Positions 1 to 64,000 of a DNA stretch of 64,000 nt are shown here, piece by piece. The notes beneath the pieces were generated by a model. The model did not search any database and had not been told where the DNA came from. It worked only from the letters and a program-made list of their open reading frames with translations. Made by a program: the position numbers and the translations under genes. Position 1 is the stretch's first letter. Each line of letters begins with the position of its first letter. The DNA comes from an uncultured Chloroflexia bacterium (GTDB lineage Bacteria; Chloroflexota; Limnocylindria; Limnocylindrales; CSP1-4): the NCBI GenBank assembly GCA_963749705.1, contig CAVVNQ010000016.1:32238-96237 (forward strand). Direction: 5' to 3'.

Positions 1-232
1 CGCCCGGTCGATGAGGTCCTGCAGGTGATGGCGGCGACGGCCGCCGATGACCGGGCCCAGCACACCGAGGAATACTCGCGTCGCTGGAGCACCGGGAGCT
101 CCTCGCAGACGTGATGCCTCGCTGCGCAAGCCGGGTCGGGCGCCGGCCGGCTCGATCACGCTCCAACGGGTCGTCGGCCCCCGGCCGGCGGCCCTCCCGT
201 CGGGGGCGCAGGCCTCGGAAGGACCAGCCGTG

Positions 233-499
233 ATGTCGGACGCGACGGCGATCGTGGGCCTGGTCGGGGTCGGCAGCCTGGTCGTAGGGGCGCTCGTTGC
301 ACGCCTCCCGGTGGGGACCTGCCCGGAGTGCCCCCACTGCCGGGCCCAGGCGGCCAGGGCCGCCGACGAGGAGCGGCGGGCGCGCTCTGAGTACGTGCGT
401 CGCCGGGCGGTCCACCCTCCCCGCTTCCCGGGACCGGCGGAGGACGATGACGACGCGACGTCCGACGACGGCACCTGGGGCCGGGGCCACCGGTCCTAG
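233..499 (+). CDS. small membrane protein with CxxCxxC motif
   Basis: GGAAGGA RBS before GTG/ATG at 230/233; hydrophobic helix IVGLVGVGSLVVGALVA, then CPECPHC and an acidic tail. Confidence 0.55.
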   Translation: MSDATAIVGLVGVGSLVVGALVARLPVGTCPECPHCRAQAARAADEERRARSEYVRRRAVHPPRFPGPAEDDDDATSDDGTWGRGHRS

Positions 500-1005
500 G
501 GCGAAGGACCCGGTCCAGTCGATTCCAGGCGGCTCCAGCCGCGTCGACCAGCTGGCCGCCCCGCGTCCCTGCAACGTAGCCGTTACGTGCCCGGAAGCTC
601 GCGAAACCCGCACGCATGTCGCGAGCAGGCGACAGTTCAACGCGTCGCGGCCGCCCCGGGCGCGACACGTCATCGTCGGTCCCGCGTTCACGGGGTCGAC
701 GTCCCGGCTCCGTCGAGGCTGGTCACGCCACCGGTCATCGCACGAGAGCCCAGGCCGCTCCCTCCTCGGGAGCCGCCAGCGGGACCTGGCGGACGCCCCG
801 CCGCGTCGGATCCGTCATTGGCTCGAGGGCGGCCCAAGCAGCATTCGGGTCATGGTGGCCCGCCCGGTCGGCGACCTTCACTGGACCCTGGTCGGTCCGT
901 CGTGGTCCGGCGCCGACCGGGCCGCCGTGGCCCCGCATCCTTCTTTCGGTCTCGTAAAGGGATCCGCCGGATTTCGTGAAGGCCGCGGTGCCGCCGATCC
1001 GTCGG

Positions 1006-1689
1006 TCAGCCCTCGGCCGGTCGCCCGACGGCCGCCGGCGAGTTGGACCGGCGGCGCGGCCGCCGAGCGCGGCCGGCAACCGGACGTCGCGCCGCGCCGG
1101 CCGGCTCGCTGGAGGCGGCGGTCCTGGGGAGCACCTCCAGGACCCTGTGGATCGGTGACCGGTCCGTCACCTCGAGGGTCGGGATCGGCCATAGGACTGG
1201 CCCTGAGTCCGGCGAGGCGGGCAGCTCCGCGACACACCAGGGGCAGATCGTCCAGCCCGGCTCCACGAGGGACGAGCACTGCGGGCAGGGGACGCGGAGC
1301 GTGGTCCCACACGTCGGGCATCGAACCCATCCATCGTCGACCCGGGCGTCGCAGACGGCGCACCGGTCCTGGTCGGCGGCAGCTTCCAGCGTGGCCAGGG
1401 ACAGGCGACGGTCACTCGAATCCGCCAGGGTCTCCTGGGGCCGGATGAGGCGGTACACGACGATCCCGAGGGGGAACGCGAGCGGCGTCGCGGCAAGGAC
1501 CAGCACCGCCACCCCTGCCGGAGCCAGCTGGTTGTCGACCCGGAGTCTCGCATCGCGGTATGCCCATGCGGCGGCCGCGATCCACAGGATCACCAGGCAC
1601 GCCCACGCAACGGCCAGGATCGCCTGCACCTGAGGCGTGGCGATCACCGTCCCGAAAGCCCCGATCGCGTCGTCAAACAGCTTGCTCAT
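1006..1689 (-). CDS. membrane protein with double zinc ribbon
   Basis: Two TM segments, then CAVC..CPTC..CPQC..CPWC. Confidence 0.85.
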   Translation of the reverse strand: MSKLFDDAIGAFGTVIATPQVQAILAVAWACLVILWIAAAAWAYRDARLRVDNQLAPAGVAVLVLAATPLAFPLGIVVYRLIRPQETLADSSDRRLSLATLEAAADQDRCAVCDARVDDGWVRCPTCGTTLRVPCPQCSSLVEPGWTICPWCVAELPASPDSGPVLWPIPTLEVTDRSPIHRVLEVLPRTAASSEPAGAARRPVAGRARRPRRRSNSPAAVGRPAEG

Positions 1690-2003
1690 CGTGTCCCGTC
1701 CCGCGTTGTGTCATGTGGGTCGAGATCAGGCTAGGAGCCGCGCGGGTGCGGCCGGGACCTCGGTCATCGCCGGCGCGTGACATCGTCCTTGCAACCAAGC
1801 TCGGACCCGGGCGAGTCCGGCACGTCGTGACCAACCACCGGCGGCCACCGGCGGCCACCGGGCTGTCGCGATGCCGCTCGGGCGATGCCACGATGCAAGG
1901 GCCCTGAAACGAGGATGCCCGCGCCCGGGTGACCGCCGACAGACCCGCGGACCTACGGTGGCAGCGTGCCTGCAGGGCGCAGGCATGAAATGGAGGCCCA
2001 ACG

Positions 2004-2213
2004 ATGCAGGATCTCAAGAAGGACTACCGCGGGGTGAAGAACGACGCCAAGGAGGCCTGGCGCAAGGCAGACGGCGAGGAGGACCTCGGAGACAAGGCTG
2101 CCAACGTCGGGGATGATGTTCGCGACGCGGTCGGCAACGCCGGCGACGATCTCCGGAAGGCGGGCGACGATCTCCGGCGGGACATGGACGACCGCACGGA
2201 CGATCCCCGATGA
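2004..2213 (+). CDS. small hydrophilic CsbD/LEA-like stress protein
   Basis: GGAGG RBS; 69 aa charged protein with (V/A)GDD(V/L)R repeats. Confidence 0.75.
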   Translation: MQDLKKDYRGVKNDAKEAWRKADGEEDLGDKAANVGDDVRDAVGNAGDDLRKAGDDLRRDMDDRTDDPR

Positions 2214-2732
2214 ACCTCCGGTAAGCCACGCGATACACGAGGACCCCCGGCTTCGGCCGGGGGTCCTCGTTCGTGTTCGGCGGCCGTCAGGCCAGGCTGG
2301 GCAGCAGGAGCACATCGCCAGCTGATGACACGCCGCAGGTCGGAGACGCGCCGGACGGCCGGCGGGGAGCCGGCCGTCCGAGCGAGGGGGGAGGAGTGCC
2401 TCGGCGAGGGCGCGCCGGGCACCACAGACGATGGCGCGGCGGCCGTTGCGGTGGCGACGGCGGGCGAAGCCGGGCGCGTGACAACGGCATTCCCCGCCGC
2501 TTCCACCCACCGCGGTGCCACCGGTGGACCACGACCGATCGGCGGAGATAGCCCTGGCACGGCGCGGGCGGTGCCGATCGCGCAGGATTCCGGAGCGGTC
2601 GAGGATGCCGATGCCGATGCCGCGGAGCAGCTCGGCCGCGTGCTCCCGCGCCGGCCGAACGTCGGCGCCGACTGAGGGCCCGCCGATGGCCCGCGGCCGA
2701 GCTGGCCCGGGGTCCAGCGGATCGCCGGTGGG

Positions 2733-2945
2733 TCAGGGCATCGCCGGTGTGGCGTTGATCGGCTTCACGACCCCCGGCTCGTCCGGCACGTCATCGTCGA
2801 CGAGCTCGGCATGCTGCTGGCCACACACCGGGCAGACCCAGGACCCCGCAAGGGCTCCCTCATCGGCGGCCGCGTCATGCGACTCCCATCGCTGCGTTCG
2901 ATCGATGGAGCCGCAGTTGGTACAGCGTCGAACGACCATCGTCAT
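2733..2945 (-). CDS. small zinc-ribbon/rubredoxin-like protein
   Basis: GGAGGT RBS before ATG 2945; CTNC...WVCPVC. Confidence 0.7.
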   Translation of the reverse strand: MTMVVRRCTNCGSIDRTQRWESHDAAADEGALAGSWVCPVCGQQHAELVDDDVPDEPGVVKPINATPAMP

Positions 2946-3125
2946 GTCACAGACCTCCATTCACGGGTGACATCCGCGCCGGCGACCGGGCACGGCCTCG
3001 CAGGTGAACGGGGCGGGAACTCGGGGCTCCGGTGCCGAGAAACCGGCCGGCACAAAGGCCGGCCGGCGCGGGGGTGGCCGGAGCTCGCTCGCCCGACTCG
3101 ACGGCTCCGGGTGCCTCGCTGGGCC

Positions 3126-3272
3126 CTATACGGTTCGTCGTCCGGACAGCAGCTGGGCCACGAGGACGATCGCGGCGATGAGGAGAAGGATGTGGATGAA
3201 TGAGCCGCCGACGGAGCCGATGAAGCCCAGCAGCCACAGGACGAGCAGGATGACGAAGATGGTCCACAACAT
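3126..3272 (-). CDS. lmo0937 family (DUF5670) small membrane protein
   Basis: Read manually (below ORF-track cutoff): MLWTIFVILLVLWLLGFIGSVGGSFIHILLLIAAIVLVAQLLSGRRTV; GGAGG RBS. Confidence 0.9.
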   Translation of the reverse strand: MLWTIFVILLVLWLLGFIGSVGGSFIHILLLIAAIVLVAQLLSGRRTV

Positions 3273-3467
3273 GGTTCGGATCCTCCGTGATGGGCCCGGA
3301 AGATCCAGCTGGAGCTGGGCCAGGCCACGTGCGTCGACCGTATCGGCGGTTGTCTCGCAACCGCGCGCGTGGGCCGTCGTCGGGGCCTTGCGCGCCGCTT
3401 GCAGGCCGCCGAGCTGAGATCGGCGCCCGGCGAGCGCGGTCAGGGACGTCCCCGCGGTCCCGCGGGT

Positions 3468-4016
3468 TCAGCTCGTGCGGCGCCGGCGGTCCTCGCCCGT
3501 CGTCCGACGGCCGCTGCCACGCCGCGGCACGTCCGTGGGTGTCGCGGTCGTGGGCGACACGGAAGCCCGGGTGGCAGACGACGTCGCCGGCTGCGCCGCG
3601 TCCGGCCCGTTCGCCATGGAGTTGGCGACCACCTCCTGCAGCTCCTGCTCGTGGGCCTCGACCTCCGCCTCGGTCGACCGCTCGGCGACGATGAACTCGT
3701 TGCGTGCGTCAGCGGTGGCCCGGATGATCTCGTCGAGCTTGAGGTGGAGCGCCCGGGCATCTCGGCCCTGGCTGTTCTGGATCACGAACACCATCCAGAA
3801 GGTGATCACCGTGGTGGACGTGTTGATCACCAGCTGCCAGCTGTCGGAATAGTTGGCCAGCGGACCGGCGATGGCCCACACGATCACGACCACGACGGAC
3901 AGGACCATCGCCTGGATGGAGCCCAGGGCCCTGGTCACCCTGTCCGCCAGCCGGTTGAATCGATCCCGGCTCGTCTCCCGGGCGGGCGACTGTCCCCGAT
4001 CCGCAAGCGCGCTCAC
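3468..4016 (-). CDS. low-affinity iron permease (Fet4-like) family protein
   Basis: WQLVINTSTTVITFWMVFVIQNSQGRDARALHLKLDEII signature; GTG start overlaps upstream stop (GTGA). Confidence 0.88.
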   Translation of the reverse strand: MSALADRGQSPARETSRDRFNRLADRVTRALGSIQAMVLSVVVVIVWAIAGPLANYSDSWQLVINTSTTVITFWMVFVIQNSQGRDARALHLKLDEIIRATADARNEFIVAERSTEAEVEAHEQELQEVVANSMANGPDAAQPATSSATRASVSPTTATPTDVPRRGSGRRTTGEDRRRRTS

Positions 4017-4144
4017 GGGCTGGTCGTGTCGGATGCGGCGGCGACCGCAAGGATCGGGCTGGCGGTTACCACCGGCGCGCACGCCCCCAGCGTCGCGACG
4101 ACGATGACGGCGATGGCGATCAGGCGGATGACGCGTGAGCGCAT
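4013..4144 (-). CDS. very small putative lipoprotein (43 aa)
   Basis: GGAGG RBS; signal peptide ending in lipobox LGAC; stop overlaps permease start. Confidence 0.55.
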   Translation of the reverse strand: MRSRVIRLIAIAVIVVATLGACAPVVTASPILAVAAASDTTSP

Positions 4145-4248
4145 CGAGATCCTCCAATACAACTGGGAGCGCATCGTCATCGGATGCGCGTCGCGGTCTC
4201 GCCATACCCGCGGCGGCAGGCGCTCGCAGCGGCGTTGCAGGTCCGTTT

Positions 4249-4283
4249 CCGCACGAAGGGCGCCCGCACGAAGGGCGCCCGCA
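4249..4283. repeat. 15-bp tandem repeat (CCGCACGAAGGGCGC x2.3)
   Basis: Visible directly in intergenic sequence. Confidence 0.8.
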
Positions 4284-4362
4284 GGATCTGCGAGCGCCCA
4301 TCGTCGTTGCAGGCATCGGTGACGCACCGTCCCGATCCCGACGGGCGGTCAGCCCAGGGCGG

Positions 4363-4542
4363 TCAGCTCGAGTGACCGCGCCCGCGGGACGCCTTCGTCT
4401 CGTCGTTCTCGGCGCGTTCCTTGTTGACCGTCCGGGCAGCGATCTCCTCGGCCCGGTCCTCGGAGCGGCCCGCATCGAGCTCGCTCTCCTTGACATGCTC
4501 GTACTGTCGTTCGCGCTTCGGCGACCAGGCGTCCTGTGGCAT
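4363..4542 (-). CDS. small conserved stress-type protein (WSPKRERQYEHVK family, often labelled plasmid stabilization protein)
   Basis: Read manually: MPQDAWSPKRERQYEHVKESELDAGRSEDRAEEIAARTVNKER..., 59 aa; GGAGG RBS. Confidence 0.85.
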   Translation of the reverse strand: MPQDAWSPKRERQYEHVKESELDAGRSEDRAEEIAARTVNKERAENDETKASRGRGHSS

Positions 4543-4787
4543 CTCGCCTCCGTCCTTCGGGTCTCGTAACGTAGGTCTGCCGTCGCCAACGGGCCATCAG
4601 CGGGCCGCGGGTGCCTGTTGCAGCAACGTTGCACGGCCACGCCTGGACCACGCCGGCGAACCATGCGACGCGAACGACGCCGCGACCGGGCTCGCGGCCG
4701 TACCGGCAACGGTCTGCCTGTTCGGGCAGACAGCATGCACGGCGGGTTCTGGCTGCGGTCCGTGGTCGCGCGAAAATGGTCGGCAGC

Positions 4788-5822
4788 ATGAGCCAGCACG
4801 CCCGACGCACCCAGGATCGGACCGTCCTGCCAGGGCCGCGCCCCGCGGTCGCCCAGACTCGGGCGAACGGGACAACGACCGCCGCTCGCGCCGCCGGCAA
4901 CGGATCGGCCGGCAGCCTGCAGGCGCACGACGGGCCGAACGAGCTGATGGCGCTCCAGCATGCCGCGGGCAACCACGCCGTCGCGCGGCTCGTCGGGACC
5001 GGCGTCGTGCAACGCCATCCCGGTCCGACGATGAACCAGGAGGTCGAGGACCAGGGGCAGGAAGCCGGCGCTGCGGGCGCGGGGCCGGTCCCGACCGAGG
5101 CGGGCGAGGGTTCCGAGGAGGCCACGGTCGAATCGGCAGGGCCGGCCGATTCGGATGCGACGAGCCAGCCGGGGACGGGCACCACCGGCAGCACCGGCGC
5201 GGGTCCAACGGGAGCAGCCAGGAAGAAGGCGGTCGAGGACGCGTGCCGCGCGAGCGACACCGGCCGGTGGGCCATGTCCATCATCGAGAAGTGGAAGATC
5301 CCCGTCGACTACGAGTACGGCGGCCAGGGATCCTTCCACCAGGGCGGCAGCATCTACATCAACAAGACGCTGGGCATCGGCGGCGCGGCGATCACGCTGA
5401 TGCACGAGGCGCAGCACGCGGACACGTACAAGTCCGGCAAGCAGGCCGACCGCACGACGCTGGATCGGGCCACGTACATCAAGCTGTCGATCGCCGACGA
5501 GGCGGAAGCCGTCGTCCGGCAGATCGAGGGGCTGGCGATCACGTCCGGCCTGGGGATCGACATGACCGGCGCGGCCATCGGCGACGACCTCAAGCAGCGC
5601 TACCTGAAGGCCTTCTACGCCAAGCGGGACGCGCTCAAGAAGGCAAACCCGGACATGAGCACCAGCGAGATCAACCGGATCTGCCGGACCACCGCGCGCG
5701 ACGAGGAAGTGACCAAGTGGTTCTATGACGGGACATTCGTGACGTCCACCAACCACAACAGCTACGCGGTGTTCTACGGCGACCAGTGGGACGAAGTGCA
5801 CAAGAAGCCGGGCAAGGAATGA
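4788..5822 (+). CDS. putative polymorphic-toxin-like zinc metallopeptidase with DUF4157/eCIS-type leader
   Basis: LQHAAGNHAVARL..VVQR leader, low-complexity linker, HEAQH (HExxH) plus downstream DEAEA; start uncertain (4776/4788). Confidence 0.65.
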   Translation: MSQHARRTQDRTVLPGPRPAVAQTRANGTTTAARAAGNGSAGSLQAHDGPNELMALQHAAGNHAVARLVGTGVVQRHPGPTMNQEVEDQGQEAGAAGAGPVPTEAGEGSEEATVESAGPADSDATSQPGTGTTGSTGAGPTGAARKKAVEDACRASDTGRWAMSIIEKWKIPVDYEYGGQGSFHQGGSIYINKTLGIGGAAITLMHEAQHADTYKSGKQADRTTLDRATYIKLSIADEAEAVVRQIEGLAITSGLGIDMTGAAIGDDLKQRYLKAFYAKRDALKKANPDMSTSEINRICRTTARDEEVTKWFYDGTFVTSTNHNSYAVFYGDQWDEVHKKPGKE

Positions 5823-6415
5823 CGACGGGCGACGTGGATCGAACCGCGGTGGCGATGGCCATCGGGCAGCCCCTCGGGGACCGGGTCATCGACGGCCAGG
5901 CGCAGCTCGCGCCGATCGCCGTCCCGGGGATCCGGGGAACGGTCGTGTGGCAGGCTCGGGACGAGACCGGATCACACCCGTGGCAGGTGTACGTCGGGGT
6001 CTGGCCGGACGGCTCGGTCCGGGTGCTGAGCGCGGACCAGGAAGCATGGGCCGAACTGGTGAAGGCCACCGGGGCCCATCTCGACGACGAGCCCGAGGCG
6101 CGTGCCTATGTCACGACCTACCTGGAGGTCACCCGCGGCACGCAGGTGATCGTGCAGCCCGTCAGCTCGCTCGACGAGCTCCGCTGGCGACCCGGCTCGG
6201 AAGCGGAAGAGGCGGCCCGGGCCGCGCTGCTTGCCGACCCGCCGGATCTCGCGTCATCGGTCACGGCAACGGCGGACGGCTTCCACGTGGAGCTCGCGCT
6301 CGTGGTCGATCAGCGCCTCCAGCGCAACCTGTTCGACGTCACGCCGTCCGGGGAGATCACGCGCACCTCGTTCCGTGTGCTGGCGGAGCACCTCCCGCTC
6401 CCGATCGCACGCTGA
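5819..6415 (+). CDS. hypothetical protein, candidate immunity/partner
   Basis: ATGA overlap with upstream HExxH gene; soluble acidic protein. Confidence 0.7.
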   Translation: MTTGDVDRTAVAMAIGQPLGDRVIDGQAQLAPIAVPGIRGTVVWQARDETGSHPWQVYVGVWPDGSVRVLSADQEAWAELVKATGAHLDDEPEARAYVTTYLEVTRGTQVIVQPVSSLDELRWRPGSEAEEAARAALLADPPDLASSVTATADGFHVELALVVDQRLQRNLFDVTPSGEITRTSFRVLAEHLPLPIAR

Positions 6416-6722
6416 CGCATCGATCGCGCGGACCGACATGTGTCCGCGTGGCGGGTCCACCTCCCCCAACGTGGAGCTGGCGCTGCCTCGGACATGGGCG
6501 CCGGCCGAGCTGACCAACCTGCAGGCCTGACGGCCAGACGGGCGGGACCTCGCCTGCCGGCAGTCCGCACGAAGATTCCGCCAACCTCAGGCCGTTTCCC
6601 AGCATCTAACGATCGGATCACGTCCCGGGTCCGGCCACGTGTCGCGTCGACGACCCTGACCCAGCGGGCGGCCGGTTCCGGGGACGAGGAGACGTCCGGA
6701 CGACAAGGGAAGGGGTCAGGGC

Positions 6723-8336
6723 ATGAACGGTCGGTTCGGCCGCGCACGCGCAGCCAGCGTGTCGGCGATGTTGATCTGGGGAGTGATCGCCGCAGCGCCG
6801 GCGGGGGTGGCGGCGACATCCCTGTGTGTCGGTGGTGCGGGCTGCTACGCGTCCGTGCAGGAGGCCGTCGATGCCGCGCATGACGGCGACACCATCCACA
6901 TCCATCCCGGGACCTACGCTGGCGGGATCACGGTCAACGTGAGCGTGACCCTCGCGGGTGCCGGGGCATCGGTCACCCGTATCCAGGGCGGCGGGCCCGT
7001 GATCACGATCGGCGTGTTCGATGCCAAGAAGGAGCCAACCGTCACGATCGACGGGCTGACGATCCGCGATGGCCTCACCCGAACGAGCCCGCAATCGATG
7101 CGTGCGTTCGGAATCGACGGCGTCGTTGCGCTCGGCGGCGGGGTCGAGATCCCGCGGAGCGGCGTCGGCTCGCTGCTGGGCGCAACGGTCACCATCCGAA
7201 ACAGCGTCATCACACACAACCGCGTTGCCACGACCGCCACCGTGCCGAGCGGCCTGCCGTGCGGGTGTCCGTTCGCAGGTGCGCGTGGCGGCGGGATCGA
7301 CTCGTGGGGCACCCTGACCCTCATCAACACGACGGTCAGCCACAACCTGGTGGGCGCCGCGACCGGCCTCGACGACGACGTCTCCTCCGATGCCGAAGGG
7401 GGAGGGATCCTGAGCTCGGTCGGGACGGTGACGATCCGGCATAGCGCGATCCACGACAACGCCGTGGCTGCCGCGGCACCAAACGGCCGGTTCGCCGACG
7501 GTGGCGGCATGTTCCTTGAAAGCGGGACGCTCGTCATGGACGACAGTGCGGTGTCCGGCAACAGCGCCACGCTCTCCGCGGCCTGGCCGGACGACGTCGA
7601 CATGCTCGCGATCGCCGGCGGGGTCCACCTGGCCGACAGCGTCAAGTCGGGGCGCATCACCGGGAGCACGATCTCGGACAACTCGGTCAGCATGACCAAC
7701 TCGGTCGGCTACGCCAACGCATTCTCCGGCGCCATCCACGTCGACTGGGGCGTCAACAACTTCGAGCTCGCCGACAGCGTCGTGTCCGGCAACTCGGTGA
7801 CCTCACACGCACTCGCGGGCGGCGACGCGTTCGGCGACTCGGCCGTCGGCGAGGTGCACGGCACGATCAGCGGCAGCCGGTTTGCAGGCAACTCGGTCGA
7901 CGTGCGATCGGCCGGTGGCAATGCGTTCGGGATCGCCGGCGCCTCGATCTTCACGGGCACCATCTCGAACAGCCTGTTCCGGGGCAACCAGCTGATGGCG
8001 TCCGCCCCGACCGGGCTCGCGTTCGCGGGCGGTGGCGCGCTGCTCGCGGACTACGGGGGGATGACCCTGCGCGAGACCACGATCAAGGACAACACCGCAG
8101 GGGCCTACGCCGCCGATGCCTACGCGCAGGGTGGGGGCATCTACGACGCCCCCATCCCGGACGGGCCTCCCGGTGGGCGGCTCACCTTGTGGGACAGCAC
8201 GATCACTGGCAACGCCGTGACCGGCTCGGCCGGGGCCACGCTGCAGGGTGGAGGGATCTACCTGGCAGACGAGACGTACAAGGCGACCAATACCGACGTC
8301 ACCGGGAACTCACCCGACCAGTGCTTCGGCTGCTGA
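6723..8336 (+). CDS. secreted parallel beta-helix (pectin-lyase-like) repeat protein
   Basis: Signal peptide; YASVQEAVDAAHDGDTIHIHPGTY start motif; many GGGI / SxISxN repeats. Confidence 0.85.
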   Translation: MNGRFGRARAASVSAMLIWGVIAAAPAGVAATSLCVGGAGCYASVQEAVDAAHDGDTIHIHPGTYAGGITVNVSVTLAGAGASVTRIQGGGPVITIGVFDAKKEPTVTIDGLTIRDGLTRTSPQSMRAFGIDGVVALGGGVEIPRSGVGSLLGATVTIRNSVITHNRVATTATVPSGLPCGCPFAGARGGGIDSWGTLTLINTTVSHNLVGAATGLDDDVSSDAEGGGILSSVGTVTIRHSAIHDNAVAAAAPNGRFADGGGMFLESGTLVMDDSAVSGNSATLSAAWPDDVDMLAIAGGVHLADSVKSGRITGSTISDNSVSMTNSVGYANAFSGAIHVDWGVNNFELADSVVSGNSVTSHALAGGDAFGDSAVGEVHGTISGSRFAGNSVDVRSAGGNAFGIAGASIFTGTISNSLFRGNQLMASAPTGLAFAGGGALLADYGGMTLRETTIKDNTAGAYAADAYAQGGGIYDAPIPDGPPGGRLTLWDSTITGNAVTGSAGATLQGGGIYLADETYKATNTDVTGNSPDQCFGC

Positions 8337-8421
8337 CCAGCTGAACGGTGTCACCAGGCCGGGGTTCGGGCATCGATCGTCGATCGATCGCCCCGATCCC
8401 GGCCGCGTTCATTCGTCCAGG

Positions 8422-8443
8422 TCGTGTCATGACACGATAGGCT
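8422..8443 (+). promoter_or_regulatory. perfect 16-bp palindrome TCGTGTCATGACACGA abutting a -10-like TAGGCT
   Basis: Seen in sequence upstream of the ECF sigma gene. Confidence 0.5.
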
Positions 8444-8471
8444 CCGCAGGGCCTGAGCAGGGACGTCGACG

Positions 8472-9071
8472 ATGTTCTCTGGAGGATCGGTGGCCACGAC
8501 CGTCGATGCGGTGTTCGACGATCGGGACGGAGCGCTCATCGAGCGCGCCGCCTCTGGTGACCGCGATGCGTTCGACCTGCTGATCCAGCCGCGCCTTGAC
8601 CGCCTGTTCCGGATGGCGGTGGCAATGACGGGCAGCGAATCCGACGCCCGTGATGCGACACAGGATGCCTGCGTGCTCGCCTGGCGTGAGCTGCCGCGCC
8701 TGCGCAGCCGGGAGAGGTTCGATGCGTGGCTCTCGCAGATCCTGGTCAACGCCGCGCGTGGCCACGTACGGCGCAGCTCGCGGGTCCGGGTGCGCGAGCT
8801 GCCCGTGGAGCCGGATCCCGGCGCCGGTGTCCGCCGGATCGAGCCCAGCGTCGCGGCTGATTCGGAGACGTTCGCCGAGAGCGACGCGATCCGACGTGCC
8901 TTCGCCCGGCTCGACGACACGACGCGCGCACTGCTCGTCCTCCATTACGTGGAAGGCGCACCCCTCGCGGAGATCGCGCGGGTGGCGGGGTCGCCGGTCG
9001 GCACGATCAAGTGGCGACTCTCCCGCGCGCGGGCTGCGCTCGAGAAGGCGCTGAGGGCCGAACGACGATGA
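8472..9071 (+). CDS. ECF RNA polymerase sigma factor
   Basis: Region 2 (DATQDACVLAWRELPRLR..FDAWL) and region 4 (EIARVAGSPVGTIKWRLSRAR); alternative start GTG 8490. Confidence 0.92.
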   Translation: MFSGGSVATTVDAVFDDRDGALIERAASGDRDAFDLLIQPRLDRLFRMAVAMTGSESDARDATQDACVLAWRELPRLRSRERFDAWLSQILVNAARGHVRRSSRVRVRELPVEPDPGAGVRRIEPSVAADSETFAESDAIRRAFARLDDTTRALLVLHYVEGAPLAEIARVAGSPVGTIKWRLSRARAALEKALRAERR

Positions 9072-10447
9072 ACGACTTGATGTACCTGACCGACGACGCG
9101 ATCCGCGCCGCATTGACCCCTGCGGCCGGCGTCCGGGCGCCGTCCGACCTGGCCGCGGGCATCCGCTCGGCTGTTGCCACCACTCCCCAGGTCAGACGCG
9201 GTGTCCTCGACCTGCGGTTGACGCTGCCCATCGCCCCCGTCGTGCGAGTGGGGCTCGTCGCGCTGCTGGTCCTCGCTCTCGTGGGCGCGCTCCTGCTCGT
9301 CGGATCGCGCCGCCACGATCCGCTGATGCAGCCAGCCGTCCTGACCTACCACGGGAGCCCCGATCGCACGGGGGTGATGCCCGGGCCCGCGCCGGCCGGC
9401 AGGCTCCGGATCGAGTGGAGCCAGTCGCTGCCTGGCGGCGTGGGCGAGTCGTCGCCGGTTGTCCTCGCCGGTGTCGTATACGTGGCCGATCAGGCCGGCT
9501 ACGTATCCGCGTTCGCGGAACAGGACGGCACTCCCCGCTGGCAGGTGTCCGTTGGCGCGCCCGTCAACAGTGGGCTGTCGATCTCGAACGGGCTGCTGAT
9601 CTTCGGCGACGACGATGGGATCGTGCATGCGCTCGACATTGCGGACGCCGGCAGGGAGCGCTGGAAGATCAGCACGCTCAACCCGGTGCATTCGGTCGTT
9701 GCCGTGGAAGGTGGTGTCGGGTTCATGGGAGGGCACATCCGCCTGTACGCGTTCGACACGGCGACGGGCAGCTTCGCCTGGCCGGCGGCGACAACGCCGG
9801 GCGAGGTCAGCCGGGCGGTCGCCGTCGCGAGCGGGCTCGTGTTCGCCGGGTCGGGGGGTGCGGGACCGTCCGATCCCGGAAGCATCGCCGCGTACGATGC
9901 CGCGACCGGACGGTCCGTGTGGCGCCAGCTGCTCGAGCCCGGGAACACCTCGACCCCGTCCGTCAGCGGCGGGCGGGTGTTCGTGACCGGCGGGCTCGAC
10001 ACCAGCGACACGCCGCCCCATTACCTGTATGCGTTCGATGCGGCGACGGGAACCCCCTCCTGGCCGGCGCCATTCCACGCACCGTCGGGCGACGTCATGC
10101 GCATCGGCGCGGTTGCCGACGGGCTCGTGTTCGCCGAGGGCACCGATGGGATGCTCTACGTGCTCGACGCGGCAACCGGCGTGCTGCGGGGCGATCCGCT
10201 GCCGATCGGGTCAACGTCAACTCCCGACGGCGGCTACGTCGGCGGCGTGTTCTACGCGGCGAGCGACGACCGCAGGATCCATGCCATCGACGCCGCCACG
10301 AGCACCGAGCTCTGGAGCTTCGCGGTGACCGGTGCGCCCGGGGCTCCCGCCATCGTCGACGGCAGGATCTTCGTCAGCACCAGCCTCAACAGGCTCGAGA
10401 GCATCGCCGGTGACAACACCCCGGCAGCGACGGGCGTCGGTCCATAG
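9068..10447 (+). CDS. membrane-anchored PQQ-like beta-propeller protein, putative anti-sigma factor
   Basis: ATGA overlap with sigma; short N-terminal domain, TM helix, repeated LYAFDxATG..W blades. Confidence 0.85.
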   Translation: MNDLMYLTDDAIRAALTPAAGVRAPSDLAAGIRSAVATTPQVRRGVLDLRLTLPIAPVVRVGLVALLVLALVGALLLVGSRRHDPLMQPAVLTYHGSPDRTGVMPGPAPAGRLRIEWSQSLPGGVGESSPVVLAGVVYVADQAGYVSAFAEQDGTPRWQVSVGAPVNSGLSISNGLLIFGDDDGIVHALDIADAGRERWKISTLNPVHSVVAVEGGVGFMGGHIRLYAFDTATGSFAWPAATTPGEVSRAVAVASGLVFAGSGGAGPSDPGSIAAYDAATGRSVWRQLLEPGNTSTPSVSGGRVFVTGGLDTSDTPPHYLYAFDAATGTPSWPAPFHAPSGDVMRIGAVADGLVFAEGTDGMLYVLDAATGVLRGDPLPIGSTSTPDGGYVGGVFYAASDDRRIHAIDAATSTELWSFAVTGAPGAPAIVDGRIFVSTSLNRLESIAGDNTPAATGVGP

Positions 10448-10730
10448 TCGGCGCTCTCGCCCCCGTTGCCGGCGAAGATCGCGAGGCCGATGCGGTGATC
10501 GAGACGAGCCTCCCCCAGGGCGGCAGGCAGCGTGAGGCGACGACCCGGGTTTTGCCCGCCGGCTGAGGTTGGCCTGGCCCAACCGGCGGCTTCAGGGAAC
10601 GCCTTGACCAGCCTGCGGGGACCAGCCGTCACTGATGCGTCACGGTTGGTCATCGAGCTGACATCGCGCCCGTCGAGACTCCGGGTCCTGGATCGGCAGA
10701 CGCCGACGCAACCACAGGAATGGAGGACCC

Positions 10731-11153
10731 ATGAAGCGCATCATGCTCGCCGTCAGCGCCGGACTGCTCGCGATCTCCGCATTCGCCGGACCCGTGTCCG
10801 CGAGCCGGGACTTCGGTTCCGTCTACGCGAACGACCTCGTCTACCGCGTGTTCGGCAACAAGGCCAACGTCCCTGACGGGACGGGGACCGATCCGTTCGC
10901 GATCTTTACCAACTCCACCGCCGATGCGCAGTACGGCGTCGCCGAGTTCGCCCCGGGGACGATCGGCCACCATGGCGGCCGCTGGGCCATCTATCGCGCG
11001 ACGTGGACGACGGGCGACTCGTCGACCCGGATCACCAGCTGGTCACAGCTCGAGTCGTTCGCCGCGAGCGGTGAGCTGACGCTCACCCGCGATCCGCAGG
11101 CGGACTTCCGGTGCCCCGTGCTGGGCAACCCAACACCAATTCCGGGCGCGTGA
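10731..11153 (+). CDS. secreted hypothetical protein
   Basis: GGAGG RBS; signal peptide ending VSA; followed by a hairpin. Confidence 0.8.
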   Translation: MKRIMLAVSAGLLAISAFAGPVSASRDFGSVYANDLVYRVFGNKANVPDGTGTDPFAIFTNSTADAQYGVAEFAPGTIGHHGGRWAIYRATWTTGDSSTRITSWSQLESFAASGELTLTRDPQADFRCPVLGNPTPIPGA

Positions 11154-11176
11154 GCTGACGCTCGCATCCCACCTTC

Positions 11177-11206
11177 AAGCGGGTCGGCCTCCGGGCCGGC
11201 CCGCTT
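11177..11206 (+). terminator. terminator-like hairpin
   Basis: AAGCGGGTCGGCC-TCCG-GGCCGGCCCGCTT, 23 nt after the stop codon. Confidence 0.55.
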
Positions 11207-11355
11207 CGTGTCGGCGGCCCGGCCGGGTCGCCGGACGCCGGGCCTGATTGGCGACCGCGGCATCGATACGGCAGGCCGGACGGCCGTAGCCACTGCGTCT
11301 CCTGCGCCCTAGCATCGGGCGCCTACGCCACCGGACCACGTAGCAAGGGGGCCGG

Positions 11356-14300
11356 ATGGAGATCCGGATCCTCGGCCGCGTCGAGATCGTGGATGACGGC
11401 CGGGCGACCGCGATCGCGTCCCGGCGACAGCGCGCCTTGCTTGCGCTGCTGGTCGTCCATGGCGGACGGCCCGTATCGACCGAGCGCATCCTGGATGCGC
11501 TGTGGGGCGATTCCCCGCCTGACAGCGGCGCCGGCAGCGTCGCGTTCCACGTCTCGCGTCTCCGGGCGGCACTGGAGACCGGGAACCGCGACAATCACGA
11601 CGGCAACGCCCGGGGCCTGATCGCGACCGAGGCCGGCGGATATTCCCTACGCATCGAGCCCGACGCGATCGATGCGGCCCGCTTCGAGCGGTTGGCGCGG
11701 GAAGGTCATGAGCACCTCGCCTGCGAACCGGCCGTCGCCGCCGGGCAGCTCCGCGACGCGTTGGCTCTGTGGCGCGGGGAGGCGTTTGCGGACCTGGCCG
11801 ACCTTGCGTTCCTGCAGCCGGAGATCGCCCGCCTCCACGAGCTGCGGCTGCGAGCGTTCGAGGATCGCTTCGAGGCGGATCTCGCGCTGGGTCGTGGCCG
11901 CGAAATCGCGGGCGAGATTGCGTCGCTCGTGGCCGAGGAGCCGTTGCGGGAGCATCTCCGGGCCCAGCTGATGCGGGCCCTGTACGGCGCCGGCCGCCAG
12001 GCAGACGCGCTGCGTGTCTACCAGGAGGGGCGGCATCTCCTCGCCGACGAGCTGGGCATCGACCCATCCGCCGAGCTGCAGGCGCTCGAGCTGGCGATCC
12101 TGCGCCAGGACGCGACGCTCGATGTCACGCGACCCTCGTCCGGGCCACGCAATCCGTACAAGGGCCTCCGGCCGTTCGGTGAGGCGGATGCCAACGACTT
12201 CTTCGGACGCGAGATGTTCGTGGCGAGGCTGCTCGAACGTCTCGCCGTCGTGTCGCGTTCGGGCGGCCTGCTGCTCCTGGTCGGCCCCAGCGGAAGCGGG
12301 AAGTCGAGCGTCATCCGGGCCGGGTTGCTGCCACTGCTCCGGCCGCCGGGTCCCGGCCACGAGACGTGGCGGATCGCGGTGATGCTCCCTGGCAGCCGCC
12401 CGGAGGAGGCGCTGCTGCAGGCGTTGGACGATGTCGTCGGGAAGCGCAGGCGGCCGGGCTCGGCGACCACGCCGGAACCGACCGGCGTCGCGGCCGCGCT
12501 CTCGCGGGCGGCTGCCGCCGACCCGCGCCGGCTGCTCCTCGTCATCGACCAGCTCGAGGAGCTGTTCGCGCTTGCGACCGATCCGGCCGAACCCTCGAAG
12601 TTCCTGGGTGGGCTCGCCGCCGCCATCACCGGGCCTGCCCCGCGTCCGGCCGTCATCGCGTCGCTGCGAGCCGACTGGTTCGACCGGCCGCTGCTCAGCG
12701 CCGACCTCGGGGCGCTCATCCGGGATGCCGTCGAGGTCGTTACCCCGCTCACCCGCGACGAGCTCGAGCGGGCCATCGTGCGGCCGGCCGCCGCGGTCGG
12801 TGTCGAGCTCGAGCCGGGACTGGCCGCGGACCTCGAGGCCGACGTGGCCGACCGGCCCGGGGCGCTCCCCCTCCTCCAGTTTGCCCTCACGGAGCTGTTC
12901 GAACGAGCGGACGGACAGCGGCTGAGTCGCGCGTCCTATGCGGCGATCGGAGGGGTGGCGGGCGCCGTCGGACGACGAGCGGAGACGGTCTTCGCGTCGC
13001 TCGACCAACCGTCACGCGACGTCGCGCGCCAGCTGTTCCTGCACCTGGTTGCGGTGGGCGAAGGGCGGACCGTGGCCGCCCGCCGCGTGGTCGTGGACGA
13101 CCTGCGTTCGATCGAAGCGACACCCGAGCGTGTCGACGCCGTGCTCGACGCTTTCGGACGATGGCGATTGGTGGCCTTCGATCGAGATCCACGCACCGGC
13201 CAGGCGACAGTCGAGCCGGCACACGAAGCGCTGCTGACGCACTGGCCGCGACTTGCGGGGTGGATCCACGAGGCCGAGGAGGGCCTGTGGATGGAGGGAC
13301 GGCTGAATGCCCTGGCCGCCGAGTGGGCGACCGCGGATCGAGATCCCGGCTTCCTGCTCTCCGGCAGCCGTCTCGACCTGTTCGAGACCTGGAGCGCCAC
13401 CACCGACATTCGCCTCGACGGCCTCGAGCGCGAGCTGCTTGAAGCAAGCGTGGCGGAGCGGCGTCGGGCCGAGTCCGTCGAGCGCGATCGGCGCGACCAG
13501 GAGCGCCGGCTCGAACGCCGGGCGTCGACGCGGCTCCGGGCGCTCGTGGCGGTGCTGCTCGCCGCAGCCATCGGGACCTCGGGGTTGCTCGCCGTTGTCT
13601 GGCGTCAGGGGGAGGGCGCCCGCGAGGATGAGGCGATCGCCACGGCGCGCGAGCTGGCGGTCGCCGCGAACGGGCGCCTCGATACCGATCCGGCGCTTGC
13701 CCTGCTGCTGGCCGCCGAGGCGGCGCGGGCGACGGCGGACCGGGGGTGGATCACGGAGGAGGCCCTGGATGCACTGCACTGGGCCGTTCAACGGGCGAGA
13801 ATCCCGTACCCGTCGAGCGACGTCCCCGTTGCGGTGCGACTTGCGCCGCCCCCCAGCGATTCCCGCGGCGTCTACCTGCTGCCGGCGCGCGACCTGATCG
13901 AGCTCGCGGAGACCTCCGCCGGGCGGTCGCTCACCGCTGACGAATGCCGTACCTACCTGCACCAGCCGGCCTGTCCGGCCGCGGAGCGACGCCCGATTGA
14001 CGCGGATCTCCGGGTCATGACCGCCTCGGGCGTGGTGCCGATGACCGATCTGGCCGCCCAGGGAACCGGAGGCGTGAGCCTGCGGGTCTTCTCGCAGCTG
14101 CCCGCCGATCTTGCCGGTGCCTTGGCCGACTATGCGGCCAAGGGCGGTGCCATCTCGATCACGGATGACGGCGGCACGGGCGATCCTGGAGCCCTGGTTG
14201 AGCAGGCTGACGTTGCCATCCTGGCTCGCCCGGGGGATGTCGCTGACCTGGCTCGTGCGGGCTCGCTGCTGTCGCTGGCCGAGGTCCTGTCGCCGGCCGA

Positions 14301-15276
14301 CCTCGCGTCGGTCGAGGCGGGACCGCTGGCCGATCTCGGCCGGGTCCAGCCGTTGGACGCCGCGCGCACGCGCCTCGTCGGTGCTCCGATCGCGGCGACG
14401 GCCTCCGGTCTGCTGTGGTACCCGGCCGACGCGTTCGCCGTTGCGGGCTACGAGCCACCGACCACCTGGGAGGCGTTGGAGCAGCTCGTCGAGCGGATGA
14501 TCCAGGATGGTCGCACGCCGTGGTGTCTCGGCCTGCTTGGGGGTGAGCACGATGGGGCCTACGGCGCCGACCTGATCGAGGACCTCGTGCTCGATGGAAT
14601 GGCCGCGTCCGGCTTTGACTCCTGGGCGGCCGGGCGAAGCGGCTTCAGTGTCGGCATCGATGGTGTATTTCGCCGCTATCACGCGCTGATCCAGCAGACT
14701 GGCGCCGTCCTCGGGGGCCCAGAGACGGCAGTTCGGACGCCGGCGGCGTGGGCGGCACTCCAGATGGGCCCAGGCGAGCTGCCGGCGTGCTGGCTGATCC
14801 ATGCGAGCGGCGATCAGCGGGCGACGTGGGAAGTGGAGGTTCGCGAGGACCTCACCCCGGTCCGCCTTCCAGTCGGCGCCGCAGGTGCGAACGAGCTGCG
14901 TGGGCGTGTGTACACGCTCGTCGTGCTTCGTGACCGGCCCGAGGTCCGGAACTTCGTGCGGTATCTGCTCGGCACGGAGTTCGCGGGCCGGCTGATCAGC
15001 GAGGATTCGGGAAGTGGGCTGGTCCCGCTCGCGTCCCCGGGTGCCGGGCCGACGCGAACCATCACCGAACGGGACATGGCCGGCCTCCTGGAGGCGGCGC
15101 TGGCCGCAGGCACATTCCAGGTTGACGCGTCTGACCGGATGGCGCGGGCACTCGGCGTGATCGCATTCCCCGAATCGGCCATGCGCGTCGCCGGGATCCC
15201 GGCAGGCTCCCCGGAGGTCGCCATCGCCAGCGAGGTCGACCTGCTGGAGCGGATCCGTCTCGAGGCGCTTCCTTGA
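11356..15276 (+). CDS. SARP-family regulator: wHTH + BTAD + STAND NTPase + TM + extracellular sugar-type solute-binding domain
   Basis: EPLREHLRAQLMRALYGAGRQADAL (BTAD), NPYKGLRPF..FFGRE, GPSGSGKSS (Walker A), LLVIDQLEELF (Walker B), TM, GLLWYP..YEPPTTWEAL..PWCLG (SBP). Confidence 0.9.
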   Translation: MEIRILGRVEIVDDGRATAIASRRQRALLALLVVHGGRPVSTERILDALWGDSPPDSGAGSVAFHVSRLRAALETGNRDNHDGNARGLIATEAGGYSLRIEPDAIDAARFERLAREGHEHLACEPAVAAGQLRDALALWRGEAFADLADLAFLQPEIARLHELRLRAFEDRFEADLALGRGREIAGEIASLVAEEPLREHLRAQLMRALYGAGRQADALRVYQEGRHLLADELGIDPSAELQALELAILRQDATLDVTRPSSGPRNPYKGLRPFGEADANDFFGREMFVARLLERLAVVSRSGGLLLLVGPSGSGKSSVIRAGLLPLLRPPGPGHETWRIAVMLPGSRPEEALLQALDDVVGKRRRPGSATTPEPTGVAAALSRAAAADPRRLLLVIDQLEELFALATDPAEPSKFLGGLAAAITGPAPRPAVIASLRADWFDRPLLSADLGALIRDAVEVVTPLTRDELERAIVRPAAAVGVELEPGLAADLEADVADRPGALPLLQFALTELFERADGQRLSRASYAAIGGVAGAVGRRAETVFASLDQPSRDVARQLFLHLVAVGEGRTVAARRVVVDDLRSIEATPERVDAVLDAFGRWRLVAFDRDPRTGQATVEPAHEALLTHWPRLAGWIHEAEEGLWMEGRLNALAAEWATADRDPGFLLSGSRLDLFETWSATTDIRLDGLERELLEASVAERRRAESVERDRRDQERRLERRASTRLRALVAVLLAAAIGTSGLLAVVWRQGEGAREDEAIATARELAVAANGRLDTDPALALLLAAEAARATADRGWITEEALDALHWAVQRARIPYPSSDVPVAVRLAPPPSDSRGVYLLPARDLIELAETSAGRSLTADECRTYLHQPACPAAERRPIDADLRVMTASGVVPMTDLAAQGTGGVSLRVFSQLPADLAGALADYAAKGGAISITDDGGTGDPGALVEQADVAILARPGDVADLARAGSLLSLAEVLSPADLASVEAGPLADLGRVQPLDAARTRLVGAPIAATASGLLWYPADAFAVAGYEPPTTWEALEQLVERMIQDGRTPWCLGLLGGEHDGAYGADLIEDLVLDGMAASGFDSWAAGRSGFSVGIDGVFRRYHALIQQTGAVLGGPETAVRTPAAWAALQMGPGELPACWLIHASGDQRATWEVEVREDLTPVRLPVGAAGANELRGRVYTLVVLRDRPEVRNFVRYLLGTEFAGRLISEDSGSGLVPLASPGAGPTRTITERDMAGLLEAALAAGTFQVDASDRMARALGVIAFPESAMRVAGIPAGSPEVAIASEVDLLERIRLEALP

Positions 15277-15409
15277 TCCACAGCACCACGCGACGAGGCT
15301 GCTCATCGATCCCTCGACAATCGCTTGGCCGGCGCTCATGTGCAGGGCACATCGTGGCGCCGCTGATCCGGCCAGTGGAGGACCGGGTCGCGAGGCGGAA
15401 AGGGGTCAC

Positions 15410-15970
15410 ATGATGCGGACGAGGCATCTCGTGGCCGGCCTGCTCGCGGTCATGCTGGCCGCCTGCTCGTCGGGCACATCAGCTGCGCCCAGCGCGGCAC
15501 CGAGCATCGAGCCGACGCCACAGCGGACGCCGACGACGGCCCCGACACCCGAGCCGACGGCGTCACCCGCGCCGACGGCGACGACACCAGGGCTGAGCGT
15601 CAAGGTCACGTTCGACGGCGAGACCTGCGCCTACGTTGGTCCGACCGTGATCCCCGATGGGACGATGCTGCGGTTCGAGTACGCGCCCGACCAGGAGGTG
15701 AGGGGGTCATACCTCATCGTGTACGCGGTCAAGCCGGGGACGACTCTCGACATGGGGGGTCCCGACGGAACCGCCCTGGTGACCGAGGCCCCCGACTGGG
15801 TGCTTCAGACGACGGCCAGCTGGGTCCACGGACCCGGCACCCTCCTGTACACGGTCAGGAGCGTGCAGCACGGCAGCGACGACGTTGACTACCCGGTCGG
15901 CGGCTATCACGTCGCCTGTGACACACCGTATATGTATTTTGCCGCGCAGCTGACCGTCGCCGGCGCTTAG
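15410..15970 (+). CDS. lipoprotein with Pro/Thr linker
   Basis: Lipobox LAAC, P/T-rich linker, beta-rich C-terminal domain. Confidence 0.8.
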   Translation: MMRTRHLVAGLLAVMLAACSSGTSAAPSAAPSIEPTPQRTPTTAPTPEPTASPAPTATTPGLSVKVTFDGETCAYVGPTVIPDGTMLRFEYAPDQEVRGSYLIVYAVKPGTTLDMGGPDGTALVTEAPDWVLQTTASWVHGPGTLLYTVRSVQHGSDDVDYPVGGYHVACDTPYMYFAAQLTVAGA

Positions 15971-16122
15971 GGCCGCATCGCATCCGCGGCAGTTCGGCCA
16001 AGACCCGGTCGGGAGCCCCCGACCGGGTCTGCGTCTGTCCACGATGTCCGGGCGATCCGTTCGAGCGGCACGCCCGCGATCCGGCCGAAGGCGCCTTGCC
16101 GCCCCGGGTAGAGTTGGCGCCC

Positions 16123-17268
16123 ATGGGGACGTCCGAGCCGGCCGAGCTGAACGCCGTCACCGGGATCGTCGCACGCGAGCGGATCCGTGCCTTCGACCTC
16201 GCGGCCGGGCTCGCGGTGCTGTTCATGATCCTGGTCCACATCCTGTGGCACTGGGGTGTCCCCGGCACCTGGACCACCCCGATCGGCGAGGCGATCAGCT
16301 ACGCGGCCGGCCCCACCGCGGCCCCCGTGTTCGTGTTCCTGATGGGCGCCTCGCTGGGCGCCGCCGGCCGGGGCCGCGCTGGGCCGCTGGTCGCCCGCGG
16401 GCTGTGGCTGGTGTTCCTGGGCTACGTCCTCAACTTCCTGCGCGGCGTGATCCCGGCCACGCTCGGGGAGGCCACGGGCGTCATCACCGCGGACCAGGTG
16501 GCGCCGTACACCCAGTGGTGGCTCGCCACGACCGTCGACCTCCACCACGTCGTCGGCCTGTCGCTGGTGGCGATCGCCGTGCTCCGCACCCGATCCCGGC
16601 CGGGCTGGACCTGGCTCGGCCTCGCCGGCGCGCTGGTCCTGGTGGCCCCGTTCGTGAAGGGGATCACGTTCGGCACGCCGATCCTCGACGGCCCGTTGAC
16701 GCCGTTCATCGGCGGGGCGCCCAACGTGTACTACGCGGTGGTCCCATGGCTCGCCTACGCGCTCGCTGGTGCGGTGTTCGGCGACGTCATCGCCCGGAGC
16801 CGCGACCGGACAGGCGTCTTCCAGCGAGGCGCGCGGATCGGCCTGGTGCTGCTCGTCATCGGCGGCGTCCTGCTGCTCATGCAGCGCCCGGGGTTCGACG
16901 TCTACACCTACTGGCGCCAGCCGCTGTCGTTCGCGGTTCCGATCTTCGGCATCATCCTGCTCTGGCTGGCCCTGTGCGACTGGGTGACCCGGCATCGGCG
17001 CGTGGACCGGCACCTGGGCATCGTCTACGGCTGGAGCCACCGGGTCATCGCGATGTACTTCACGCACTGGGTCATCGTCGGCTGGGGTGCCGGCCTGGTC
17101 GGCTTCCGCGCGCTCGAGCTGGGACCGGTGCTGCTGGCGATGGCGGCGGCCGTGGTCCTGACCAGCTACCTGTCGCGGTACACGGTGCGGCTCGAGTCCA
17201 GCTGGTGGGTTCGTGGCGGCTCCGGCGGCGGGGCGTCGGAGGTCGCCGTCGAGGTGCCCGCCGCCTGA
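16123..17268 (+). CDS. HGSNAT/DUF1624-type membrane acyltransferase
   Basis: RIRAFDLAAGLAVLFMILVH, AAPVFVFLMG; multi-TM. Confidence 0.82.
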   Translation: MGTSEPAELNAVTGIVARERIRAFDLAAGLAVLFMILVHILWHWGVPGTWTTPIGEAISYAAGPTAAPVFVFLMGASLGAAGRGRAGPLVARGLWLVFLGYVLNFLRGVIPATLGEATGVITADQVAPYTQWWLATTVDLHHVVGLSLVAIAVLRTRSRPGWTWLGLAGALVLVAPFVKGITFGTPILDGPLTPFIGGAPNVYYAVVPWLAYALAGAVFGDVIARSRDRTGVFQRGARIGLVLLVIGGVLLLMQRPGFDVYTYWRQPLSFAVPIFGIILLWLALCDWVTRHRRVDRHLGIVYGWSHRVIAMYFTHWVIVGWGAGLVGFRALELGPVLLAMAAAVVLTSYLSRYTVRLESSWWVRGGSGGGASEVAVEVPAA

Positions 17269-17310
17269 CGCACCCGGGCCTCCGATGGTCCGAAGACTGC
17301 AGCTGCTGGT

Positions 17311-17336
17311 GAACGTTTCGCGCCGGTCGGATCGTC
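17311..17336 (+). promoter_or_regulatory. ECF-type promoter GAAC-N18-CGTC (possible autoregulation)
   Basis: 8 nt upstream of ATG 17345 of the ECF gene. Confidence 0.45.
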
Positions 17337-17344
17337 AGGTGGAT

Positions 17345-17926
17345 ATGACGAGTGCGCGGCTGACCCCTATCGTGAGTCGCATGGACCTGCCCGAGTCGGC
17401 GGATGCACGTCGCTCCCGGACGTTTGACGCGCTGCTCGACCGGCGGGCGCTCGACCACGCCTACCGCGTGGCGCGGATCATCCTGCTCGATCCGAGCGAG
17501 GCCGAGGATGCGACCCACGATGCCGTGATCTCGGCCTGGCGCCGGTTCGACCAGCTGCGCGATCCGGAGCGGTTCGAGGCGTGGTTCGGGCGGATCCTCG
17601 TCAATGCCTGCCGCGACCGGCTGCGAGCACGGCGGCGCCTGCCCATCTCGATCGAGACCGTCCCGGTCGGCTCGCTCGAACGTCAGGGCGGTCCGGACCC
17701 GGGCGAGCTCGTCGGTGCCTCCGATGCCATCCGGGCCGCGCTCCGGCACCTGGGGCCCGAGCATCGCGAGGTGATCGCGCTCCGATACCAGGCGGACCTG
17801 ACCGTCGACCAGATCGCCGAGCGAACCGGCGCCCGCCCGGGCACCGTGAAATCCCGCCTTCACTACGCGCTGCGTCACCTCCGCGAGAGCGTCGAGGCCA
17901 CGGACCACAGGAGCACCCTCCGATGA
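17345..17926 (+). CDS. ECF RNA polymerase sigma factor
   Basis: AEDATHDAVISAWRRFDQLRDPERFEAWF; GTVKSRLHYA; alternative start 17381. Confidence 0.92.
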   Translation: MTSARLTPIVSRMDLPESADARRSRTFDALLDRRALDHAYRVARIILLDPSEAEDATHDAVISAWRRFDQLRDPERFEAWFGRILVNACRDRLRARRRLPISIETVPVGSLERQGGPDPGELVGASDAIRAALRHLGPEHREVIALRYQADLTVDQIAERTGARPGTVKSRLHYALRHLRESVEATDHRSTLR

Positions 17927-19338
17927 CGACGAACCCGCCCGGCCGCGATCCCTTCGAGCGCGACATCCGCGCCGCCCTGGACGAGGAAGCGTCCGATCCC
18001 GCACCGGAGCGACTCGTCGCGCGCATCTCGCGCTCCCGGGCCGAGATCGGGCGGCCGGCGTCGGGACCGGCGGGGTTGTGGGCACGGATCGCCCCGGCGA
18101 TGCGCATCATCACCCCGCTGGGCGCGGTGCTCGCGGCCGTGGTCGTGGTCGCCGTCGTCGGTGGCTCGCTGCTGCGCCAACCGCTGACGGGCACCGCGAC
18201 GACATCGCCCGAGGCGAGCGCGACCCCGATCGCCTCGACGCCACCGGCCCCGTCCGTCACCCCTGCACCGAGCAGCCTCGTGCTGATCACGCCGTCGCCC
18301 CAGGCATCGGGCGGCGCTGCCGACGCGGTCCCGGCGGACTTCCAGCCCGTGTCGGTCACCTTCGTTTCGTCGTCGCGCGGTTGGGTCCTGGGAGCCGCAA
18401 CGTGTGACGGCACCCCGTGCGCGGTGGTCGTCCGGACGACGGATGGCGGGCTGCACTGGACCCGGATCCCGGCCCCGGCCACGCCGGTCGTGGTCAGCGG
18501 AGCCCCCAGTGGCGTGCGCGCCCTGCGGTTCGCCAGCGCGCTCGATGGCTGGGCGTTCGGACCGGACCTGTGGGCGACGCACGACGGTGGCGACACGTGG
18601 CACCGCGAAACCCTGCCAGGTGGGGGCACGCCCCAGGTGATGGCCCTCGAGGCGGCCGCGGGAACCGTCCACGTGGCGTTCTGGACCGGTGACGGTCCGC
18701 AGATCAGCATCGCGTCGGGGCCCATGGCCGAGGACGCCCTGCACGTCTCCCCCGCCACGGTGCAGATCGGTGCGGGACCGGTCCCCCAGACGCAGATCGT
18801 GCTCCACGGGACGGCGGGCTGGCTGGTGCAGCTCAACCGTGACGTCGTCGGCGGCGCTCGCCTCGTCGGCGGCAGCTGGCAGGCGTGGGATCCGCCCTGC
18901 CTCGGCACCGCCGGACCCGCCTGGCTTGCGGCCTCGAGCGCCACGAGTCTCGTTGCCGCCTGCGACATCGGGCTGTGGTCGACGCCGCAGGGCGTCCACC
19001 TGTTCACGTCAGCGGATGGTGGCGCCACGTTCACGGAGCAGGCCGGAGCGCTCCCGATCACGGCCCTCGCGGGGATCACGACCGCGCCGAGCCAGCCGAC
19101 CATCGTTGCGGCGGGCAATCAGGCGGACGGCTCGGCCGCCCTGATCGGCCGGTTCAGCCCAACGGCTTCGTGGACGCCGGTGGCCACGCTGGCTGGCGGC
19201 GGCACATTCTCCGAGCTCGGTTTCACGACCGACGCGCAGGGTGTCGCCATCGCGCAGGCTGCGGACGGAACGATCCAGCTGCTGATGACGCGGGATGGCG
19301 GCCGGACCTGGGCGCCCGTCGGGCTCGCCGGCGGGTAG
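17923..19338 (+). CDS. membrane-anchored Asp-box (BNR/sialidase-like) beta-propeller, putative anti-sigma factor
   Basis: ATGA overlap; TM; P/S/T linker; repeated TxDGGxxW/F. Confidence 0.85.
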   Translation: MTTNPPGRDPFERDIRAALDEEASDPAPERLVARISRSRAEIGRPASGPAGLWARIAPAMRIITPLGAVLAAVVVVAVVGGSLLRQPLTGTATTSPEASATPIASTPPAPSVTPAPSSLVLITPSPQASGGAADAVPADFQPVSVTFVSSSRGWVLGAATCDGTPCAVVVRTTDGGLHWTRIPAPATPVVVSGAPSGVRALRFASALDGWAFGPDLWATHDGGDTWHRETLPGGGTPQVMALEAAAGTVHVAFWTGDGPQISIASGPMAEDALHVSPATVQIGAGPVPQTQIVLHGTAGWLVQLNRDVVGGARLVGGSWQAWDPPCLGTAGPAWLAASSATSLVAACDIGLWSTPQGVHLFTSADGGATFTEQAGALPITALAGITTAPSQPTIVAAGNQADGSAALIGRFSPTASWTPVATLAGGGTFSELGFTTDAQGVAIAQAADGTIQLLMTRDGGRTWAPVGLAGG

Positions 19339-19371
19339 CCCCGCGAGCGGTCGCCGAGGTCGTCGCGCGGG

Positions 19372-19659
19372 TCAGGCGATGACATCGTACCCCTGCACCA
19401 CCATGCCCCTGTGGAGCGCCTGGAGCGCCGGCTGGAGCGCCTGGTGGACCGTCGATGTCCGCCATCCAGCGGCGCTGCCGGCGTCGCTGAACCGGAACGC
19501 CAGCTGGTAGCGGGTCCGGTCGTCCGCCTCGCGCAGCAGGTCGAGCCGCACGAAGCCCGGCGACCTCGCCATCGCCGGCCCGTACTCGTCGGTCATGAAC
19601 CGCTCGAACGCGTCGGCGTTTGCCGGGTCCACGGTGAAGGTCAGGTGTCGCTCGATCAT
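19372..19659 (-). CDS. antibiotic biosynthesis monooxygenase (ABM) family protein
   Basis: 95 aa; AFER..PGFVRLDLL..W..S..H pattern. Confidence 0.75.
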   Translation of the reverse strand: MIERHLTFTVDPANADAFERFMTDEYGPAMARSPGFVRLDLLREADDRTRYQLAFRFSDAGSAAGWRTSTVHQALQPALQALHRGMVVQGYDVIA

Positions 19660-19723
19660 GCCGGGGCCTCCGCTGCCGGTCCCCTCGAGGGACCGTTCCG
19701 TGGCGTGCTGTCTTCGGTGGGGT

Positions 19724-19767
19724 AATTGGTCTTACCAGTTGACCACTATACCAGTCGTCCATACACT
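19724..19767 (+). promoter_or_regulatory. FadR-type operator AATTGGTCTTACCAGTT overlapping sigma70 promoter TTGACC-N17-TACACT
   Basis: Matches the TGGT-N3-ACCA FadR/PdhR/LldR consensus; AT-rich patch between divergent genes. Confidence 0.75.
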
Positions 19768-19802
19768 GGCCCGTGACGTCCCGTTGGAGGAGCACCTGCG
19801 CG

Positions 19803-20618
19803 GTGGAACGAGAGCTCAAGCGCGATGCGCCGGCGGCAGCCGGGGCCGGAGCCGACGCCAGGGACCGGTACACGGTGATCGCGCGCAGCACGCTGCCCGA
19901 GGAGGTCGCCAATCGCCTGCTGGCCCTGATCCGGGCGCAGGAGCTGCGCCCCGGCGCCAAGCTGCCCGCCGAGCGCAACCTCGCGCAGATGATGGACGTC
20001 AGCCGCCCCGTCGTCCGCGAGGCGCTGCGCGCGCTGGCGCTGATGCGCGTCGTCGACATCCGTCCGGGAGACGGGACGTACATCACCTCGCTCGAGCCGC
20101 AGCAGCTGATCGCGCACCTCGACTTCGTGTTCCCCAGTGACAGCGTGGCCCTCGAGCAGCTGCTCGAGGCGCGCCGGGTCGTCGAGGCCGGCAACGCCCG
20201 GCTCGCCGCGACGCGGGTGACCGGCACGGCGCTGACCGGGATCGAGGCCCTCGTCGCCTCGCTGGCGGCCGCGATCGACGAGCCGGACCAATTCAGCGAG
20301 CTGGACCTCGCGCTCCACAGCGCCGTGTGCTCGGCCGCGGGCAACTTCCTGCTGTCGCAGTTCATGAGCATCGTCAACGCGCTGGGAAAGGTGAGCCGCG
20401 AGCGTACCGGCGGCCTGCGCCGGGTTCGCGAGGCCGCGCTCGACGACCACCGGCGCATCCTCGCGGCGCTCCAGTCGCACGATCCGGACGCCGCGGCACG
20501 GGCCATGCTCGCGCACCTCGATCATGTCGAGCAGGGGCTCCGAGCGGAGGCCGGGTCGTCCGGCACGCAGGCCGCCGCGGCCGGCGCTTCGTCGATCGGC
20601 GCCGGGACGCCGGCATGA
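19803..20618 (+). CDS. FadR/GntR family transcriptional regulator
   Basis: KLPAERNLAQMMDVSRPVVREAL wHTH plus FCD domain; GGAGG RBS before GTG 19803. Confidence 0.92.
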   Translation: MERELKRDAPAAAGAGADARDRYTVIARSTLPEEVANRLLALIRAQELRPGAKLPAERNLAQMMDVSRPVVREALRALALMRVVDIRPGDGTYITSLEPQQLIAHLDFVFPSDSVALEQLLEARRVVEAGNARLAATRVTGTALTGIEALVASLAAAIDEPDQFSELDLALHSAVCSAAGNFLLSQFMSIVNALGKVSRERTGGLRRVREAALDDHRRILAALQSHDPDAAARAMLAHLDHVEQGLRAEAGSSGTQAAAAGASSIGAGTPA

Positions 20619-21115
20619 ACATCCACGGACACGAGACCATCGGCGCGGCCTGCGCGGATGTGTTCGCGGCGATCTGCGACCCGGACGTCCTGCTGCGCGT
20701 CATTCCCGGCTGTCGGGAGATCGCGCAGACGGGCGATGCGGAGTACCGGGGCTGGATCACGCTGCGCCTGCCGGGAGTGGTCGGGTCGTACGCCACCGTG
20801 GTCCGGCTGCTCGATGCCGAGGCGCCGGTCACCGGCCGGCTGGAGGGCGAGGTCGAAGGTGCGCTGGGGACCATCCGCGGCGAGGCGACGTTCCGGCTGT
20901 CCGACTCGGGACCGGGAACGACCATCGAGTACGACGGTCATGCCGTGATCGGCGGACCGCTGGCGCGGCTCGACTCGCGCTTCGTGGAGGGGATCGCGGG
21001 CTCGCTCGTCGCGCAGGGGCTGCGCAACCTGGACGCGAGCCTCCGGGACAAGGCAGGCACGCCAGGTGGCGCCGCGAGCAAGGCCGTGCGGCAACCCGAC
21101 GAGGTGCCGGCGTGA
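20615..21115 (+). CDS. CoxG/SRPBCC family protein
   Basis: DPDVLLRVIPGC..IGGPLARLDSR; ATGA overlap. Confidence 0.85.
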   Translation: MNIHGHETIGAACADVFAAICDPDVLLRVIPGCREIAQTGDAEYRGWITLRLPGVVGSYATVVRLLDAEAPVTGRLEGEVEGALGTIRGEATFRLSDSGPGTTIEYDGHAVIGGPLARLDSRFVEGIAGSLVAQGLRNLDASLRDKAGTPGGAASKAVRQPDEVPA

Positions 21116-21963
21116 CCGTCCGGAGCTACCTCCTCCCGCGCACGCTGCCGGAGGCGCTCGACCAGCTCGACCGCCACGGGCCGGAGCTGCTGGTCATCGC
21201 CGGCGGCACCGTCGCGATGCCGCTGATCAACGATGGCCTGTCGCTCCCCGAGACCGTGATGGGGCTCCGGCTCGCGGGCCTCGACGGGATCGAGGCGACG
21301 AGCGACGCCGTGCGGATCGGGGCGACCACGACGCTGACCCGGCTCCTTGACCTGTCCGACGTCCCGATGCTCCAGGACGCCGCCCGCAGCACGGGGGCAT
21401 GGGCGGTTCGCAACATGGCAACCGTCGGCGGCAACCTGTTCACGCCACCGCCCGGCGGCGACGTCGCGGTCGCGCTGCTCGCCCTCGATGCGAGCGTGAC
21501 CCTGTCGAGCTCGCGCGGCGAACGGGTGCTCCCGCTGGCGGACCTGTTCACCGGGTTCATGACCACCGCGCTCGCGGCGGACGAGCTCCTGGTCGCCATC
21601 GACGTGCCGCGCCCCCGCGGCCGGACGGCGTACATCAAGCTCGGTCGCCGGCTGGCGAACACGCCGGCCGTGGTGACGGTCGCGGTCCACGCCATTTGGG
21701 ACGACGGACGGATCACCGGGGCACGGATCGCCCTGGGCGCCGTCGGGCCGCACCCGCTCCGGGCCGTTGCGGCCGAGCGCCTGCTGGCGGGAACGCACCT
21801 GGAGCCGGACGCGATCACGGCCGCGGCGACCGCGGCTGCCGAGGGCTGCGAGCCGTTCACGGATGGCATCGCCACGGCCTGGTACCGGCGCCGGATGACC
21901 GCGCACGTCGTCACCCGGGCGCTGGAACAGCTGGCGCGGGACGCGCCGAGGGAGGGTCGCTGA
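21112..21963 (+). CDS. xanthine dehydrogenase family FAD-binding subunit
   Basis: IAGGT, VRNMATVGGNL, RIALGAVGP. Confidence 0.92.
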   Translation: MTVRSYLLPRTLPEALDQLDRHGPELLVIAGGTVAMPLINDGLSLPETVMGLRLAGLDGIEATSDAVRIGATTTLTRLLDLSDVPMLQDAARSTGAWAVRNMATVGGNLFTPPPGGDVAVALLALDASVTLSSSRGERVLPLADLFTGFMTTALAADELLVAIDVPRPRGRTAYIKLGRRLANTPAVVTVAVHAIWDDGRITGARIALGAVGPHPLRAVAAERLLAGTHLEPDAITAAATAAAEGCEPFTDGIATAWYRRRMTAHVVTRALEQLARDAPREGR

Positions 21964-21964
21964 C

Positions 21965-22477
21965 GTGCCGTCCACCATCGTCACCTTCGAGCTCGGTGGC
22001 CGCGAGGTCGAGGTCCTGGTCGCTCCGCTGACCACCCTCCAGTCGGTCCTGCGCAACCAGCTCGGGATGACCGCGACCAAGGACGGCTGCCGGCAGGGGG
22101 GCTGTGGCAGCTGCACGGTGCTCGTCGACGGCGAGCCGATGCTGTCATGCCTGCTGCCGGTCGAGGACATCGCCGGCCGGCGGGTGACGACGGTCGAGAC
22201 GATCACCCCGGCCGAGGGGCTGCACCCGATCCAACGGGCGTTCATCGACGCGGGCGCGTTCCAGTGCGGCTACTGCACGCCGGGCATGGTGATGACCGCC
22301 AAGGCGCTGCTCGACCACGATCCGGAACCGGCACGAGCGGACATCGAGCGCGCCATGTCCGGGAACGTCTGTCGATGCACCGGGTACCGCCCGATCGTGG
22401 AGGCCGTGGAGACGGCGGCGAGCGCAATCCAGAACGGCGCCATCGGTGGCGGCGCGGGCGAGGCGGCGGTCCGATGA
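21965..22477 (+). CDS. xanthine dehydrogenase family 2Fe-2S subunit
   Basis: GCRQGGCGSC, QCGYCTPG, CRCTGY. Confidence 0.95.
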   Translation: MPSTIVTFELGGREVEVLVAPLTTLQSVLRNQLGMTATKDGCRQGGCGSCTVLVDGEPMLSCLLPVEDIAGRRVTTVETITPAEGLHPIQRAFIDAGAFQCGYCTPGMVMTAKALLDHDPEPARADIERAMSGNVCRCTGYRPIVEAVETAASAIQNGAIGGGAGEAAVR

Positions 22478-23820
22478 CCGACCTCAACGTCGTCGGCCGC
22501 TCGGTCGCGCGGAGCGACGGGATCGGCCACGTCACGGGCCGGACGCAGTACTTCGGGGATCACTCGTTCCCCGGCATGCTCCACCTCAAGATGGTCCGCA
22601 GCCCGCTCCACCACGCGCGGCTCCGGGGCATCGACCTCAGCGAGGCGGAGCGGGTGCCCGGGTTCGTCCGCGCCCTGACCGCAGCGGACGTGCCGCACAA
22701 CCGGTACACGATCCTGGGGCTGATCGGCGTCGAGCCCGAGGAGGAGTTCGTCCTCGCCGAGGACCGGGTGCGGTTCAAGGGCGAGGCGATCGCCGCGATC
22801 GTCGCCGAGACCGAAGCCGCGGCGCACGAGGCCGTGGCGAGGGTCCGCCTCGACCTCGAGGAGCTGCCCGCGGTGTTCGACGTCGAGGAGGCGCTCAAGC
22901 CCGGCGCGCCGATCGTGACCCACTGGGGCAACAACACGTTCATGTACGAGGGTCACCCGTGCCGCCGGGTGCGCCTGGGCGACGTCGACGCCGCCTTCGA
23001 GCAGGCCGACCACATCGTCGAGGGCGTGTACAACACCAGCCCGATCGAGCACGCGCCGCTCGAGACGACCGGCTGCATCGCGGTCCCCGACGGCAACGGG
23101 CGGTTCACCGTCCACACCAACACCCAGGCGATCTACTTCAGCCTCGACAACACCTCGATCATCCTCCAGGTTCCGGGCAACCAGCTGCGGTTCGTGGGCG
23201 GCACGGTCGGCGGCGGGTTCGGCGGCAAGGTCGACGTCATCGTCGAGCCCATCGCCACGCTGGCCGCGATGAGGACCGGCCGGCCCGTCCGGTTCGCGTA
23301 CAGCCGGTCCGAGGAGATGCAGGTGTCGTCCACGCGCAGCCCGTGGCGGATCTACGTCAGGGACGGCGTGATGCGCGACGGCCGGATCATCGCGCGCAAG
23401 GTCACGAGCTACGCGGATTCGGGCGCCTACAGCCGCCAGACGCCGTACGCGATCACCAAGCACGCCGCCAACGCCGCGGGTCCGTACGCGATCCCGAACG
23501 TCTCGATCGACGCCTACTGCGTGTTCACCAACCGCCAGCCGACCAGCGCCATGCGCGGCTTCGGCGTCACGATGGCCTCGTTCGCGATCGAGGTCCAGAT
23601 GGACAAGATCGCGGAGCGGGTCGGCCTCGATCCGTGGACGGTCCGGTTCATCAACGCCTACCACGAGGGCGACATCAAGCCGCACCGCAAGGCCGCCGAG
23701 GACGTGACCCTGATCGAGACGATGCAGGCGGCGGCCGCGCTGGTCGGGCACGAGCTGCCGGAGGAGCTGCGGGCGATGACCTCGGCGGCGCGCGACGCGA
23801 CGGACGGGGGAGGCCGCTGA
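22474..23820 (+). CDS. molybdopterin-binding subunit, N-terminal half (NdhL-like)
   Basis: RSPLHHA, HAPLE, GGGFGGK, AMRGFG. Confidence 0.92.
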   Translation: MTDLNVVGRSVARSDGIGHVTGRTQYFGDHSFPGMLHLKMVRSPLHHARLRGIDLSEAERVPGFVRALTAADVPHNRYTILGLIGVEPEEEFVLAEDRVRFKGEAIAAIVAETEAAAHEAVARVRLDLEELPAVFDVEEALKPGAPIVTHWGNNTFMYEGHPCRRVRLGDVDAAFEQADHIVEGVYNTSPIEHAPLETTGCIAVPDGNGRFTVHTNTQAIYFSLDNTSIILQVPGNQLRFVGGTVGGGFGGKVDVIVEPIATLAAMRTGRPVRFAYSRSEEMQVSSTRSPWRIYVRDGVMRDGRIIARKVTSYADSGAYSRQTPYAITKHAANAAGPYAIPNVSIDAYCVFTNRQPTSAMRGFGVTMASFAIEVQMDKIAERVGLDPWTVRFINAYHEGDIKPHRKAAEDVTLIETMQAAAALVGHELPEELRAMTSAARDATDGGGR

Positions 23821-24830
23821 TGGCAAAGCTCCGCGGCACCGGAATGGCCGCCGTCAACTACCCGACCGGGATGAACCTCGGCGGTGACCCGTCGCAGGCG
23901 CTGATCCACGCCACGACCAGCGGCTCGTTCGTGGTGTCCCTGTCGGCCACCGACCTGGGCCAGGGGCTGCGCACGGTGATCTCGCAGATCGCGGCGGAGG
24001 CGCTGGGCGTCGAGCTCGACCAGATCGTGATCGACACCGCGGACACGGACACCGGGCCCCATGACATGGGCACGTTCGCCAGCCGCGCGACCCACCGGGT
24101 GGGCAACGCGGTGATCGCGGCCGCGATCGAGGCCCGGCGGTCGCTGCTCGAGGTGGCCGCCGAGGAGCTCGAGGCGGCGGTCGACGACCTGGAGATCGAC
24201 GGCCACGGCAACGTGATGGTCCGCGGCGCCCCCGCCCGGGCGGTCAAGGTCGCCGACATCGCGTCGCTCGCCCAGTTCAAGTACGGCCGCACGATCGCCG
24301 GCCGCGGCAGCTACATGAAGGCGAAGAGCCCCGTGGATCCCGAGACCGGCGCGATGGACCCCGACTCGACCGAGGCGCACGCGTGCACCGTGGCCGAGGT
24401 CGAGGTGGACACGGACACCGGGATGGTCACGGTGCTCAGCATCCGGAGCGCCTACGAGGTCGGCCGGCAGGTCAACCCCGCGCTCGTCCAGGCGCAGATC
24501 ACGGGCGGTGCGTGGATGGGCATGTCGCATGCCCTGTTCGAGACGACCCAGCCGTACTACCCGAGCCCCGAGCATGCGGCGCGCGACTTCAGCACGTACC
24601 TGATGCCGGGCGCGATGGAGGTGCCCGAGATCGAGTCCGTCGTGCTCGAGATGCCGTCCTCGAACGGACCCTACGGGGTCAAGGGGATCGGCGAGATGAC
24701 GGCGAACTCGCCGATCCCGGCCATCGTCAACGCGATCTATCACGCCACCGGGGTCAGGATCGACGAGCTGCCCGTCACGCCCGAGAAGATCCTGCGCGGC
24801 CTCGAGGCCAGGGAGCAGGCTGCGTCCTGA
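23820..24830 (+). CDS. molybdopterin-binding subunit, C-terminal half (NdhM-like)
   Basis: Own GGGAGG RBS and TGATG overlap; DLGQG, FASRAT, GVKGIGE (catalytic Glu). Confidence 0.92.
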   Translation: MAKLRGTGMAAVNYPTGMNLGGDPSQALIHATTSGSFVVSLSATDLGQGLRTVISQIAAEALGVELDQIVIDTADTDTGPHDMGTFASRATHRVGNAVIAAAIEARRSLLEVAAEELEAAVDDLEIDGHGNVMVRGAPARAVKVADIASLAQFKYGRTIAGRGSYMKAKSPVDPETGAMDPDSTEAHACTVAEVEVDTDTGMVTVLSIRSAYEVGRQVNPALVQAQITGGAWMGMSHALFETTQPYYPSPEHAARDFSTYLMPGAMEVPEIESVVLEMPSSNGPYGVKGIGEMTANSPIPAIVNAIYHATGVRIDELPVTPEKILRGLEAREQAAS

Positions 24831-24856
24831 GCCGGGCGCCGAAGCATGGAGACGCG

Positions 24857-25252
24857 ATGAGCCAGATCACGACATGGGACGAGTTCCCGACGGTCGAGTA
24901 CATCCCCGGCGTCTACCGCCAGGCCGTGTCGGGCGAGAAGACCATGCTCACCCGGATCGTGTACCGGGGCGGTGTCGTGATCCCCGACCATCACCACGAG
25001 GCCGAGCAGATCATGCTCGTCGAGCGGGGCCGGCTGTGGGCGAGGGTCGGCGACGAGGAGTCCGAGGTCGGCCCGGGATCGCTGCTGATCATCCCGTCCA
25101 ACTGGAACCACGCGTTCCGCCAGCTGGGCGACGAGGACGTGGTGTTCTACGAGAGCTTCGCGCCGATCCGGCTCGAGTACCTGGTCGGGTTCAAGGGCCC
25201 GGATCCCTCGCTGGCGATGATGCGCGAGTCGCTCGACGCCGGGCAGGGATAG
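24857..25252 (+). CDS. cupin domain protein
   Basis: PDHHHEAEQ..G..IIPSNWNH cupin motifs. Confidence 0.88.
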   Translation: MSQITTWDEFPTVEYIPGVYRQAVSGEKTMLTRIVYRGGVVIPDHHHEAEQIMLVERGRLWARVGDEESEVGPGSLLIIPSNWNHAFRQLGDEDVVFYESFAPIRLEYLVGFKGPDPSLAMMRESLDAGQG

Positions 25253-25273
25253 CGGAGGGCGCCCGCCGCGGCA

Positions 25274-25867
25274 TCAGCCCGACGCGACCCGGAACGTCCA
25301 GGACGTCGTCGCCAGCCGGTTGCCCGCCGCGTCCGTGATCCCGGACAGGATCTGGACGCGGTACTGGGTGCCGGGATACATGTTCAGCCTCGGATCGAGC
25401 GTTGCCGTCCTCGTGCTCGCGTTGTATCGCACGGTCGAACGGACGACCCAGCCACCCGCGACGTTGACCAGCTTGATCGTGCTGCCCGACACGCCTCTGA
25501 CCGGCTCCGAGAAGCGGATCCGGATGGTCGTGCCGCCGGCGACCGAGGTGGCATTCGCGCCGGGCGAGCGGCTCGCGATCCTGGGCCGGGAGGTGTCCCT
25601 GGTCGGCTTCGGGGTTGGCGTCGGCGTCGGTTTCGATGTCGCGGGGGTCGACGGGTTCGTGGAGGGCGTCGCGGATGCCCGCGGCGCGGCGCTCCCCGCA
25701 GCCGAGCTCGCGGCGAACAGCGCACGACTGTCGATCAGCGGCGCCCCGGACATGAGCGCCAGGGCGGCCGGAACCAGGATCCCGATCGCGAGCCCGACGA
25801 TCGCCATCCTGATCACACTTGCCCTGTCTTCGAAGATGAGCCCTGCTCCTCTCGACCGGACCCGCAT
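25274..25867 (-). CDS. membrane-anchored bacterial Ig-like (Big_5) domain protein
   Basis: TM, P/T linker, SPGANATSV..IRFSEPV..ITDAAGNRL..SWTF; start uncertain. Confidence 0.75.
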   Translation of the reverse strand: MRVRSRGAGLIFEDRASVIRMAIVGLAIGILVPAALALMSGAPLIDSRALFAASSAAGSAAPRASATPSTNPSTPATSKPTPTPTPKPTRDTSRPRIASRSPGANATSVAGGTTIRIRFSEPVRGVSGSTIKLVNVAGGWVVRSTVRYNASTRTATLDPRLNMYPGTQYRVQILSGITDAAGNRLATTSWTFRVASG

Positions 25868-25900
25868 CGGTGCACCCGGGCACCGTGCCTCGCGCCGAGT

Positions 25901-27433
25901 CTAGCGTGGGCTCACCGGGGCGGAGCGACTCAGCCCACGCTCGGCCGGCGCGAGCCGCGTCGATACAGGTCGCGGCCATTCGCATCGCGCGCTCGCACCC
26001 GGCACCAGCGCGGCATGGGCGGCGAGCCACGCGCGCGTCCGGGGCGCGTCCTCGCCGGCAGCGGCAAGGGTCTGCGCGAGGTGCCCGAGGTCGGCGACCC
26101 TGTCGATGTCCGGCCAGGGCTCGAGCAGGTGCGCCGGGCGGCCGGCTTCGGCGAGCGCGCGGGCCGTGGTCGCCAGCGCGGTCTCGCCGCCGAGACGCGC
26201 CGTCTCGAACACCGGTGCGAGCCCGGCGGCCGCCGCGCGACGCCCCCGCCACGGCCGGAACCGCGAGCCGCCCCACGCCGATGGCAGGAGTCGTACCCCG
26301 ACCAGGTGGTAGCCGCCGTCGAGGCTCGGCCCGAGCACCGAGGCATGCCGCAGGAGCGCATCGAGCGCGGCCAGGAGCAGGCCCGCGGGGAGCGTCGGGT
26401 TGTCGCCGCTGACCGCGATCGCCCGGTCCGCCCCGACACGTTCGGCCTCGACGAACGTGTCGGTGATCGCGCCGCCAAGGCCGGATCGCCGCTGGACGAT
26501 CGTCGACCAGCCCGGGCCGAGCAGCGCGGCGACGGGTCCCGCGTCGGCAGCTGCGGGCACGACGGCGATCGTGTCGGCGACACCCCGAGCGGCGCCGCGG
26601 ATCGACGGCCCGAGGTCGGCCAGGCACGCGGCCCACAGCCCGAGCGCTGCCTCCTGGCCGATGTCGGCGGCCAGCCGCGTCTTGGCGTGGCCCGCCCGGG
26701 GCGCCTTGGCCATCAGCGCGATGACGGGCCGGCGCCGCGTCTCGGCCAGCGCGCAGCCGATCATCCGCCGGCCGGCGGCGTACGAGGCCCGGATCGACCC
26801 CGAGACCTTGCTCCGACCGCCGCGCCGTCGGCGGAACCGCACCGGCGTCTCGGTGACCCGCAGGCCCGGCGCGCGCAGGGCGCGGGCGACGAGCTGGACG
26901 GTCCAGCCGAACCCGGCATCGTCGAGGTCGAGGACCGCCAGCGCCTCGCGGCGGATGACCTTGAACGGCGGCAGGTCGCGGACGCGCCCGCCCGTCCGAT
27001 GGCGCAGCAGGGCGGCGACCAGCGTGTTGCCGAGGCGCGCGTGCCACGGCAGGGCGCCCGCCTCGATCGTTCGCGAGGTGCGGGCCCCGAGCACGAGGTC
27101 GGCATCGTCCAGGGCGGCGAGGAGCGCCGGGAGGTCAGCCGGATCGCACGAGCCGTCGCCGTCGAGGAACGCCACGATCGGGTGGTCGACGACGGCCGCG
27201 TCCGCCCCGGTGAGGCAGGCCCGGCCGTAGCCGCGGCGAGGCTCGACGATGACGGTGCCGCCGGCGTCTCGGGCCACGTCCGGGGTGCCGTCCTGCGACC
27301 CGCCATCGACCACGAACACGCAGCACGCACCGGCCGCCCGCAGGCCGGCGGTGAGCTCGCCGATCGCGGTCGCCTCGTCGATGACGGGAACGACCGCGCC
27401 AACGCGATGCGTGCGCGTCTCGGGCACGGTCAC
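25901..27433 (-). CDS. GT2 glycosyltransferase fused to DUF2064 (TIGR04282-like) domain
   Basis: VPVIDE..VVDGGSQDGT..RGYGRAC..FLDGDGS; then MAKAPRAGHAKTRL..DNPTL..LGPSLDGGYHLVG..DID. Confidence 0.88.
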   Translation of the reverse strand: MTVPETRTHRVGAVVPVIDEATAIGELTAGLRAAGACCVFVVDGGSQDGTPDVARDAGGTVIVEPRRGYGRACLTGADAAVVDHPIVAFLDGDGSCDPADLPALLAALDDADLVLGARTSRTIEAGALPWHARLGNTLVAALLRHRTGGRVRDLPPFKVIRREALAVLDLDDAGFGWTVQLVARALRAPGLRVTETPVRFRRRRGGRSKVSGSIRASYAAGRRMIGCALAETRRRPVIALMAKAPRAGHAKTRLAADIGQEAALGLWAACLADLGPSIRGAARGVADTIAVVPAAADAGPVAALLGPGWSTIVQRRSGLGGAITDTFVEAERVGADRAIAVSGDNPTLPAGLLLAALDALLRHASVLGPSLDGGYHLVGVRLLPSAWGGSRFRPWRGRRAAAAGLAPVFETARLGGETALATTARALAEAGRPAHLLEPWPDIDRVADLGHLAQTLAAAGEDAPRTRAWLAAHAALVPGASARCEWPRPVSTRLAPAERGLSRSAPVSPR

Positions 27434-29008
27434 GGCCCGGCTCCCGTCGTGGCGCCCGGCACAGGACCCCACAGCCGGAACCGGCCGTCATCGACGAGCA
27501 GCGGTCGGTCGGAGGCCTCGAGCGCCGCCACGAACGCGGGTCGGTCAGCCCAGTGGAAGAAGCCGGTGACGTACGGCCGGCGGTCGACCAGGACGTACGC
27601 CGCCGGATCGTCGTACGGCAGCAGCTCCAGCGAGGCTCGCGACGCGACGGCGGACGCGAGGCCCCAGTCGACCGAGAGCACGGCGTCGTCGGGGACCCTC
27701 GTCGTGACGGTCCGCAGCTCGTCCAGCGCGGCAGGGCGATCCCAGAACCCGTGCTCGTGGCTGCTGAACGGGGGCACCGCACCGGCCAGGAATGCGGCCG
27801 CGATGGCCGGCGCGCCGAACGCGACGAGCTGCCACGGCCGAGCCCGAGCCAGCAGCGGCTGAAGCGCTCGTCCGCTGACGCGCCCGCCGCCCCGTCCCGG
27901 CCAGCAACGCCAGCAGCCGCCGGCCGCCGAGCGCCGCCGCGACCACCGCGGGCACGATCAGGAGCAGGCCGTACTGCAGCAGGACATCGTGCTGCGGCCC
28001 CTGCGTGCTGAGCAGGTGGGCGACCAGCGGCGGCACGACCAGGAGCAGCCACCGCGGACGCAGCAGCCCGAGGCCGCCGAGCCCGGCGACCAGCCACGCC
28101 GCGACGATCCAGCCCGCCGGCCGGGTGAGCGCCGCAGCGACGGCGTCGGTCCGGGCGAACAGCGCATCGACGATCCCGAGCCCGCCGCCGAGCCACGCGT
28201 AGTAGACGTCGGTGTCGTAGGTCACGCCGGCCCGGAGGAACGGCTTGACCAGGCCGAACACGACGATCCCCCACGCAACCGCGACACCGACGAGCAGGAG
28301 ACCGTCGCGCCGGGGCCGGGCACGCAGCCGGCCGGGGGCCCGCGCCGCGACCAGCAACCCGATCACGGCCACGGGGAACACCTGGTCCTCCTTGGCCAGG
28401 AGCGCCAGCAGCGCGGCGGCGAACATGAGCGCCGTCCTGCGGGTGAGCCCGGCCCAGCCGGCGAGCAGGACGAGCGGCAGGGCGAGAGCCTCCGTGTGGA
28501 ACCCGGCGCGAACCTGCTGCTGCATGACCGGCCAGATCGGGAGCGGTGCGGCGAGGGAGATCGCCAGCCAGGCGGCCGCGCGGCTCCGGCCGAGGACAGC
28601 CCGGACGAGCAGGAACGCGGCCGGAGCGGCGGCACCCAGCGCGGCGGCCTGGAGGAGCGTCAGGAGCCGCGCGTCGGGCCAGGCGAGCTCGAGGAAGGCG
28701 GGCACGACGAGGAGCGGCGAGAAGTGGAGCCCCAGGAAGTCGCCGGGGTTGAAGCTCGAGTGGAACCCGTGGCCGTGGCCGATCGACCACACGAGCTGCT
28801 GGAAGTACGCCTGGTCGTATGCGTTCGTCGTGAGCGCTTCGGCGCGACGCCAGCCCAGCCATGCCATCCAGGCAGACCCGCCGATCCCCGCGACGACGGC
28901 CACGAGCAGCGGCAGCGACCCTGTCAGCGCAGCGGTCCGGCGGCGGGCGATCCCGGCCGGCCGTGCCACGGCCGACGTGGCGGCGGCGCGGATCCCGGCC
29001 GCCGTCAT
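27430..29008 (-). pseudogene. DUF2079 membrane protein (GT-C-like), frameshifted near 27895 (possible sequencing error)
   Basis: AYDQAYFQQ..LGLHFSP..FHTE..AKED; C-terminal part (RPWQLVAF..VPDDAVLS) continues in the shifted frame to the GTGA overlap at 27430. Confidence 0.8.
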
Positions 29009-30033
29009 CCGGCGTGGACGGGCTGCCGCGTCGAGCGCCGCTCGACGGCGGTCAGGTACGGCAGGCCGCCGGCCACGATCCGCGCCTGCGCCCCGGCGGC
29101 GGCCCGGGTGATCGCCTCGCCGGCGGAGAAGCGCGGCCGCCAGCCGAGCGCACGCAGCGCCCGCGTGTCGAACTCGACCCGCGCGGTGTCCCCGTGCCAG
29201 CCGCCACGCGAGCCGGTGTACCGCCGCTCGACCGCGCCGGGATCGAGGCCCATCGCCCCGATCACGAGGTCCGCCACCTCGTCCACCGTGACCACGCCGT
29301 CGTTGCCGACGTTGAACACCCCGAACGGGCGCTCGGCGGCCGACGCATCGGCGTGCAGGATCGCGCCCGCGACGTCCTCGACCGCGATGTACGGCTTGGC
29401 CTGGCGACCATCACCCAGGATCTCGAGGCGCGTCGGGTCGCGGAGCAGCTTGACCACGAAGTCGTGCACGACGCCGTGGTTGGACCACGGGCCGACGGTG
29501 TTGCCAAAGCGGAACGCGAGCGCCCGCCACCCGTACAGGTGTGCGAACCCGCTGAGGATCGCCTCGCCGGCGAGCTTGCCGGCGGCGTAATGCGACTGCG
29601 GCCGCATCGGACCGTGTCCTTCGGCCGTGGGCAGCTCGTCCGTCGGCCCATAGACCACACCGCTCGACGCGTACAGGATCCGGGCGACCCCGTTCCGCCG
29701 CATGGCCTCGGCGACGTTCCACGTCCCGAGGATGCAGCCGTCGAGGTCCAGCCGCGGGTCCGCGTGACCGCCGGCGATGTCCGTGTTGGCGGCGAGGTGG
29801 ATCACGAGGTCGACGCCGTCCATCACGTCGGTCAGCGCGGCGAGGTCCTCGATGCCGGCCTCGACCGGGCGAAGGCGACCCGCCCGTCGGTCGGCGATGA
29901 ACGGCGCATCCCAGTCCGCGACCGCCGTGGACAGGTCGTCGAACACGATGACCCGATCGCCGCGGGCGAGCAGCCGCTCGAGCAGCGTGTGGCCGATGAA
30001 GCCGGCGCCACCGGTCAACAGCACCGTGCTCAT
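29005..30033 (-). CDS. NAD-dependent epimerase/dehydratase
   Basis: TGGAGFIG, HLAA, YAAGK, RFGNTVGP. Confidence 0.93.
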   Translation of the reverse strand: MSTVLLTGGAGFIGHTLLERLLARGDRVIVFDDLSTAVADWDAPFIADRRAGRLRPVEAGIEDLAALTDVMDGVDLVIHLAANTDIAGGHADPRLDLDGCILGTWNVAEAMRRNGVARILYASSGVVYGPTDELPTAEGHGPMRPQSHYAAGKLAGEAILSGFAHLYGWRALAFRFGNTVGPWSNHGVVHDFVVKLLRDPTRLEILGDGRQAKPYIAVEDVAGAILHADASAAERPFGVFNVGNDGVVTVDEVADLVIGAMGLDPGAVERRYTGSRGGWHGDTARVEFDTRALRALGWRPRFSAGEAITRAAAGAQARIVAGGLPYLTAVERRSTRQPVHAG

Positions 30034-30830
30034 CCGGTGCGACCGTCCCGCGCGCCGGCCAACCGAACGTCGGCCGGTTGCGCGTCGGCCGGTCGCGCGC
30101 CCGCCCACGCCACCGCTCGCGCATCCGCGCGCCCCACGCCGCCCTTCTCGAGCAGCGCGTACTGGTAGCTGGCATCGGACCAGACCCGCGCATGCTCCCA
30201 GGGCTCGGCGTGGACGAGCCTGCCGAACGAGGTCGCGTCGAGGACCCGCACGCGGTCGGTGCCGCCCGGTGCGCGCCTCCGCCGCAGCGCCTCGAGCTGG
30301 GCGGCGACTCGCATCAGCGAGATCGGGACGGCCGCCCGAACCGAGGACCGCGGCTCGGCGATGAACAGGCGCCCGCCGGGTCGGAGGACCCGGTGCGCCT
30401 CGGCGACCACGCGCGCCGGGGCGTCGACCGTCGCGAGCAGGCGCGCGGACACCACCGCGTCGATGCTTGCGTCCTGGTACGGCAGCGCGGTTGCGTCACC
30501 CAGGTCGAACCGGCAGTTGCCGAGCCGCTCCGCGTCGCGGCGGGATCGCGCCCGCTCCAGCTGCGCGGGAGACCGGTCGAGGCCGACCACGTGCAGCTCG
30601 GCGAACCGGGCGGCGAGCCGCCGGGCGTAGAAGCCCGGGCCGCAGCCGAGCTCGAGCAGCGCGGAGCCGGTCGCGGGCCCCGAGGCAGGCCACAGCGCCG
30701 CGGCGATGCGATCCGTGTCGTCCCGGAACAGGTGCTCCCGGCAAAAGGCGTAGACCGCCGGCACCTGGTCGAACAGGCTGGGCAGGGTCGCCGCCTCCAC
30801 GAGGTTCGTGTCCAACGGCCGGTCAACCAT
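30030..30830 (-). CDS. class I SAM-dependent methyltransferase
   Basis: LELGCGPG, GDATALPY, HRVLRPGG. Confidence 0.9.
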   Translation of the reverse strand: MVDRPLDTNLVEAATLPSLFDQVPAVYAFCREHLFRDDTDRIAAALWPASGPATGSALLELGCGPGFYARRLAARFAELHVVGLDRSPAQLERARSRRDAERLGNCRFDLGDATALPYQDASIDAVVSARLLATVDAPARVVAEAHRVLRPGGRLFIAEPRSSVRAAVPISLMRVAAQLEALRRRRAPGGTDRVRVLDATSFGRLVHAEPWEHARVWSDASYQYALLEKGGVGRADARAVAWAGARPADAQPADVRLAGARDGRTG

Positions 30831-30894
30831 GCGGCCACCGGCGACCGTCGAACACGACGCGTCGTGGTCGGGAACCGGGCGGGCAACAACGCAA
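30823..30894 (-). CDS. putative 23-aa leader peptide MRCCPPGSRPRRVVFDGRRWPHG
   Basis: GAGGAG 7 nt before TTG 30894; stop overlaps the methyltransferase ATG, which has no SD of its own. Confidence 0.4.
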   Translation of the reverse strand: MRCCPPGSRPRRVVFDGRRWPHG

Positions 30895-31048
30895 GACCGG
30901 GCTCCTCGCTAGGTGGGGCGCCCGCGATGGGCCTCCGGGCACCGTCCACGCCCGACCATGCCGCGCGGCGGTGACGCCCTGATGACAGGACCGTCGGTGA
31001 GCGGGTGGCAGGTCCGACGCCGGGGGGTCCGCGCCGGACCCGGCGCAG

Positions 31049-32146
31049 CTACCCGGCTGCGGGCAGCTCGATCTCGAAGCGGGCGCCGCCGCCGGGCTCG
31101 TTGCCCGCGGACACCCGGCCCCCGTGGGCCTCGACCACGGCGCGCACGATCGCGAGACCCAGGCCCGACGTCCCGGTGGCCCGATCCCGCGCCGCGTCGG
31201 CCTGGTAGAACCGCTCGAACACATGCGGCAGGTCCGCCGGTGCGATGCCCGGTCCGGTATCGACGACCGCGATCACGACCGAGCTCCGGGCGGCGTGCGC
31301 GTCGATCCGGATCCGGCCACCGGCGGGCGTATGCCGGATGGCGTTGTCGGCGAGGGCGACGATCACCTGCCGCAGCCGGTCCGGGTCGCCGGACACCGAC
31401 AGCCCCGCGGCTCCGGACCCCTCGAGCTGCAGCCCGGCGGCCGTGGCCCGGGCGCCCAGGTCCCGCGCCACGGCGTCCAGCAGCGGACCGACCGCGACCG
31501 TCTCGCGTCGCAGCGGCAGCACACCGGCATCGGCCAGGCTGACGGTCCGCAGGTCGTCCACGATCCGGGCGAGCAGCCGGGACTGGTCCCGGATCGTCTC
31601 GAGGTGGCGGTCGTCGTGCGGGTATACGCCGTCGAGCACCGCGGACGTCGTCGCGTCGATCACGGCGAGGGGCGTCTTCAGCTCGTGCGCGGCGTCCTGG
31701 AAGAAGCGACGACGGGCGACCTCGGTCGCCTCGAGATCGGCGGCCATCGCGTCGAACGACCGACCGAGCGAGCCGATCTCGTCGGTGCGATCGCCCAGCC
31801 CGGAGCGTGCCCCGAGCTCGCCCCGGGCGACCGATGCCGCCGACGACTCGAGCCTGGCCAGCGGTCCCGCCACGCGGCTTGCGATCGCGAACCCGAGCAG
31901 CGACGCGACCCCGGCGGCGATCGCGGCCACGGCGATCAGCGTCATGGTCGTCTCGTCCTGGACCTGACGAGCGTGGATCCCGGCCATGACCCCCTGGCCC
32001 GGTCCCCGTCCCGGGCCCATCGTCCCATCGTCCTGCATCGCGGCGAAGCCGCGACCGACGATCGATGGCGCGGTCAGCGCGACGGCAACCGCCGTGATCA
32101 GGGCGACGGCCGCGAAGGCCGCGGCGAGCCGCAGGCGCAGGCTCAT
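31049..32146 (-). CDS. HAMP sensor histidine kinase (BaeS-like)
   Basis: AHELKTPL, DNAIRH, DTGPGI, GSGLGL-like G2 box (TSGLGL). Confidence 0.95.
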   Translation of the reverse strand: MSLRLRLAAAFAAVALITAVAVALTAPSIVGRGFAAMQDDGTMGPGRGPGQGVMAGIHARQVQDETTMTLIAVAAIAAGVASLLGFAIASRVAGPLARLESSAASVARGELGARSGLGDRTDEIGSLGRSFDAMAADLEATEVARRRFFQDAAHELKTPLAVIDATTSAVLDGVYPHDDRHLETIRDQSRLLARIVDDLRTVSLADAGVLPLRRETVAVGPLLDAVARDLGARATAAGLQLEGSGAAGLSVSGDPDRLRQVIVALADNAIRHTPAGGRIRIDAHAARSSVVIAVVDTGPGIAPADLPHVFERFYQADAARDRATGTSGLGLAIVRAVVEAHGGRVSAGNEPGGGARFEIELPAAG

Positions 32147-32877
32147 GGCCGCGCACCCCGGTAGCCGACGCCGCGCACCGTCTCCACGTACGCCGCTCCG
32201 TCCGGCCGGGCGCCGAGCTTGTGCCGAAGGTTCTTGACGTGGCTGTCGATCGTCCGGTCGTAGGCGTCGAAGGCCTCGCCGAACACGTGCTCGCCCAGCT
32301 GCTCTCTCGTCAGCGCGATGCCCGGACGGCCGGCGAGCACCGTGAGCAGGTCGAACTCGGCGCGGGTCAGCCCGACGACCGCGGTGCCGCGGCGGACCTC
32401 GCGGGCGCCATGGTCGATGGTGAGATCGAACCAGGTTTCCGTTCCCGTTCCGGGAGCTGCTGGGGCGCCGGCCGCCACGCCGCCTCCAGCGCCGGCCGCC
32501 GCTCCGGGCGCCGCCGCCGTGCGGCGAAGCACCGCTCCCACCCTGGCGACCAGCTCGCGCGGCTCGAACGGCTTGGTCACGTAGTCGTCGGCTCCGATCT
32601 CGAGACCGGCCACGCGGTCGATCACGTCGTCGCGGGCGGTGAGCATCACCACGGCCGCCCGGCTGCCGTCGCGCCGGAGGTCGCGAAGGACCTCGAACCC
32701 GGACCGCTTCGGGAGCATGACGTCGAGCACGACCAGGTCCGGCGCCTCGCCCCTCGCCAGCTCGAGCGCCGCGTCGCCGTCGGCGGCCGTACGCACGACG
32801 TGCCCATCCCGTTCGAGATAGGCACGCACGACGTCGACGATGTGCGGCTCGTCGTCGACCACCAGGATTCGAGCCAT
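32143..32877 (-). CDS. OmpR-family response regulator
   Basis: ILVVDDE, LDVMLP, GADDYVTKPF, ETVRGVGY. Confidence 0.95.
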   Translation of the reverse strand: MARILVVDDEPHIVDVVRAYLERDGHVVRTAADGDAALELARGEAPDLVVLDVMLPKRSGFEVLRDLRRDGSRAAVVMLTARDDVIDRVAGLEIGADDYVTKPFEPRELVARVGAVLRRTAAAPGAAAGAGGGVAAGAPAAPGTGTETWFDLTIDHGAREVRRGTAVVGLTRAEFDLLTVLAGRPGIALTREQLGEHVFGEAFDAYDRTIDSHVKNLRHKLGARPDGAAYVETVRGVGYRGARP

Positions 32878-32941
32878 GGGGCGAGGATGACAGACGACGG
32901 CCGGGCGCGTGCCCGGTCGTCGTCCGTCGCTTCCCGTCCGG

Positions 32942-33487
32942 TTACGAACGGCCGGCGCCGTTGGGGCCGGTGCCGTCACAGATCCCGGTGCCGGTGCCCG
33001 GTCCCATCCCGCCGCCATTGGCCGCGCCCATGCCGGCGCCCCGGCCTGCGCCCTGGCCCGCGGTGCCCGTCGCATTCGGACCCGCACCGACGGCAGCGCC
33101 GCGCATCCCGCCGGCGGCGGCCTGATTGACCATGGCCTTCGCCCGGAGGTCGAGCTGGGTCTTGAGCGCCGTTGCCTCGTCCGTCGTCAGCGCGCCGTAC
33201 GTGACGCGGGCCTCGATGCGCTCGCTCCACTGGGCAACCAACGCGTCGACCAGCACCTGCGGATCGACCTGCTGCCGCTCGGCGATCTGGGCGAGGGTCA
33301 TGCCGTCATGACGCAGATCCATGACCTCGGCCTGCGAGAGTCGCAGGAGGGTGGGCAGGGTGTCGCGTGCTCGAACCTGGTCGGCCGCCGGCGCGGGCGT
33401 CGGCGTCGGGTTCGCGGCGGCGACGGTCGCGACGACCGCAAGGATCGCGAATGCCGCGATCGTGAGCGCAAGGGTGAGTCGTTTCAT
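32942..33487 (-). CDS. secreted protein with Gly/Met-rich tail
   Basis: Signal peptide; GMTLAQIAE; C-terminal GxG repeats with ICDGTGP. Confidence 0.8.
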   Translation of the reverse strand: MKRLTLALTIAAFAILAVVATVAAANPTPTPAPAADQVRARDTLPTLLRLSQAEVMDLRHDGMTLAQIAERQQVDPQVLVDALVAQWSERIEARVTYGALTTDEATALKTQLDLRAKAMVNQAAAGGMRGAAVGAGPNATGTAGQGAGRGAGMGAANGGGMGPGTGTGICDGTGPNGAGRS

Positions 33488-33633
33488 CGTCAGTCTCCTG
33501 TCTGATCGCTTGCCGATGGTCTCGGCACACCGTTCCCGGTGTCGAGATCGATCGTCGCGGGGCTCGATGGAGCGACGATGGAGACCGCGTGGAGGCTGGG
33601 CGGAGGTCCGGCGTCGAAGGTTCGCGCCAGACG

Positions 33634-34149
33634 TCAGACGGGGCAGGCCCCGCCGCGGGCGCGAAGGCGCATCCGCCAGGCGATCGTGCCGGCCAGCAGC
33701 GCGAGCGAGGCTGCGCCGATCAGCGGCTGGAGCGGCGCATAGATCGACATCGCGCCGCTCGCCCCGAGCAGGACCAGCGCGATCTTGTTGCACACCGGGC
33801 AGCCGATGGCCAGGAACGCCCCGAAGCTCCCGATGGCGCCCAGCGTCGACCCGTCCTGCCCGGCGGGGATGGCCGCGGCGTGCGATGCGGCGGCATCACC
33901 CAGCGGGCTGGCGATGGTCGAAGCCCCGGAACGCACCGGTGCCGTGTACGTCGCGCCCACGATCCCCATCAACGGTGCCGAGATCAGCCAGACCCAGATC
34001 GCGAACGGCTCGGGCGGGACCTGCCGCCCGAACACGGGATTGGGGATGATCGCGGACACGACGCCGAAGGCGACCAGGGCGACCGCCGTCCAGGCTGCGG
34101 TCCAGCCCGCAAACCGCAGGTCGATGGCCAGCGTCTCGCGGCAGCGCAT
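33634..34149 (-). CDS. membrane protein with GCPVCNK motif
   Basis: IIPNPVFGR, AIGCPVCNK, C-terminal CPV; overlaps the rhodanese stop. Confidence 0.82.
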   Translation of the reverse strand: MRCRETLAIDLRFAGWTAAWTAVALVAFGVVSAIIPNPVFGRQVPPEPFAIWVWLISAPLMGIVGATYTAPVRSGASTIASPLGDAAASHAAAIPAGQDGSTLGAIGSFGAFLAIGCPVCNKIALVLLGASGAMSIYAPLQPLIGAASLALLAGTIAWRMRLRARGGACPV

Positions 34150-34706
34150 CACGATCGCGGGACCTGCACCAGCTCCCTGCCGCTCGCCACCCACGCGGAC
34201 ATGCCGCCGTCGAGGTTCTCGATGTTCGTGTAGCCGAGGTCGAGCAGGGTCTGCGACGCGATCGCGCTCTCGGCGCCGGACCGGCAGTAGACGACGATCG
34301 GCGCAGCCTTGTCGGCCGGGAGCTCCGCGGAACGGGCCGCGAGATCGGTGTACGGGATGTACAGGTCCGTGCCGGCGATCTCGCCGATGTACGGGGTCTT
34401 CACGTTGACCAGGGTGAAGTCCTTGGCACGGAGCTTCGTTGCGAGCGTGTCCGGCGTGATGTTGGTCCACGTGCCGCCGTTGCCCTGCACGACCGTTCCG
34501 GGCGAACCGCCGGCCGGTGTCGAAGGTGACGATGAAAGCGCGATCCCGACCACGAGCGCGACGACCGCGATGACCGCGCCGCCGATGATCCACGCCCAGG
34601 TGCCGGTGCGCCGGGCGCCGCGGCCCGTCCCGGTTCGCGCACCGGACGACCTCGCGCCGGCCGCGCGCCGCGTCGACCGGGTCTGGCGTGCCCTGGTGTC
34701 AGCCAC
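34149..34706 (-). CDS. membrane-anchored rhodanese-like domain protein
   Basis: TM; VVYCRSGAES..NLDGGMSAW. Confidence 0.9.
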   Translation of the reverse strand: MADTRARQTRSTRRAAGARSSGARTGTGRGARRTGTWAWIIGGAVIAVVALVVGIALSSSPSTPAGGSPGTVVQGNGGTWTNITPDTLATKLRAKDFTLVNVKTPYIGEIAGTDLYIPYTDLAARSAELPADKAAPIVVYCRSGAESAIASQTLLDLGYTNIENLDGGMSAWVASGRELVQVPRS

Positions 34707-34718
34707 GTCCGTCCCCTC

Positions 34719-35213
34719 TCAGCTCTTCGCCGCGACCGTCGCCGCGGACGGGTCCGATGGCCCGAGGACGAGCACCTCGGCGGTCTGCTCGTTGCCCGTC
34801 CCGTCGTGGATCACGTAGGCGTGGTGGATCTCGGTGATCCCGGTCGCCAGCGTGGCACCCACCGCGCAGTACTTGCTCGCCGACAGCTCGATCGCCCGGC
34901 GGACGGCTTCCGGGTCGATCGCCGGGCCTTCGACGTGGTGGACGACATCGATCCGGGTGAATGCGTTGGGGTGCTCGTCCTGCTGGATGCCGCTCGCCTC
35001 GACCTCGTACCGGCGCACGTCCTGGCGCTTCTTGCGCAGGATCGAGATCACGTCCATCGCGGTGCACCCCGCGAGCGCGAGCGGGACGAGCTCCGCGGGG
35101 CGGGCGCCGGCGTTACCGGACCCGTCGTCGAGGACGATCGAGTGGCCGCTGTCGACCCGACCGACGAAGCGCATGTCGCCGTCGAGGGTGACGGTCGAGG
35201 TCTTGGTTGCCAT
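34719..35213 (-). CDS. OsmC/Ohr family protein
   Basis: PAELVPLALAGCTAMDV..KYCAV. Confidence 0.92.
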   Translation of the reverse strand: MATKTSTVTLDGDMRFVGRVDSGHSIVLDDGSGNAGARPAELVPLALAGCTAMDVISILRKKRQDVRRYEVEASGIQQDEHPNAFTRIDVVHHVEGPAIDPEAVRRAIELSASKYCAVGATLATGITEIHHAYVIHDGTGNEQTAEVLVLGPSDPSAATVAAKS

Positions 35214-35236
35214 GGCGGTAGCTCCGAACGTGGGTT

Positions 35237-35644
35237 TCAGGAAGCGGGGTGGATGGCGGCGACGGCCCGGCGCAGCCTGGCGGCGGCCTCCTCCGCGACG
35301 GCATGGACCGCGGCCGTCTGGACGATGCCGAGCGCGGCCATCGGGTCCATCGCCTCGACGATGGTGTCGGGGCCGTCCTCGCGCAGGACGACGTTGCACG
35401 GGAGCAGGGTCCCGACGGCCGGATCCGCCTCGATCGCGCGGTGGGCGAGCGGTGGGTTGCAGGCGCCGAGGATCACGTACGGCGCCCGCTCCACGCCGAG
35501 CTTCGCCTTGAGGGTCGCCTGGACGTCGACCTCGGTCAGGACGCCGAAGCCCTCGGCCCGCAGCGCCGCCTCGACGGCCGGCCGGGTCTGTGCGAGCGAC
35601 CCGCGGAGTCGGGTGCCGAACGTGAAGCTGGTCTGGATCGACAT
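35237..35644 (-). CDS. DUF302 domain protein
   Basis: EGFGVLTEVDV..ILGACNP..LLPCNVV. Confidence 0.92.
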   Translation of the reverse strand: MSIQTSFTFGTRLRGSLAQTRPAVEAALRAEGFGVLTEVDVQATLKAKLGVERAPYVILGACNPPLAHRAIEADPAVGTLLPCNVVLREDGPDTIVEAMDPMAALGIVQTAAVHAVAEEAAARLRRAVAAIHPAS

Positions 35645-35649
35645 CGGGA

Positions 35650-36030
35650 TCACCTCGGGGTGGCCGCCGTGCGGGTGGCCGTGGCGGCAGCGACCGGACG
35701 GGCCGCGACGCGCCGCTCCACGATCGCATGAATGACATCGCACGCCTCGACGATCGCCGGCTCGGCGAGGCGGTAGTGGACGGTCGTCCCGGACCGGCGC
35801 CCCTCGACGAGCCCCGCCCCGCGCAGCACGGCCAGGTGCTGGCTGGCATTGGGCAGCGCGACCCCGATCACCGCGGCGAGCTCGCCGACCGAGCGTTCAC
35901 CGGCCCGAAGGGCGTCGAGCAGCATCAGGCGCTTGGGATCGGTCAGGACCTTGCACACGTCGGCATGCATCCGGTACCGCTGGAGCTCGTCCTCGGTGGT
36001 CGTGGGTTCGAAGGCGCGAGTCGTCGTCAT
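35650..36030 (-). CDS. ArsR/SmtB family regulator with two Cys
   Basis: DPKRLMLL..SVGELA..SQHLAVLR; DVCKV and EACDV. Confidence 0.92.
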   Translation of the reverse strand: MTTTRAFEPTTTEDELQRYRMHADVCKVLTDPKRLMLLDALRAGERSVGELAAVIGVALPNASQHLAVLRGAGLVEGRRSGTTVHYRLAEPAIVEACDVIHAIVERRVAARPVAAATATRTAATPR

Positions 36031-36039
36031 GGTGTCGAC

Positions 36040-36070
36040 AGCGTACCGCTGATTGCATACTTGCGCAAGT
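36040..36070 (-). promoter_or_regulatory. arsR promoter TTGCGC-N17-TACGCT with palindrome ACTTGCGCAAGT over the -35
   Basis: Perfect 12-bp palindrome at 36059-36070 in an AT-rich patch. Confidence 0.6.
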
Positions 36071-36714
36071 TACAGATTACCTGCGGTTCCCACGATTCGC
36101 CGACGCGCGAGGATGACCGCGTCGATCGGAACCGGACCGCGGTCCGACCCCCGTCGCGCGGTCTCCGCGCGGAGGATCTCGAAGTCCGGTTCGAGCTCGG
36201 CGACGATCTCCGCCGGGATGAACAGGACGGATGGGTCCTGCGGGCCGCCGACGCCCTCGACCAGGTTCGCCCGGTCATGGGCGACGACCAGGAGCAACCC
36301 GCCGGGCGCGACGGCCGCGGCCGCGCCGCCGTAGACGCGCTGCCGCTCGTCGATCGGCATGTGGATGAACACCAGCACGACCAGGTCGTAGGTCGCGGGA
36401 TCGGGGCGCCACGCCAGCAGGTCCTCCCGGCGCCACTCGACGTCCGCACCGACGGCCGCGGCCCGGGCGCTTGCGCGCTCGATCGCGACGGTCGAGAAGT
36501 CCACGGCGGTGACCCGCCACCCGTGCCGCGCCAGCCAGATCGCGTTGCGTCCGTCGCCCGACCCGAGATCCAGCACCCGCCCCGGCTGCAGGCCTGTGCA
36601 GACCTCGACCAGCGTCGGATCCGGTTCGGACGATTCGATCGGATCCCGGCCGGCGTGCCGCTCATCCCATAGCGCACGTCGATCGATGGCCGCGCCCGGA
36701 TCCCCGTCGCTCAC
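36070..36714 (-). CDS. class I SAM-dependent methyltransferase
   Basis: LDLGSGDGRNAIWLA..VDFS..GVGGPQDP. Confidence 0.9.
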   Translation of the reverse strand: MSDGDPGAAIDRRALWDERHAGRDPIESSEPDPTLVEVCTGLQPGRVLDLGSGDGRNAIWLARHGWRVTAVDFSTVAIERASARAAAVGADVEWRREDLLAWRPDPATYDLVVLVFIHMPIDERQRVYGGAAAAVAPGGLLLVVAHDRANLVEGVGGPQDPSVLFIPAEIVAELEPDFEILRAETARRGSDRGPVPIDAVILARRRIVGTAGNL

Positions 36715-37517
36715 CGCGTCGTCCTCCGTCCCGGTTCGGCCTCCAGCCGCTCGCGGATGCGCGCGGCCATGGCGTCCTCGACCACGGTATCCGGATCCCG
36801 CAGCCCGCCGAGCGATGCCCGTACCCCGACCAGGCTCGCGTACAGCGGCGGGCAGGTCGGGCAGCCCTGCAGGTGCGACTCGACGGCGGCGCGCGTCTGG
36901 GCGTCGAGCTCCCCATCGAGATAGGCGGACACGTGGCGGCGGGCGCGCCAGCACCGCAGCGGCTGGGCCAGGCTCGCCTGGCGTCGCTCGTCATCCTCGG
37001 CCAGCGCGCTGACCAGCATCATCCGTCCCCTCCGTAGCCGCTGCTTGGTCGCGGGCAGGCCGGTGGACATGGCTGCCGCGATCTCCGCCGCCGTCCAGCC
37101 CAGCACGTCGTGCAGCACGACCGGGACCCGGTAGATCACGGGCAGTCGTGCCAGGCCATCCTCCAGCTCATCGTGGAGCTCGGCACGCTCGAGCACCCGC
37201 TCCGGGGCGACCGAATAGCGATCGTCGTGCCAGTCCGCCTCGACGGCATCGATGTCGAGCTCCTGGTGGTGCGCACGGGCCCGGTCGATGATCCGGTTCA
37301 CCAGGCTCCGGCGCAGCCAGGCCGCGAGTGCCCCGGGGTCCCGAAGCTGGTCCCGCCGGCGCCACGCGCCGATGATCGTCTCCTGGGCACAGTCCTCGGC
37401 CTGGTCCGGATCGCGGACGAGGCGGAGGGCGATGCCGACGAGCCTCGGGAGCTCGGCCACCAGGGCTCCCGCGAACGCGTCGCCGGGCGGCGGGAGCCCC
37501 TGGTCGTGGTCCGTCAT
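36711..37517 (-). CDS. ECF sigma factor with fused C-terminal zf-HC2 (ZAS) domain
   Basis: Sigma regions 2 and 4, then CWRARRHVSAYLDGEL..HLQGCPTC. Confidence 0.88.
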   Translation of the reverse strand: MTDHDQGLPPPGDAFAGALVAELPRLVGIALRLVRDPDQAEDCAQETIIGAWRRRDQLRDPGALAAWLRRSLVNRIIDRARAHHQELDIDAVEADWHDDRYSVAPERVLERAELHDELEDGLARLPVIYRVPVVLHDVLGWTAAEIAAAMSTGLPATKQRLRRGRMMLVSALAEDDERRQASLAQPLRCWRARRHVSAYLDGELDAQTRAAVESHLQGCPTCPPLYASLVGVRASLGGLRDPDTVVEDAMAARIRERLEAEPGRRTTR

Positions 37518-37545
37518 CGGCGCCGGATCGCCTCGCGCTTGCCCG

Positions 37546-37758
37546 TCAGCGGGCGTGGGGCTTCGTGCTCACGCGCAGGATCGCGTACAGCGGGCAGAAG
37601 CCGACGATACCAGTCACGACCAGGATCGCGGCCACCACCCAGGCAACGTACAGCCAGGGAGCAGCAAACGTGCCGGCCACGGCGGCGATGGCCAGCACGA
37701 CGCCGACCAGGATCCGCAGTGCGCGGTCGATGGGGGCTTCGTTGGTCGGGAGCTTCAT
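37546..37758 (-). CDS. DUF2892 (YgaP-like) membrane protein
   Basis: NEAPIDRALR..TGIVGFCPLYAIL. Confidence 0.88.
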   Translation of the reverse strand: MKLPTNEAPIDRALRILVGVVLAIAAVAGTFAAPWLYVAWVVAAILVVTGIVGFCPLYAILRVSTKPHAR

Positions 37759-37836
37759 GTCGATGACCTCGTCATGTCGTGGGGCTCGTTCGAGCCCTCC
37801 TGTCCAATGGACGAGGTGCAGCCCCAAAGGGATACA

Positions 37837-38964
37837 TCAGTCCCCGAGGCAGGTCCCGACGTGGCGCGCCGCGGCGATCCATGGATGGTCGACGGGGACG
37901 ACGTGACGATGACCTGCAACGTCCTCCAGCGACACCGCCTCGGTCCCGTTGCCGCGAGCGGCGACCATCACGCCGAAGGTGCCTGCTTCCACGAGGTCCG
38001 CCGCGGCGCTGCCCAGGCGCGTGGCGAGCAACCGGTCGATCGGCGACGGCGTGCCGCCCCGCTGGATATAGCCCAGGATCGACACCCGCAATTCGAGGCC
38101 CGTCAGCTGCTCCAGCTGGTGCGCCAGTCGCAGCGTGTTGCCGATGTGCTGCGTCTCCAGCAGGGCGACCTCGGCCTTGGCCGCGACCCTGGCGGCCGGC
38201 TCCTTCGCGCGCTCGACCCTCGCCTCGGCAGCCTCGAGCTCGCGGGCGTCGACGGCGCTGCGCGCGCCCTCCGCGACGGCGACGATGCTGAAGTTGGTGC
38301 CACGACGGACGCGCCGCTTGATCGCGGCCGCAACGGACGCGACCTCGTACGGGATCTCGGGGATCAGGATCACGTCCGCGCCGCCCGCAAGCCCGGCACC
38401 GAGGGTGAGCCAGCCAGCGCGGTGTCCCATCAGCTCCGCGACGATGATCCGGTGGTGGCTGTGGGCGGTGCTGTGGAGCCGGTCGACTGCATCGGTCGCG
38501 ATCTCGAGCGCCGTCGCAAACCCGATCGAGGCATCGGTCTCGGCAAGGTCCCCGTCGATCGTCTTGGGCAGCGTGATGACGTCGAGCCCGGCCTTGGCGA
38601 CGCGGAGCGCGTTCTTTGCTGTCCCGTCGCCGCCGATGCATACCAGCCCGTCGAGTCTCGCCTTGCGATACGTCGCAACGATGGTCTCGATCATGTCGCG
38701 GATCTCGCCGTCGATCAGCATCTTGTGCGGCTTGTCGCGACTCGTGCCCAGGATGGTGCCGCCCACCGTGAGGATGTTGGCGAGCTTCGCCTTGTCGAGG
38801 CGAACGCGTCGGTCCTCGGCGAGGCCCCGGAACCCGTCCCGGAAGCCGATCACCTCCATCCCGTAGGTGCTGATCGCCGCCTTGCCGAAGCCGCGGATCG
38901 CGGCGTTGAGGCCCGGGCTGTCACCGCCCGCAGTGAGGATACCGACGCGTCGATGGCGTGCCAT
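37837..38964 (-). CDS. pfkA: 6-phosphofructokinase
   Basis: [42 protein letters not shown]. Confidence 0.95.
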
Positions 38965-39186
38965 GCCTCGATCCTACGCCGCGGATGTGGGGCCGGGATG
39001 CTCACGTTGCGGTATGCCGAAGGGCCCTTGGAGCCGGGGCCGGACGGAGGCCACGATTGGCGCAACGATCGCGGGGCGCCCAGCGCCGTGAGGTGCCGGG
39101 CCGGCTTCCGTGATCCCCGACCCTCCAGCGGGCGTAGCCTTGAACAGGCGACCGACGCCGCCACAGGAACCGAGGAGCCAACGCTC

Positions 39187-40503
39187 ATGACCGCCATCAC
39201 CGACGTTCCCGTCGAAGCCGCAGCGACCGCCGAGCTCCGGGTCGGCGAGACCACCCTGAATCTGCCGGTCCAACCCTCGACCGTGGGCTACCAGGCCGTC
39301 GACATCTCGACCCTGCTGCGCGACGCGAAGGTCACCGCCCTCGACTACGGTTTCGCGAACACCGCGGCCACCCGCAGCAGCATCACGTATCTCGACGGCG
39401 AGGCGGGGATCCTGCGCTACCGGGGCTACCCGATCGAGCAGCTCGCCGACAGCTCCACCTTCCTCGAGACCGCCTATCTGCTCATCTACGGCGAGCTGCC
39501 GACGCCCGCCCAGCTCGACGAGTGGACCAGCTCGATCACGCGCCACACCCTGCTCCACGAGGAGATGAAGCGGTTCTTTGACGGCTTCCCCAAGGACGCC
39601 CACCCGATGGGCATCCTGGCCTCGGCCGTTGCCGCCCTGTCGACGTTCTACGAGGGATCCGAGGATCCCAGCGACCACGGCGACGTGGAGATCAGCACGA
39701 TCCGGCTGCTGGCCAAGATGCCGACGATCGCCGCGTTCGCCTACAAGAAGTCGATCGGCCAGCCGTTCATCTACCCCGACAACTCGCTGGACTACGAGCA
39801 GAACTTCCTGCGCATGATGTTCGCGGTCCCGTCCGAGGCCTACGAGCTGGATCCCGAGGTTGCCAAGGCGCTGCGGATCCTGCTGATCCTGCATGCGGAC
39901 CACGAGCAGAACTGCTCCACGTCGACCGTGCGCATGGTCGGCTCCAGCCATGCCAACCTGTACGCGTCGATCTCCGCCGGCATCGCCGCGCTGTGGGGGC
40001 CGCTCCACGGCGGCGCCAACCAGGAGGTCCTCGAGATGCTCGAGGCGATCCGGAAGGATGGCGGCGACGTGTCCAAGGCGGTCGCGAGGGCCAAGGACAA
40101 GAACGATCCGTTCCGGCTGATGGGCTTCGGCCACCGGGTGTACAAGAACTTCGACCCGCGGGCGCAGATCATCAAGACCGCCGCGGACACGGTCCTCGCC
40201 AGGATCGGTGCCCGGGACCAGCTGCTCGACATCGCGCTCGAGCTGGAGCAGGTGGCTCTGGCCGACCCCTACTTCATCGACCACAAGCTGTACCCGAACG
40301 TCGACTTCTACAGCGGCCTGATCTACCGCGCCCTCGGCTTCCCGACCCGGATGTTCACGGTGCTGTTCGCCATCGGCCGGCTGCCGGGCTGGATCGCCCA
40401 GTGGCGCGAGATGATGACCGACCCGTCGTCGCGGATCGGCCGGCCCCGGCAGCTGTACGTCGGGCAGGGCGAGCGAGGGTACGTCCCGCTCAGTGAGCGC
40501 TGA
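39187..40503 (+). CDS. gltA: citrate synthase
   Basis: LHADHEQN, GPLHGGAN, GFGHRVY, YPNVDFYSG. Confidence 0.97.
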   Translation: MTAITDVPVEAAATAELRVGETTLNLPVQPSTVGYQAVDISTLLRDAKVTALDYGFANTAATRSSITYLDGEAGILRYRGYPIEQLADSSTFLETAYLLIYGELPTPAQLDEWTSSITRHTLLHEEMKRFFDGFPKDAHPMGILASAVAALSTFYEGSEDPSDHGDVEISTIRLLAKMPTIAAFAYKKSIGQPFIYPDNSLDYEQNFLRMMFAVPSEAYELDPEVAKALRILLILHADHEQNCSTSTVRMVGSSHANLYASISAGIAALWGPLHGGANQEVLEMLEAIRKDGGDVSKAVARAKDKNDPFRLMGFGHRVYKNFDPRAQIIKTAADTVLARIGARDQLLDIALELEQVALADPYFIDHKLYPNVDFYSGLIYRALGFPTRMFTVLFAIGRLPGWIAQWREMMTDPSSRIGRPRQLYVGQGERGYVPLSER

Positions 40504-40558
40504 GGGCGGCTGAGGGGGCGGCGGTCCGGCGGCGCCATACCGACCTCGCCACCCGGGT

Positions 40559-41182
40559 TCAGAGCGAGAAGCCGGGCGGCTCGACGAGGTCCGGGCGGGC
40601 CGCCTCGAACCGTCGCGCCTCGGCAAGGGTCCGGACCCACTCGTAGTACACGCCCTTGGCGTGGACCAGGGCCACGCCCGCGTCGCGCATCCGGCGCAGG
40701 CCGTGCTCATGGGCGTCGCCGGGCGCAAACGTGGCGTCGGCGACGACCGCAACCCGGTAGCCCCGCGCGACCAGCCCGAGGGCTGACTGGCTGACGCACA
40801 CGTCCGTCTCGAGCCCGGCGAGCACCGCCGTCCGGCGCTCGAGACGCTCGACGACGTCGGCGATGTCCGGCTGATCGGCGAGCCCGAACACGGTCTTCGC
40901 CAGGACGGGCGTGCCCTGGGGCAGCCGGGCGAGCACCTCCAGTGCCGTGGGGCCGTTGCGGGCCGCGTCCTCCTCGGTGACCGTCACGGGGATGCCCAGC
41001 GTTGCGGCAACGCCGGCCAGCCACGCAACGCGGGCCGTCACCAGCGCCAGCCGCTCTCGGTCGGCATCCGCGCCGGCCGGATAGAAGCCGGGCTGGATGT
41101 CGATGACCACCAGCTGGGAGTCTTCGCGGTCGAGGAGCGGCATCATCCACCTGGGCGGCGGGCTGGGAGGCGCGCCGATCAT
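40559..41182 (-). CDS. isochorismatase family hydrolase
   Basis: VIDIQ..KTVF..GLETDVCV; start 41182 or 41146. Confidence 0.85.
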   Translation of the reverse strand: MIGAPPSPPPRWMMPLLDREDSQLVVIDIQPGFYPAGADADRERLALVTARVAWLAGVAATLGIPVTVTEEDAARNGPTALEVLARLPQGTPVLAKTVFGLADQPDIADVVERLERRTAVLAGLETDVCVSQSALGLVARGYRVAVVADATFAPGDAHEHGLRRMRDAGVALVHAKGVYYEWVRTLAEARRFEAARPDLVEPPGFSL

Positions 41183-41252
41183 AGCTCGCGCGGCGCGCGG
41201 CTCCGGCGACACCGGGTCGGCCGGGCGTGGCGAGCCCGCTGACGGGCGCGGG

Positions 41253-42560
41253 TCAGCGTGCGGGCGTGCGGGCCGGTGGCGACGCCTCGTCGATCGCGGC
41301 GGCATGCGTCATGTCGAGCCGGCGGAACTCCGGCATGGCCAGGGCGATCGCGCCCAGGCCGGCGATCGTGAGCAGGCCGCCGCTGATCACGGACAGCTGG
41401 GTGCCGATCGCGGCGGCCACGACGCTCGCCTCCGCGTCGCCGATCCGCGGCCCCCCGGTCACGACCAGGATATGGATCGAGGACACGCGCCCTCGCAGCC
41501 CATCGGGCGTGATCAGCTGGACGATCGAGCTGCGCAGGACGGCGCTGATCACGTCGGCCCCGGACGCGATCGCCAGGAACAGGAGCGCCAGCGGAAAGCT
41601 GAACGTCGCGAGGCCGAACGCCGTGATGCCCAGGCCCCAGACGGTGACCGCGACGAGGACCGCTCGACCCGGACGGCGGACCGTCGTCACCCGGCCGCTG
41701 AACAGCGCGGCCATCAGCCCGCCCAGCGCCGCGGCCGACGCCATCAGGCCGACGCCGGCCGGTCCCACGCGGAACACGTCGAGCGCGAGGGCCGGGTAGA
41801 GCGAGCGGGGCGAGCCGAAGACCATGGCGTTGATGTCCACGACGAACGTGGCCAGGACCTCGCGCCGGCTGCGGGCGTAGCGCAGGCCCTCGACGATCGT
41901 CGCCAGGCTCGGCCGGATCGCACCGGCGGCCGGCGCGATGGGCGAGATCATGAGCAGGGCGACGATGGCCGCGGCGAACGTGACCACGTCGATCAGGTAC
42001 GCGGCCGCGATGCCCATCGTCGCCAGGACGACGCCGCCGACCGCCGGCCCGACGACCGCGCTGCCGTTGAACACGAGCTGGTTCATCGCGATCGCCGCGG
42101 GCAGCCGCGCGGCCGGGACCAGGCGCGGGATCGCGGAGGCACGGGCCGGCTGGTCGATCGCCCCCAGCCCGGCGGCCACGAACGCGATCGCGTAGATCGC
42201 GAAGATCGACGGGTCGGGCAGGAACGCGAGCATGGCAAGCGCGAGGCTCGACAGGGCGAGGCCGGTCTGGGTCACCAGGAGCAGCTTTCGACGATCGACG
42301 GCGTCCGCCATGGCGCCACCGCCGAGCGCGAACACCAGGATCGGCACCAGCTGGACGAGCGACAGCGCCCCGACGGCCAGCAGGTCACCCGTGATCACGT
42401 AGATCTGGTACGGCAGGACGATGAACGTGATCATCCGGCCCGAGGTGCTGATCGCCTGCCCGAGCCACAGCAGCCGGAAGTCGCGGTCGTGGCGCAGGGG
42501 CGACGGATCGACGAGCAGGCCGCCCAGGCGGCGGCGGGGCGCGGGCGGGGGCTGCGTCAT
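41253..42560 (-). CDS. MFS transporter (EntS-like)
   Basis: RDFRLLWLGQ, GGAMADAVDRR, LRGRVSS..GGPRIGD. Confidence 0.92.
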   Translation of the reverse strand: MTQPPPAPRRRLGGLLVDPSPLRHDRDFRLLWLGQAISTSGRMITFIVLPYQIYVITGDLLAVGALSLVQLVPILVFALGGGAMADAVDRRKLLLVTQTGLALSSLALAMLAFLPDPSIFAIYAIAFVAAGLGAIDQPARASAIPRLVPAARLPAAIAMNQLVFNGSAVVGPAVGGVVLATMGIAAAYLIDVVTFAAAIVALLMISPIAPAAGAIRPSLATIVEGLRYARSRREVLATFVVDINAMVFGSPRSLYPALALDVFRVGPAGVGLMASAAALGGLMAALFSGRVTTVRRPGRAVLVAVTVWGLGITAFGLATFSFPLALLFLAIASGADVISAVLRSSIVQLITPDGLRGRVSSIHILVVTGGPRIGDAEASVVAAAIGTQLSVISGGLLTIAGLGAIALAMPEFRRLDMTHAAAIDEASPPARTPAR

Positions 42561-42714
42561 CGTCGCCCATGGTGACACCCGTCACGCCGGGCTGCGCCGG
42601 GCCAGTGCATCCGCCGCACGGGCGGACCCGGGCGCCCGCCGAGCGCCGGCCGAGCGCCACCGGAGCCACCGGGATGTAGAACACTTGTCCATGGTGCCCT
42701 CCCCATGGTAGCGT

Positions 42715-42731
42715 TCGACATACCGTGTACA
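42715..42731 (+). promoter_or_regulatory. CarH-like operator: TCGACA and TGTACA 11 bp apart, over the regulator start codon
   Basis: TnnACA repeats at 42715 and 42726; -10-like TAGCGT at 42709. Confidence 0.55.
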
Positions 42732-43630
42732 CCATCAAGGAAGCCTCGGCGCGAACGGGCGTCGGTGCCCCACTCATCCGGGCCTGGGAGCGACGCTACG
42801 GCGTGGTCAAGCCGACGCGGACGCCGGCCGGCTATCGCCTGTACGACGACGCGACGCTCCGCGTCCTGGTCGCGATGCGCTCCCTCGTCGAGTCCGGCTG
42901 GACCGCGTCAGAGGCAGCGCGTGCGATCGCCGCCGGTGAGGTGTCCGTGGACGAGGTCGCGGGACGGCCGGCCGCCGCGGGCGAGCCGGAGCGAGCCGGG
43001 AGGCACCAGGCGCGGCTGATCACCGAGTTCGTGACCGCGGCGGTGGCGGCATCGGCCGCCGACACGGAGGCCGTGCTCGACGAGATGCTCGCCGCCGGCT
43101 CGTTCGAGGCCGTGATCGACTCGCTGGTCCTGCCGGCCGCCGCGGCGCTCGGCGATGCCTGGGCCGCGGGCCGGCTGAGCGTCGCCGCCGAGCACGCGGC
43201 CAGCGCCGCCGTCGCGCGCCGGCTCGCCGCGATGTTCCAGGCAGCGGGCATTCCCGGCCGGACACCCGTCGTCGTCGGGCTCCCGCCGGGCGCGCGCCAC
43301 GAGCTGGGCGCACTCGCCTTTGCGGTCGCGCTGCGACGGCGCGGGGTCGGGGTCCTGTACCTGGGCCCCGACGTCCCCGTGGACGGGTGGGTCGATGCGG
43401 TCACCCGGACCCGCGCGAAGGCGGCTGTCATCGGCACGGTGGTGGCCGCGGATCCCGAGGCCGCGCTGCCGGTGCTCGACGCGATCCGTTCGCTTGGGCT
43501 CAGGCTGCTCGCCGTGGGCGGCGCCGCGGCCACGCCGGAGGTCGCCCGGCGACTGGGGGCCGTGGGGCTGCCGGAGCGCGTGGTCGATGCCGCGGTGGCC
43601 GTCGCCGACGTGCTGGCCCGCCGGGCCTGA
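42725..43630 (+). CDS. carH: MerR-family B12-binding photoreceptor regulator (CarH/LitR-like)
   Basis: RAWERRYG..RTPAGYRLY MerR HTH; W..EH (WAAGRLSVAAEH); RHELG B12-binding His; YLGPDVP. Confidence 0.85.
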   Translation: MYTIKEASARTGVGAPLIRAWERRYGVVKPTRTPAGYRLYDDATLRVLVAMRSLVESGWTASEAARAIAAGEVSVDEVAGRPAAAGEPERAGRHQARLITEFVTAAVAASAADTEAVLDEMLAAGSFEAVIDSLVLPAAAALGDAWAAGRLSVAAEHAASAAVARRLAAMFQAAGIPGRTPVVVGLPPGARHELGALAFAVALRRRGVGVLYLGPDVPVDGWVDAVTRTRAKAAVIGTVVAADPEAALPVLDAIRSLGLRLLAVGGAAATPEVARRLGAVGLPERVVDAAVAVADVLARRA

Positions 43631-43671
43631 CAGCCGGCGCCGCAGCTCAGGCGGCCCGGCAGCGGCCGGGA

Positions 43672-44673
43672 TCAGGCGTCCAATGCCGGATCGCCCGTCG
43701 CCGCCAGGGCGACGACCCGGTCCCACAGCCGGCAGCGAGCGGCAGCGGACAGTCGCGTGGACGGGAGCCGGTCGAATGGGCGCCGTCGACGGTCGAGGTA
43801 CAGGCCGCCGCTGGCGGGCATCGCGTCGTCGAGCGTGGCCAGCCACAGGATCGTGTCCGCCCCCGCATCCGGGGTGCGGAGCAGCGGGCGCATCGTCCGG
43901 TAGAACTCCGGCAGCGTCTCGGCCAGGCCCGGCGTGTCGGCCCAGCCCGGGTGCATGGCGGTGAAGGCTATGCGCTCGCCCCGCAGACGGCGCGCCCACT
44001 CCCGCATCAGCGCGACCTGCGCCCGCTTCGCGCGTGCGTACGCCTTGGGCCCGACGTAGTCGTCCTCTACGTACTGGAGGTCGTCGATCGGCAGCGGCTG
44101 CGTGTACATGCCGCCCGAGGTCACCGCGATCACCCGCGAGCCGCTCGTCCGCCGCAGCAGGGGAAGCAGCCCGGAGACCAGCGCGAACGGCCCCACGACG
44201 AGCAGCGCCAGCGTGGCCTCGATCCCGTCAGGCCCGATCGTCCGTTCGGGGAAGATCGAGCCCGCGTTGTCGACCACGACGTCCAGGCGGTCCTCGCTGG
44301 CGAGGATCGCCGCGACGGCACCCCGCACCGAGGCCAGCGACCCGATGTCCGCGACGACGATCGGGAACCGGTGCTCACGATGGCGCGCGACGAGCTCGTC
44401 GCGGACTCGGGTCAGCCGGTCCTCGCTGCGGCCCACCAGGATGACCCGCGCACCGAGGGCCGCGAACCGGTCGGTTGCCGCCCGGCCGAGGCCCGACGTC
44501 GGCCCGGTGACGAGCACCGTCCGGCCGTTCAGGGCTCCGGCCGCCGGCGCGCTCCAGCGAAACAGCCGGCGGCGGATCGCGGGTCCGATCCGGCTGAACG
44601 ACCCGATCACCGTCACCTCGAGCGCATCGTCGACGACGACCCGCGGATCGGGCATGGCCGCCAGGCGGGTCAC
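43672..44673 (-). CDS. short-chain dehydrogenase (DHRS12/retinol dehydrogenase-like)
   Basis: TGPTSGLG, SGGMY, YARAK, MHPGWADTPG; GTGA overlap with the heliorhodopsin stop. Confidence 0.9.
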   Translation of the reverse strand: MTRLAAMPDPRVVVDDALEVTVIGSFSRIGPAIRRRLFRWSAPAAGALNGRTVLVTGPTSGLGRAATDRFAALGARVILVGRSEDRLTRVRDELVARHREHRFPIVVADIGSLASVRGAVAAILASEDRLDVVVDNAGSIFPERTIGPDGIEATLALLVVGPFALVSGLLPLLRRTSGSRVIAVTSGGMYTQPLPIDDLQYVEDDYVGPKAYARAKRAQVALMREWARRLRGERIAFTAMHPGWADTPGLAETLPEFYRTMRPLLRTPDAGADTILWLATLDDAMPASGGLYLDRRRRPFDRLPSTRLSAAARCRLWDRVVALAATGDPALDA

Positions 44674-45476
44674 GGCCGGAGCGTCCCGGCGAACACCTGC
44701 CACGCGAGCAGCGACTTGGCGACCAGGCTGAACAGCATGTACGCGCGCTCGCCGTACAGGTAGTCGGCCCAGCGCCCGATCCGCCGGTACTGCAGGACCA
44801 TGTTGATCGCGAACACGTTGAAGCTGATGAACAGGGACACGAAGATCGCGATCACGAAGCCCGGGATCGCGGCCGCGCCCGGCTCGGTCGCGGCGGTCAG
44901 CAGGGCGGTCCCGATGACGAGCCACGGGACGATCCCGGCGATGCACCCGAACAGGTAGTGGAGCCACTGGACGCGGTCGCGGCCCTCGTTGGCGGCTTCC
45001 ATGCTCCAGCCGAACAGGTTCATCACGGCGTTGACGCCGAAGATGGCGATGAGCGTGCCGACCTCCTGGATCCCCGCGAGCTCCGCGATGATCACGATCA
45101 TCACGCTCGACGACAGCGCGTACTCGATCCAGCGAGCGGGGTTCTGGCCACGCGCCAGCCGGCGCTCGTACCAGCCGCGCGCCGGGCCGGCGACCGTGAA
45201 GTGCGCGATGGCGCTCAGGAAGAAGAACACCGCGACCGCCGGCCCGATCGGCAGGTCGAACAGGGCGCGCTGCGCGGGCACGAGCGTGCGGGTCGCCTCA
45301 TCGAACGTGAGATAGCTGCTGACCACGGGGGCGGTGACCACCGGGTCCTTCGCGAACGAGATCCCGAGGATCGCGAGGCCCTGCGCCGCGTGGAGGACGG
45401 CAAGCACCGCATTCCACCGGTTGAGGCTGCGTGCGCGGGGAGCCGGGATCACCCCGGGGATGCTGGACGGTTGCAT
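44670..45476 (-). CDS. heR: heliorhodopsin
   Basis: LHAAQ, SAIAH, NPARWIEYALSSS, GERAY..SLVAKSLLAW (retinal-binding Lys); AGAGGA RBS before ATG 45476. Confidence 0.95.
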   Translation of the reverse strand: MQPSSIPGVIPAPRARSLNRWNAVLAVLHAAQGLAILGISFAKDPVVTAPVVSSYLTFDEATRTLVPAQRALFDLPIGPAVAVFFFLSAIAHFTVAGPARGWYERRLARGQNPARWIEYALSSSVMIVIIAELAGIQEVGTLIAIFGVNAVMNLFGWSMEAANEGRDRVQWLHYLFGCIAGIVPWLVIGTALLTAATEPGAAAIPGFVIAIFVSLFISFNVFAINMVLQYRRIGRWADYLYGERAYMLFSLVAKSLLAWQVFAGTLRP

Positions 45477-45508
45477 CAGGTTTGTTCCTCTGTTGGGCAT
45501 CAGCAAAT

Positions 45509-45578
45509 GTAACAGACGCTTGACACCAAATTTAGCCTGCCGTAAGGTGCTGGGGATAGCTTATACAAAGTTTAGACA
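45509..45578 (+). promoter_or_regulatory. divergent promoter region: TTGACA-N17-TAAGGT with CarH-like repeats TATACA/TAGACA and GTAACA/TTGACA at 11-bp period
   Basis: Seen at 45509/45520 and 45562/45573 in an AT-rich spacer. Confidence 0.65.
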
Positions 45579-45590
45579 GGTGCGCAAGTC

Positions 45591-46037
45591 ATGGCCATCC
45601 TCAACGAGCAGCTGACAACATCCCTGGCGCCCGCTCAGGCCTTCGCGTTCATGGCGGATTTCGCGAACTCCGTCATCTGGGACCCCGGCGTGGTCTCGTC
45701 GGTGCGGATCGACGACGGCCCGGTGGGCATCGGGGCCCGATACCGGCTGGGCGTGAAGATGGCGGGCCGCACCGCGTCGATGGACTACGTGGTCACGGCC
45801 TGGGAGCCCGATCGCCGGGTCGTCCTGGAGGGCTCCGGGTCCGGCGTGATCGCCGTCGACGAGATCCGGTTCGAGCCCACGCCCGAGGGGACCCGGATCC
45901 ACTACACGGCTGACATCCGCTTCCGTGGCCTCCTGCGACTCGCGGCCCCGCTCGCCGGCGGCGCGTTCGCTCGGATCGCGCGCGACGCGCGCGATGGCAT
46001 GCAGCGCGCGCTGGACCAGCGCGCCACGGGCGCCTGA
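45591..46037 (+). CDS. SRPBCC/polyketide cyclase family protein
   Basis: [23 protein letters not shown]. Confidence 0.88.
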
Positions 46038-46045
46038 GGGACGCC

Positions 46046-47324
46046 GTGGACATCGCGATCATCGGCTCCGGGGTGAGCGGGCTGACCGCCGCCTGGGCCC
46101 TGGACAAGCATCATCGGGTGACGCTGTTCGAGCAGGATCCGGCGCCGGGTGGCCATGTCGCCACCGTCACCGTCGACGCAGCCGGCGGCCCGGTCGCGGT
46201 CGACACCGGGTTCATCGTCTACAACGAACGCACCTATCCCCGGTTCGTGGGGCTGCTCGCCGAGCTGGGCGTCGAGTCCCAGCCCAGCGACATGTCGTTC
46301 GGGTCCGCGTGCAGTGCGTGCGACATCGCGTTCAGCTCGCGTGGCGCCCGAGGCTTCTTCCCGGATCCCGGCACGGCCATCCGACCGTCGCAGTGGCGGA
46401 TGCTGGCGGACATCAGCCGGTTCTATCGCCACGCGCGCGAGACGCTGGACGCGTCGGCGCCGACCCGGGCGACGCTCGGTGAATGGCTCGACACGCACCG
46501 CTACGGACGGGGGTTCCGTGAGCATTTCCTGGTCCCGATCACCTCGGCCGTGTGGTCGACGGCCGCAGATCGCGTCCTCGAGTTCCCGGTCGACTACCTG
46601 CTCCACTTCCTCGACAACCACGGCCTGATCGGCTTCGGCAACGCGCCCCAGTGGCGAGTCGTGCGCGGCGGATCGCGACGCTACGTGGACCGCCTCATCG
46701 CGTCGCTGCGGCCCGGCGCCCTGCGCGCCGGCAGCCCGGTGGTCGAGGTCGTCCGCGACCAGCTGGGCGCCGCGGTCCGGACGGCGGACGGCGCCGTCGA
46801 ACGCTTCGACGGCGGTGGTGATGGCGACCCACGCCGACGATGCCCTGCGGCTGCTGCGCGACGCCGACGATCGCGAGCGCCGGGTCCTGGGCGGCTTCGA
46901 GTACTCGAGCAACCAGGTCGTGCTCCACACCGATACCGCGATCATGCCGGCGAACCGGCGGGCATGGGCATCGTGGAACGTCCATACGCCCGATTGCCGG
47001 ATGCCCGGCGACGCGCTCACGATGACCTACGACATGAGCCGGCTGCAATCGCTCCGTGGCCCGGACCGGTACCTCGTGTCGCTCAACCCGGGTGACGCGA
47101 TCGCGCCGGATCGGGTCATCCTGGAGCGGACGATGCACCATCCGATGTACACGTTCCGCACGCTGGCCGCGCAGGAAGGCGTGCGGGCGCTCCAGGGCCG
47201 GCGGCGGACGTGGTTCGCGGGCGCGCACCTGGGCTTCGGGTTCCACGAGGATGGCTGCCGGTCCGGGTTCGAGGTCGCCGAGCTGATCGGCGTACCGGCG
47301 GCCGAGACGGAGGCGGCGGCATGA
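46046..47324 (+). pseudogene. FAD-dependent oxidoreductase (UfaD-like), +1 frameshift at about 46811 (possible sequencing error)
   Basis: [19 protein letters not shown]; removing one G restores [22 protein letters not shown]. Confidence 0.88.
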
Positions 47325-48092
47325 GGTCCCACCTGCTGGAGGGCAAGGTCGGCCACCGCCGAGCGCGCCCGTTCAAATACGCGCTCGAGCACGATGTCTG
47401 GTATGCGGCGCTCGACCTCGACGAGATCGACGAGATCGACGCCCGGCTGCGGCTGTTCGGCCGCAACCGCCGCAGCGTCGTCGCGTTCCGCGACACCGAC
47501 CACCTGGTCGACCCGGTCGGTGATGTCGCGGCCGGCATCCGGGACCACCTGCGGACGGAGGGCGAGGATCCGGACGGGCTGGCGGGTGACGCTGGTCACC
47601 AACCTGCGGGTGCTGGGCTACGTGTTCAACCCCGCCAGCTTCTTCCTGTGCCGCGACGGATCGGGCACACTGCGGGTCGTGGTGGTCGAGGTCCACAACA
47701 CCTTCGGCGAGCGACACCTGTACACGCTGCGGCCGGGCGCGGATGGCGACGGGCGTGTCGGGGCGTTCACGGCCGCGATGGACAAGGCGTTCTTCGTGTC
47801 GCCGTTCATCAGCATCGACGGCCGCTACACCGTCCACGTCCGCGACGAGCCCGCCGGCCTGCGGCTCGCGATCAATCTCCGACAGGACGACCAGCCGGTG
47901 CTGAGCACGAGCCTCGTCCTCCGACGCCGGAGGCTGTCGGACCGGTCGCTCGTCCGCCTGCTGCTGCGTCACCCGCTGGTGACCCACAAGACGATCGGGC
48001 TCATCCACTGGCACGCCATCCGCCTGTGGCTCAAGGGTGCGCCGTTCTTGCGGCACGGCGCCGTCGCCTCGACGCCGGGAGCGGCCAGGTGA
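47321..48092 (+). pseudogene. DUF1365 protein (UfaO-like), +1 frameshift at about 47577 (possible sequencing error)
   Basis: HRRARP..LDLDE; shifted frame LGYVFNPASF..EVHNTFGERH..KAFFVSPF..IHWHAIRLW. Confidence 0.88.
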
Positions 48093-49330
48093 GCGGCGAG
48101 CTCACCGTCGGACGGGGCACGGTCGTGCCGGGACGGATCCTCGAGCAGGCCGCCCGCCGCGTGATGCTGGGCGCGGCGCGGCGAATCCGCGTGGGTCGCC
48201 TCGCGGTCGTGCTGCCCGACGGTTCCCGGCGCGTCTACGGCGACCCCTCGTCGGCGCACGCGGGCGAGCTCCGGGTGCACGACATGGCGGCTGCGGTCCG
48301 GATGCTGCTGGGCGGCGAGATCGGGGCGGGCGAGGCCTACATGGACGGCCTGTGGTCGAGCCCGGACCTGCCGGCACTGCTCCGGGTCGCCGCGCTCAAC
48401 CGGGAGGCGCTGGCGCTGCCACGGGGCTGGTGGCGGATCCCCCTCCGGGCGCGGAAGACGCTCGCGCACCGCGTGCGGAGGAACACGGTCACGGGCAGTC
48501 GGCGCAACATCGAAGCGCACTACGACCTCGGCAACGACCTCTACCGGCTGTTCCTCGACGAGACGATGACCTACTCCAGCGCCGTGTTCGGGTCGCCGGA
48601 CCAGTCACTCGCCGATGCCCAGCGCAACAAGTACGCGGCGATCGCCGCCCGGGCCGGGCTCACCGGTGGCGAGCACGTGCTCGAGATCGGCAGCGGCTGG
48701 GGCGGGTTCGCGCTGTACGCGGCGGGCGAGCTGGGCTGCCGGGTCACCACGATCACGGTCTCGCCGGCACAGCACGCGCTGGCCACCGAGCGGGTCGCGG
48801 CGGCGGGCCTCGCCGACCGGGTCAGCGTGGAGCTGCGCGACTACCGCGCGATCCAGGGCACCTACGACGCCGTCGTGTCGATCGAGATGCTGGAGGCCGT
48901 GGGCGCCGAGTACTACGCCACGTTCTTCGCGGCGTGTGACCGGGCGCTGCGACCCGGCGGGAAGGTCAGCCTCCAGGTGATCACGCTGCCCGATGTCGCC
49001 TACGAGCCACAGCGGCGGGGCGTCAACTGGATCCAGACCTACATCTTCCCGGGCGGTCTGCTCCCATCGCTGGCAGCGATCGAGCGATCGCTGCACGGGA
49101 CGCATCTGGTGGTCCGCGAGGTCGACGATATCGCCGCATCGTACGTGCGGACGCTGCAGGCGTGGCGCGCGGCCTTCTTCGCCCACCTGGACGAGGTCCG
49201 CGCGCTCGGGTTCGACGACCGGTTCATCCGGATGTGGGACTTCTACCTGTCGATCAGCGAGGCGGGGTTCGCGACCGGGCTGACCCAGGATCTCCAGATC
49301 GTGCTCGAGAAGGGTCGCGGGCTGGCCTGA
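48089..49330 (+). CDS. cfa: cyclopropane-fatty-acyl-phospholipid synthase family methyltransferase (UfaM-like)
   Basis: GEAYMDG, HYDLGNDLY..MTYS, EIGSGWG, SIEMLEAVG, YIFPGG. Confidence 0.93.
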   Translation: MSGELTVGRGTVVPGRILEQAARRVMLGAARRIRVGRLAVVLPDGSRRVYGDPSSAHAGELRVHDMAAAVRMLLGGEIGAGEAYMDGLWSSPDLPALLRVAALNREALALPRGWWRIPLRARKTLAHRVRRNTVTGSRRNIEAHYDLGNDLYRLFLDETMTYSSAVFGSPDQSLADAQRNKYAAIAARAGLTGGEHVLEIGSGWGGFALYAAGELGCRVTTITVSPAQHALATERVAAAGLADRVSVELRDYRAIQGTYDAVVSIEMLEAVGAEYYATFFAACDRALRPGGKVSLQVITLPDVAYEPQRRGVNWIQTYIFPGGLLPSLAAIERSLHGTHLVVREVDDIAASYVRTLQAWRAAFFAHLDEVRALGFDDRFIRMWDFYLSISEAGFATGLTQDLQIVLEKGRGLA

Positions 49331-49338
49331 CCGGGGCC

Positions 49339-49393
49339 CGCGGCGCTTCGCCCGGGCCTGACGCCTGACGCGGCGCTTCGCCCGGGCCTGACG
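49339..49393. repeat. 25-bp direct repeat CGCGGCGCTTCGCCCGGGCCTGACG x2
   Basis: Copies at 49339 and 49369, right after cfa. Confidence 0.85.
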
Positions 49394-49734
49394 AGGCGCC
49401 CTTCCCCGCCTGACTCATCGGGTGCATCACGGTCGAGGTCGGGCTGGCCGCTCGCGGCCCGATCGCCCGTTCCGGGCCGCGAACTCGTGTCCGGGGCCGC
49501 CATTTGACGCGCCGCGTGAGTCAGGCGCGAGCGCCCTGGCGAGGACCGTCCGATACGGGCAGGGCCGGTGGCCCGCGCCCGGCACCCCGCCCTATCGAAC
49601 GATCCATGCCGTCCGGTCGATGTCGCGGCAACCGGCGCCGAGACCCGGATCCAGGGGCACATTGAGCGATCGACGCGTCACCGGTAGGGTGCGATCACCG
49701 GGCGAGGGCCCCGGCCTGCTCGAGGTGTCGCACG

Positions 49735-50769
49735 GTGGATCCGAACGTCGTCCTCCCACTCCTGTCGTCCACGCTGAGCTTCGTGTTCGCGCTGTTCCTG
49801 CTCGACCAGTGGCTCGAGCGCCGCCGGTCGTACCAGCTGATCTGGACGCTGGGCATGGTCTGGTACGGCATCTCGGCGGGGACGGAGTTCGTGGGCGGTG
49901 CGTTCGGCTGGAGCGAGCCCCTGTACCGCGCCTGGTACCTGATCGGTGCCGTGTACGTGGCAGCGTGGCTGGGCCTGGGCACGATGTACCTCCTGGGCCG
50001 GACTCGCTTCGGCTACGGGGCCGCGTTCAGCGTGCTGCTGGCCGGGCTGTTCACGCTGCTGTCGCAGGCCAAGGCGGCCTATACCGACACCGGGATCCTG
50101 CCGGTCGCCGCGTTCGCGATCGCCATCCTGGGCGCCGTCCTGATCTCGGTCGAGACCTTCCGCGGGACCGGCCGATGGGCCTGGATCGCCGGGATCCTCG
50201 TGGCCGGTGGGTCGCTCGCCGCGGTCCCGATCGTGCTCACCGCGTCGATCCCGGCACCCGGGTATGCGCTGGATGCATCGGGCATCCCGGTCGGATCGCT
50301 GATGCCGGGCTCCGTCCGCCTGCTGACCCCGCTGTTCAACGTGACCGGCGGCTTCGCGCTCGCGCTGGGCGCGCTGTACAGCACCTACGTGTTCATGCCC
50401 AAGCGGCGAGCGATGCGCTACGACCTGACGCGCGCCCGTGGCACGATGTCGTTCGTCCGGAACCTGCTGATCGCGCCGGTCGCGATCACCGTGAACCTGG
50501 TCGTCTCGATCCCGGGCGCCGTCCTGGCGCTCGTGCGTGGGCAGCTTCACAGCCGGGTGCCGGCCACGATCCTGCTCGCGATCGGCGGCTTCATCCCGTC
50601 GCTCACCAGCGGCCTGTCGCGGTTCGGCGTGACCCAGACGTTCTTCCTGGGCGAGCTGCTGGGCGTCGTGTTCCTGTTCGCCGGCTTCCTGGTCTCGATC
50701 GAGGTGTTCCGCGAGATCCGGATCCCGTTCACGCACCGCGTGCTGCGCGTCCGTCAGGAGAGCGTCTAG
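49735..50769 (+). CDS. multi-pass membrane protein, function unknown
   Basis: About 9 hydrophobic segments; YRAWYLIGA..LGLGTMYLL. Confidence 0.85.
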   Translation: MDPNVVLPLLSSTLSFVFALFLLDQWLERRRSYQLIWTLGMVWYGISAGTEFVGGAFGWSEPLYRAWYLIGAVYVAAWLGLGTMYLLGRTRFGYGAAFSVLLAGLFTLLSQAKAAYTDTGILPVAAFAIAILGAVLISVETFRGTGRWAWIAGILVAGGSLAAVPIVLTASIPAPGYALDASGIPVGSLMPGSVRLLTPLFNVTGGFALALGALYSTYVFMPKRRAMRYDLTRARGTMSFVRNLLIAPVAITVNLVVSIPGAVLALVRGQLHSRVPATILLAIGGFIPSLTSGLSRFGVTQTFFLGELLGVVFLFAGFLVSIEVFREIRIPFTHRVLRVRQESV

Positions 50770-50802
50770 CACCCACCGCGCGGCCGGCGCCGGCGCGGGG
50801 GG

Positions 50803-50848
50803 CGGCCGGCACCGCCGTCGGCCGGCACCGCCGTCGGCCGGCACCGCC
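50803..50848. repeat. 16-bp tandem repeat CGGCCGGCACCGCCGT x2.9
   Basis: Visible just upstream of the promoter at 50854. Confidence 0.8.
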
Positions 50849-50853
50849 CGTGG

Positions 50854-51088
50854 TTGACCGCGCTCCCGCCACCGGGCTACAGTCCGCTTGCCCCCGGCAG
50901 CCTGCCTGCAGGTTCGGGGTGCCCACCGCCGCATCGAGGATTCCTCCCCCGTGGAGAACGGACCTAGTCGCGCCGGCGCCCGTGCCGGCACCCCCCTGGT
51001 CCACCCCGCCGACTGACGGCGCGGGCCGGCAGCGCTGCCGTGCCCCAGCCACCGAACGGCGGACGGACCCGCCCAGAAGGTGGCCACC
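50854..51088 (+). promoter_or_regulatory. sigma70 promoter (TTGACC-N18-TACAGT) and about 200-nt structured leader with uORF at 50951-51016
   Basis: Promoter elements, GAGGA SD, 21-codon ORF and complementary segments. Confidence 0.5.
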
Positions 51089-52507
51089 ATGCGCTTCCTC
51101 AGCCAGTGCATCGGCCTGCCGGTGCGCGATCCGAACGGCGAGCCGCTCGGCACCATCGCCGACCTGATCGTCGCGATCGGCGACCAGTACCCACCGGTGA
51201 CCGGGCTCGTGGTCCGCACCGACCGTCGCCAGATCTTCCTGCCCTGGGCCAACGTCGAGACGTTCGACGAAACCGGCGCACGGCTGCGCGTGCCCACGAT
51301 CGACATCGGGATCTTCAGCCAGCACCAGGACGAGATCCTGCTCAAGGCGGACCTGCTGGACAAGCAGATCGTGGACATCGAGGGGCGCAAGGTGATCCGC
51401 GTCAACGACGTCCGGCTGGACCAGGTCGACGGCCAGCTGCATGTCGTGGCCGTCGATGTCGGGGCGGCCGGCCTGCTCCGGCGGCTGGGCATGGAGGGGG
51501 CATTCCGGACGCTCGCGAGAAACCTCAACCTGGGCGTGCCCGAGCGCTACATCGACTGGGAGGACGTCGACCCGCTGGAGAGCACGATCGCCAGCATCCG
51601 GCTTCGCGTGCCCCACGCGAAGCTCGCGGAGCTCCACCCGGCCGACCTCGCGGCGATCATCGACCAGCTCGCCCCGCGCGACCGGCTGGGCGTGCTCGCC
51701 TCGCTGGACGACGAGGCGCTGGCCGACGTGGTCGAGGAGATGGAGCCCGACACCCAGGTCGACGTCCTCGAGGACCTCACCCCGGAGCGGGCGGCCGACA
51801 TCCTCGAGGAGATGAGCCCAGACGACGCGGCCGACCTCGTCGCCGACCTGTCCGACCGGAGCCGCGACGAGATCCTGGCGCTGATGGAGTCCGACGAGGC
51901 CGACGAGGTGCGGGACCTGCTCGCCTTCCCGGAGGATTCGGCCGGCGGCCTCATGACCACCGAGTTCGTCGCCGTCAAGGCGACGCTCACCGCCGCGGAC
52001 ACGATCGAGCGCCTGCGCGAGCTCGAGCCCGATGCCGAGACCATCTACTACGTCTATGTCACCGATGACGACGACCGGCTGGTGGGGGTCCTGTCGCTGC
52101 GCGACCTGATCGTCGCCCGACCCGACGCCCCGATCGCCGAGGTCATGATCGATGAGCCGGTGGCGACGGGTGCGCTCGAGCCCGCCGAGTCGGTCGCAGA
52201 GACGATCGCGCACTACAACCTGCTGGCCGTGCCAGTGGTGGACGACGAGGGCCGGCTGGTCGGGATCGTGACCGTGGACGACGCCTTCGACACCGTTGCG
52301 CCGGCCGTGTGGCGCCACCGGCTGCCTCGCGTGTTCGCGCGAGCCGAGCGCGACGCCGAGCGTGCTGCGGAGCGCGCCGGCGAGCCGATGGCCGCCGCGG
52401 GCGCGACCGACAGGGCGCCCGATGGTGGACCCGACGGGGCGTCCGACAAGGCGCACGACAAGGCGCCCGACGAGGCACCCGCGGGGCGTGAGGAACCGCG
52501 CGGATGA
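51089..52507 (+). CDS. MgtE intracellular-domain protein (PRC-like + MgtE_N + CBS pair), no TM domain
   Basis: LHPADLA, LEEMSPDDAAD, AGGLMTTEF, YNLLAVPVVD..IVTVDD; no hydrophobic C-terminus. Confidence 0.9.
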   Translation: MRFLSQCIGLPVRDPNGEPLGTIADLIVAIGDQYPPVTGLVVRTDRRQIFLPWANVETFDETGARLRVPTIDIGIFSQHQDEILLKADLLDKQIVDIEGRKVIRVNDVRLDQVDGQLHVVAVDVGAAGLLRRLGMEGAFRTLARNLNLGVPERYIDWEDVDPLESTIASIRLRVPHAKLAELHPADLAAIIDQLAPRDRLGVLASLDDEALADVVEEMEPDTQVDVLEDLTPERAADILEEMSPDDAADLVADLSDRSRDEILALMESDEADEVRDLLAFPEDSAGGLMTTEFVAVKATLTAADTIERLRELEPDAETIYYVYVTDDDDRLVGVLSLRDLIVARPDAPIAEVMIDEPVATGALEPAESVAETIAHYNLLAVPVVDDEGRLVGIVTVDDAFDTVAPAVWRHRLPRVFARAERDAERAAERAGEPMAAAGATDRAPDGGPDGASDKAHDKAPDEAPAGREEPRG

Positions 52508-53853
52508 CCATCGGTCGAGGGCTGCGCGACGCCGTCATCGCGGAGCGGGGCCGCCTGGCCTCGCGGCTGACGCACATGCCGGTGCCCCGGCTGCGGGGCC
52601 GCTTCCGGCGGCGCGGGCTGCTCGCGTTCCTGGCCGTGATGGGCCCGGGGATCATCGCCGGGGTGGCGGGCAACGACGCCGGCGGGCTCACCACGTACTC
52701 GGTCATGGGCGCCCAGACGGGCCTCCAGCTGCTGTGGCTGTTCCCGATCACGATCGTCATCCTCGCGATCGTCCAGGAGATGGTCGCGCGGCTTGGCGTG
52801 GTCACCGGGCAGGGCCTGTCCGACCTGATCCGGGAGCGGTTCGGCGTCCGCTGGACGGTGTTCGCGATGGCCGTCCTGCTGGTGGCCAACGTGGCCAACA
52901 CGATCGCGAACATGGCCGGCGCCGGCGCGGCCCTCGACATCTTCGGCGTCCCGAAGCTGGTCACCGTCCCGATCGTCGCGATCGCGATCTGGAGCCTGGT
53001 GCTGTTCGCCAGCTACCGGATCGTGGAGCGCGTGTTCCTGGCCGTGATGCTGGTGTTCCTGGCCTACCCGATCGCGGCGGTCATGGCGACGCCGGACTGG
53101 ACCCCGGTCCTCCGCTCGTTCGTGACGCCGACGATGGACTTCAGCCCCAGCGTGCTGCTGCTGATGGTCGCGGTGGTCGGCACGACGATCACGCCGTACA
53201 TGCAGTTCTACCTCCAGTCCGCGGTTGCCGAGAAGGGCATCGGCGAGGAGGAGCTGCGCCTGGAGCAGGCGGACGCGGTGCTCGGCTCGGTGTGGACCAA
53301 TGCGATCGCCGCGTTCATCGTCGTCGCCACGGCCGCCGCGGTCGGCATCTCGGGCGGCGCGGTGATCTCGTCCGCGACCGACGCGGCGCACGCCCTCGAG
53401 CCGGTCGCCGGCGCCTCGGCCGAGCTGCTGTTCGGGATCGGGCTGTTCGGGGCGTCCGTGCTGGCGGCCACGATCATGCCCATCTCCACCGCGTTCGTGA
53501 TCTGCGAGGCGTTCGGCTGGGAGAGCGGGGTCGGCAAGCGCTTCTCCGACGCACCGATCTTCTTCGGCATCTACACCTTCGTCCTGGCGCTCGGCGCCCT
53601 CGTCGTGCTGGCCGTCCCCGACGGGGCGCTGGTCCCGATCATCGTCGGCAGCCAGAACCTCCAGGGGCTGCTGCTGCCGGTGGTGCTGGTGTTCCTGGTG
53701 CTGCTGGTGAACGACCGGCGGCTCATGGGCTCGCACGCGAACCGCCGGGGAGGCAACGTCCTCGCCTGGGGCGCGGTGGCGATCGTGGTCGTGCTCAATG
53801 CCCTGATGCTCGCGGTGACGGCGCTGGGCGCCGTGGGCATCTCGATCGGCTGA
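52504..53853 (+). CDS. Nramp-related divalent metal (Mg2+) transporter
   Basis: MGPGIIAGVAGNDAGG, QEMVARLG, GTTITPYM. Confidence 0.92.
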   Translation: MTIGRGLRDAVIAERGRLASRLTHMPVPRLRGRFRRRGLLAFLAVMGPGIIAGVAGNDAGGLTTYSVMGAQTGLQLLWLFPITIVILAIVQEMVARLGVVTGQGLSDLIRERFGVRWTVFAMAVLLVANVANTIANMAGAGAALDIFGVPKLVTVPIVAIAIWSLVLFASYRIVERVFLAVMLVFLAYPIAAVMATPDWTPVLRSFVTPTMDFSPSVLLLMVAVVGTTITPYMQFYLQSAVAEKGIGEEELRLEQADAVLGSVWTNAIAAFIVVATAAAVGISGGAVISSATDAAHALEPVAGASAELLFGIGLFGASVLAATIMPISTAFVICEAFGWESGVGKRFSDAPIFFGIYTFVLALGALVVLAVPDGALVPIIVGSQNLQGLLLPVVLVFLVLLVNDRRLMGSHANRRGGNVLAWGAVAIVVVLNALMLAVTALGAVGISIG

Positions 53854-53938
53854 CGGCCACGCCCCGGGCCGCCACCGCGTGCTTGACAACCCGATGATCG
53901 TTACCTCGCGACCACCTCGTCATACCCGGGAGCCCGCC

Positions 53939-54325
53939 ATGACCGACACGACGTTCGGCCTGTCCACGATCGGACAGATCCTTGTCCCCGTCCGTGACCT
54001 GGAGCGCGCCATGGCCTTCTACCGCGACGCGCTGGGCATGCGGTTCCTGTACCAGTTCCCGGGGATGGCCTTCTTCGATGCGGACGGCATCCGGCTGTAC
54101 CTGTCCGAGCCTGAGACGCCCGACTTCGACGGGCGGCTGACCGTCTACTTCCGGGTGGCCGACATCGAGACCGCGGTGGGCGCGCTCGAGGGCCGCGGGG
54201 TCACCTTCGCCGACCGTCCGCACGTCGTCCATCGCGACGGATCGGGCGAGCTCTGGATGTGCGCCACCCGGGACCCGGACGGCAACAACGTCGTGCTGAT
54301 GAGCGAGGTCCCGATCGGGACATAG
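53939..54325 (+). CDS. VOC/glyoxalase family protein
   Basis: VRDLERAMAFYRDALG..RDPDGN. Confidence 0.92.
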   Translation: MTDTTFGLSTIGQILVPVRDLERAMAFYRDALGMRFLYQFPGMAFFDADGIRLYLSEPETPDFDGRLTVYFRVADIETAVGALEGRGVTFADRPHVVHRDGSGELWMCATRDPDGNNVVLMSEVPIGT

Positions 54326-54451
54326 CCACCGTGGGGATGCGGTGACCTGTTGATCGATGGTCCGGAGCGCGCCATCCCGAACCGGCGCGCCGGGTCCGCG
54401 ATGTGCGGGCTGCCGCACCCGCCAAACCGCCCGCGCCGCGCTGACCCCGGG

Positions 54452-55762
54452 TCAGCCGGCGATCGACCGCCGACGCGCCTCCTCGCGACGTCCCTCGAGG
54501 AACGCCCGTTCGGGCGCGTTCGGTCCCAGGGCGAGGGCGCGCTCGTACGCTGCCAGGGCCTCCGGCCAGCGATCCAGCCGTCGCAGCAGGTCCGCGCGAG
54601 CGGCGTGGAAGAACCGGTAGTCACCCAGCATCGGATCCCCGCCTGCCGCGTCGATCGCCGCCAGCCCGGCGCCAGGACCCGCGACCATCGCCAGCGCAAC
54701 CGCCCGGTTGAGGTCGACCACCGGCGACGGCGCGATCCGTGCCAGGACGTGGTACAGGCCCAGGATCTGCACCCAGTCGGTCTCGTCCGCGGTGCGCGCC
54801 TCGTCGTGGACCGCCGCGATGGCGGCCTGCAGCTGGTACGGGCCCACGCGCCCGGTACGCAGCGTCAGCTCCACGAGCGAGCGCCCCTCGTCGATCCGCT
54901 CGGCGTCCCACAGACCACGGTCCTGATCCTCGAGCCGGACCAGCTCGCCGCCCGGACCGGTGCGGGCCGGATGCCGGGCGTCGGTGAGCAGCATCAGCGC
55001 CAGCAGGCCCTGGACCTCGGGCTCGTCGGGCAGCAGATGCGCGACGACGCGCGTGAGCCGGATCGCCTCGGCGCACAGCTCGCCCCGGATCAGGGCCTCG
55101 CCCGCGCTGGCGTCGTAGCCCTCGTTGAACACGAGGTACAGGACGCGCAGCACCGGTTCCAGGCGTTCGGCGAGGCGGTCGGCCGCGGGGACCTCGTACC
55201 GGATCCCGGCGTCACGGATCTTCCGCTTGGCCCGGACGAGCCGCTGGGCCATGGTCGGCTCGGGGACGAGGAACGCCCGGGCGATCTCGGGCGTCGACAG
55301 CCCGCCCAGCGTCCGCAGCGTCAACGCGATGCTCGCCTCCGGGGCCAGCGCCGGATGGCAGCAGGTGAAGATGAGGCGGAGCTGGTCATCGGGGATCGGG
55401 CTCACCTCGTCCTCCGCCGCCGCACTGAGCGCGCCGCTGCGCCGCTGCGCATCGAGGTCCGCGGTACGCGCGATGAGCCCGAGCTTGCCGGCGAACCGGC
55501 GGTCGCGCCGGATGCGGTCGATGGCGCGGTTGCGCGCCGTCGTGGTGATCCACGCCCCGGGGTTCGACGGCGCGCCATCGACCGGCCAGCGCTCGAGCGC
55601 GACGAGGTAGGCATCGGACACCGCCTCCTCCGCGAGGTCGAAGTCACCGAGCACTCGGATCAGCGTCGCCAGCGCGCGGCCGTGCTCCTCGCGAAACGTG
55701 CGCTCGATGATGTCGGCCGCGCCGGCCGCGGGCTCACGGGGTGCGTCGGGCGCGGCCGTCAT
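54452..55762 (-). CDS. ECF42-type sigma factor with C-terminal TPR/DUF6596 extension
   Basis: [45 protein letters not shown]. Confidence 0.93.
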
Positions 55763-55790
55763 CGTCAGCCAGGCTCGTGTCGGCGCGGCG

Positions 55791-56135
55791 TCAGGTCGGG
55801 ATGATCGGCCGGACCTCGATCTTGCCCCACCGCGCGCCGGGGATCCGTGCCGCCGCCTCGATCGCCGCATCCAGGTCCGGCGCCTCGATCTGGTAGAAGC
55901 CGCCCAGCTGCTCCTTGGTCTCGGCGAACGGCCCGTCGGTCACGATCCGGCGTCCATCGCGAACCGAGACGGTGGTCGCGTCGGTCACCGGCTGGAGCGC
56001 CTCGCCCGCGATGAACTCGCCCTTCTCGCGCAGCCAGTCGGTGTACGCGTTGTACTCCGTCATCGTCGCGTTCCACTCGTCCTGGGTCGGCTCGGTCGTC
56101 GACGGCTCCCCATAGATCAAGAGCAGGTATTGCAC
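55791..56135 (-). CDS. YciI/DGPF family protein
   Basis: [15 protein letters not shown]. Confidence 0.93.
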
Positions 56136-56227
56136 CGTTCGTCTCCTCGCCCCTCGCCGGGTCGGTGGGTCCGTGCCGGGTCGGTGGGTCAGTGCCGGGA
56201 CAGTCCGTCCGCCCCGTGCATCCTAGC

Positions 56228-56254
56228 GACGAACGCAAGGCGGGCAAATCGACA
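56228..56254 (-). promoter_or_regulatory. ECF42-type promoter TGTCGA-N17-CGTC
   Basis: Upstream of the DGPF-ECF42 operon; matches the known ECF42 motif. Confidence 0.65.
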
Positions 56255-56337
56255 CCGGCGAATCGAGACACGGCGAGTCGACACGGCCGCGCAGCGCGCC
56301 ACGATCGCCGCTTGCGCCGCGCCACTAGCATCTGCGC

Positions 56338-57799
56338 ATGCCCGCCCGGAAGGAGATCCTCGACATCGGCGGCCGCGAGGTCGCGGTCAGCAACCCCGAC
56401 AAGGTCTACTTCCCCCAGCCCGGCTACACCAAGCTGGACCTGGTCCGCTACTTCCTGGCCGTCGCTGACGGCGCGCTGGCAGGTGTCCGCGGGCGGCCGA
56501 TGGCGCTCAAGCGGTTCGTGGACGGGATCGACAAGGAGCCGTTCTTCCAGAAGCGCGCGCCCCAGAACCACCCCGACTGGATGCGGGTCGCGACCCTGAC
56601 CTTCCCTTCGGGCCGGACGGCGGACGAGATCGTGGTCGACGAGGCCGCGGGCCTGGCCTGGGTCGCCAACCTCGGCTGCATCGACCTCAACCCGCACCCC
56701 GTCCGCGCCGAGGACCTGGACCATCCCGACGAGCTCCGCGTGGACCTGGACCCGGTTCCCGGCGTGCCGTGGTCGCAGATCCGCGAGGTCGCGATGGTCT
56801 GCCGCGAGGCGCTCGATGCCGTCGGCCTGGTCGGCTGGCCCAAGACGTCCGGCTCGCGCGGGATCCACATCAACGTCCGGATCGAGCCGCGCTGGACGTA
56901 CCCGCAGGTCCGGCGAGCCGCGCTGGCGCTGGCCCGCGACGTGGAGCAGCGGGCGCCCTCGATCGCGACCTCGAAGTGGTGGAAGGAGGAGCGCCACGGC
57001 GTGTTCCTCGACTACAACCAGAACGCGAAGGACCGGACGGTCGCCTCGGCGTACTCGGTCCGGCCGCTGCCCGATGCCCGGGTCTCGTTCCCGCTGCGCT
57101 GGGAGGATGTCCCGGACGTGGTCGCCGAGGACTTCACGCTGGCCACGGTGCCGGGGTTGTACGCGGAGCGCGGTGACGCGGGCGCCGGGATCGATGGTGC
57201 CGTCGGCTCGCTCGACGCGCTGCTGGAGCTGAGCGCCCGCCACGAGGCCGAGGGCCTGGGCGACGCTCCGTGGCCGCCCGAACTACGCGAAGCAGGAGGG
57301 CGAGCCCCCGCGCGTCCAGCCGTCGCGCAAGCGCCGTCCCGACGCCGAGTACCGGGGGCGGGGCCGAGAGGGCGGTCCGCCGCCCGAGGTTGCCGCCGAG
57401 CGGGCCGCCGCCGTGGCCGCGGGCGACCCGAACGCGGGCCTGCCGACCGAGTGGGAGGGCACCCGTCCGACGCCGACCGGCCGGCGGCGATCGAGCATCC
57501 CGGTCATCGAGATCGCTCGCGCCGCCACCAAGGCCGAGGTCAACGAGGGGCTCGAGCGCTGGAAGGCCCGGCATCCGGAGGTGGTCGAGCACCTGGAGCC
57601 CGCCGACATCCTCACCGACGGCATGCGCGGCCGGGCGTATGTCTGGTACCGGCTGCGGGTGAACCTGATCCACGTGCCCGAGGACATCCGCCCGCCGCAG
57701 GAGCCGCTGGACCCCGACTACGACCCGTGGGAGGGCTACGAGTGGCCGGATCGGGCCGGACAGCCGGAGCGGGCACCGCGCAGGAAGGCTCGGCAATGA
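56338..57799 (+). pseudogene. LigD-type primase-polymerase (PolD2/Rv0269c-like), +1 frameshift at about 57278 (possible sequencing error)
   Basis: FFQKRAP, DELRVDLDP, KTSGSRGIH, DYNQN; removing one C restores PWPPNYAKQEGEPPRVQPSR and the C-terminal IEIARA..ERWKARHP..DYDPW extension. Confidence 0.88.
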
Positions 57800-57874
57800 G
57801 ACGGCGCCATCGCTGCGGGTCCGGGCGCCGGCTGGAGCGTGCCGTTGGGGGGCGCCCGACGTAGCATCTGGCCC

Positions 57875-59071
57875 GTGGGGAGTCCGCGTGCGCATCGGGT
57901 CATCGTCGGCATCGGGGTGACCGCCATCGTGCTCGTGGCCGTCGCCCTGTCCGGGTCCGTCGCCCTCGGGCCTTCGGCGACGCCGACGGCGCCCGCCGGC
58001 GCCGGGATCGACCTCTCGCCCCGGGTCGCGCCGCGACCCCCCGGTGGTGACGGAGCCCTGATCGGCGACATCCCCTCCGCGTCACGGGCCAACGCCCGGG
58101 TGGAGCTCTCCGCGCACGCGACACCCGGCGGACCGGCCCTGGAACTCCCCGGCGGAACGCTGGGGATCACACCTGGCCAGGACCTCGCGATCCTCGGCGA
58201 TCCGGTCGCCGTCGACGGCACGCCGTGGCTGCGGGTCTATCTGCTCCCGAACGCCACCGGCGGTCAGACCGACTTCTTCACCTGGGTCCCGGCCAGCAAC
58301 GACGGCCAGGACACGATCCGCCGGCCGATGCCGCTCGGCTGTCCGCCAACGCGCGACAACCTCTCCACGATCGCGGCGCTCGATCCATTCACGCGCGCCC
58401 GCTGCCTTGGCGCGGCGTCGTTCACGGTGGAAGCCCGCACCTGGTGGGCGGACCTCCCGGTCTGGTACGACGTCGAGCCCGTCTGGCTGGGGCCGTGGCG
58501 ACAGGGGACGACGTCGTTCTCGCTCCATGGCCCGGCCGGAGCCGCAGTGGACGTGCGCGTCCCGCCGGGCCTGGAGCCGCCGCCACCCGACATCACCGTG
58601 CGGGTTGACCTCCACGTCGCCGATCCGGCCGCCGCGTCGTGCACCCGCAGCAACGGCGATCTGGACGTCCCCGCCGAGGCCGGCGCTGACTCGCGCCTGT
58701 GGTGCAGCATGCAGCTCGTCGCCGATCGCTGGCAGCCGATGCTCGGGCCGGAAGGCCGGCCGTTCGACGTGGCCGATCCGCAGCTGCACCGTACGCAGCC
58801 GAGCAGCGCGTGTGCCGGCGTCGGCTCCGGGCCGCTGACCTTCCACACCGATCCGAGCGCGCTCGACCCGGTGTGGCTGGAACCCGCCGGCGGTGGGCAT
58901 CCGATCCTCGTCTGGTTCGGGCGGGCGTTCCGCGTCGCGTTCATGCCCGATCTGGTCGTCGTCGATGATGCGGGTCGGGTGGTCGCCCGCGACGGCCTGA
59001 CGATCGATCCCGATGTCGCGCTGGCCGGGCATTTCATCTGCCAGACCATCGTCGGTGTCCACGTGAGCTGA
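57875..59071 (+). CDS. membrane-anchored/secreted Cys-containing hypothetical protein
   Basis: N-terminal TM; several Cys; start 57839 or leaderless GTG 57875. Confidence 0.72.
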   Translation: MGSPRAHRVIVGIGVTAIVLVAVALSGSVALGPSATPTAPAGAGIDLSPRVAPRPPGGDGALIGDIPSASRANARVELSAHATPGGPALELPGGTLGITPGQDLAILGDPVAVDGTPWLRVYLLPNATGGQTDFFTWVPASNDGQDTIRRPMPLGCPPTRDNLSTIAALDPFTRARCLGAASFTVEARTWWADLPVWYDVEPVWLGPWRQGTTSFSLHGPAGAAVDVRVPPGLEPPPPDITVRVDLHVADPAAASCTRSNGDLDVPAEAGADSRLWCSMQLVADRWQPMLGPEGRPFDVADPQLHRTQPSSACAGVGSGPLTFHTDPSALDPVWLEPAGGGHPILVWFGRAFRVAFMPDLVVVDDAGRVVARDGLTIDPDVALAGHFICQTIVGVHVS

Positions 59072-59126
59072 CGCCGGTGCGCGACCCCGGGCACCGATGC
59101 GGAGAATCGGGCGACGTTGGAGACCG

Positions 59127-59750
59127 TCAGGCGTCGGTGTCCGGCGCCAGCCATCCCTTGTCGGACGCGATCCGCGCCGCCTCGGCCCGATTGCGGGCCC
59201 CGGTCTTCTGGATCGCGGCGGAAAGGTGGTTGCGGACCGTCCCCTCCGACAGGCCGAGCCGGCCGGCGATGTCGGCCACGGTGCCATTGGTCGCCGACAG
59301 CGCCAGCACCTCGCGCTCCCGCTCGGACAGCGGGTTGGCGCCCTCGCTGAGCGCGGCCAGCGCGAGCGCCGGATCCACGACCCGCTGGCCGCGCGCCACC
59401 CGGCGCACCGCATCGGCGAGGTCCGCCGCCGGTGCGTCCTTGAGCAGGAACCCGGACGCGCCGGCCTCCATCGCGCGCCGCAGGTAGCCGGGTCGGCCGA
59501 ACGTCGTCAGCATCACCACCCGGCAACCGGGCACGGCCGCGCGCAGCTGGGCCGCGGCGGACAGGCCGTCGATGCCGGGCAGCTCGATGTCGAGCAGCGC
59601 CACGTCGGGCCGGGCCGCGAGGGCGGCCGGCACGATCTCGTCGCCGCGACCCACCTCGGCCACCACCTCGAGGTCGCGCTCCATCGCGAGCAGCGCGGCC
59701 AGGGCGCCCCGGACCATCGCCTGGTCCTCGGCCAGCAGGATCCGGGTCAC
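59127..59750 (-). CDS. NarL/DesR-like response regulator
   Basis: LAEDQAMVRGAL, LTTFGRPGY, LSEGTVRNHLS. Confidence 0.95.
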   Translation of the reverse strand: MTRILLAEDQAMVRGALAALLAMERDLEVVAEVGRGDEIVPAALAARPDVALLDIELPGIDGLSAAAQLRAAVPGCRVVMLTTFGRPGYLRRAMEAGASGFLLKDAPAADLADAVRRVARGQRVVDPALALAALSEGANPLSEREREVLALSATNGTVADIAGRLGLSEGTVRNHLSAAIQKTGARNRAEAARIASDKGWLAPDTDA

Positions 59751-60970
59751 CCGGGCGCCTCGGCCGCAAGCCCGCCCGTACCAGGTGCCGGCACGGCGAC
59801 CAGCAGCCGGAAGCCGCGATCGGGCATTGGCCCGGCCTCGACGCGGCCACCCAGCCTGGCGGCCCGCTCCCGCAGCCCGGCCAGGCCGACGCCGGCCCGC
59901 TCGCCAGGCGTCTCCTCGTGTGCCGCCGGCCCGCGCCCGTCGTCCACCACCTCCACCGCGCGCGAGGCGCCGTCGCTGATGACCCGGATCCGCGCCGTGG
60001 TGGCCTCGCTGTGCCGGAGCACGTTCGTCACCCCCTCGCGGACCGCCCAGCCGAGCACGGCGTCGACCTGACGGGGCAACCCCTCGGGCGCGGGCTCGAC
60101 CTCCCCGGTGATCCCGGCAGCGGCGAGGGCTGCCCGGGCACCGGCCAGCTCGATGGCCAGCGACGGCTCGCGGTAGCCGCTCACCGTCTCGCGAACCGAG
60201 GCGAGCGCTTCGCGGGACACGCGCTCGACATCGGCGATCTCCGCCTCGGCCCGGGCCGGGTCATCGGGGAGCAGCCGCCGGGCGAGCTCGCTCTTGAGCG
60301 TGATCACCGACAGGCTGTGGCCCAGCGTGTCGTGCAGGTCGCGGGCGATCCGGGCCCGCTCCTCGGCGACCGCAAGGTCCGCGAGATCTCGGCGTGCAGC
60401 CTGGAGCTCGCGGTTGGCGCGACCGAAGGCCGAGAGCGCGAACAGCGTGAGGCTGATCGTGCCCACCGTGACCCCGACATCGAGCCCGGCACCCGGGTCC
60501 GACGCGGCGTACCCGGTGGACAGCATGGCCGCCAGCGAGACGAGGCCCATCGCGGCCAGCGCCCGCCGTTCCGGCGCGATCCGGGCCGCGCTGACGCCGG
60601 CATAGAAGAACAGGGCCCCGGCGTCACCAACCCCCATGCCCACCTCGGCCACGACGGCGATCACGGTGATGGCCGCGACGGCGAGGGACAGCCACGAGCT
60701 CCGGATCCCCGGCCCGAACCGGTACCGGCTGAACAACGCCGCCAGTACGACCAGGAAGATCGACCAGCCCACGAGCAGCAGGATCAGCGCCGCCGGACCG
60801 GGCGCGTGCGTCAGGACCGACAGCAGCGGATAGAAGGTGAAGAAGGCGGTGGCCGCGAGGAACGGCAGGCGCAGCCCGGGCCGATCGATCACCCGTCCCA
60901 GCGGCGCGTCCTCGGACCGGGGCCCGGCAGCGTCCGCGTCGTCCGGCGTGATCGCGCCCGGGCTGCGCAT
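59747..60970 (-). CDS. DesK-like membrane histidine kinase (HisKA_3)
   Basis: ERARIARDLHDTLGHSL, REGVTNVLRH, DDGRG. Confidence 0.93.
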   Translation of the reverse strand: MRSPGAITPDDADAAGPRSEDAPLGRVIDRPGLRLPFLAATAFFTFYPLLSVLTHAPGPAALILLLVGWSIFLVVLAALFSRYRFGPGIRSSWLSLAVAAITVIAVVAEVGMGVGDAGALFFYAGVSAARIAPERRALAAMGLVSLAAMLSTGYAASDPGAGLDVGVTVGTISLTLFALSAFGRANRELQAARRDLADLAVAEERARIARDLHDTLGHSLSVITLKSELARRLLPDDPARAEAEIADVERVSREALASVRETVSGYREPSLAIELAGARAALAAAGITGEVEPAPEGLPRQVDAVLGWAVREGVTNVLRHSEATTARIRVISDGASRAVEVVDDGRGPAAHEETPGERAGVGLAGLRERAARLGGRVEAGPMPDRGFRLLVAVPAPGTGGLAAEAPG

Positions 60971-60975
60971 CGAGG

Positions 60976-61767
60976 TCAGGCTCGCCCCGACCGCTCGTCG
61001 GCGAGGTACCGCCACGTGGCGAGCGCGCCCAGCACGAGCGCCCACGCGCCGAGGACCAGGACGTCGACGCCATCGGGCGTGTGGCCGGCCGCGAGCGCCC
61101 GGCCGAGGCTTGCGAGGTGGGACGAGGGCAGCACGTGGCCAATCGTAGCGAGCGCGTCAGGGAACGCATCGAGCGGGGCGAACAGCCCGCCCAGGATCGC
61201 GAGGCTGAAGTAGCTGAGCACCATGCCGCCCTGGGCACTGTCCGCGTCGAGCAGGTAGCCGATCAGCAGGCCGAGCGCCGCGAACGGGAGCGAGCCGAGC
61301 GCGAGCGCCGCGATCACGAACAGCATCGTGCCATCGCCGAGCTGGACGTGGTTCACGACGACGCCGGCCAGCATGACCAGGAACAGGGCCGGGACGGTCA
61401 GGACGACGGCCGACACGACCTTGGCAACGACGTACGCCCGTCCTGACAACGGCGTGACCCGGAGCTGGCGGGCCCAGCCCTGGCGACGCTCGATGGCGAT
61501 CGGTGCCGCCTGGCTCATGGCCGCGCCCATGGCCCCGTACGCGGCCATCGAGACCAGGAAGTAGACGGGCCAGGCAAGGCCATCGATCGGGTCGCTGCCG
61601 ACGTCCGGCAGGATCGCCGTGTACAGCACATACAGGATCACCGGGAAGGCGATGGTGAACACCAGGTACCGGCGGTTCCGGAGCGAGCGACGAACCTCGA
61701 GGCGCAGGTAGGCGAGGAACGGGGAGGCAGCGAGGCCGGGGATGGCCAGGGCACGAGACGCAAGCAT
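60976..61767 (-). CDS. ABC-2 transporter permease
   Basis: IERRQGWARQLRVTPL, LGGLFAP; about 6 TM. Confidence 0.92.
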   Translation of the reverse strand: MLASRALAIPGLAASPFLAYLRLEVRRSLRNRRYLVFTIAFPVILYVLYTAILPDVGSDPIDGLAWPVYFLVSMAAYGAMGAAMSQAAPIAIERRQGWARQLRVTPLSGRAYVVAKVVSAVVLTVPALFLVMLAGVVVNHVQLGDGTMLFVIAALALGSLPFAALGLLIGYLLDADSAQGGMVLSYFSLAILGGLFAPLDAFPDALATIGHVLPSSHLASLGRALAAGHTPDGVDVLVLGAWALVLGALATWRYLADERSGRA

Positions 61768-61795
61768 GGGTCGGATCTCCGTTGGGGTTGTTGGG

Positions 61796-62749
61796 TCAGG
61801 CGGCGGCCGACGCGTCGGTCACGCCGCCGGTCAGGGCCAGGAAGGCGGCGTCGAGATCGGCGCCGGTGACCTCCAGGTGGCGGAAGGCGACGTTCGATGC
61901 CACGAGGGCGCGAACCGTCTCGTCGGCATCGCCCGTCAGGAGCGACACGGTCTCTCCGTGCCGTTCGGCCGAGATCACCCCGGGCAGGGACCGAAGCAGA
62001 TGATCGTCGCCGGCGTCGGTGGCCCCCCAGGCGAAACGGACGTTGCGCTCGGCGACGCTGCCCTTGAGCGCGGCCGGTGATCCGTCGGCGACCACGCGGC
62101 CGCGGTCGAGGACCACGATCCGGTCCGCCACCTGGTCCGCCTCGTCGAGATAGTGGGTCGCGAACAGCACGGTCCGGCCCTCGGCCGCGAACCGGCGCAT
62201 GTCGGCCCAGAACGCGCGCCGGCTCTCGACGTCCATGGCGACGGTGGGCTCGTCGAGGAACACCAGGTCCGGGTCACCGGCGATCGCGAGCGCGAACCGG
62301 ACCCGCTGGGTCTCACCGCCCGACAGGGTGTCTGCCCGGCGCCCGGCGAGCTCGATCAGGCCGGCGCGCTCGAGGACGGCGTCACGCGGCAGCGGCGCCG
62401 GGTACAGGCCCCGCGCGAGGTCGACCAGCTCGACCACGCGCGCGCCAACCGGCAGCGTCGCGGACTGGAGCATCGCGCCCACCCGGCCCGATCGCACCGC
62501 GTCGCGCGGTTCCAGGTCGAGGACCCGGGCCGTGCCGCCGGTCGGCTCGAGCAGCCCCAGCATCACGCCGATCGCCGTCGACTTGCCGGCACCGTTGGGT
62601 CCGAGGAGCGCGATCGTCTCGCCGATCCCGACCCCGAACCGGGCGTCGTCGAGCGCGAGGGTCGTGCCGAACCGGCGGGAGACGCCGTCGAACTCGACGG
62701 CCTGAAGGTGAGTCATGGGGAGGGACCTCTGGGACGCGGATGGAGTCAT
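61796..62749 (-). CDS. ABC transporter ATP-binding protein
   Basis: GPNGAGKS, LSGGE, FLDEPT, ATHYLDE; alternative start 62716. Confidence 0.95.
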   Translation of the reverse strand: MTPSASQRSLPMTHLQAVEFDGVSRRFGTTLALDDARFGVGIGETIALLGPNGAGKSTAIGVMLGLLEPTGGTARVLDLEPRDAVRSGRVGAMLQSATLPVGARVVELVDLARGLYPAPLPRDAVLERAGLIELAGRRADTLSGGETQRVRFALAIAGDPDLVFLDEPTVAMDVESRRAFWADMRRFAAEGRTVLFATHYLDEADQVADRIVVLDRGRVVADGSPAALKGSVAERNVRFAWGATDAGDDHLLRSLPGVISAERHGETVSLLTGDADETVRALVASNVAFRHLEVTGADLDAAFLALTGGVTDASAAA

Positions 62750-62806
62750 GCCCCGAGCATCGGCCCGATCCGGTCCCGCGCGAAGTCACGTGCGTCGGGA
62801 TCGCTC

Positions 62807-62822
62807 CATGACACCCGTCATG
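62807..62822. promoter_or_regulatory. inverted repeat CATGAC-ACCC-GTCATG, candidate DesR-type site
   Basis: About 60 nt upstream of the ABC/TCS operon. Confidence 0.45.
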
Positions 62823-62851
62823 CGGTCCGCCGGGGTCGGCGAGGGTCGGCG

Positions 62852-63937
62852 CTACCCGAAGATCCGGGCGAGCTCGTACGGCGCGGTCGTCTCCAGCTGG
62901 TCGTAGCGGCAGTCGGCCGGCGCCTTGTCCGGTCGCCAGCGCCGGAACGTCGTCGCGTGCCGGAAGCGGTCGCCCTGGAGGTGGTCGTAGGCGACCTCGA
63001 CCACGCGCTCCGCGCGCAGCGGCTCCCACGACAGGTCCTTGCCCCGGTTCCAGCGCGACGTCGCACCCGGCAGCCGCTGGCCGGAGGCGTCGGCCGCGCC
63101 CGCGGCCGCCCACTCGGCCCACTCGCCCCAGGGGTGGCCGTCGAGCGCACCCTCGCGCAGCGGTGCCAGCTCGTCGACCAGGGCGGCCCGCCGGTCCCAG
63201 GTGAACGATGACGTGATCCCCACGTGGTGGAGCGTCCCGGCATCGTCGAACAGGCCAAGGAGCAGCGACCCGACGTGCGTCCCCGGTCCGTTCTTGTGCC
63301 ACCGGAACCCGGCCACGACGCAGTCCGCGGTCCGCTCGTGCTTGATCTTGAACATCGCCCGCTTGCCGGGCAGGTACGCGCCGTCCAGCCGCTTGGCCAC
63401 GACGCCGTCCAGCCCGGCGCCCTCGAACCGGTCGAACCAGTCCGCGGCCAGCGCGCGATCGCGGGTCGCCGGCGTGAGGTGGATCGGCGGGACGGCGTCG
63501 CCCAGCACCCCCTCCAATCGCGCCCGCCGCTCCTCCTGGGGGACGGCGCGCAGGTCGTCGTCACGCAGCGCGAGCAGGTCCCACGCCACGAACGATGCCG
63601 GTGCCTCTGCCGCGAGCATCCGCACCCGGGATTCGGCGGGGTGGATCCGCAGCAGGAGGGCGCCGAAGTCGAGCGCGCCGCCGCGCGCGATGACGACCTC
63701 CCCATCGAGCACGCACCGCTCGGGCAGCTGGGCGAGGAACGGCTCGGCGAGCTCCGGGAAGTAGCGGTCGAGCGGCTTGAGGTCCCGGCTCTGCGTGTAC
63801 ACCTCGTCGCCGTCCCGGAACACGATCGCCCGGAACCCGTCCCACTTGGGCTCGTACAGCCAGCCGTCGCCGTCGGGCAGGTCGGAGGTCGCCTTGGCGA
63901 GCATCGGCTCGAGGGGCGGCGAGAACGGCAGGGACAT
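62852..63937 (-). CDS. ligC: ATP-dependent DNA ligase (LigC-type)
   Basis: EPKWDGFR, LDGEVV, GLDGVVAK, KIKHERTADCVV, WRPDK. Confidence 0.93.
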   Translation of the reverse strand: MSLPFSPPLEPMLAKATSDLPDGDGWLYEPKWDGFRAIVFRDGDEVYTQSRDLKPLDRYFPELAEPFLAQLPERCVLDGEVVIARGGALDFGALLLRIHPAESRVRMLAAEAPASFVAWDLLALRDDDLRAVPQEERRARLEGVLGDAVPPIHLTPATRDRALAADWFDRFEGAGLDGVVAKRLDGAYLPGKRAMFKIKHERTADCVVAGFRWHKNGPGTHVGSLLLGLFDDAGTLHHVGITSSFTWDRRAALVDELAPLREGALDGHPWGEWAEWAAAGAADASGQRLPGATSRWNRGKDLSWEPLRAERVVEVAYDHLQGDRFRHATTFRRWRPDKAPADCRYDQLETTAPYELARIFG

Positions 63938-64000
63938 GCGGGCACGATACCGCGGCCGGCCGCCCCGCATGGGGGATTGCGGGTTTCCACGGAACGACGC

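Follow-up and report, generated by a model that had tools for sequence, protein, structure and literature searches.

A candidate CarH-type light-response module linking heliorhodopsin, an SDR and a divergent lipid operon in DNA related to Ca. Limnocylindria

The stretch of DNA analysed here (the window, 64,000 bases) has a G+C content of ∼72%, and its closest relatives are Chloroflexota / Ca. Limnocylindria metagenome-assembled genomes (MAGs). Genes were called by third-position G+C frame analysis together with Pfam, and the features of the locus are collected in Table 1. Every gene and element named in a first-pass annotation of this DNA was recovered by frame plot, Pfam or motif scan. A Pfam survey of the window gave no gene for retinal, carotenoid or B12 synthesis or for B12 uptake, and a cobalamin riboswitch is also absent from it.

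Table 1. Genes and candidate regulatory elements of the locus (window coordinates).
Feature	Position	Strand	Basis
Candidate operator half-site, two 11-bp-spaced TnnACA repeats	42675..42691	-	exact motif match
Candidate extended -10 of carH promoter, TGG-TAGCGT	42706..42714	+	read by eye
Candidate operator half-site, TCGACA-N5-TGTACA	42715..42731	+	exact motif match
CarH-type regulator, 301 aa	42725-43630	+	MerR_1 + B12-binding_2 + B12-binding (Pfam)
Classical SDR, 333 aa	43672-44673	-	Pfam adh_short E 1e-25
Heliorhodopsin, 268 aa	44670-45476	-	Pfam E 5e-95; NCBIfam HeR 317.7 bits vs cut-off 100
O1, pseudo-repeat GTAACA-N5-TTGACA, 11-bp spacing	45509..45525	+	alignment conservation
Candidate -10 of rightward promoter, TAAGGT	45543..45548	+	17 nt after TTGACA
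Candidate leftward (heliorhodopsin) promoter	45560..45587	-	by eye, inference
O2, TATACA-N5-TAGACA	45562..45578	+	exact motif match
SRPBCC (Polyketide_cyc2), lipid-binding type, first gene of rightward operon	45591-46037	+	Pfam E 2e-18
UfaD-like FAD oxidoreductase (Amino_oxidase/NAD_binding_8)	46046-47324	+	frame plot; Pfam on N-terminal part only
UfaO-like DUF1365	47321-48092	+	Pfam
UfaM/Cfa-like SAM-dependent fatty-acyl methylase, 413 aa	48089-49330	+	Pfam CMAS E 8e-81

In Thermus CarH, a W-x9-EH motif is linked to AdoB12 photochemistry. The regulator aligns with the Thermus CarH structures 5c8d and 3whp in a PDB search (E 2e-42), and the alignment confirms the CarH-type W..EH and His motifs first noticed in this MerR-B12 protein, the signature being retained as W146-x9-E156-H157 with the axial His192. 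The same four residues are found in 17/17 full-length CarH-like relatives encoded beside heliorhodopsin genes, a count that omits, from the 21 loci with a CarH-like match, five that are broken or truncated at contig ends. Against the NCBIfam CarH equivalog the regulator scores 169 bits, under the cut-off of 400, and its Pfam B12-binding domain scores under the gathering score.

The heliorhodopsin aligns with PDB entry 6is6 (E 6e-65), and both the Schiff-base Lys and the Glu are matched; K254, E118, H29 and H92 do not vary among 20 sequences, and homologues of 268 aa share 93-95% identity with it. A GAGGAA ribosome site is located 8 nt upstream of its ATG at 45476. The GTG start of the SDR overlaps the heliorhodopsin stop (GTGA) in the window and in 9/9 syntenic loci, which confirms the proposed coupling of the two genes. 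In the SDR, N136-S186-Y212-K216 and the TGxxxGxG motif are invariant in 27 sequences, and 333-aa homologues cover 100% of the protein; the name 'DHRS12' for these homologues derives from one source, and a PDB search with the SDR returned no informative relative.

For the divergent operon, the gene set and order given in the first-pass annotation (SRPBCC, FAD oxidoreductase, DUF1365, cfa) stand, with the amendment that the ufaD-like and ufaO-like genes each contain a +1 frameshift. The SRPBCC gene is syntenic in 10 loci. A one-base insertion near 46813 breaks the ufaD-like frame in comparison with the related loci L001, L002 and L005, the L001 orthologue being a single 425-aa ORF. Another near 47575 breaks the ufaO-like frame in comparison with three orthologues; DUF1365 profile positions 1-76 and 79-232 are split between two frames in the window, whereas positions 1-232 are unbroken in L001 (E 5e-74). 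The ATGA stop/start overlap at the ufaD-like/ufaO-like junction is retained, and the GTG start of the methylase overlaps the DUF1365 stop (GTGA). A photolyase gene follows the methylase in two of the related loci (L004 and L013).

In published CarH operators, 11-bp repeats, nnnnTnnACAn, stand in tandem and overlap the -35 or -10 element; Thermus has three and Bacillus four, and one or two true repeats also suffice for binding (PMC9304148, in the part available to us). In the window, TNNACA-N5-TNNACA occurs three times against a mean of 0.14 in 100 shuffles, of which 0/100 reached three, and all three matches fall in two promoter regions, those of carH and of heliorhodopsin/ufa. Two of them are the repeats originally placed at 42715/42726 and 45562/45573, now delimited as 42715-42731 and 45562-45578, both on the + strand. 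The third exact pair, 42675-42691 on the - strand, had been overlooked; with 45509-45525 it makes two further operator half-sites, each over a -35 element. In local dinucleotide shuffles, one match in the 114-bp heliorhodopsin/SRPBCC spacer was reached in 125/20,000 cases and two matches in the carH upstream stretch in 0/20,000.

A strict sigma-70 consensus scan of 42400-49600 found no promoter, and the carH and rightward promoters were assigned by eye with a relaxed -10, TAnnnT. Upstream of carH, the pair at 42675-42691 reads TGTAGA-N5-TGTCCA on the + strand and overlaps a candidate -35, TTGTCC (42685-42690). It has exact equivalents upstream of carH in L001, L005, L006 and L010 (5/10 including the window) and, by eye, equivalents with one mismatch in L002 and L009. 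TGnTAnnnT can be read by eye at the position of the candidate extended -10 in 10/10 carH upstream regions; since the carH GTG start (42725) lies 10 nt past this element, the mRNA would be leaderless or nearly so. The pair at 42715-42731 runs across the predicted start of transcription and the start codon of carH and has exact equivalents in 8/9 syntenic loci, although its second hexamer encodes the carH codons V-Y-T and its conservation is therefore partly due to coding.

Across the divergent spacer, the mean identity of 10 aligned sequences is 66%. O2 is its best conserved block, with T, A, C and A of both hexamers (8/8 bases) invariant in 10/10 sequences, which are kin (heliorhodopsin 79-97% identical) and hence not independent observations. 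In O1, TTGAC is invariant in 10/10 and conservation of the ACA upstream of it is at least 90%; its TTGACA is the candidate -35 of the rightward (ufa-like) promoter, the -10 of which, missed by the strict scan, has the A and T of TAnnnT invariant in 10/10. The layout TnnACA-N5-TTGACA also adjoins carH in L028, L036, L037, L040, L045, L046, L060, L077 and L078. The candidate leftward promoter combines a -35, TTGCGC (45587-45582), a 16-nt spacer and a -10, TATAAG (45565-45560), and O2 occupies its spacer and -10; TTGnnn-16/17-TAnAAn is readable by eye in 10/10 sequences.

The comparison was extended to 80 heliorhodopsin loci (1,158,319 bases, 1.16 Mb). The whole cluster is syntenic in 9/80 and rearranged in a tenth (L017). 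In the conservation check suggested at the outset, cluster and repeats are kept in nine related genomes. Among 55 exact repeat pairs in the set, 49 are located at heliorhodopsin-operon or carH promoters (47 within the 260 nt that precede a heliorhodopsin or carH-like start, two in the photolyase / DUF378-fusion-heliorhodopsin promoter region of L039) and six elsewhere. These promoters span at least three gene arrangements, and the heliorhodopsins of the various arrangements sit in separate clades. In L028, L037, L040, L045 and L046, carH and the operator are followed by (DUF378)-SRPBCC-NmrA fusion-heliorhodopsin, and in L039 photolyase takes the place of carH. In L018, L026 and L043, heliorhodopsin is immediately preceded by three contiguous repeats, the middle one being a TTGACA -35, and L050 has the same arrangement with two exact repeats; further cases occur in Anaerolineaceae and Actinomycetota MAGs (L060, L066 and L078). 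In 53/80 loci the fetched DNA, in many cases a short contig, contains no CarH-like gene and no copy of the motif.

Control of heliorhodopsin by CarH is strongly supported by these sequence comparisons. The wider link first suggested, from a CarH-like repressor to both heliorhodopsin-SDR and the lipid operon, is supported by the synteny and by repeats that are both conserved and specific, and a CarH-type AdoB12 photoreceptor/repressor probably runs the two units as one light-response module. We infer both DNA binding and the response to light from a mechanism modelled on characterised CarH proteins. In the dark, an AdoB12-bound oligomer would occupy pairs of 11-bp-spaced TnnACA repeats. At the carH promoter, one pair would cover the -35 and the other the start site. 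At the divergent promoters, O1 would cover the rightward -35, while O2 would lie directly downstream of the rightward -10 and, on the opposite strand, within the leftward promoter, in its spacer and -10; with this placement, binding would shut both interdigitated promoters together. Light would break the Co-C bond, the oligomer would dissociate and both transcription units would be switched on, yielding leftwards heliorhodopsin and a translationally coupled DHRS12-like SDR, and rightwards SRPBCC, a UfaD-like desaturase, a UfaO-like oxygenase and a UfaM/Cfa-like methylase. Enzyme sets of the UfaD/UfaO/UfaM type make methylated and furan fatty acids, which are singlet oxygen scavengers in Rhodobacter. 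As in the heliorhodopsin-partner systems involving glutamine synthetase or the ABC transporter OmrDE, heliorhodopsin shares an operon with an enzyme that it might modulate; to our knowledge, no heliorhodopsin-SDR binding has been described.

The regulator shares domain architecture, W-x9-EH and the axial His with CarH/LitR of Thermus thermophilus, Bacillus megaterium and Myxococcales, which repress carotenoid genes, and its predicted autoregulation and 11-bp TnnACA repeats over the -35/-10 are alike. The three contiguous repeats with central TTGACA in L018, L026 and L043 resemble the Thermus operator. However, the best-studied operators have 3-4 contiguous repeats, whereas the window type consists of split 2+2 sites 40-54 bp apart with only two perfect repeats per site, and two interdigitated divergent promoters share one site. 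The predicted targets also differ, being heliorhodopsin, SDR/NmrA-type oxidoreductases, SRPBCC, DUF378, photolyase and ufa-type enzymes rather than crt genes.

Control of ufa-type genes by LitR/CarH is already known. In Pseudomonas, a regulator of this family controls the light induction of phrB, an SDR, an FAD oxidoreductase and ufaM, and the same lipid module lies beside the class II LitR (PplR1/PmlR1); this LitR works with LOV photoreceptors, whereas the window regulator has the full AdoB12 signature, and the regulon, in the part of the source available, does not include heliorhodopsin (PMC9758184). The Rhodobacter sphaeroides RSP1091-1087/UfaM and R. palustris RPA2571-2568 systems, compared by their descriptions in the available part of PMC7380195, likewise combine UfaD (NAD/FAD, phytoene-desaturase-like), UfaO (DUF1365) and a CMAS-type methylase in a context of photo-oxidative stress, and the order ufaD-ufaO-ufaM of R. 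palustris (RPA2571-2569) is that of the window. Control in R. sphaeroides, as far as the source at hand describes it, is by sigmaE-ChrR, an ECF sigma/anti-sigma pair sensing singlet oxygen, whereas the predicted B12 photoreceptor of the window would sense light itself. Ten frequent heliorhodopsin neighbour groups include 'MerR family regulator' and 'SDR' (PMC11109279), and a preprint (10.1101/2021.02.16.431466) lists 'Cobalamin-binding proteins' among the neighbours and proposes lipid remodelling and oxidative stress as the function of heliorhodopsin. In the available portions of these two sources, the MerR/cobalamin neighbour is not named CarH and appears without operators or a proposed light induction of heliorhodopsin, and our literature search turned up no report of a connection between CarH and heliorhodopsin. 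A light-switched heliorhodopsin beside membrane-lipid enzymes would provide a testable clue to the purpose of this protein.

The identity of the lipid product can be read in another way. A cyclopropane, a simple methyl-branched or dienoic lipid or some other modified lipid may be made in place of furan fatty acids, with the CMAS enzyme a Cfa-type synthase and not UfaM, which is possible if somewhat unlikely. Cyclopropane fatty acid synthases are the top NCBIfam models for the methylase (310 and 254 bits), but all such scores lie under the cut-offs, and we know of no part played by DUF1365 or the FAD enzyme in cyclopropanation, which we count against a non-furan product. In R. sphaeroides, the CMAS-like RSP1089 of the ufaD/ufaO operon is dispensable for furan fatty acids, UfaM being encoded elsewhere, but the R. 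palustris methylase adjoining ufaD-ufaO is a functional UfaM (PMC7380195, available part).

If the +1 frameshifts are genuine, regulation would be as proposed but the lipid arm would be dead here, leaving heliorhodopsin, SDR, SRPBCC and perhaps the methylase to be made. An alignment of ∼20 kb with L001 contains three uncompensated one-base coding indels (46813, 47575 and 36097), two of them in adjacent genes of the same pathway, which exceeds an even spread of errors; that at 36097 falls where a methyltransferase ORF ends. However, both halves of both genes show full third-position G+C periodicity, their amino-acid identity to L001 (93-96%) equals that of intact neighbours, and the overlapping start/stop junctions are unbroken. 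Furthermore, either insertion can be read as one surplus G in a short G run, and other broken genes in related MAGs (CarH and ufaD-like in L003, several in L004 and L017) point to assembly indels. We therefore consider loss of the lipid arm improbable.

It is more doubtful still that the SDR, with SRPBCC, serves heliorhodopsin and not lipid protection, for example through retinol-dehydrogenase-type supply or recycling of retinal with SRPBCC as a carrier of hydrophobic ligands. The translational coupling to heliorhodopsin would fit such a role, as would the second arrangement, in which the gene coupled with heliorhodopsin encodes an SRPBCC-NAD(P)-binding fusion, the absence of blh and crt genes from the window and the relationship of DHRS12-like SDRs, which we take to lie near retinol dehydrogenases. 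In the available part of the preprint by Chazan et al., blh is rare near heliorhodopsins and another retinal route is suspected. Against this, Rhodobacter and Pseudomonas ufa-type clusters without heliorhodopsin also contain SDRs, as far as the sources at hand describe them, and L017 has its SDR at the front of the ufa-like operon, apart from heliorhodopsin; because of this position, the SDR may be part of the lipid module rather than a partner for heliorhodopsin.

Finally, it is very unlikely that the conserved heliorhodopsin/SRPBCC box is promoter sequence alone (two overlapping promoters) or the site of another factor, with the CarH-like protein regulating only itself or sensing B12 supply instead of light: O2 does coincide with a good minus-strand -10, O1 with a perfect -35, and each site has just two repeats, but the invariant bases include spacer positions dispensable for a promoter, 11-bp-phased hexamers recur with other promoters, strands and neighbours as well as beside carH, and W-x9-EH is universal among these regulators.

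A regulator with the CarH signature is encoded beside CarH-type repeats, which occur both at its own gene (carH) and in a compact promoter region between two divergent operons. The repeats are strongly conserved and locus-specific, and the operon structure follows from overlapping codons. Owing to a G+C content of about 72% throughout the window, raw lists of open reading frames were full of false frames; genes were called from third-position G+C periodicity together with Pfam. The coordinates are collected in the table below. At two junctions of the rightward operon, neighbouring genes share 4 nt (ATGA at 47321 and GTGA at 48089), and in the leftward operon the heliorhodopsin stop overlaps the GTG that opens the SDR frame.

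Genes and repeats in the window and in loci from other genomes (L-numbers; positions within each locus)
Feature	Location	Position	Strand
MFS_3 transporter	window	41253-42578	-
MerR-B12 regulator (carH)	window	42725-43630	+
Classical SDR	window	43672-44673	-
Heliorhodopsin	window	44670-45476	-
SRPBCC	window	45591-46037	+
Amine-oxidase-type FAD oxidoreductase	window	46046-47324	+
DUF1365	window	47321-48092	+
CMAS-family methylase	window	48089-49330	+
Repeat pair	window	42675-42691	-
Repeat pair	window	42715-42731	+
Repeat pair (O2)	window	45562-45578	+
SRPBCC-NmrA fusion, directly 5' of heliorhodopsin	L028	8499-9965	
SRPBCC-NmrA fusion, directly 5' of heliorhodopsin	L037	1623-3020	
SRPBCC-NmrA fusion, directly 5' of heliorhodopsin	L039	~3210-4613	
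SRPBCC-NmrA fusion, directly 5' of heliorhodopsin	L040	1132-2535	
SRPBCC-NmrA fusion, directly 5' of heliorhodopsin	L045	3553-4953	
SRPBCC-NmrA fusion, directly 5' of heliorhodopsin	L046	8460-9965	
DUF378	L037	996-1214	
DUF378	L040	509-727	
DUF378	L045	2900-3118	
DUF378	L078	1674-1910	
DUF378	L039	2921-3136	
Triple repeat	L018	9855-9882	
Triple repeat	L026	9847-9874	
Triple repeat	L043	4721-4748	

The first-pass annotation had proposed a CarH-like MerR-B12 regulator with the W..EH and His motifs, and profile and structure-based comparisons bear this out. The N-terminal MerR helix-turn-helix (Pfam MerR_1, E 7e-14, residues 2-69) aligns with the CarH DNA-binding domain, and the protein matches Thermus thermophilus CarH (5c8d, 3whp) with an E value of 2e-42, both domains being covered. 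The four-helix bundle B12-binding_2 passes its cut-off (E 6e-9); the Pfam B12-binding domain, at 22.3 bits, falls short of its 32.1-bit cut-off, and residues 103-281 align with residues 108-283 of 5c8d (E 2e-28). W146, E156-H157 and H192 superpose in the alignment on the W-x9-EH motif and the lower axial His of the Thermus protein, and these residues are retained in 17 of 17 full-length CarH-like relatives, a set that leaves out the broken or truncated proteins of L003, L036, L040, L065 and L077. The best NCBIfam model is the CarH equivalog NF052513, which gave 169.2 bits and did not reach its cut-off of 400, and the protein is for this reason named CarH-type and not equivalog. Judged by its sequence, it is a distant class I member of the CarH/LitR family, having passed all sequence-level tests except the equivalog score.

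The heliorhodopsin, previously described as coupled to an SDR, passes both curated profile cut-offs (Pfam PF18761, 317.9 bits against 26.7; NCBIfam HeR, 317.7 bits against 100) and aligns over its full length with solved heliorhodopsins, including the Lys of the last helix (6is6 alignment). K254 (the Schiff-base Lys), E118, H29 and H92, aligned to 6is6, are invariant among 20 sequences. The start at ATG 45476 is supported by homologues at 93-95% identity that are also 268 amino acids long, and the closest relatives come from MAGs titled Chloroflexia, Chloroflexota or Candidatus Limnocylindria. In the SDR, T56-G57...G61.G63 (TGxxxGxG) and the N136-S186-Y212-K216 tetrad are invariant among 27 sequences. 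Its homologues are named 'dehydrogenase/reductase SDR family member 12' by one source, and a PDB sequence search with it returned only two distant and uninformative multidomain SDR entries. The coupling itself recurs, as a GTG in the SDR frame overlaps the heliorhodopsin stop in eight of the nine syntenic loci described below, with TTG in L010, and is the sole start codon 5' of the conserved SDR N-terminus in L006 and L009. An alternative SDR start at ATG 44655 was dropped because this comparison favours the overlapping GTG. The carH and SDR genes converge on a spacer of 41 nt that folds no better than shuffled sequences (z -0.19), and thus no terminator is claimed there.

The divergent SRPBCC-FAD oxidoreductase-DUF1365-cfa operon of the first reading stands in its genes and their order, but not in intact frames, which are interrupted by insertions at ~46813 and ~47575. 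The UfaD-like protein carries Amino_oxidase and NAD_binding_8 domains, and its gene overlaps the DUF1365 gene by 4 nt. The DUF1365 domain that marks the UfaO-like protein was matched in two frames in the window, with profile positions 1-76 and 79-232 falling in different frames by Pfam, whereas the orthologue in L001 is full length (E 5e-74); no NCBIfam model matches this protein. The methylase matches Pfam CMAS (E 8e-81), and UfaM-like and Cfa-like chemistry are not distinguishable from its sequence. Products expected of the furan pathway would be 11-methyl-12-trans-18:1, next the 10,12-diene and finally the furan fatty acid. A toxin-antitoxin 'Rv0910 family' model of NCBIfam matches the SRPBCC protein weakly (43.6 bits, below the cut-off of 100), which is read as general SRPBCC similarity. 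A tuberculostearate-type pathway, which we take to comprise a methylase and an FAD reductase, was rejected, as DUF1365 and the amine-oxidase-type flavoprotein fit the ufa set. In the available text of PMC7380195, UfaO (RSP1090) is a DUF1365 protein, UfaD (RSP1091) is a phytoene-desaturase-like NAD/FAD protein, and the R. palustris genes are RPA2571 (ufaD), RPA2570 (ufaO) and RPA2569 (ufaM), an order shared by the ufaD-ufaO-ufaM-like genes of the window. The same text reports that three products of the Rhodobacter operon (CMAS-like, 186-aa and 245-aa) are dispensable for furan fatty acids; the lipid product here is therefore not deducible from the gene list.

Frame analysis places the shifts near 46800 in the FAD oxidoreductase gene and near 47575 in the DUF1365 gene. 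At ~46813 and ~47575 the window has one extra base each compared with L001, L002 and L005, readable in both cases as a short run of G lengthened by one. The collinear L001 shares 92-95% nucleotide identity with the window, and its orthologues are uninterrupted reading frames of 425 aa (FAD oxidoreductase) and 256 aa (DUF1365), to which the halves of the split genes are 93-96% identical in protein sequence. Over the ~20 kb shared with L001, uncompensated single-base coding indels occur only at 46813, 47575 and 36097. Other broken genes are present in the related records L003, L004 and L017. The ufaD-like and ufaO-like genes are therefore not in intact frames in the window, while the orthologues are intact, and we think assembly error a more likely cause than recent inactivation.

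The window contains three matches to the pattern TNNACA-N5-TNNACA, where 0.14 would be expected. The 11-bp TnnACA repeats noticed earlier at 42715 and 45562 proved exact, and a further pair lies on the minus strand just upstream of the former. In local shuffles of the two A+T-richer intergenic stretches, such pairs were still rare (125 of 20,000 and 0 of 20,000). CarH operators are described, in the available text of PMC9304148, as tandem 11-bp nnnnTnnACAn repeats overlapping the -35 or -10 element, three in Thermus and four in Bacillus; CarH also binds operators in which pseudo-repeats accompany just one or two true repeats. Repeats of this type were found here, including at the promoter of the regulator itself, but they are laid out as pairs and not as the known three or four contiguous copies. 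A strict sigma-70 and terminator scan of 42400-49600 returned no promoters and only two terminator-like sites, both intragenic, and promoters were consequently read by eye from conservation.

Conservation of synteny and motif had been put forward as a check on the module, and both were found. A heliorhodopsin-alignment scan with one genome per species yielded 80 loci, nine of which (L001-L006, L009, L010 and L013) retain the full arrangement: methylase-DUF1365-FAD oxidoreductase-SRPBCC divergent from heliorhodopsin-SDR, followed by carH. L017 is rearranged, with the SDR first in the lipid operon and carH after heliorhodopsin; the syntenic loci are kin to one another and not independent. Ten divergent spacers were aligned with a mean column identity of 66%. 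The invariant columns comprise the -35 TTGAC (45520-45524), the A and T of the -10 (45544 and 45548) seventeen bases on, and T, A, C and A in both hexamers of O2 (45562-45578). On the minus strand, the O2 block is bracketed by a conserved TTGnnn (45587-45582) and TAnAAn (45565-45560), read by eye with a spacing of 16-17 nt, which we take as a candidate heliorhodopsin promoter. The pseudo-repeat 5' of the -35 TTGACA (GTAACA in the window) has ACA at 11-bp spacing in most sequences. Upstream of carH, TGnTAnnnT is present in 10 of 10 sequences, ending ~10 nt ahead of the GTG start; the pair over the -35 is exact in five of the ten and that over the start site in nine.

The motif is also largely specific to these genes. 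Among 1,158,319 bases of the 80 loci, 55 exact repeat pairs were found on both strands, of which 47 are at most 260 nt upstream of the start of a heliorhodopsin or carH-like gene, two in the L039 spacer between photolyase and the DUF378-fusion-heliorhodopsin genes, and six elsewhere. Within the DNA examined per locus, a CarH-like gene is present in 21 of the 80 loci and the motif lies no more than 250 nt from the heliorhodopsin start in 18, while 53 loci have no CarH link in that DNA.

A second arrangement, in L028, L037, L040, L045 and L046, has carH divergent from an optional DUF378 gene, a ~470-aa fusion of SRPBCC with an NAD(P)-binding (NmrA/epimerase-like) domain, and heliorhodopsin; in L039 a photolyase replaces carH. 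By longest-ORF calls, the fusion and heliorhodopsin genes have 4 nt in common in L028, L037 and L045. The operator is likewise split, one pair (TnnACA-N5-TTGACA) covering the -35 and another lying past the -10. The starts of exact pairs are 53-54 nt apart in L028 and L046, 42-46 nt in L036, L077 and L078, and 53 nt in the window. The fusion is reminiscent of the window, where SRPBCC and SDR are separate genes. DUF378, a membrane protein of 72-78 aa, is the first gene past the CarH-type operator in several loci, where it precedes the fusion and/or heliorhodopsin. In a third arrangement (L018, L026 and L043), three contiguous perfect TnnACA repeats with a TTGACA -35 in the middle sit ~105-118 nt 5' of a heliorhodopsin gene that stands alone; L050 also belongs here, with two exact repeats. 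In this arrangement no carH was found within 10 kb, so that a regulator would act in trans. The motif also precedes heliorhodopsin or carH in L060 (an Anaerolineaceae MAG), in L066 and L078 (Actinomycetota MAGs), and in L065 and L077 (Limnocylindria with distant heliorhodopsins). In a descriptive, midpoint-rooted FastTree tree of 79 heliorhodopsins, from which L049 and L051 were dropped as short or interrupted, the three arrangements form three separate clades and the remaining motif loci fall far off. Directly downstream of the methylase, and co-oriented with it, is a photolyase gene in L004 (4730-6058) and L013 (4616-5998); that of L039 (1418-2746) diverges from the heliorhodopsin operon, and repeat pairs lie in the spacer. 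On the short contig of L041 (6-3719), DUF1365, methylase, a weak NmrA-like match and heliorhodopsin follow one another on the same strand, another way of joining lipid genes with heliorhodopsin.

The lipid arm resembles the Pseudomonas LitR regulon and the Rhodobacter sigmaE regulon. According to the available text of PMC9758184, Pseudomonas LitR/CarH-family regulators control light-induced genes, phrB and ufaM among them, and the region around the regulator gene itself contains a short-chain dehydrogenase and an FAD-dependent oxidoreductase; a lipid arm under such a regulator is thus not new. Heliorhodopsin surveys list a 'MerR family regulator' and 'SDR' (PMC11109279) and 'cobalamin-binding proteins' (preprint 10.1101/2021.02.16.431466) among the neighbours, and suggest roles in oxidative stress or lipid remodelling; the available portions of both neither name CarH nor describe operators. 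A literature search covering sources other than subscription journals and supplementary neighbour lists found no link between heliorhodopsin and CarH. Against this background the predicted CarH regulon is a variant, with heliorhodopsin as its main new target and an unusual split operator.

In the dark, the regulator bound to AdoB12 (coenzyme B12) would sit on the repeat pairs. The CarH tetramer has four DNA-binding domains and each site has two repeats, so a single tetramer may span both pairs, which are separated by some 4 or 5 helical turns with the -10 in between; binding of two oligomers is the other option. Either mode would block both interdigitated promoters, and light would lift the block, upon which heliorhodopsin and the SDR, as well as the SRPBCC-UfaD-UfaO-methylase set, would be produced. 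The heliorhodopsin gene lies behind a recognizable CarH operator in several Chloroflexota and Actinomycetota lineages. Heliorhodopsin is accordingly predicted to be made only once another photoreceptor has detected light, and together with photolyase and lipid defences of the singlet-oxygen type. The CarH regulon would be widened past carotenoids, and optogenetic users of CarH may take an interest in an operator that is split two-plus-two and would serve a pair of interdigitated promoters.

To our knowledge, the physiological role of heliorhodopsin has been open since its discovery and few partner enzymes are known. The best functional lead is that heliorhodopsin is repeatedly found translationally coupled to an NAD(P) oxidoreductase and never far from an SRPBCC domain, which narrows the partner search to two coupled oxidoreductases. 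It is conceivable, although we consider it improbable, that heliorhodopsin is a second-tier photoreceptor in B12-triggered photoprotection that tunes its coupled oxidoreductase in membrane-lipid or retinoid defence. CarH would sense light first and induce heliorhodopsin along with an NAD(P)-dependent oxidoreductase dedicated to it; in the window this would be the DHRS12-like SDR and in other loci the SRPBCC-NmrA fusion, both translationally coupled to heliorhodopsin. Illuminated heliorhodopsin would then bind and tune this enzyme, which would act on membrane lipids or retinoids beside the furan fatty acid enzymes of the ufa type. Were this so, one large heliorhodopsin clade would gain a concrete partner, a pathway and a physiological role in defending the membrane against photo-oxidation.

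Several further features of the window were recorded. Rfam at gathering thresholds gave no matches over the whole window, which is hence taken to be without a cobalamin riboswitch, and no retinal, carotenoid or B12 genes were found in it. The MFS_3 gene diverges from carH and adjoins it in L001-L004 and L006, while lying elsewhere in L009 and L010; the minus-strand repeat pair between the two genes faces the MFS_3 side, by which orientation the transporter could be a regulon member. A conserved 344-aa hydrophobic protein (49735-50769, +), with no Pfam or NCBIfam match, is encoded 400 nt 3' of the methylase; the L001 copy has 97% identity, and in other loci the distance from the module varies. 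A single reading frame at 36070-37517 (-) combines ECF sigma regions 2 and 4 with a zf-HC2 anti-sigma zinc finger and overlaps a methyltransferase frame; given the uncompensated one-base difference from L001 at 36097, this region may hold another frameshift or a fused call. A 1306-aa regulator (11356-15276, +) combines Trans_reg_C, BTAD and nSTAND1 NTPase domains with a solute-binding-like part at its C-terminus. Genes for a LigD primase-polymerase and an ATP-dependent DNA ligase, components of end-joining repair, lie 5 kb apart at 56338-57864 (+) and 62852-63970 (-).
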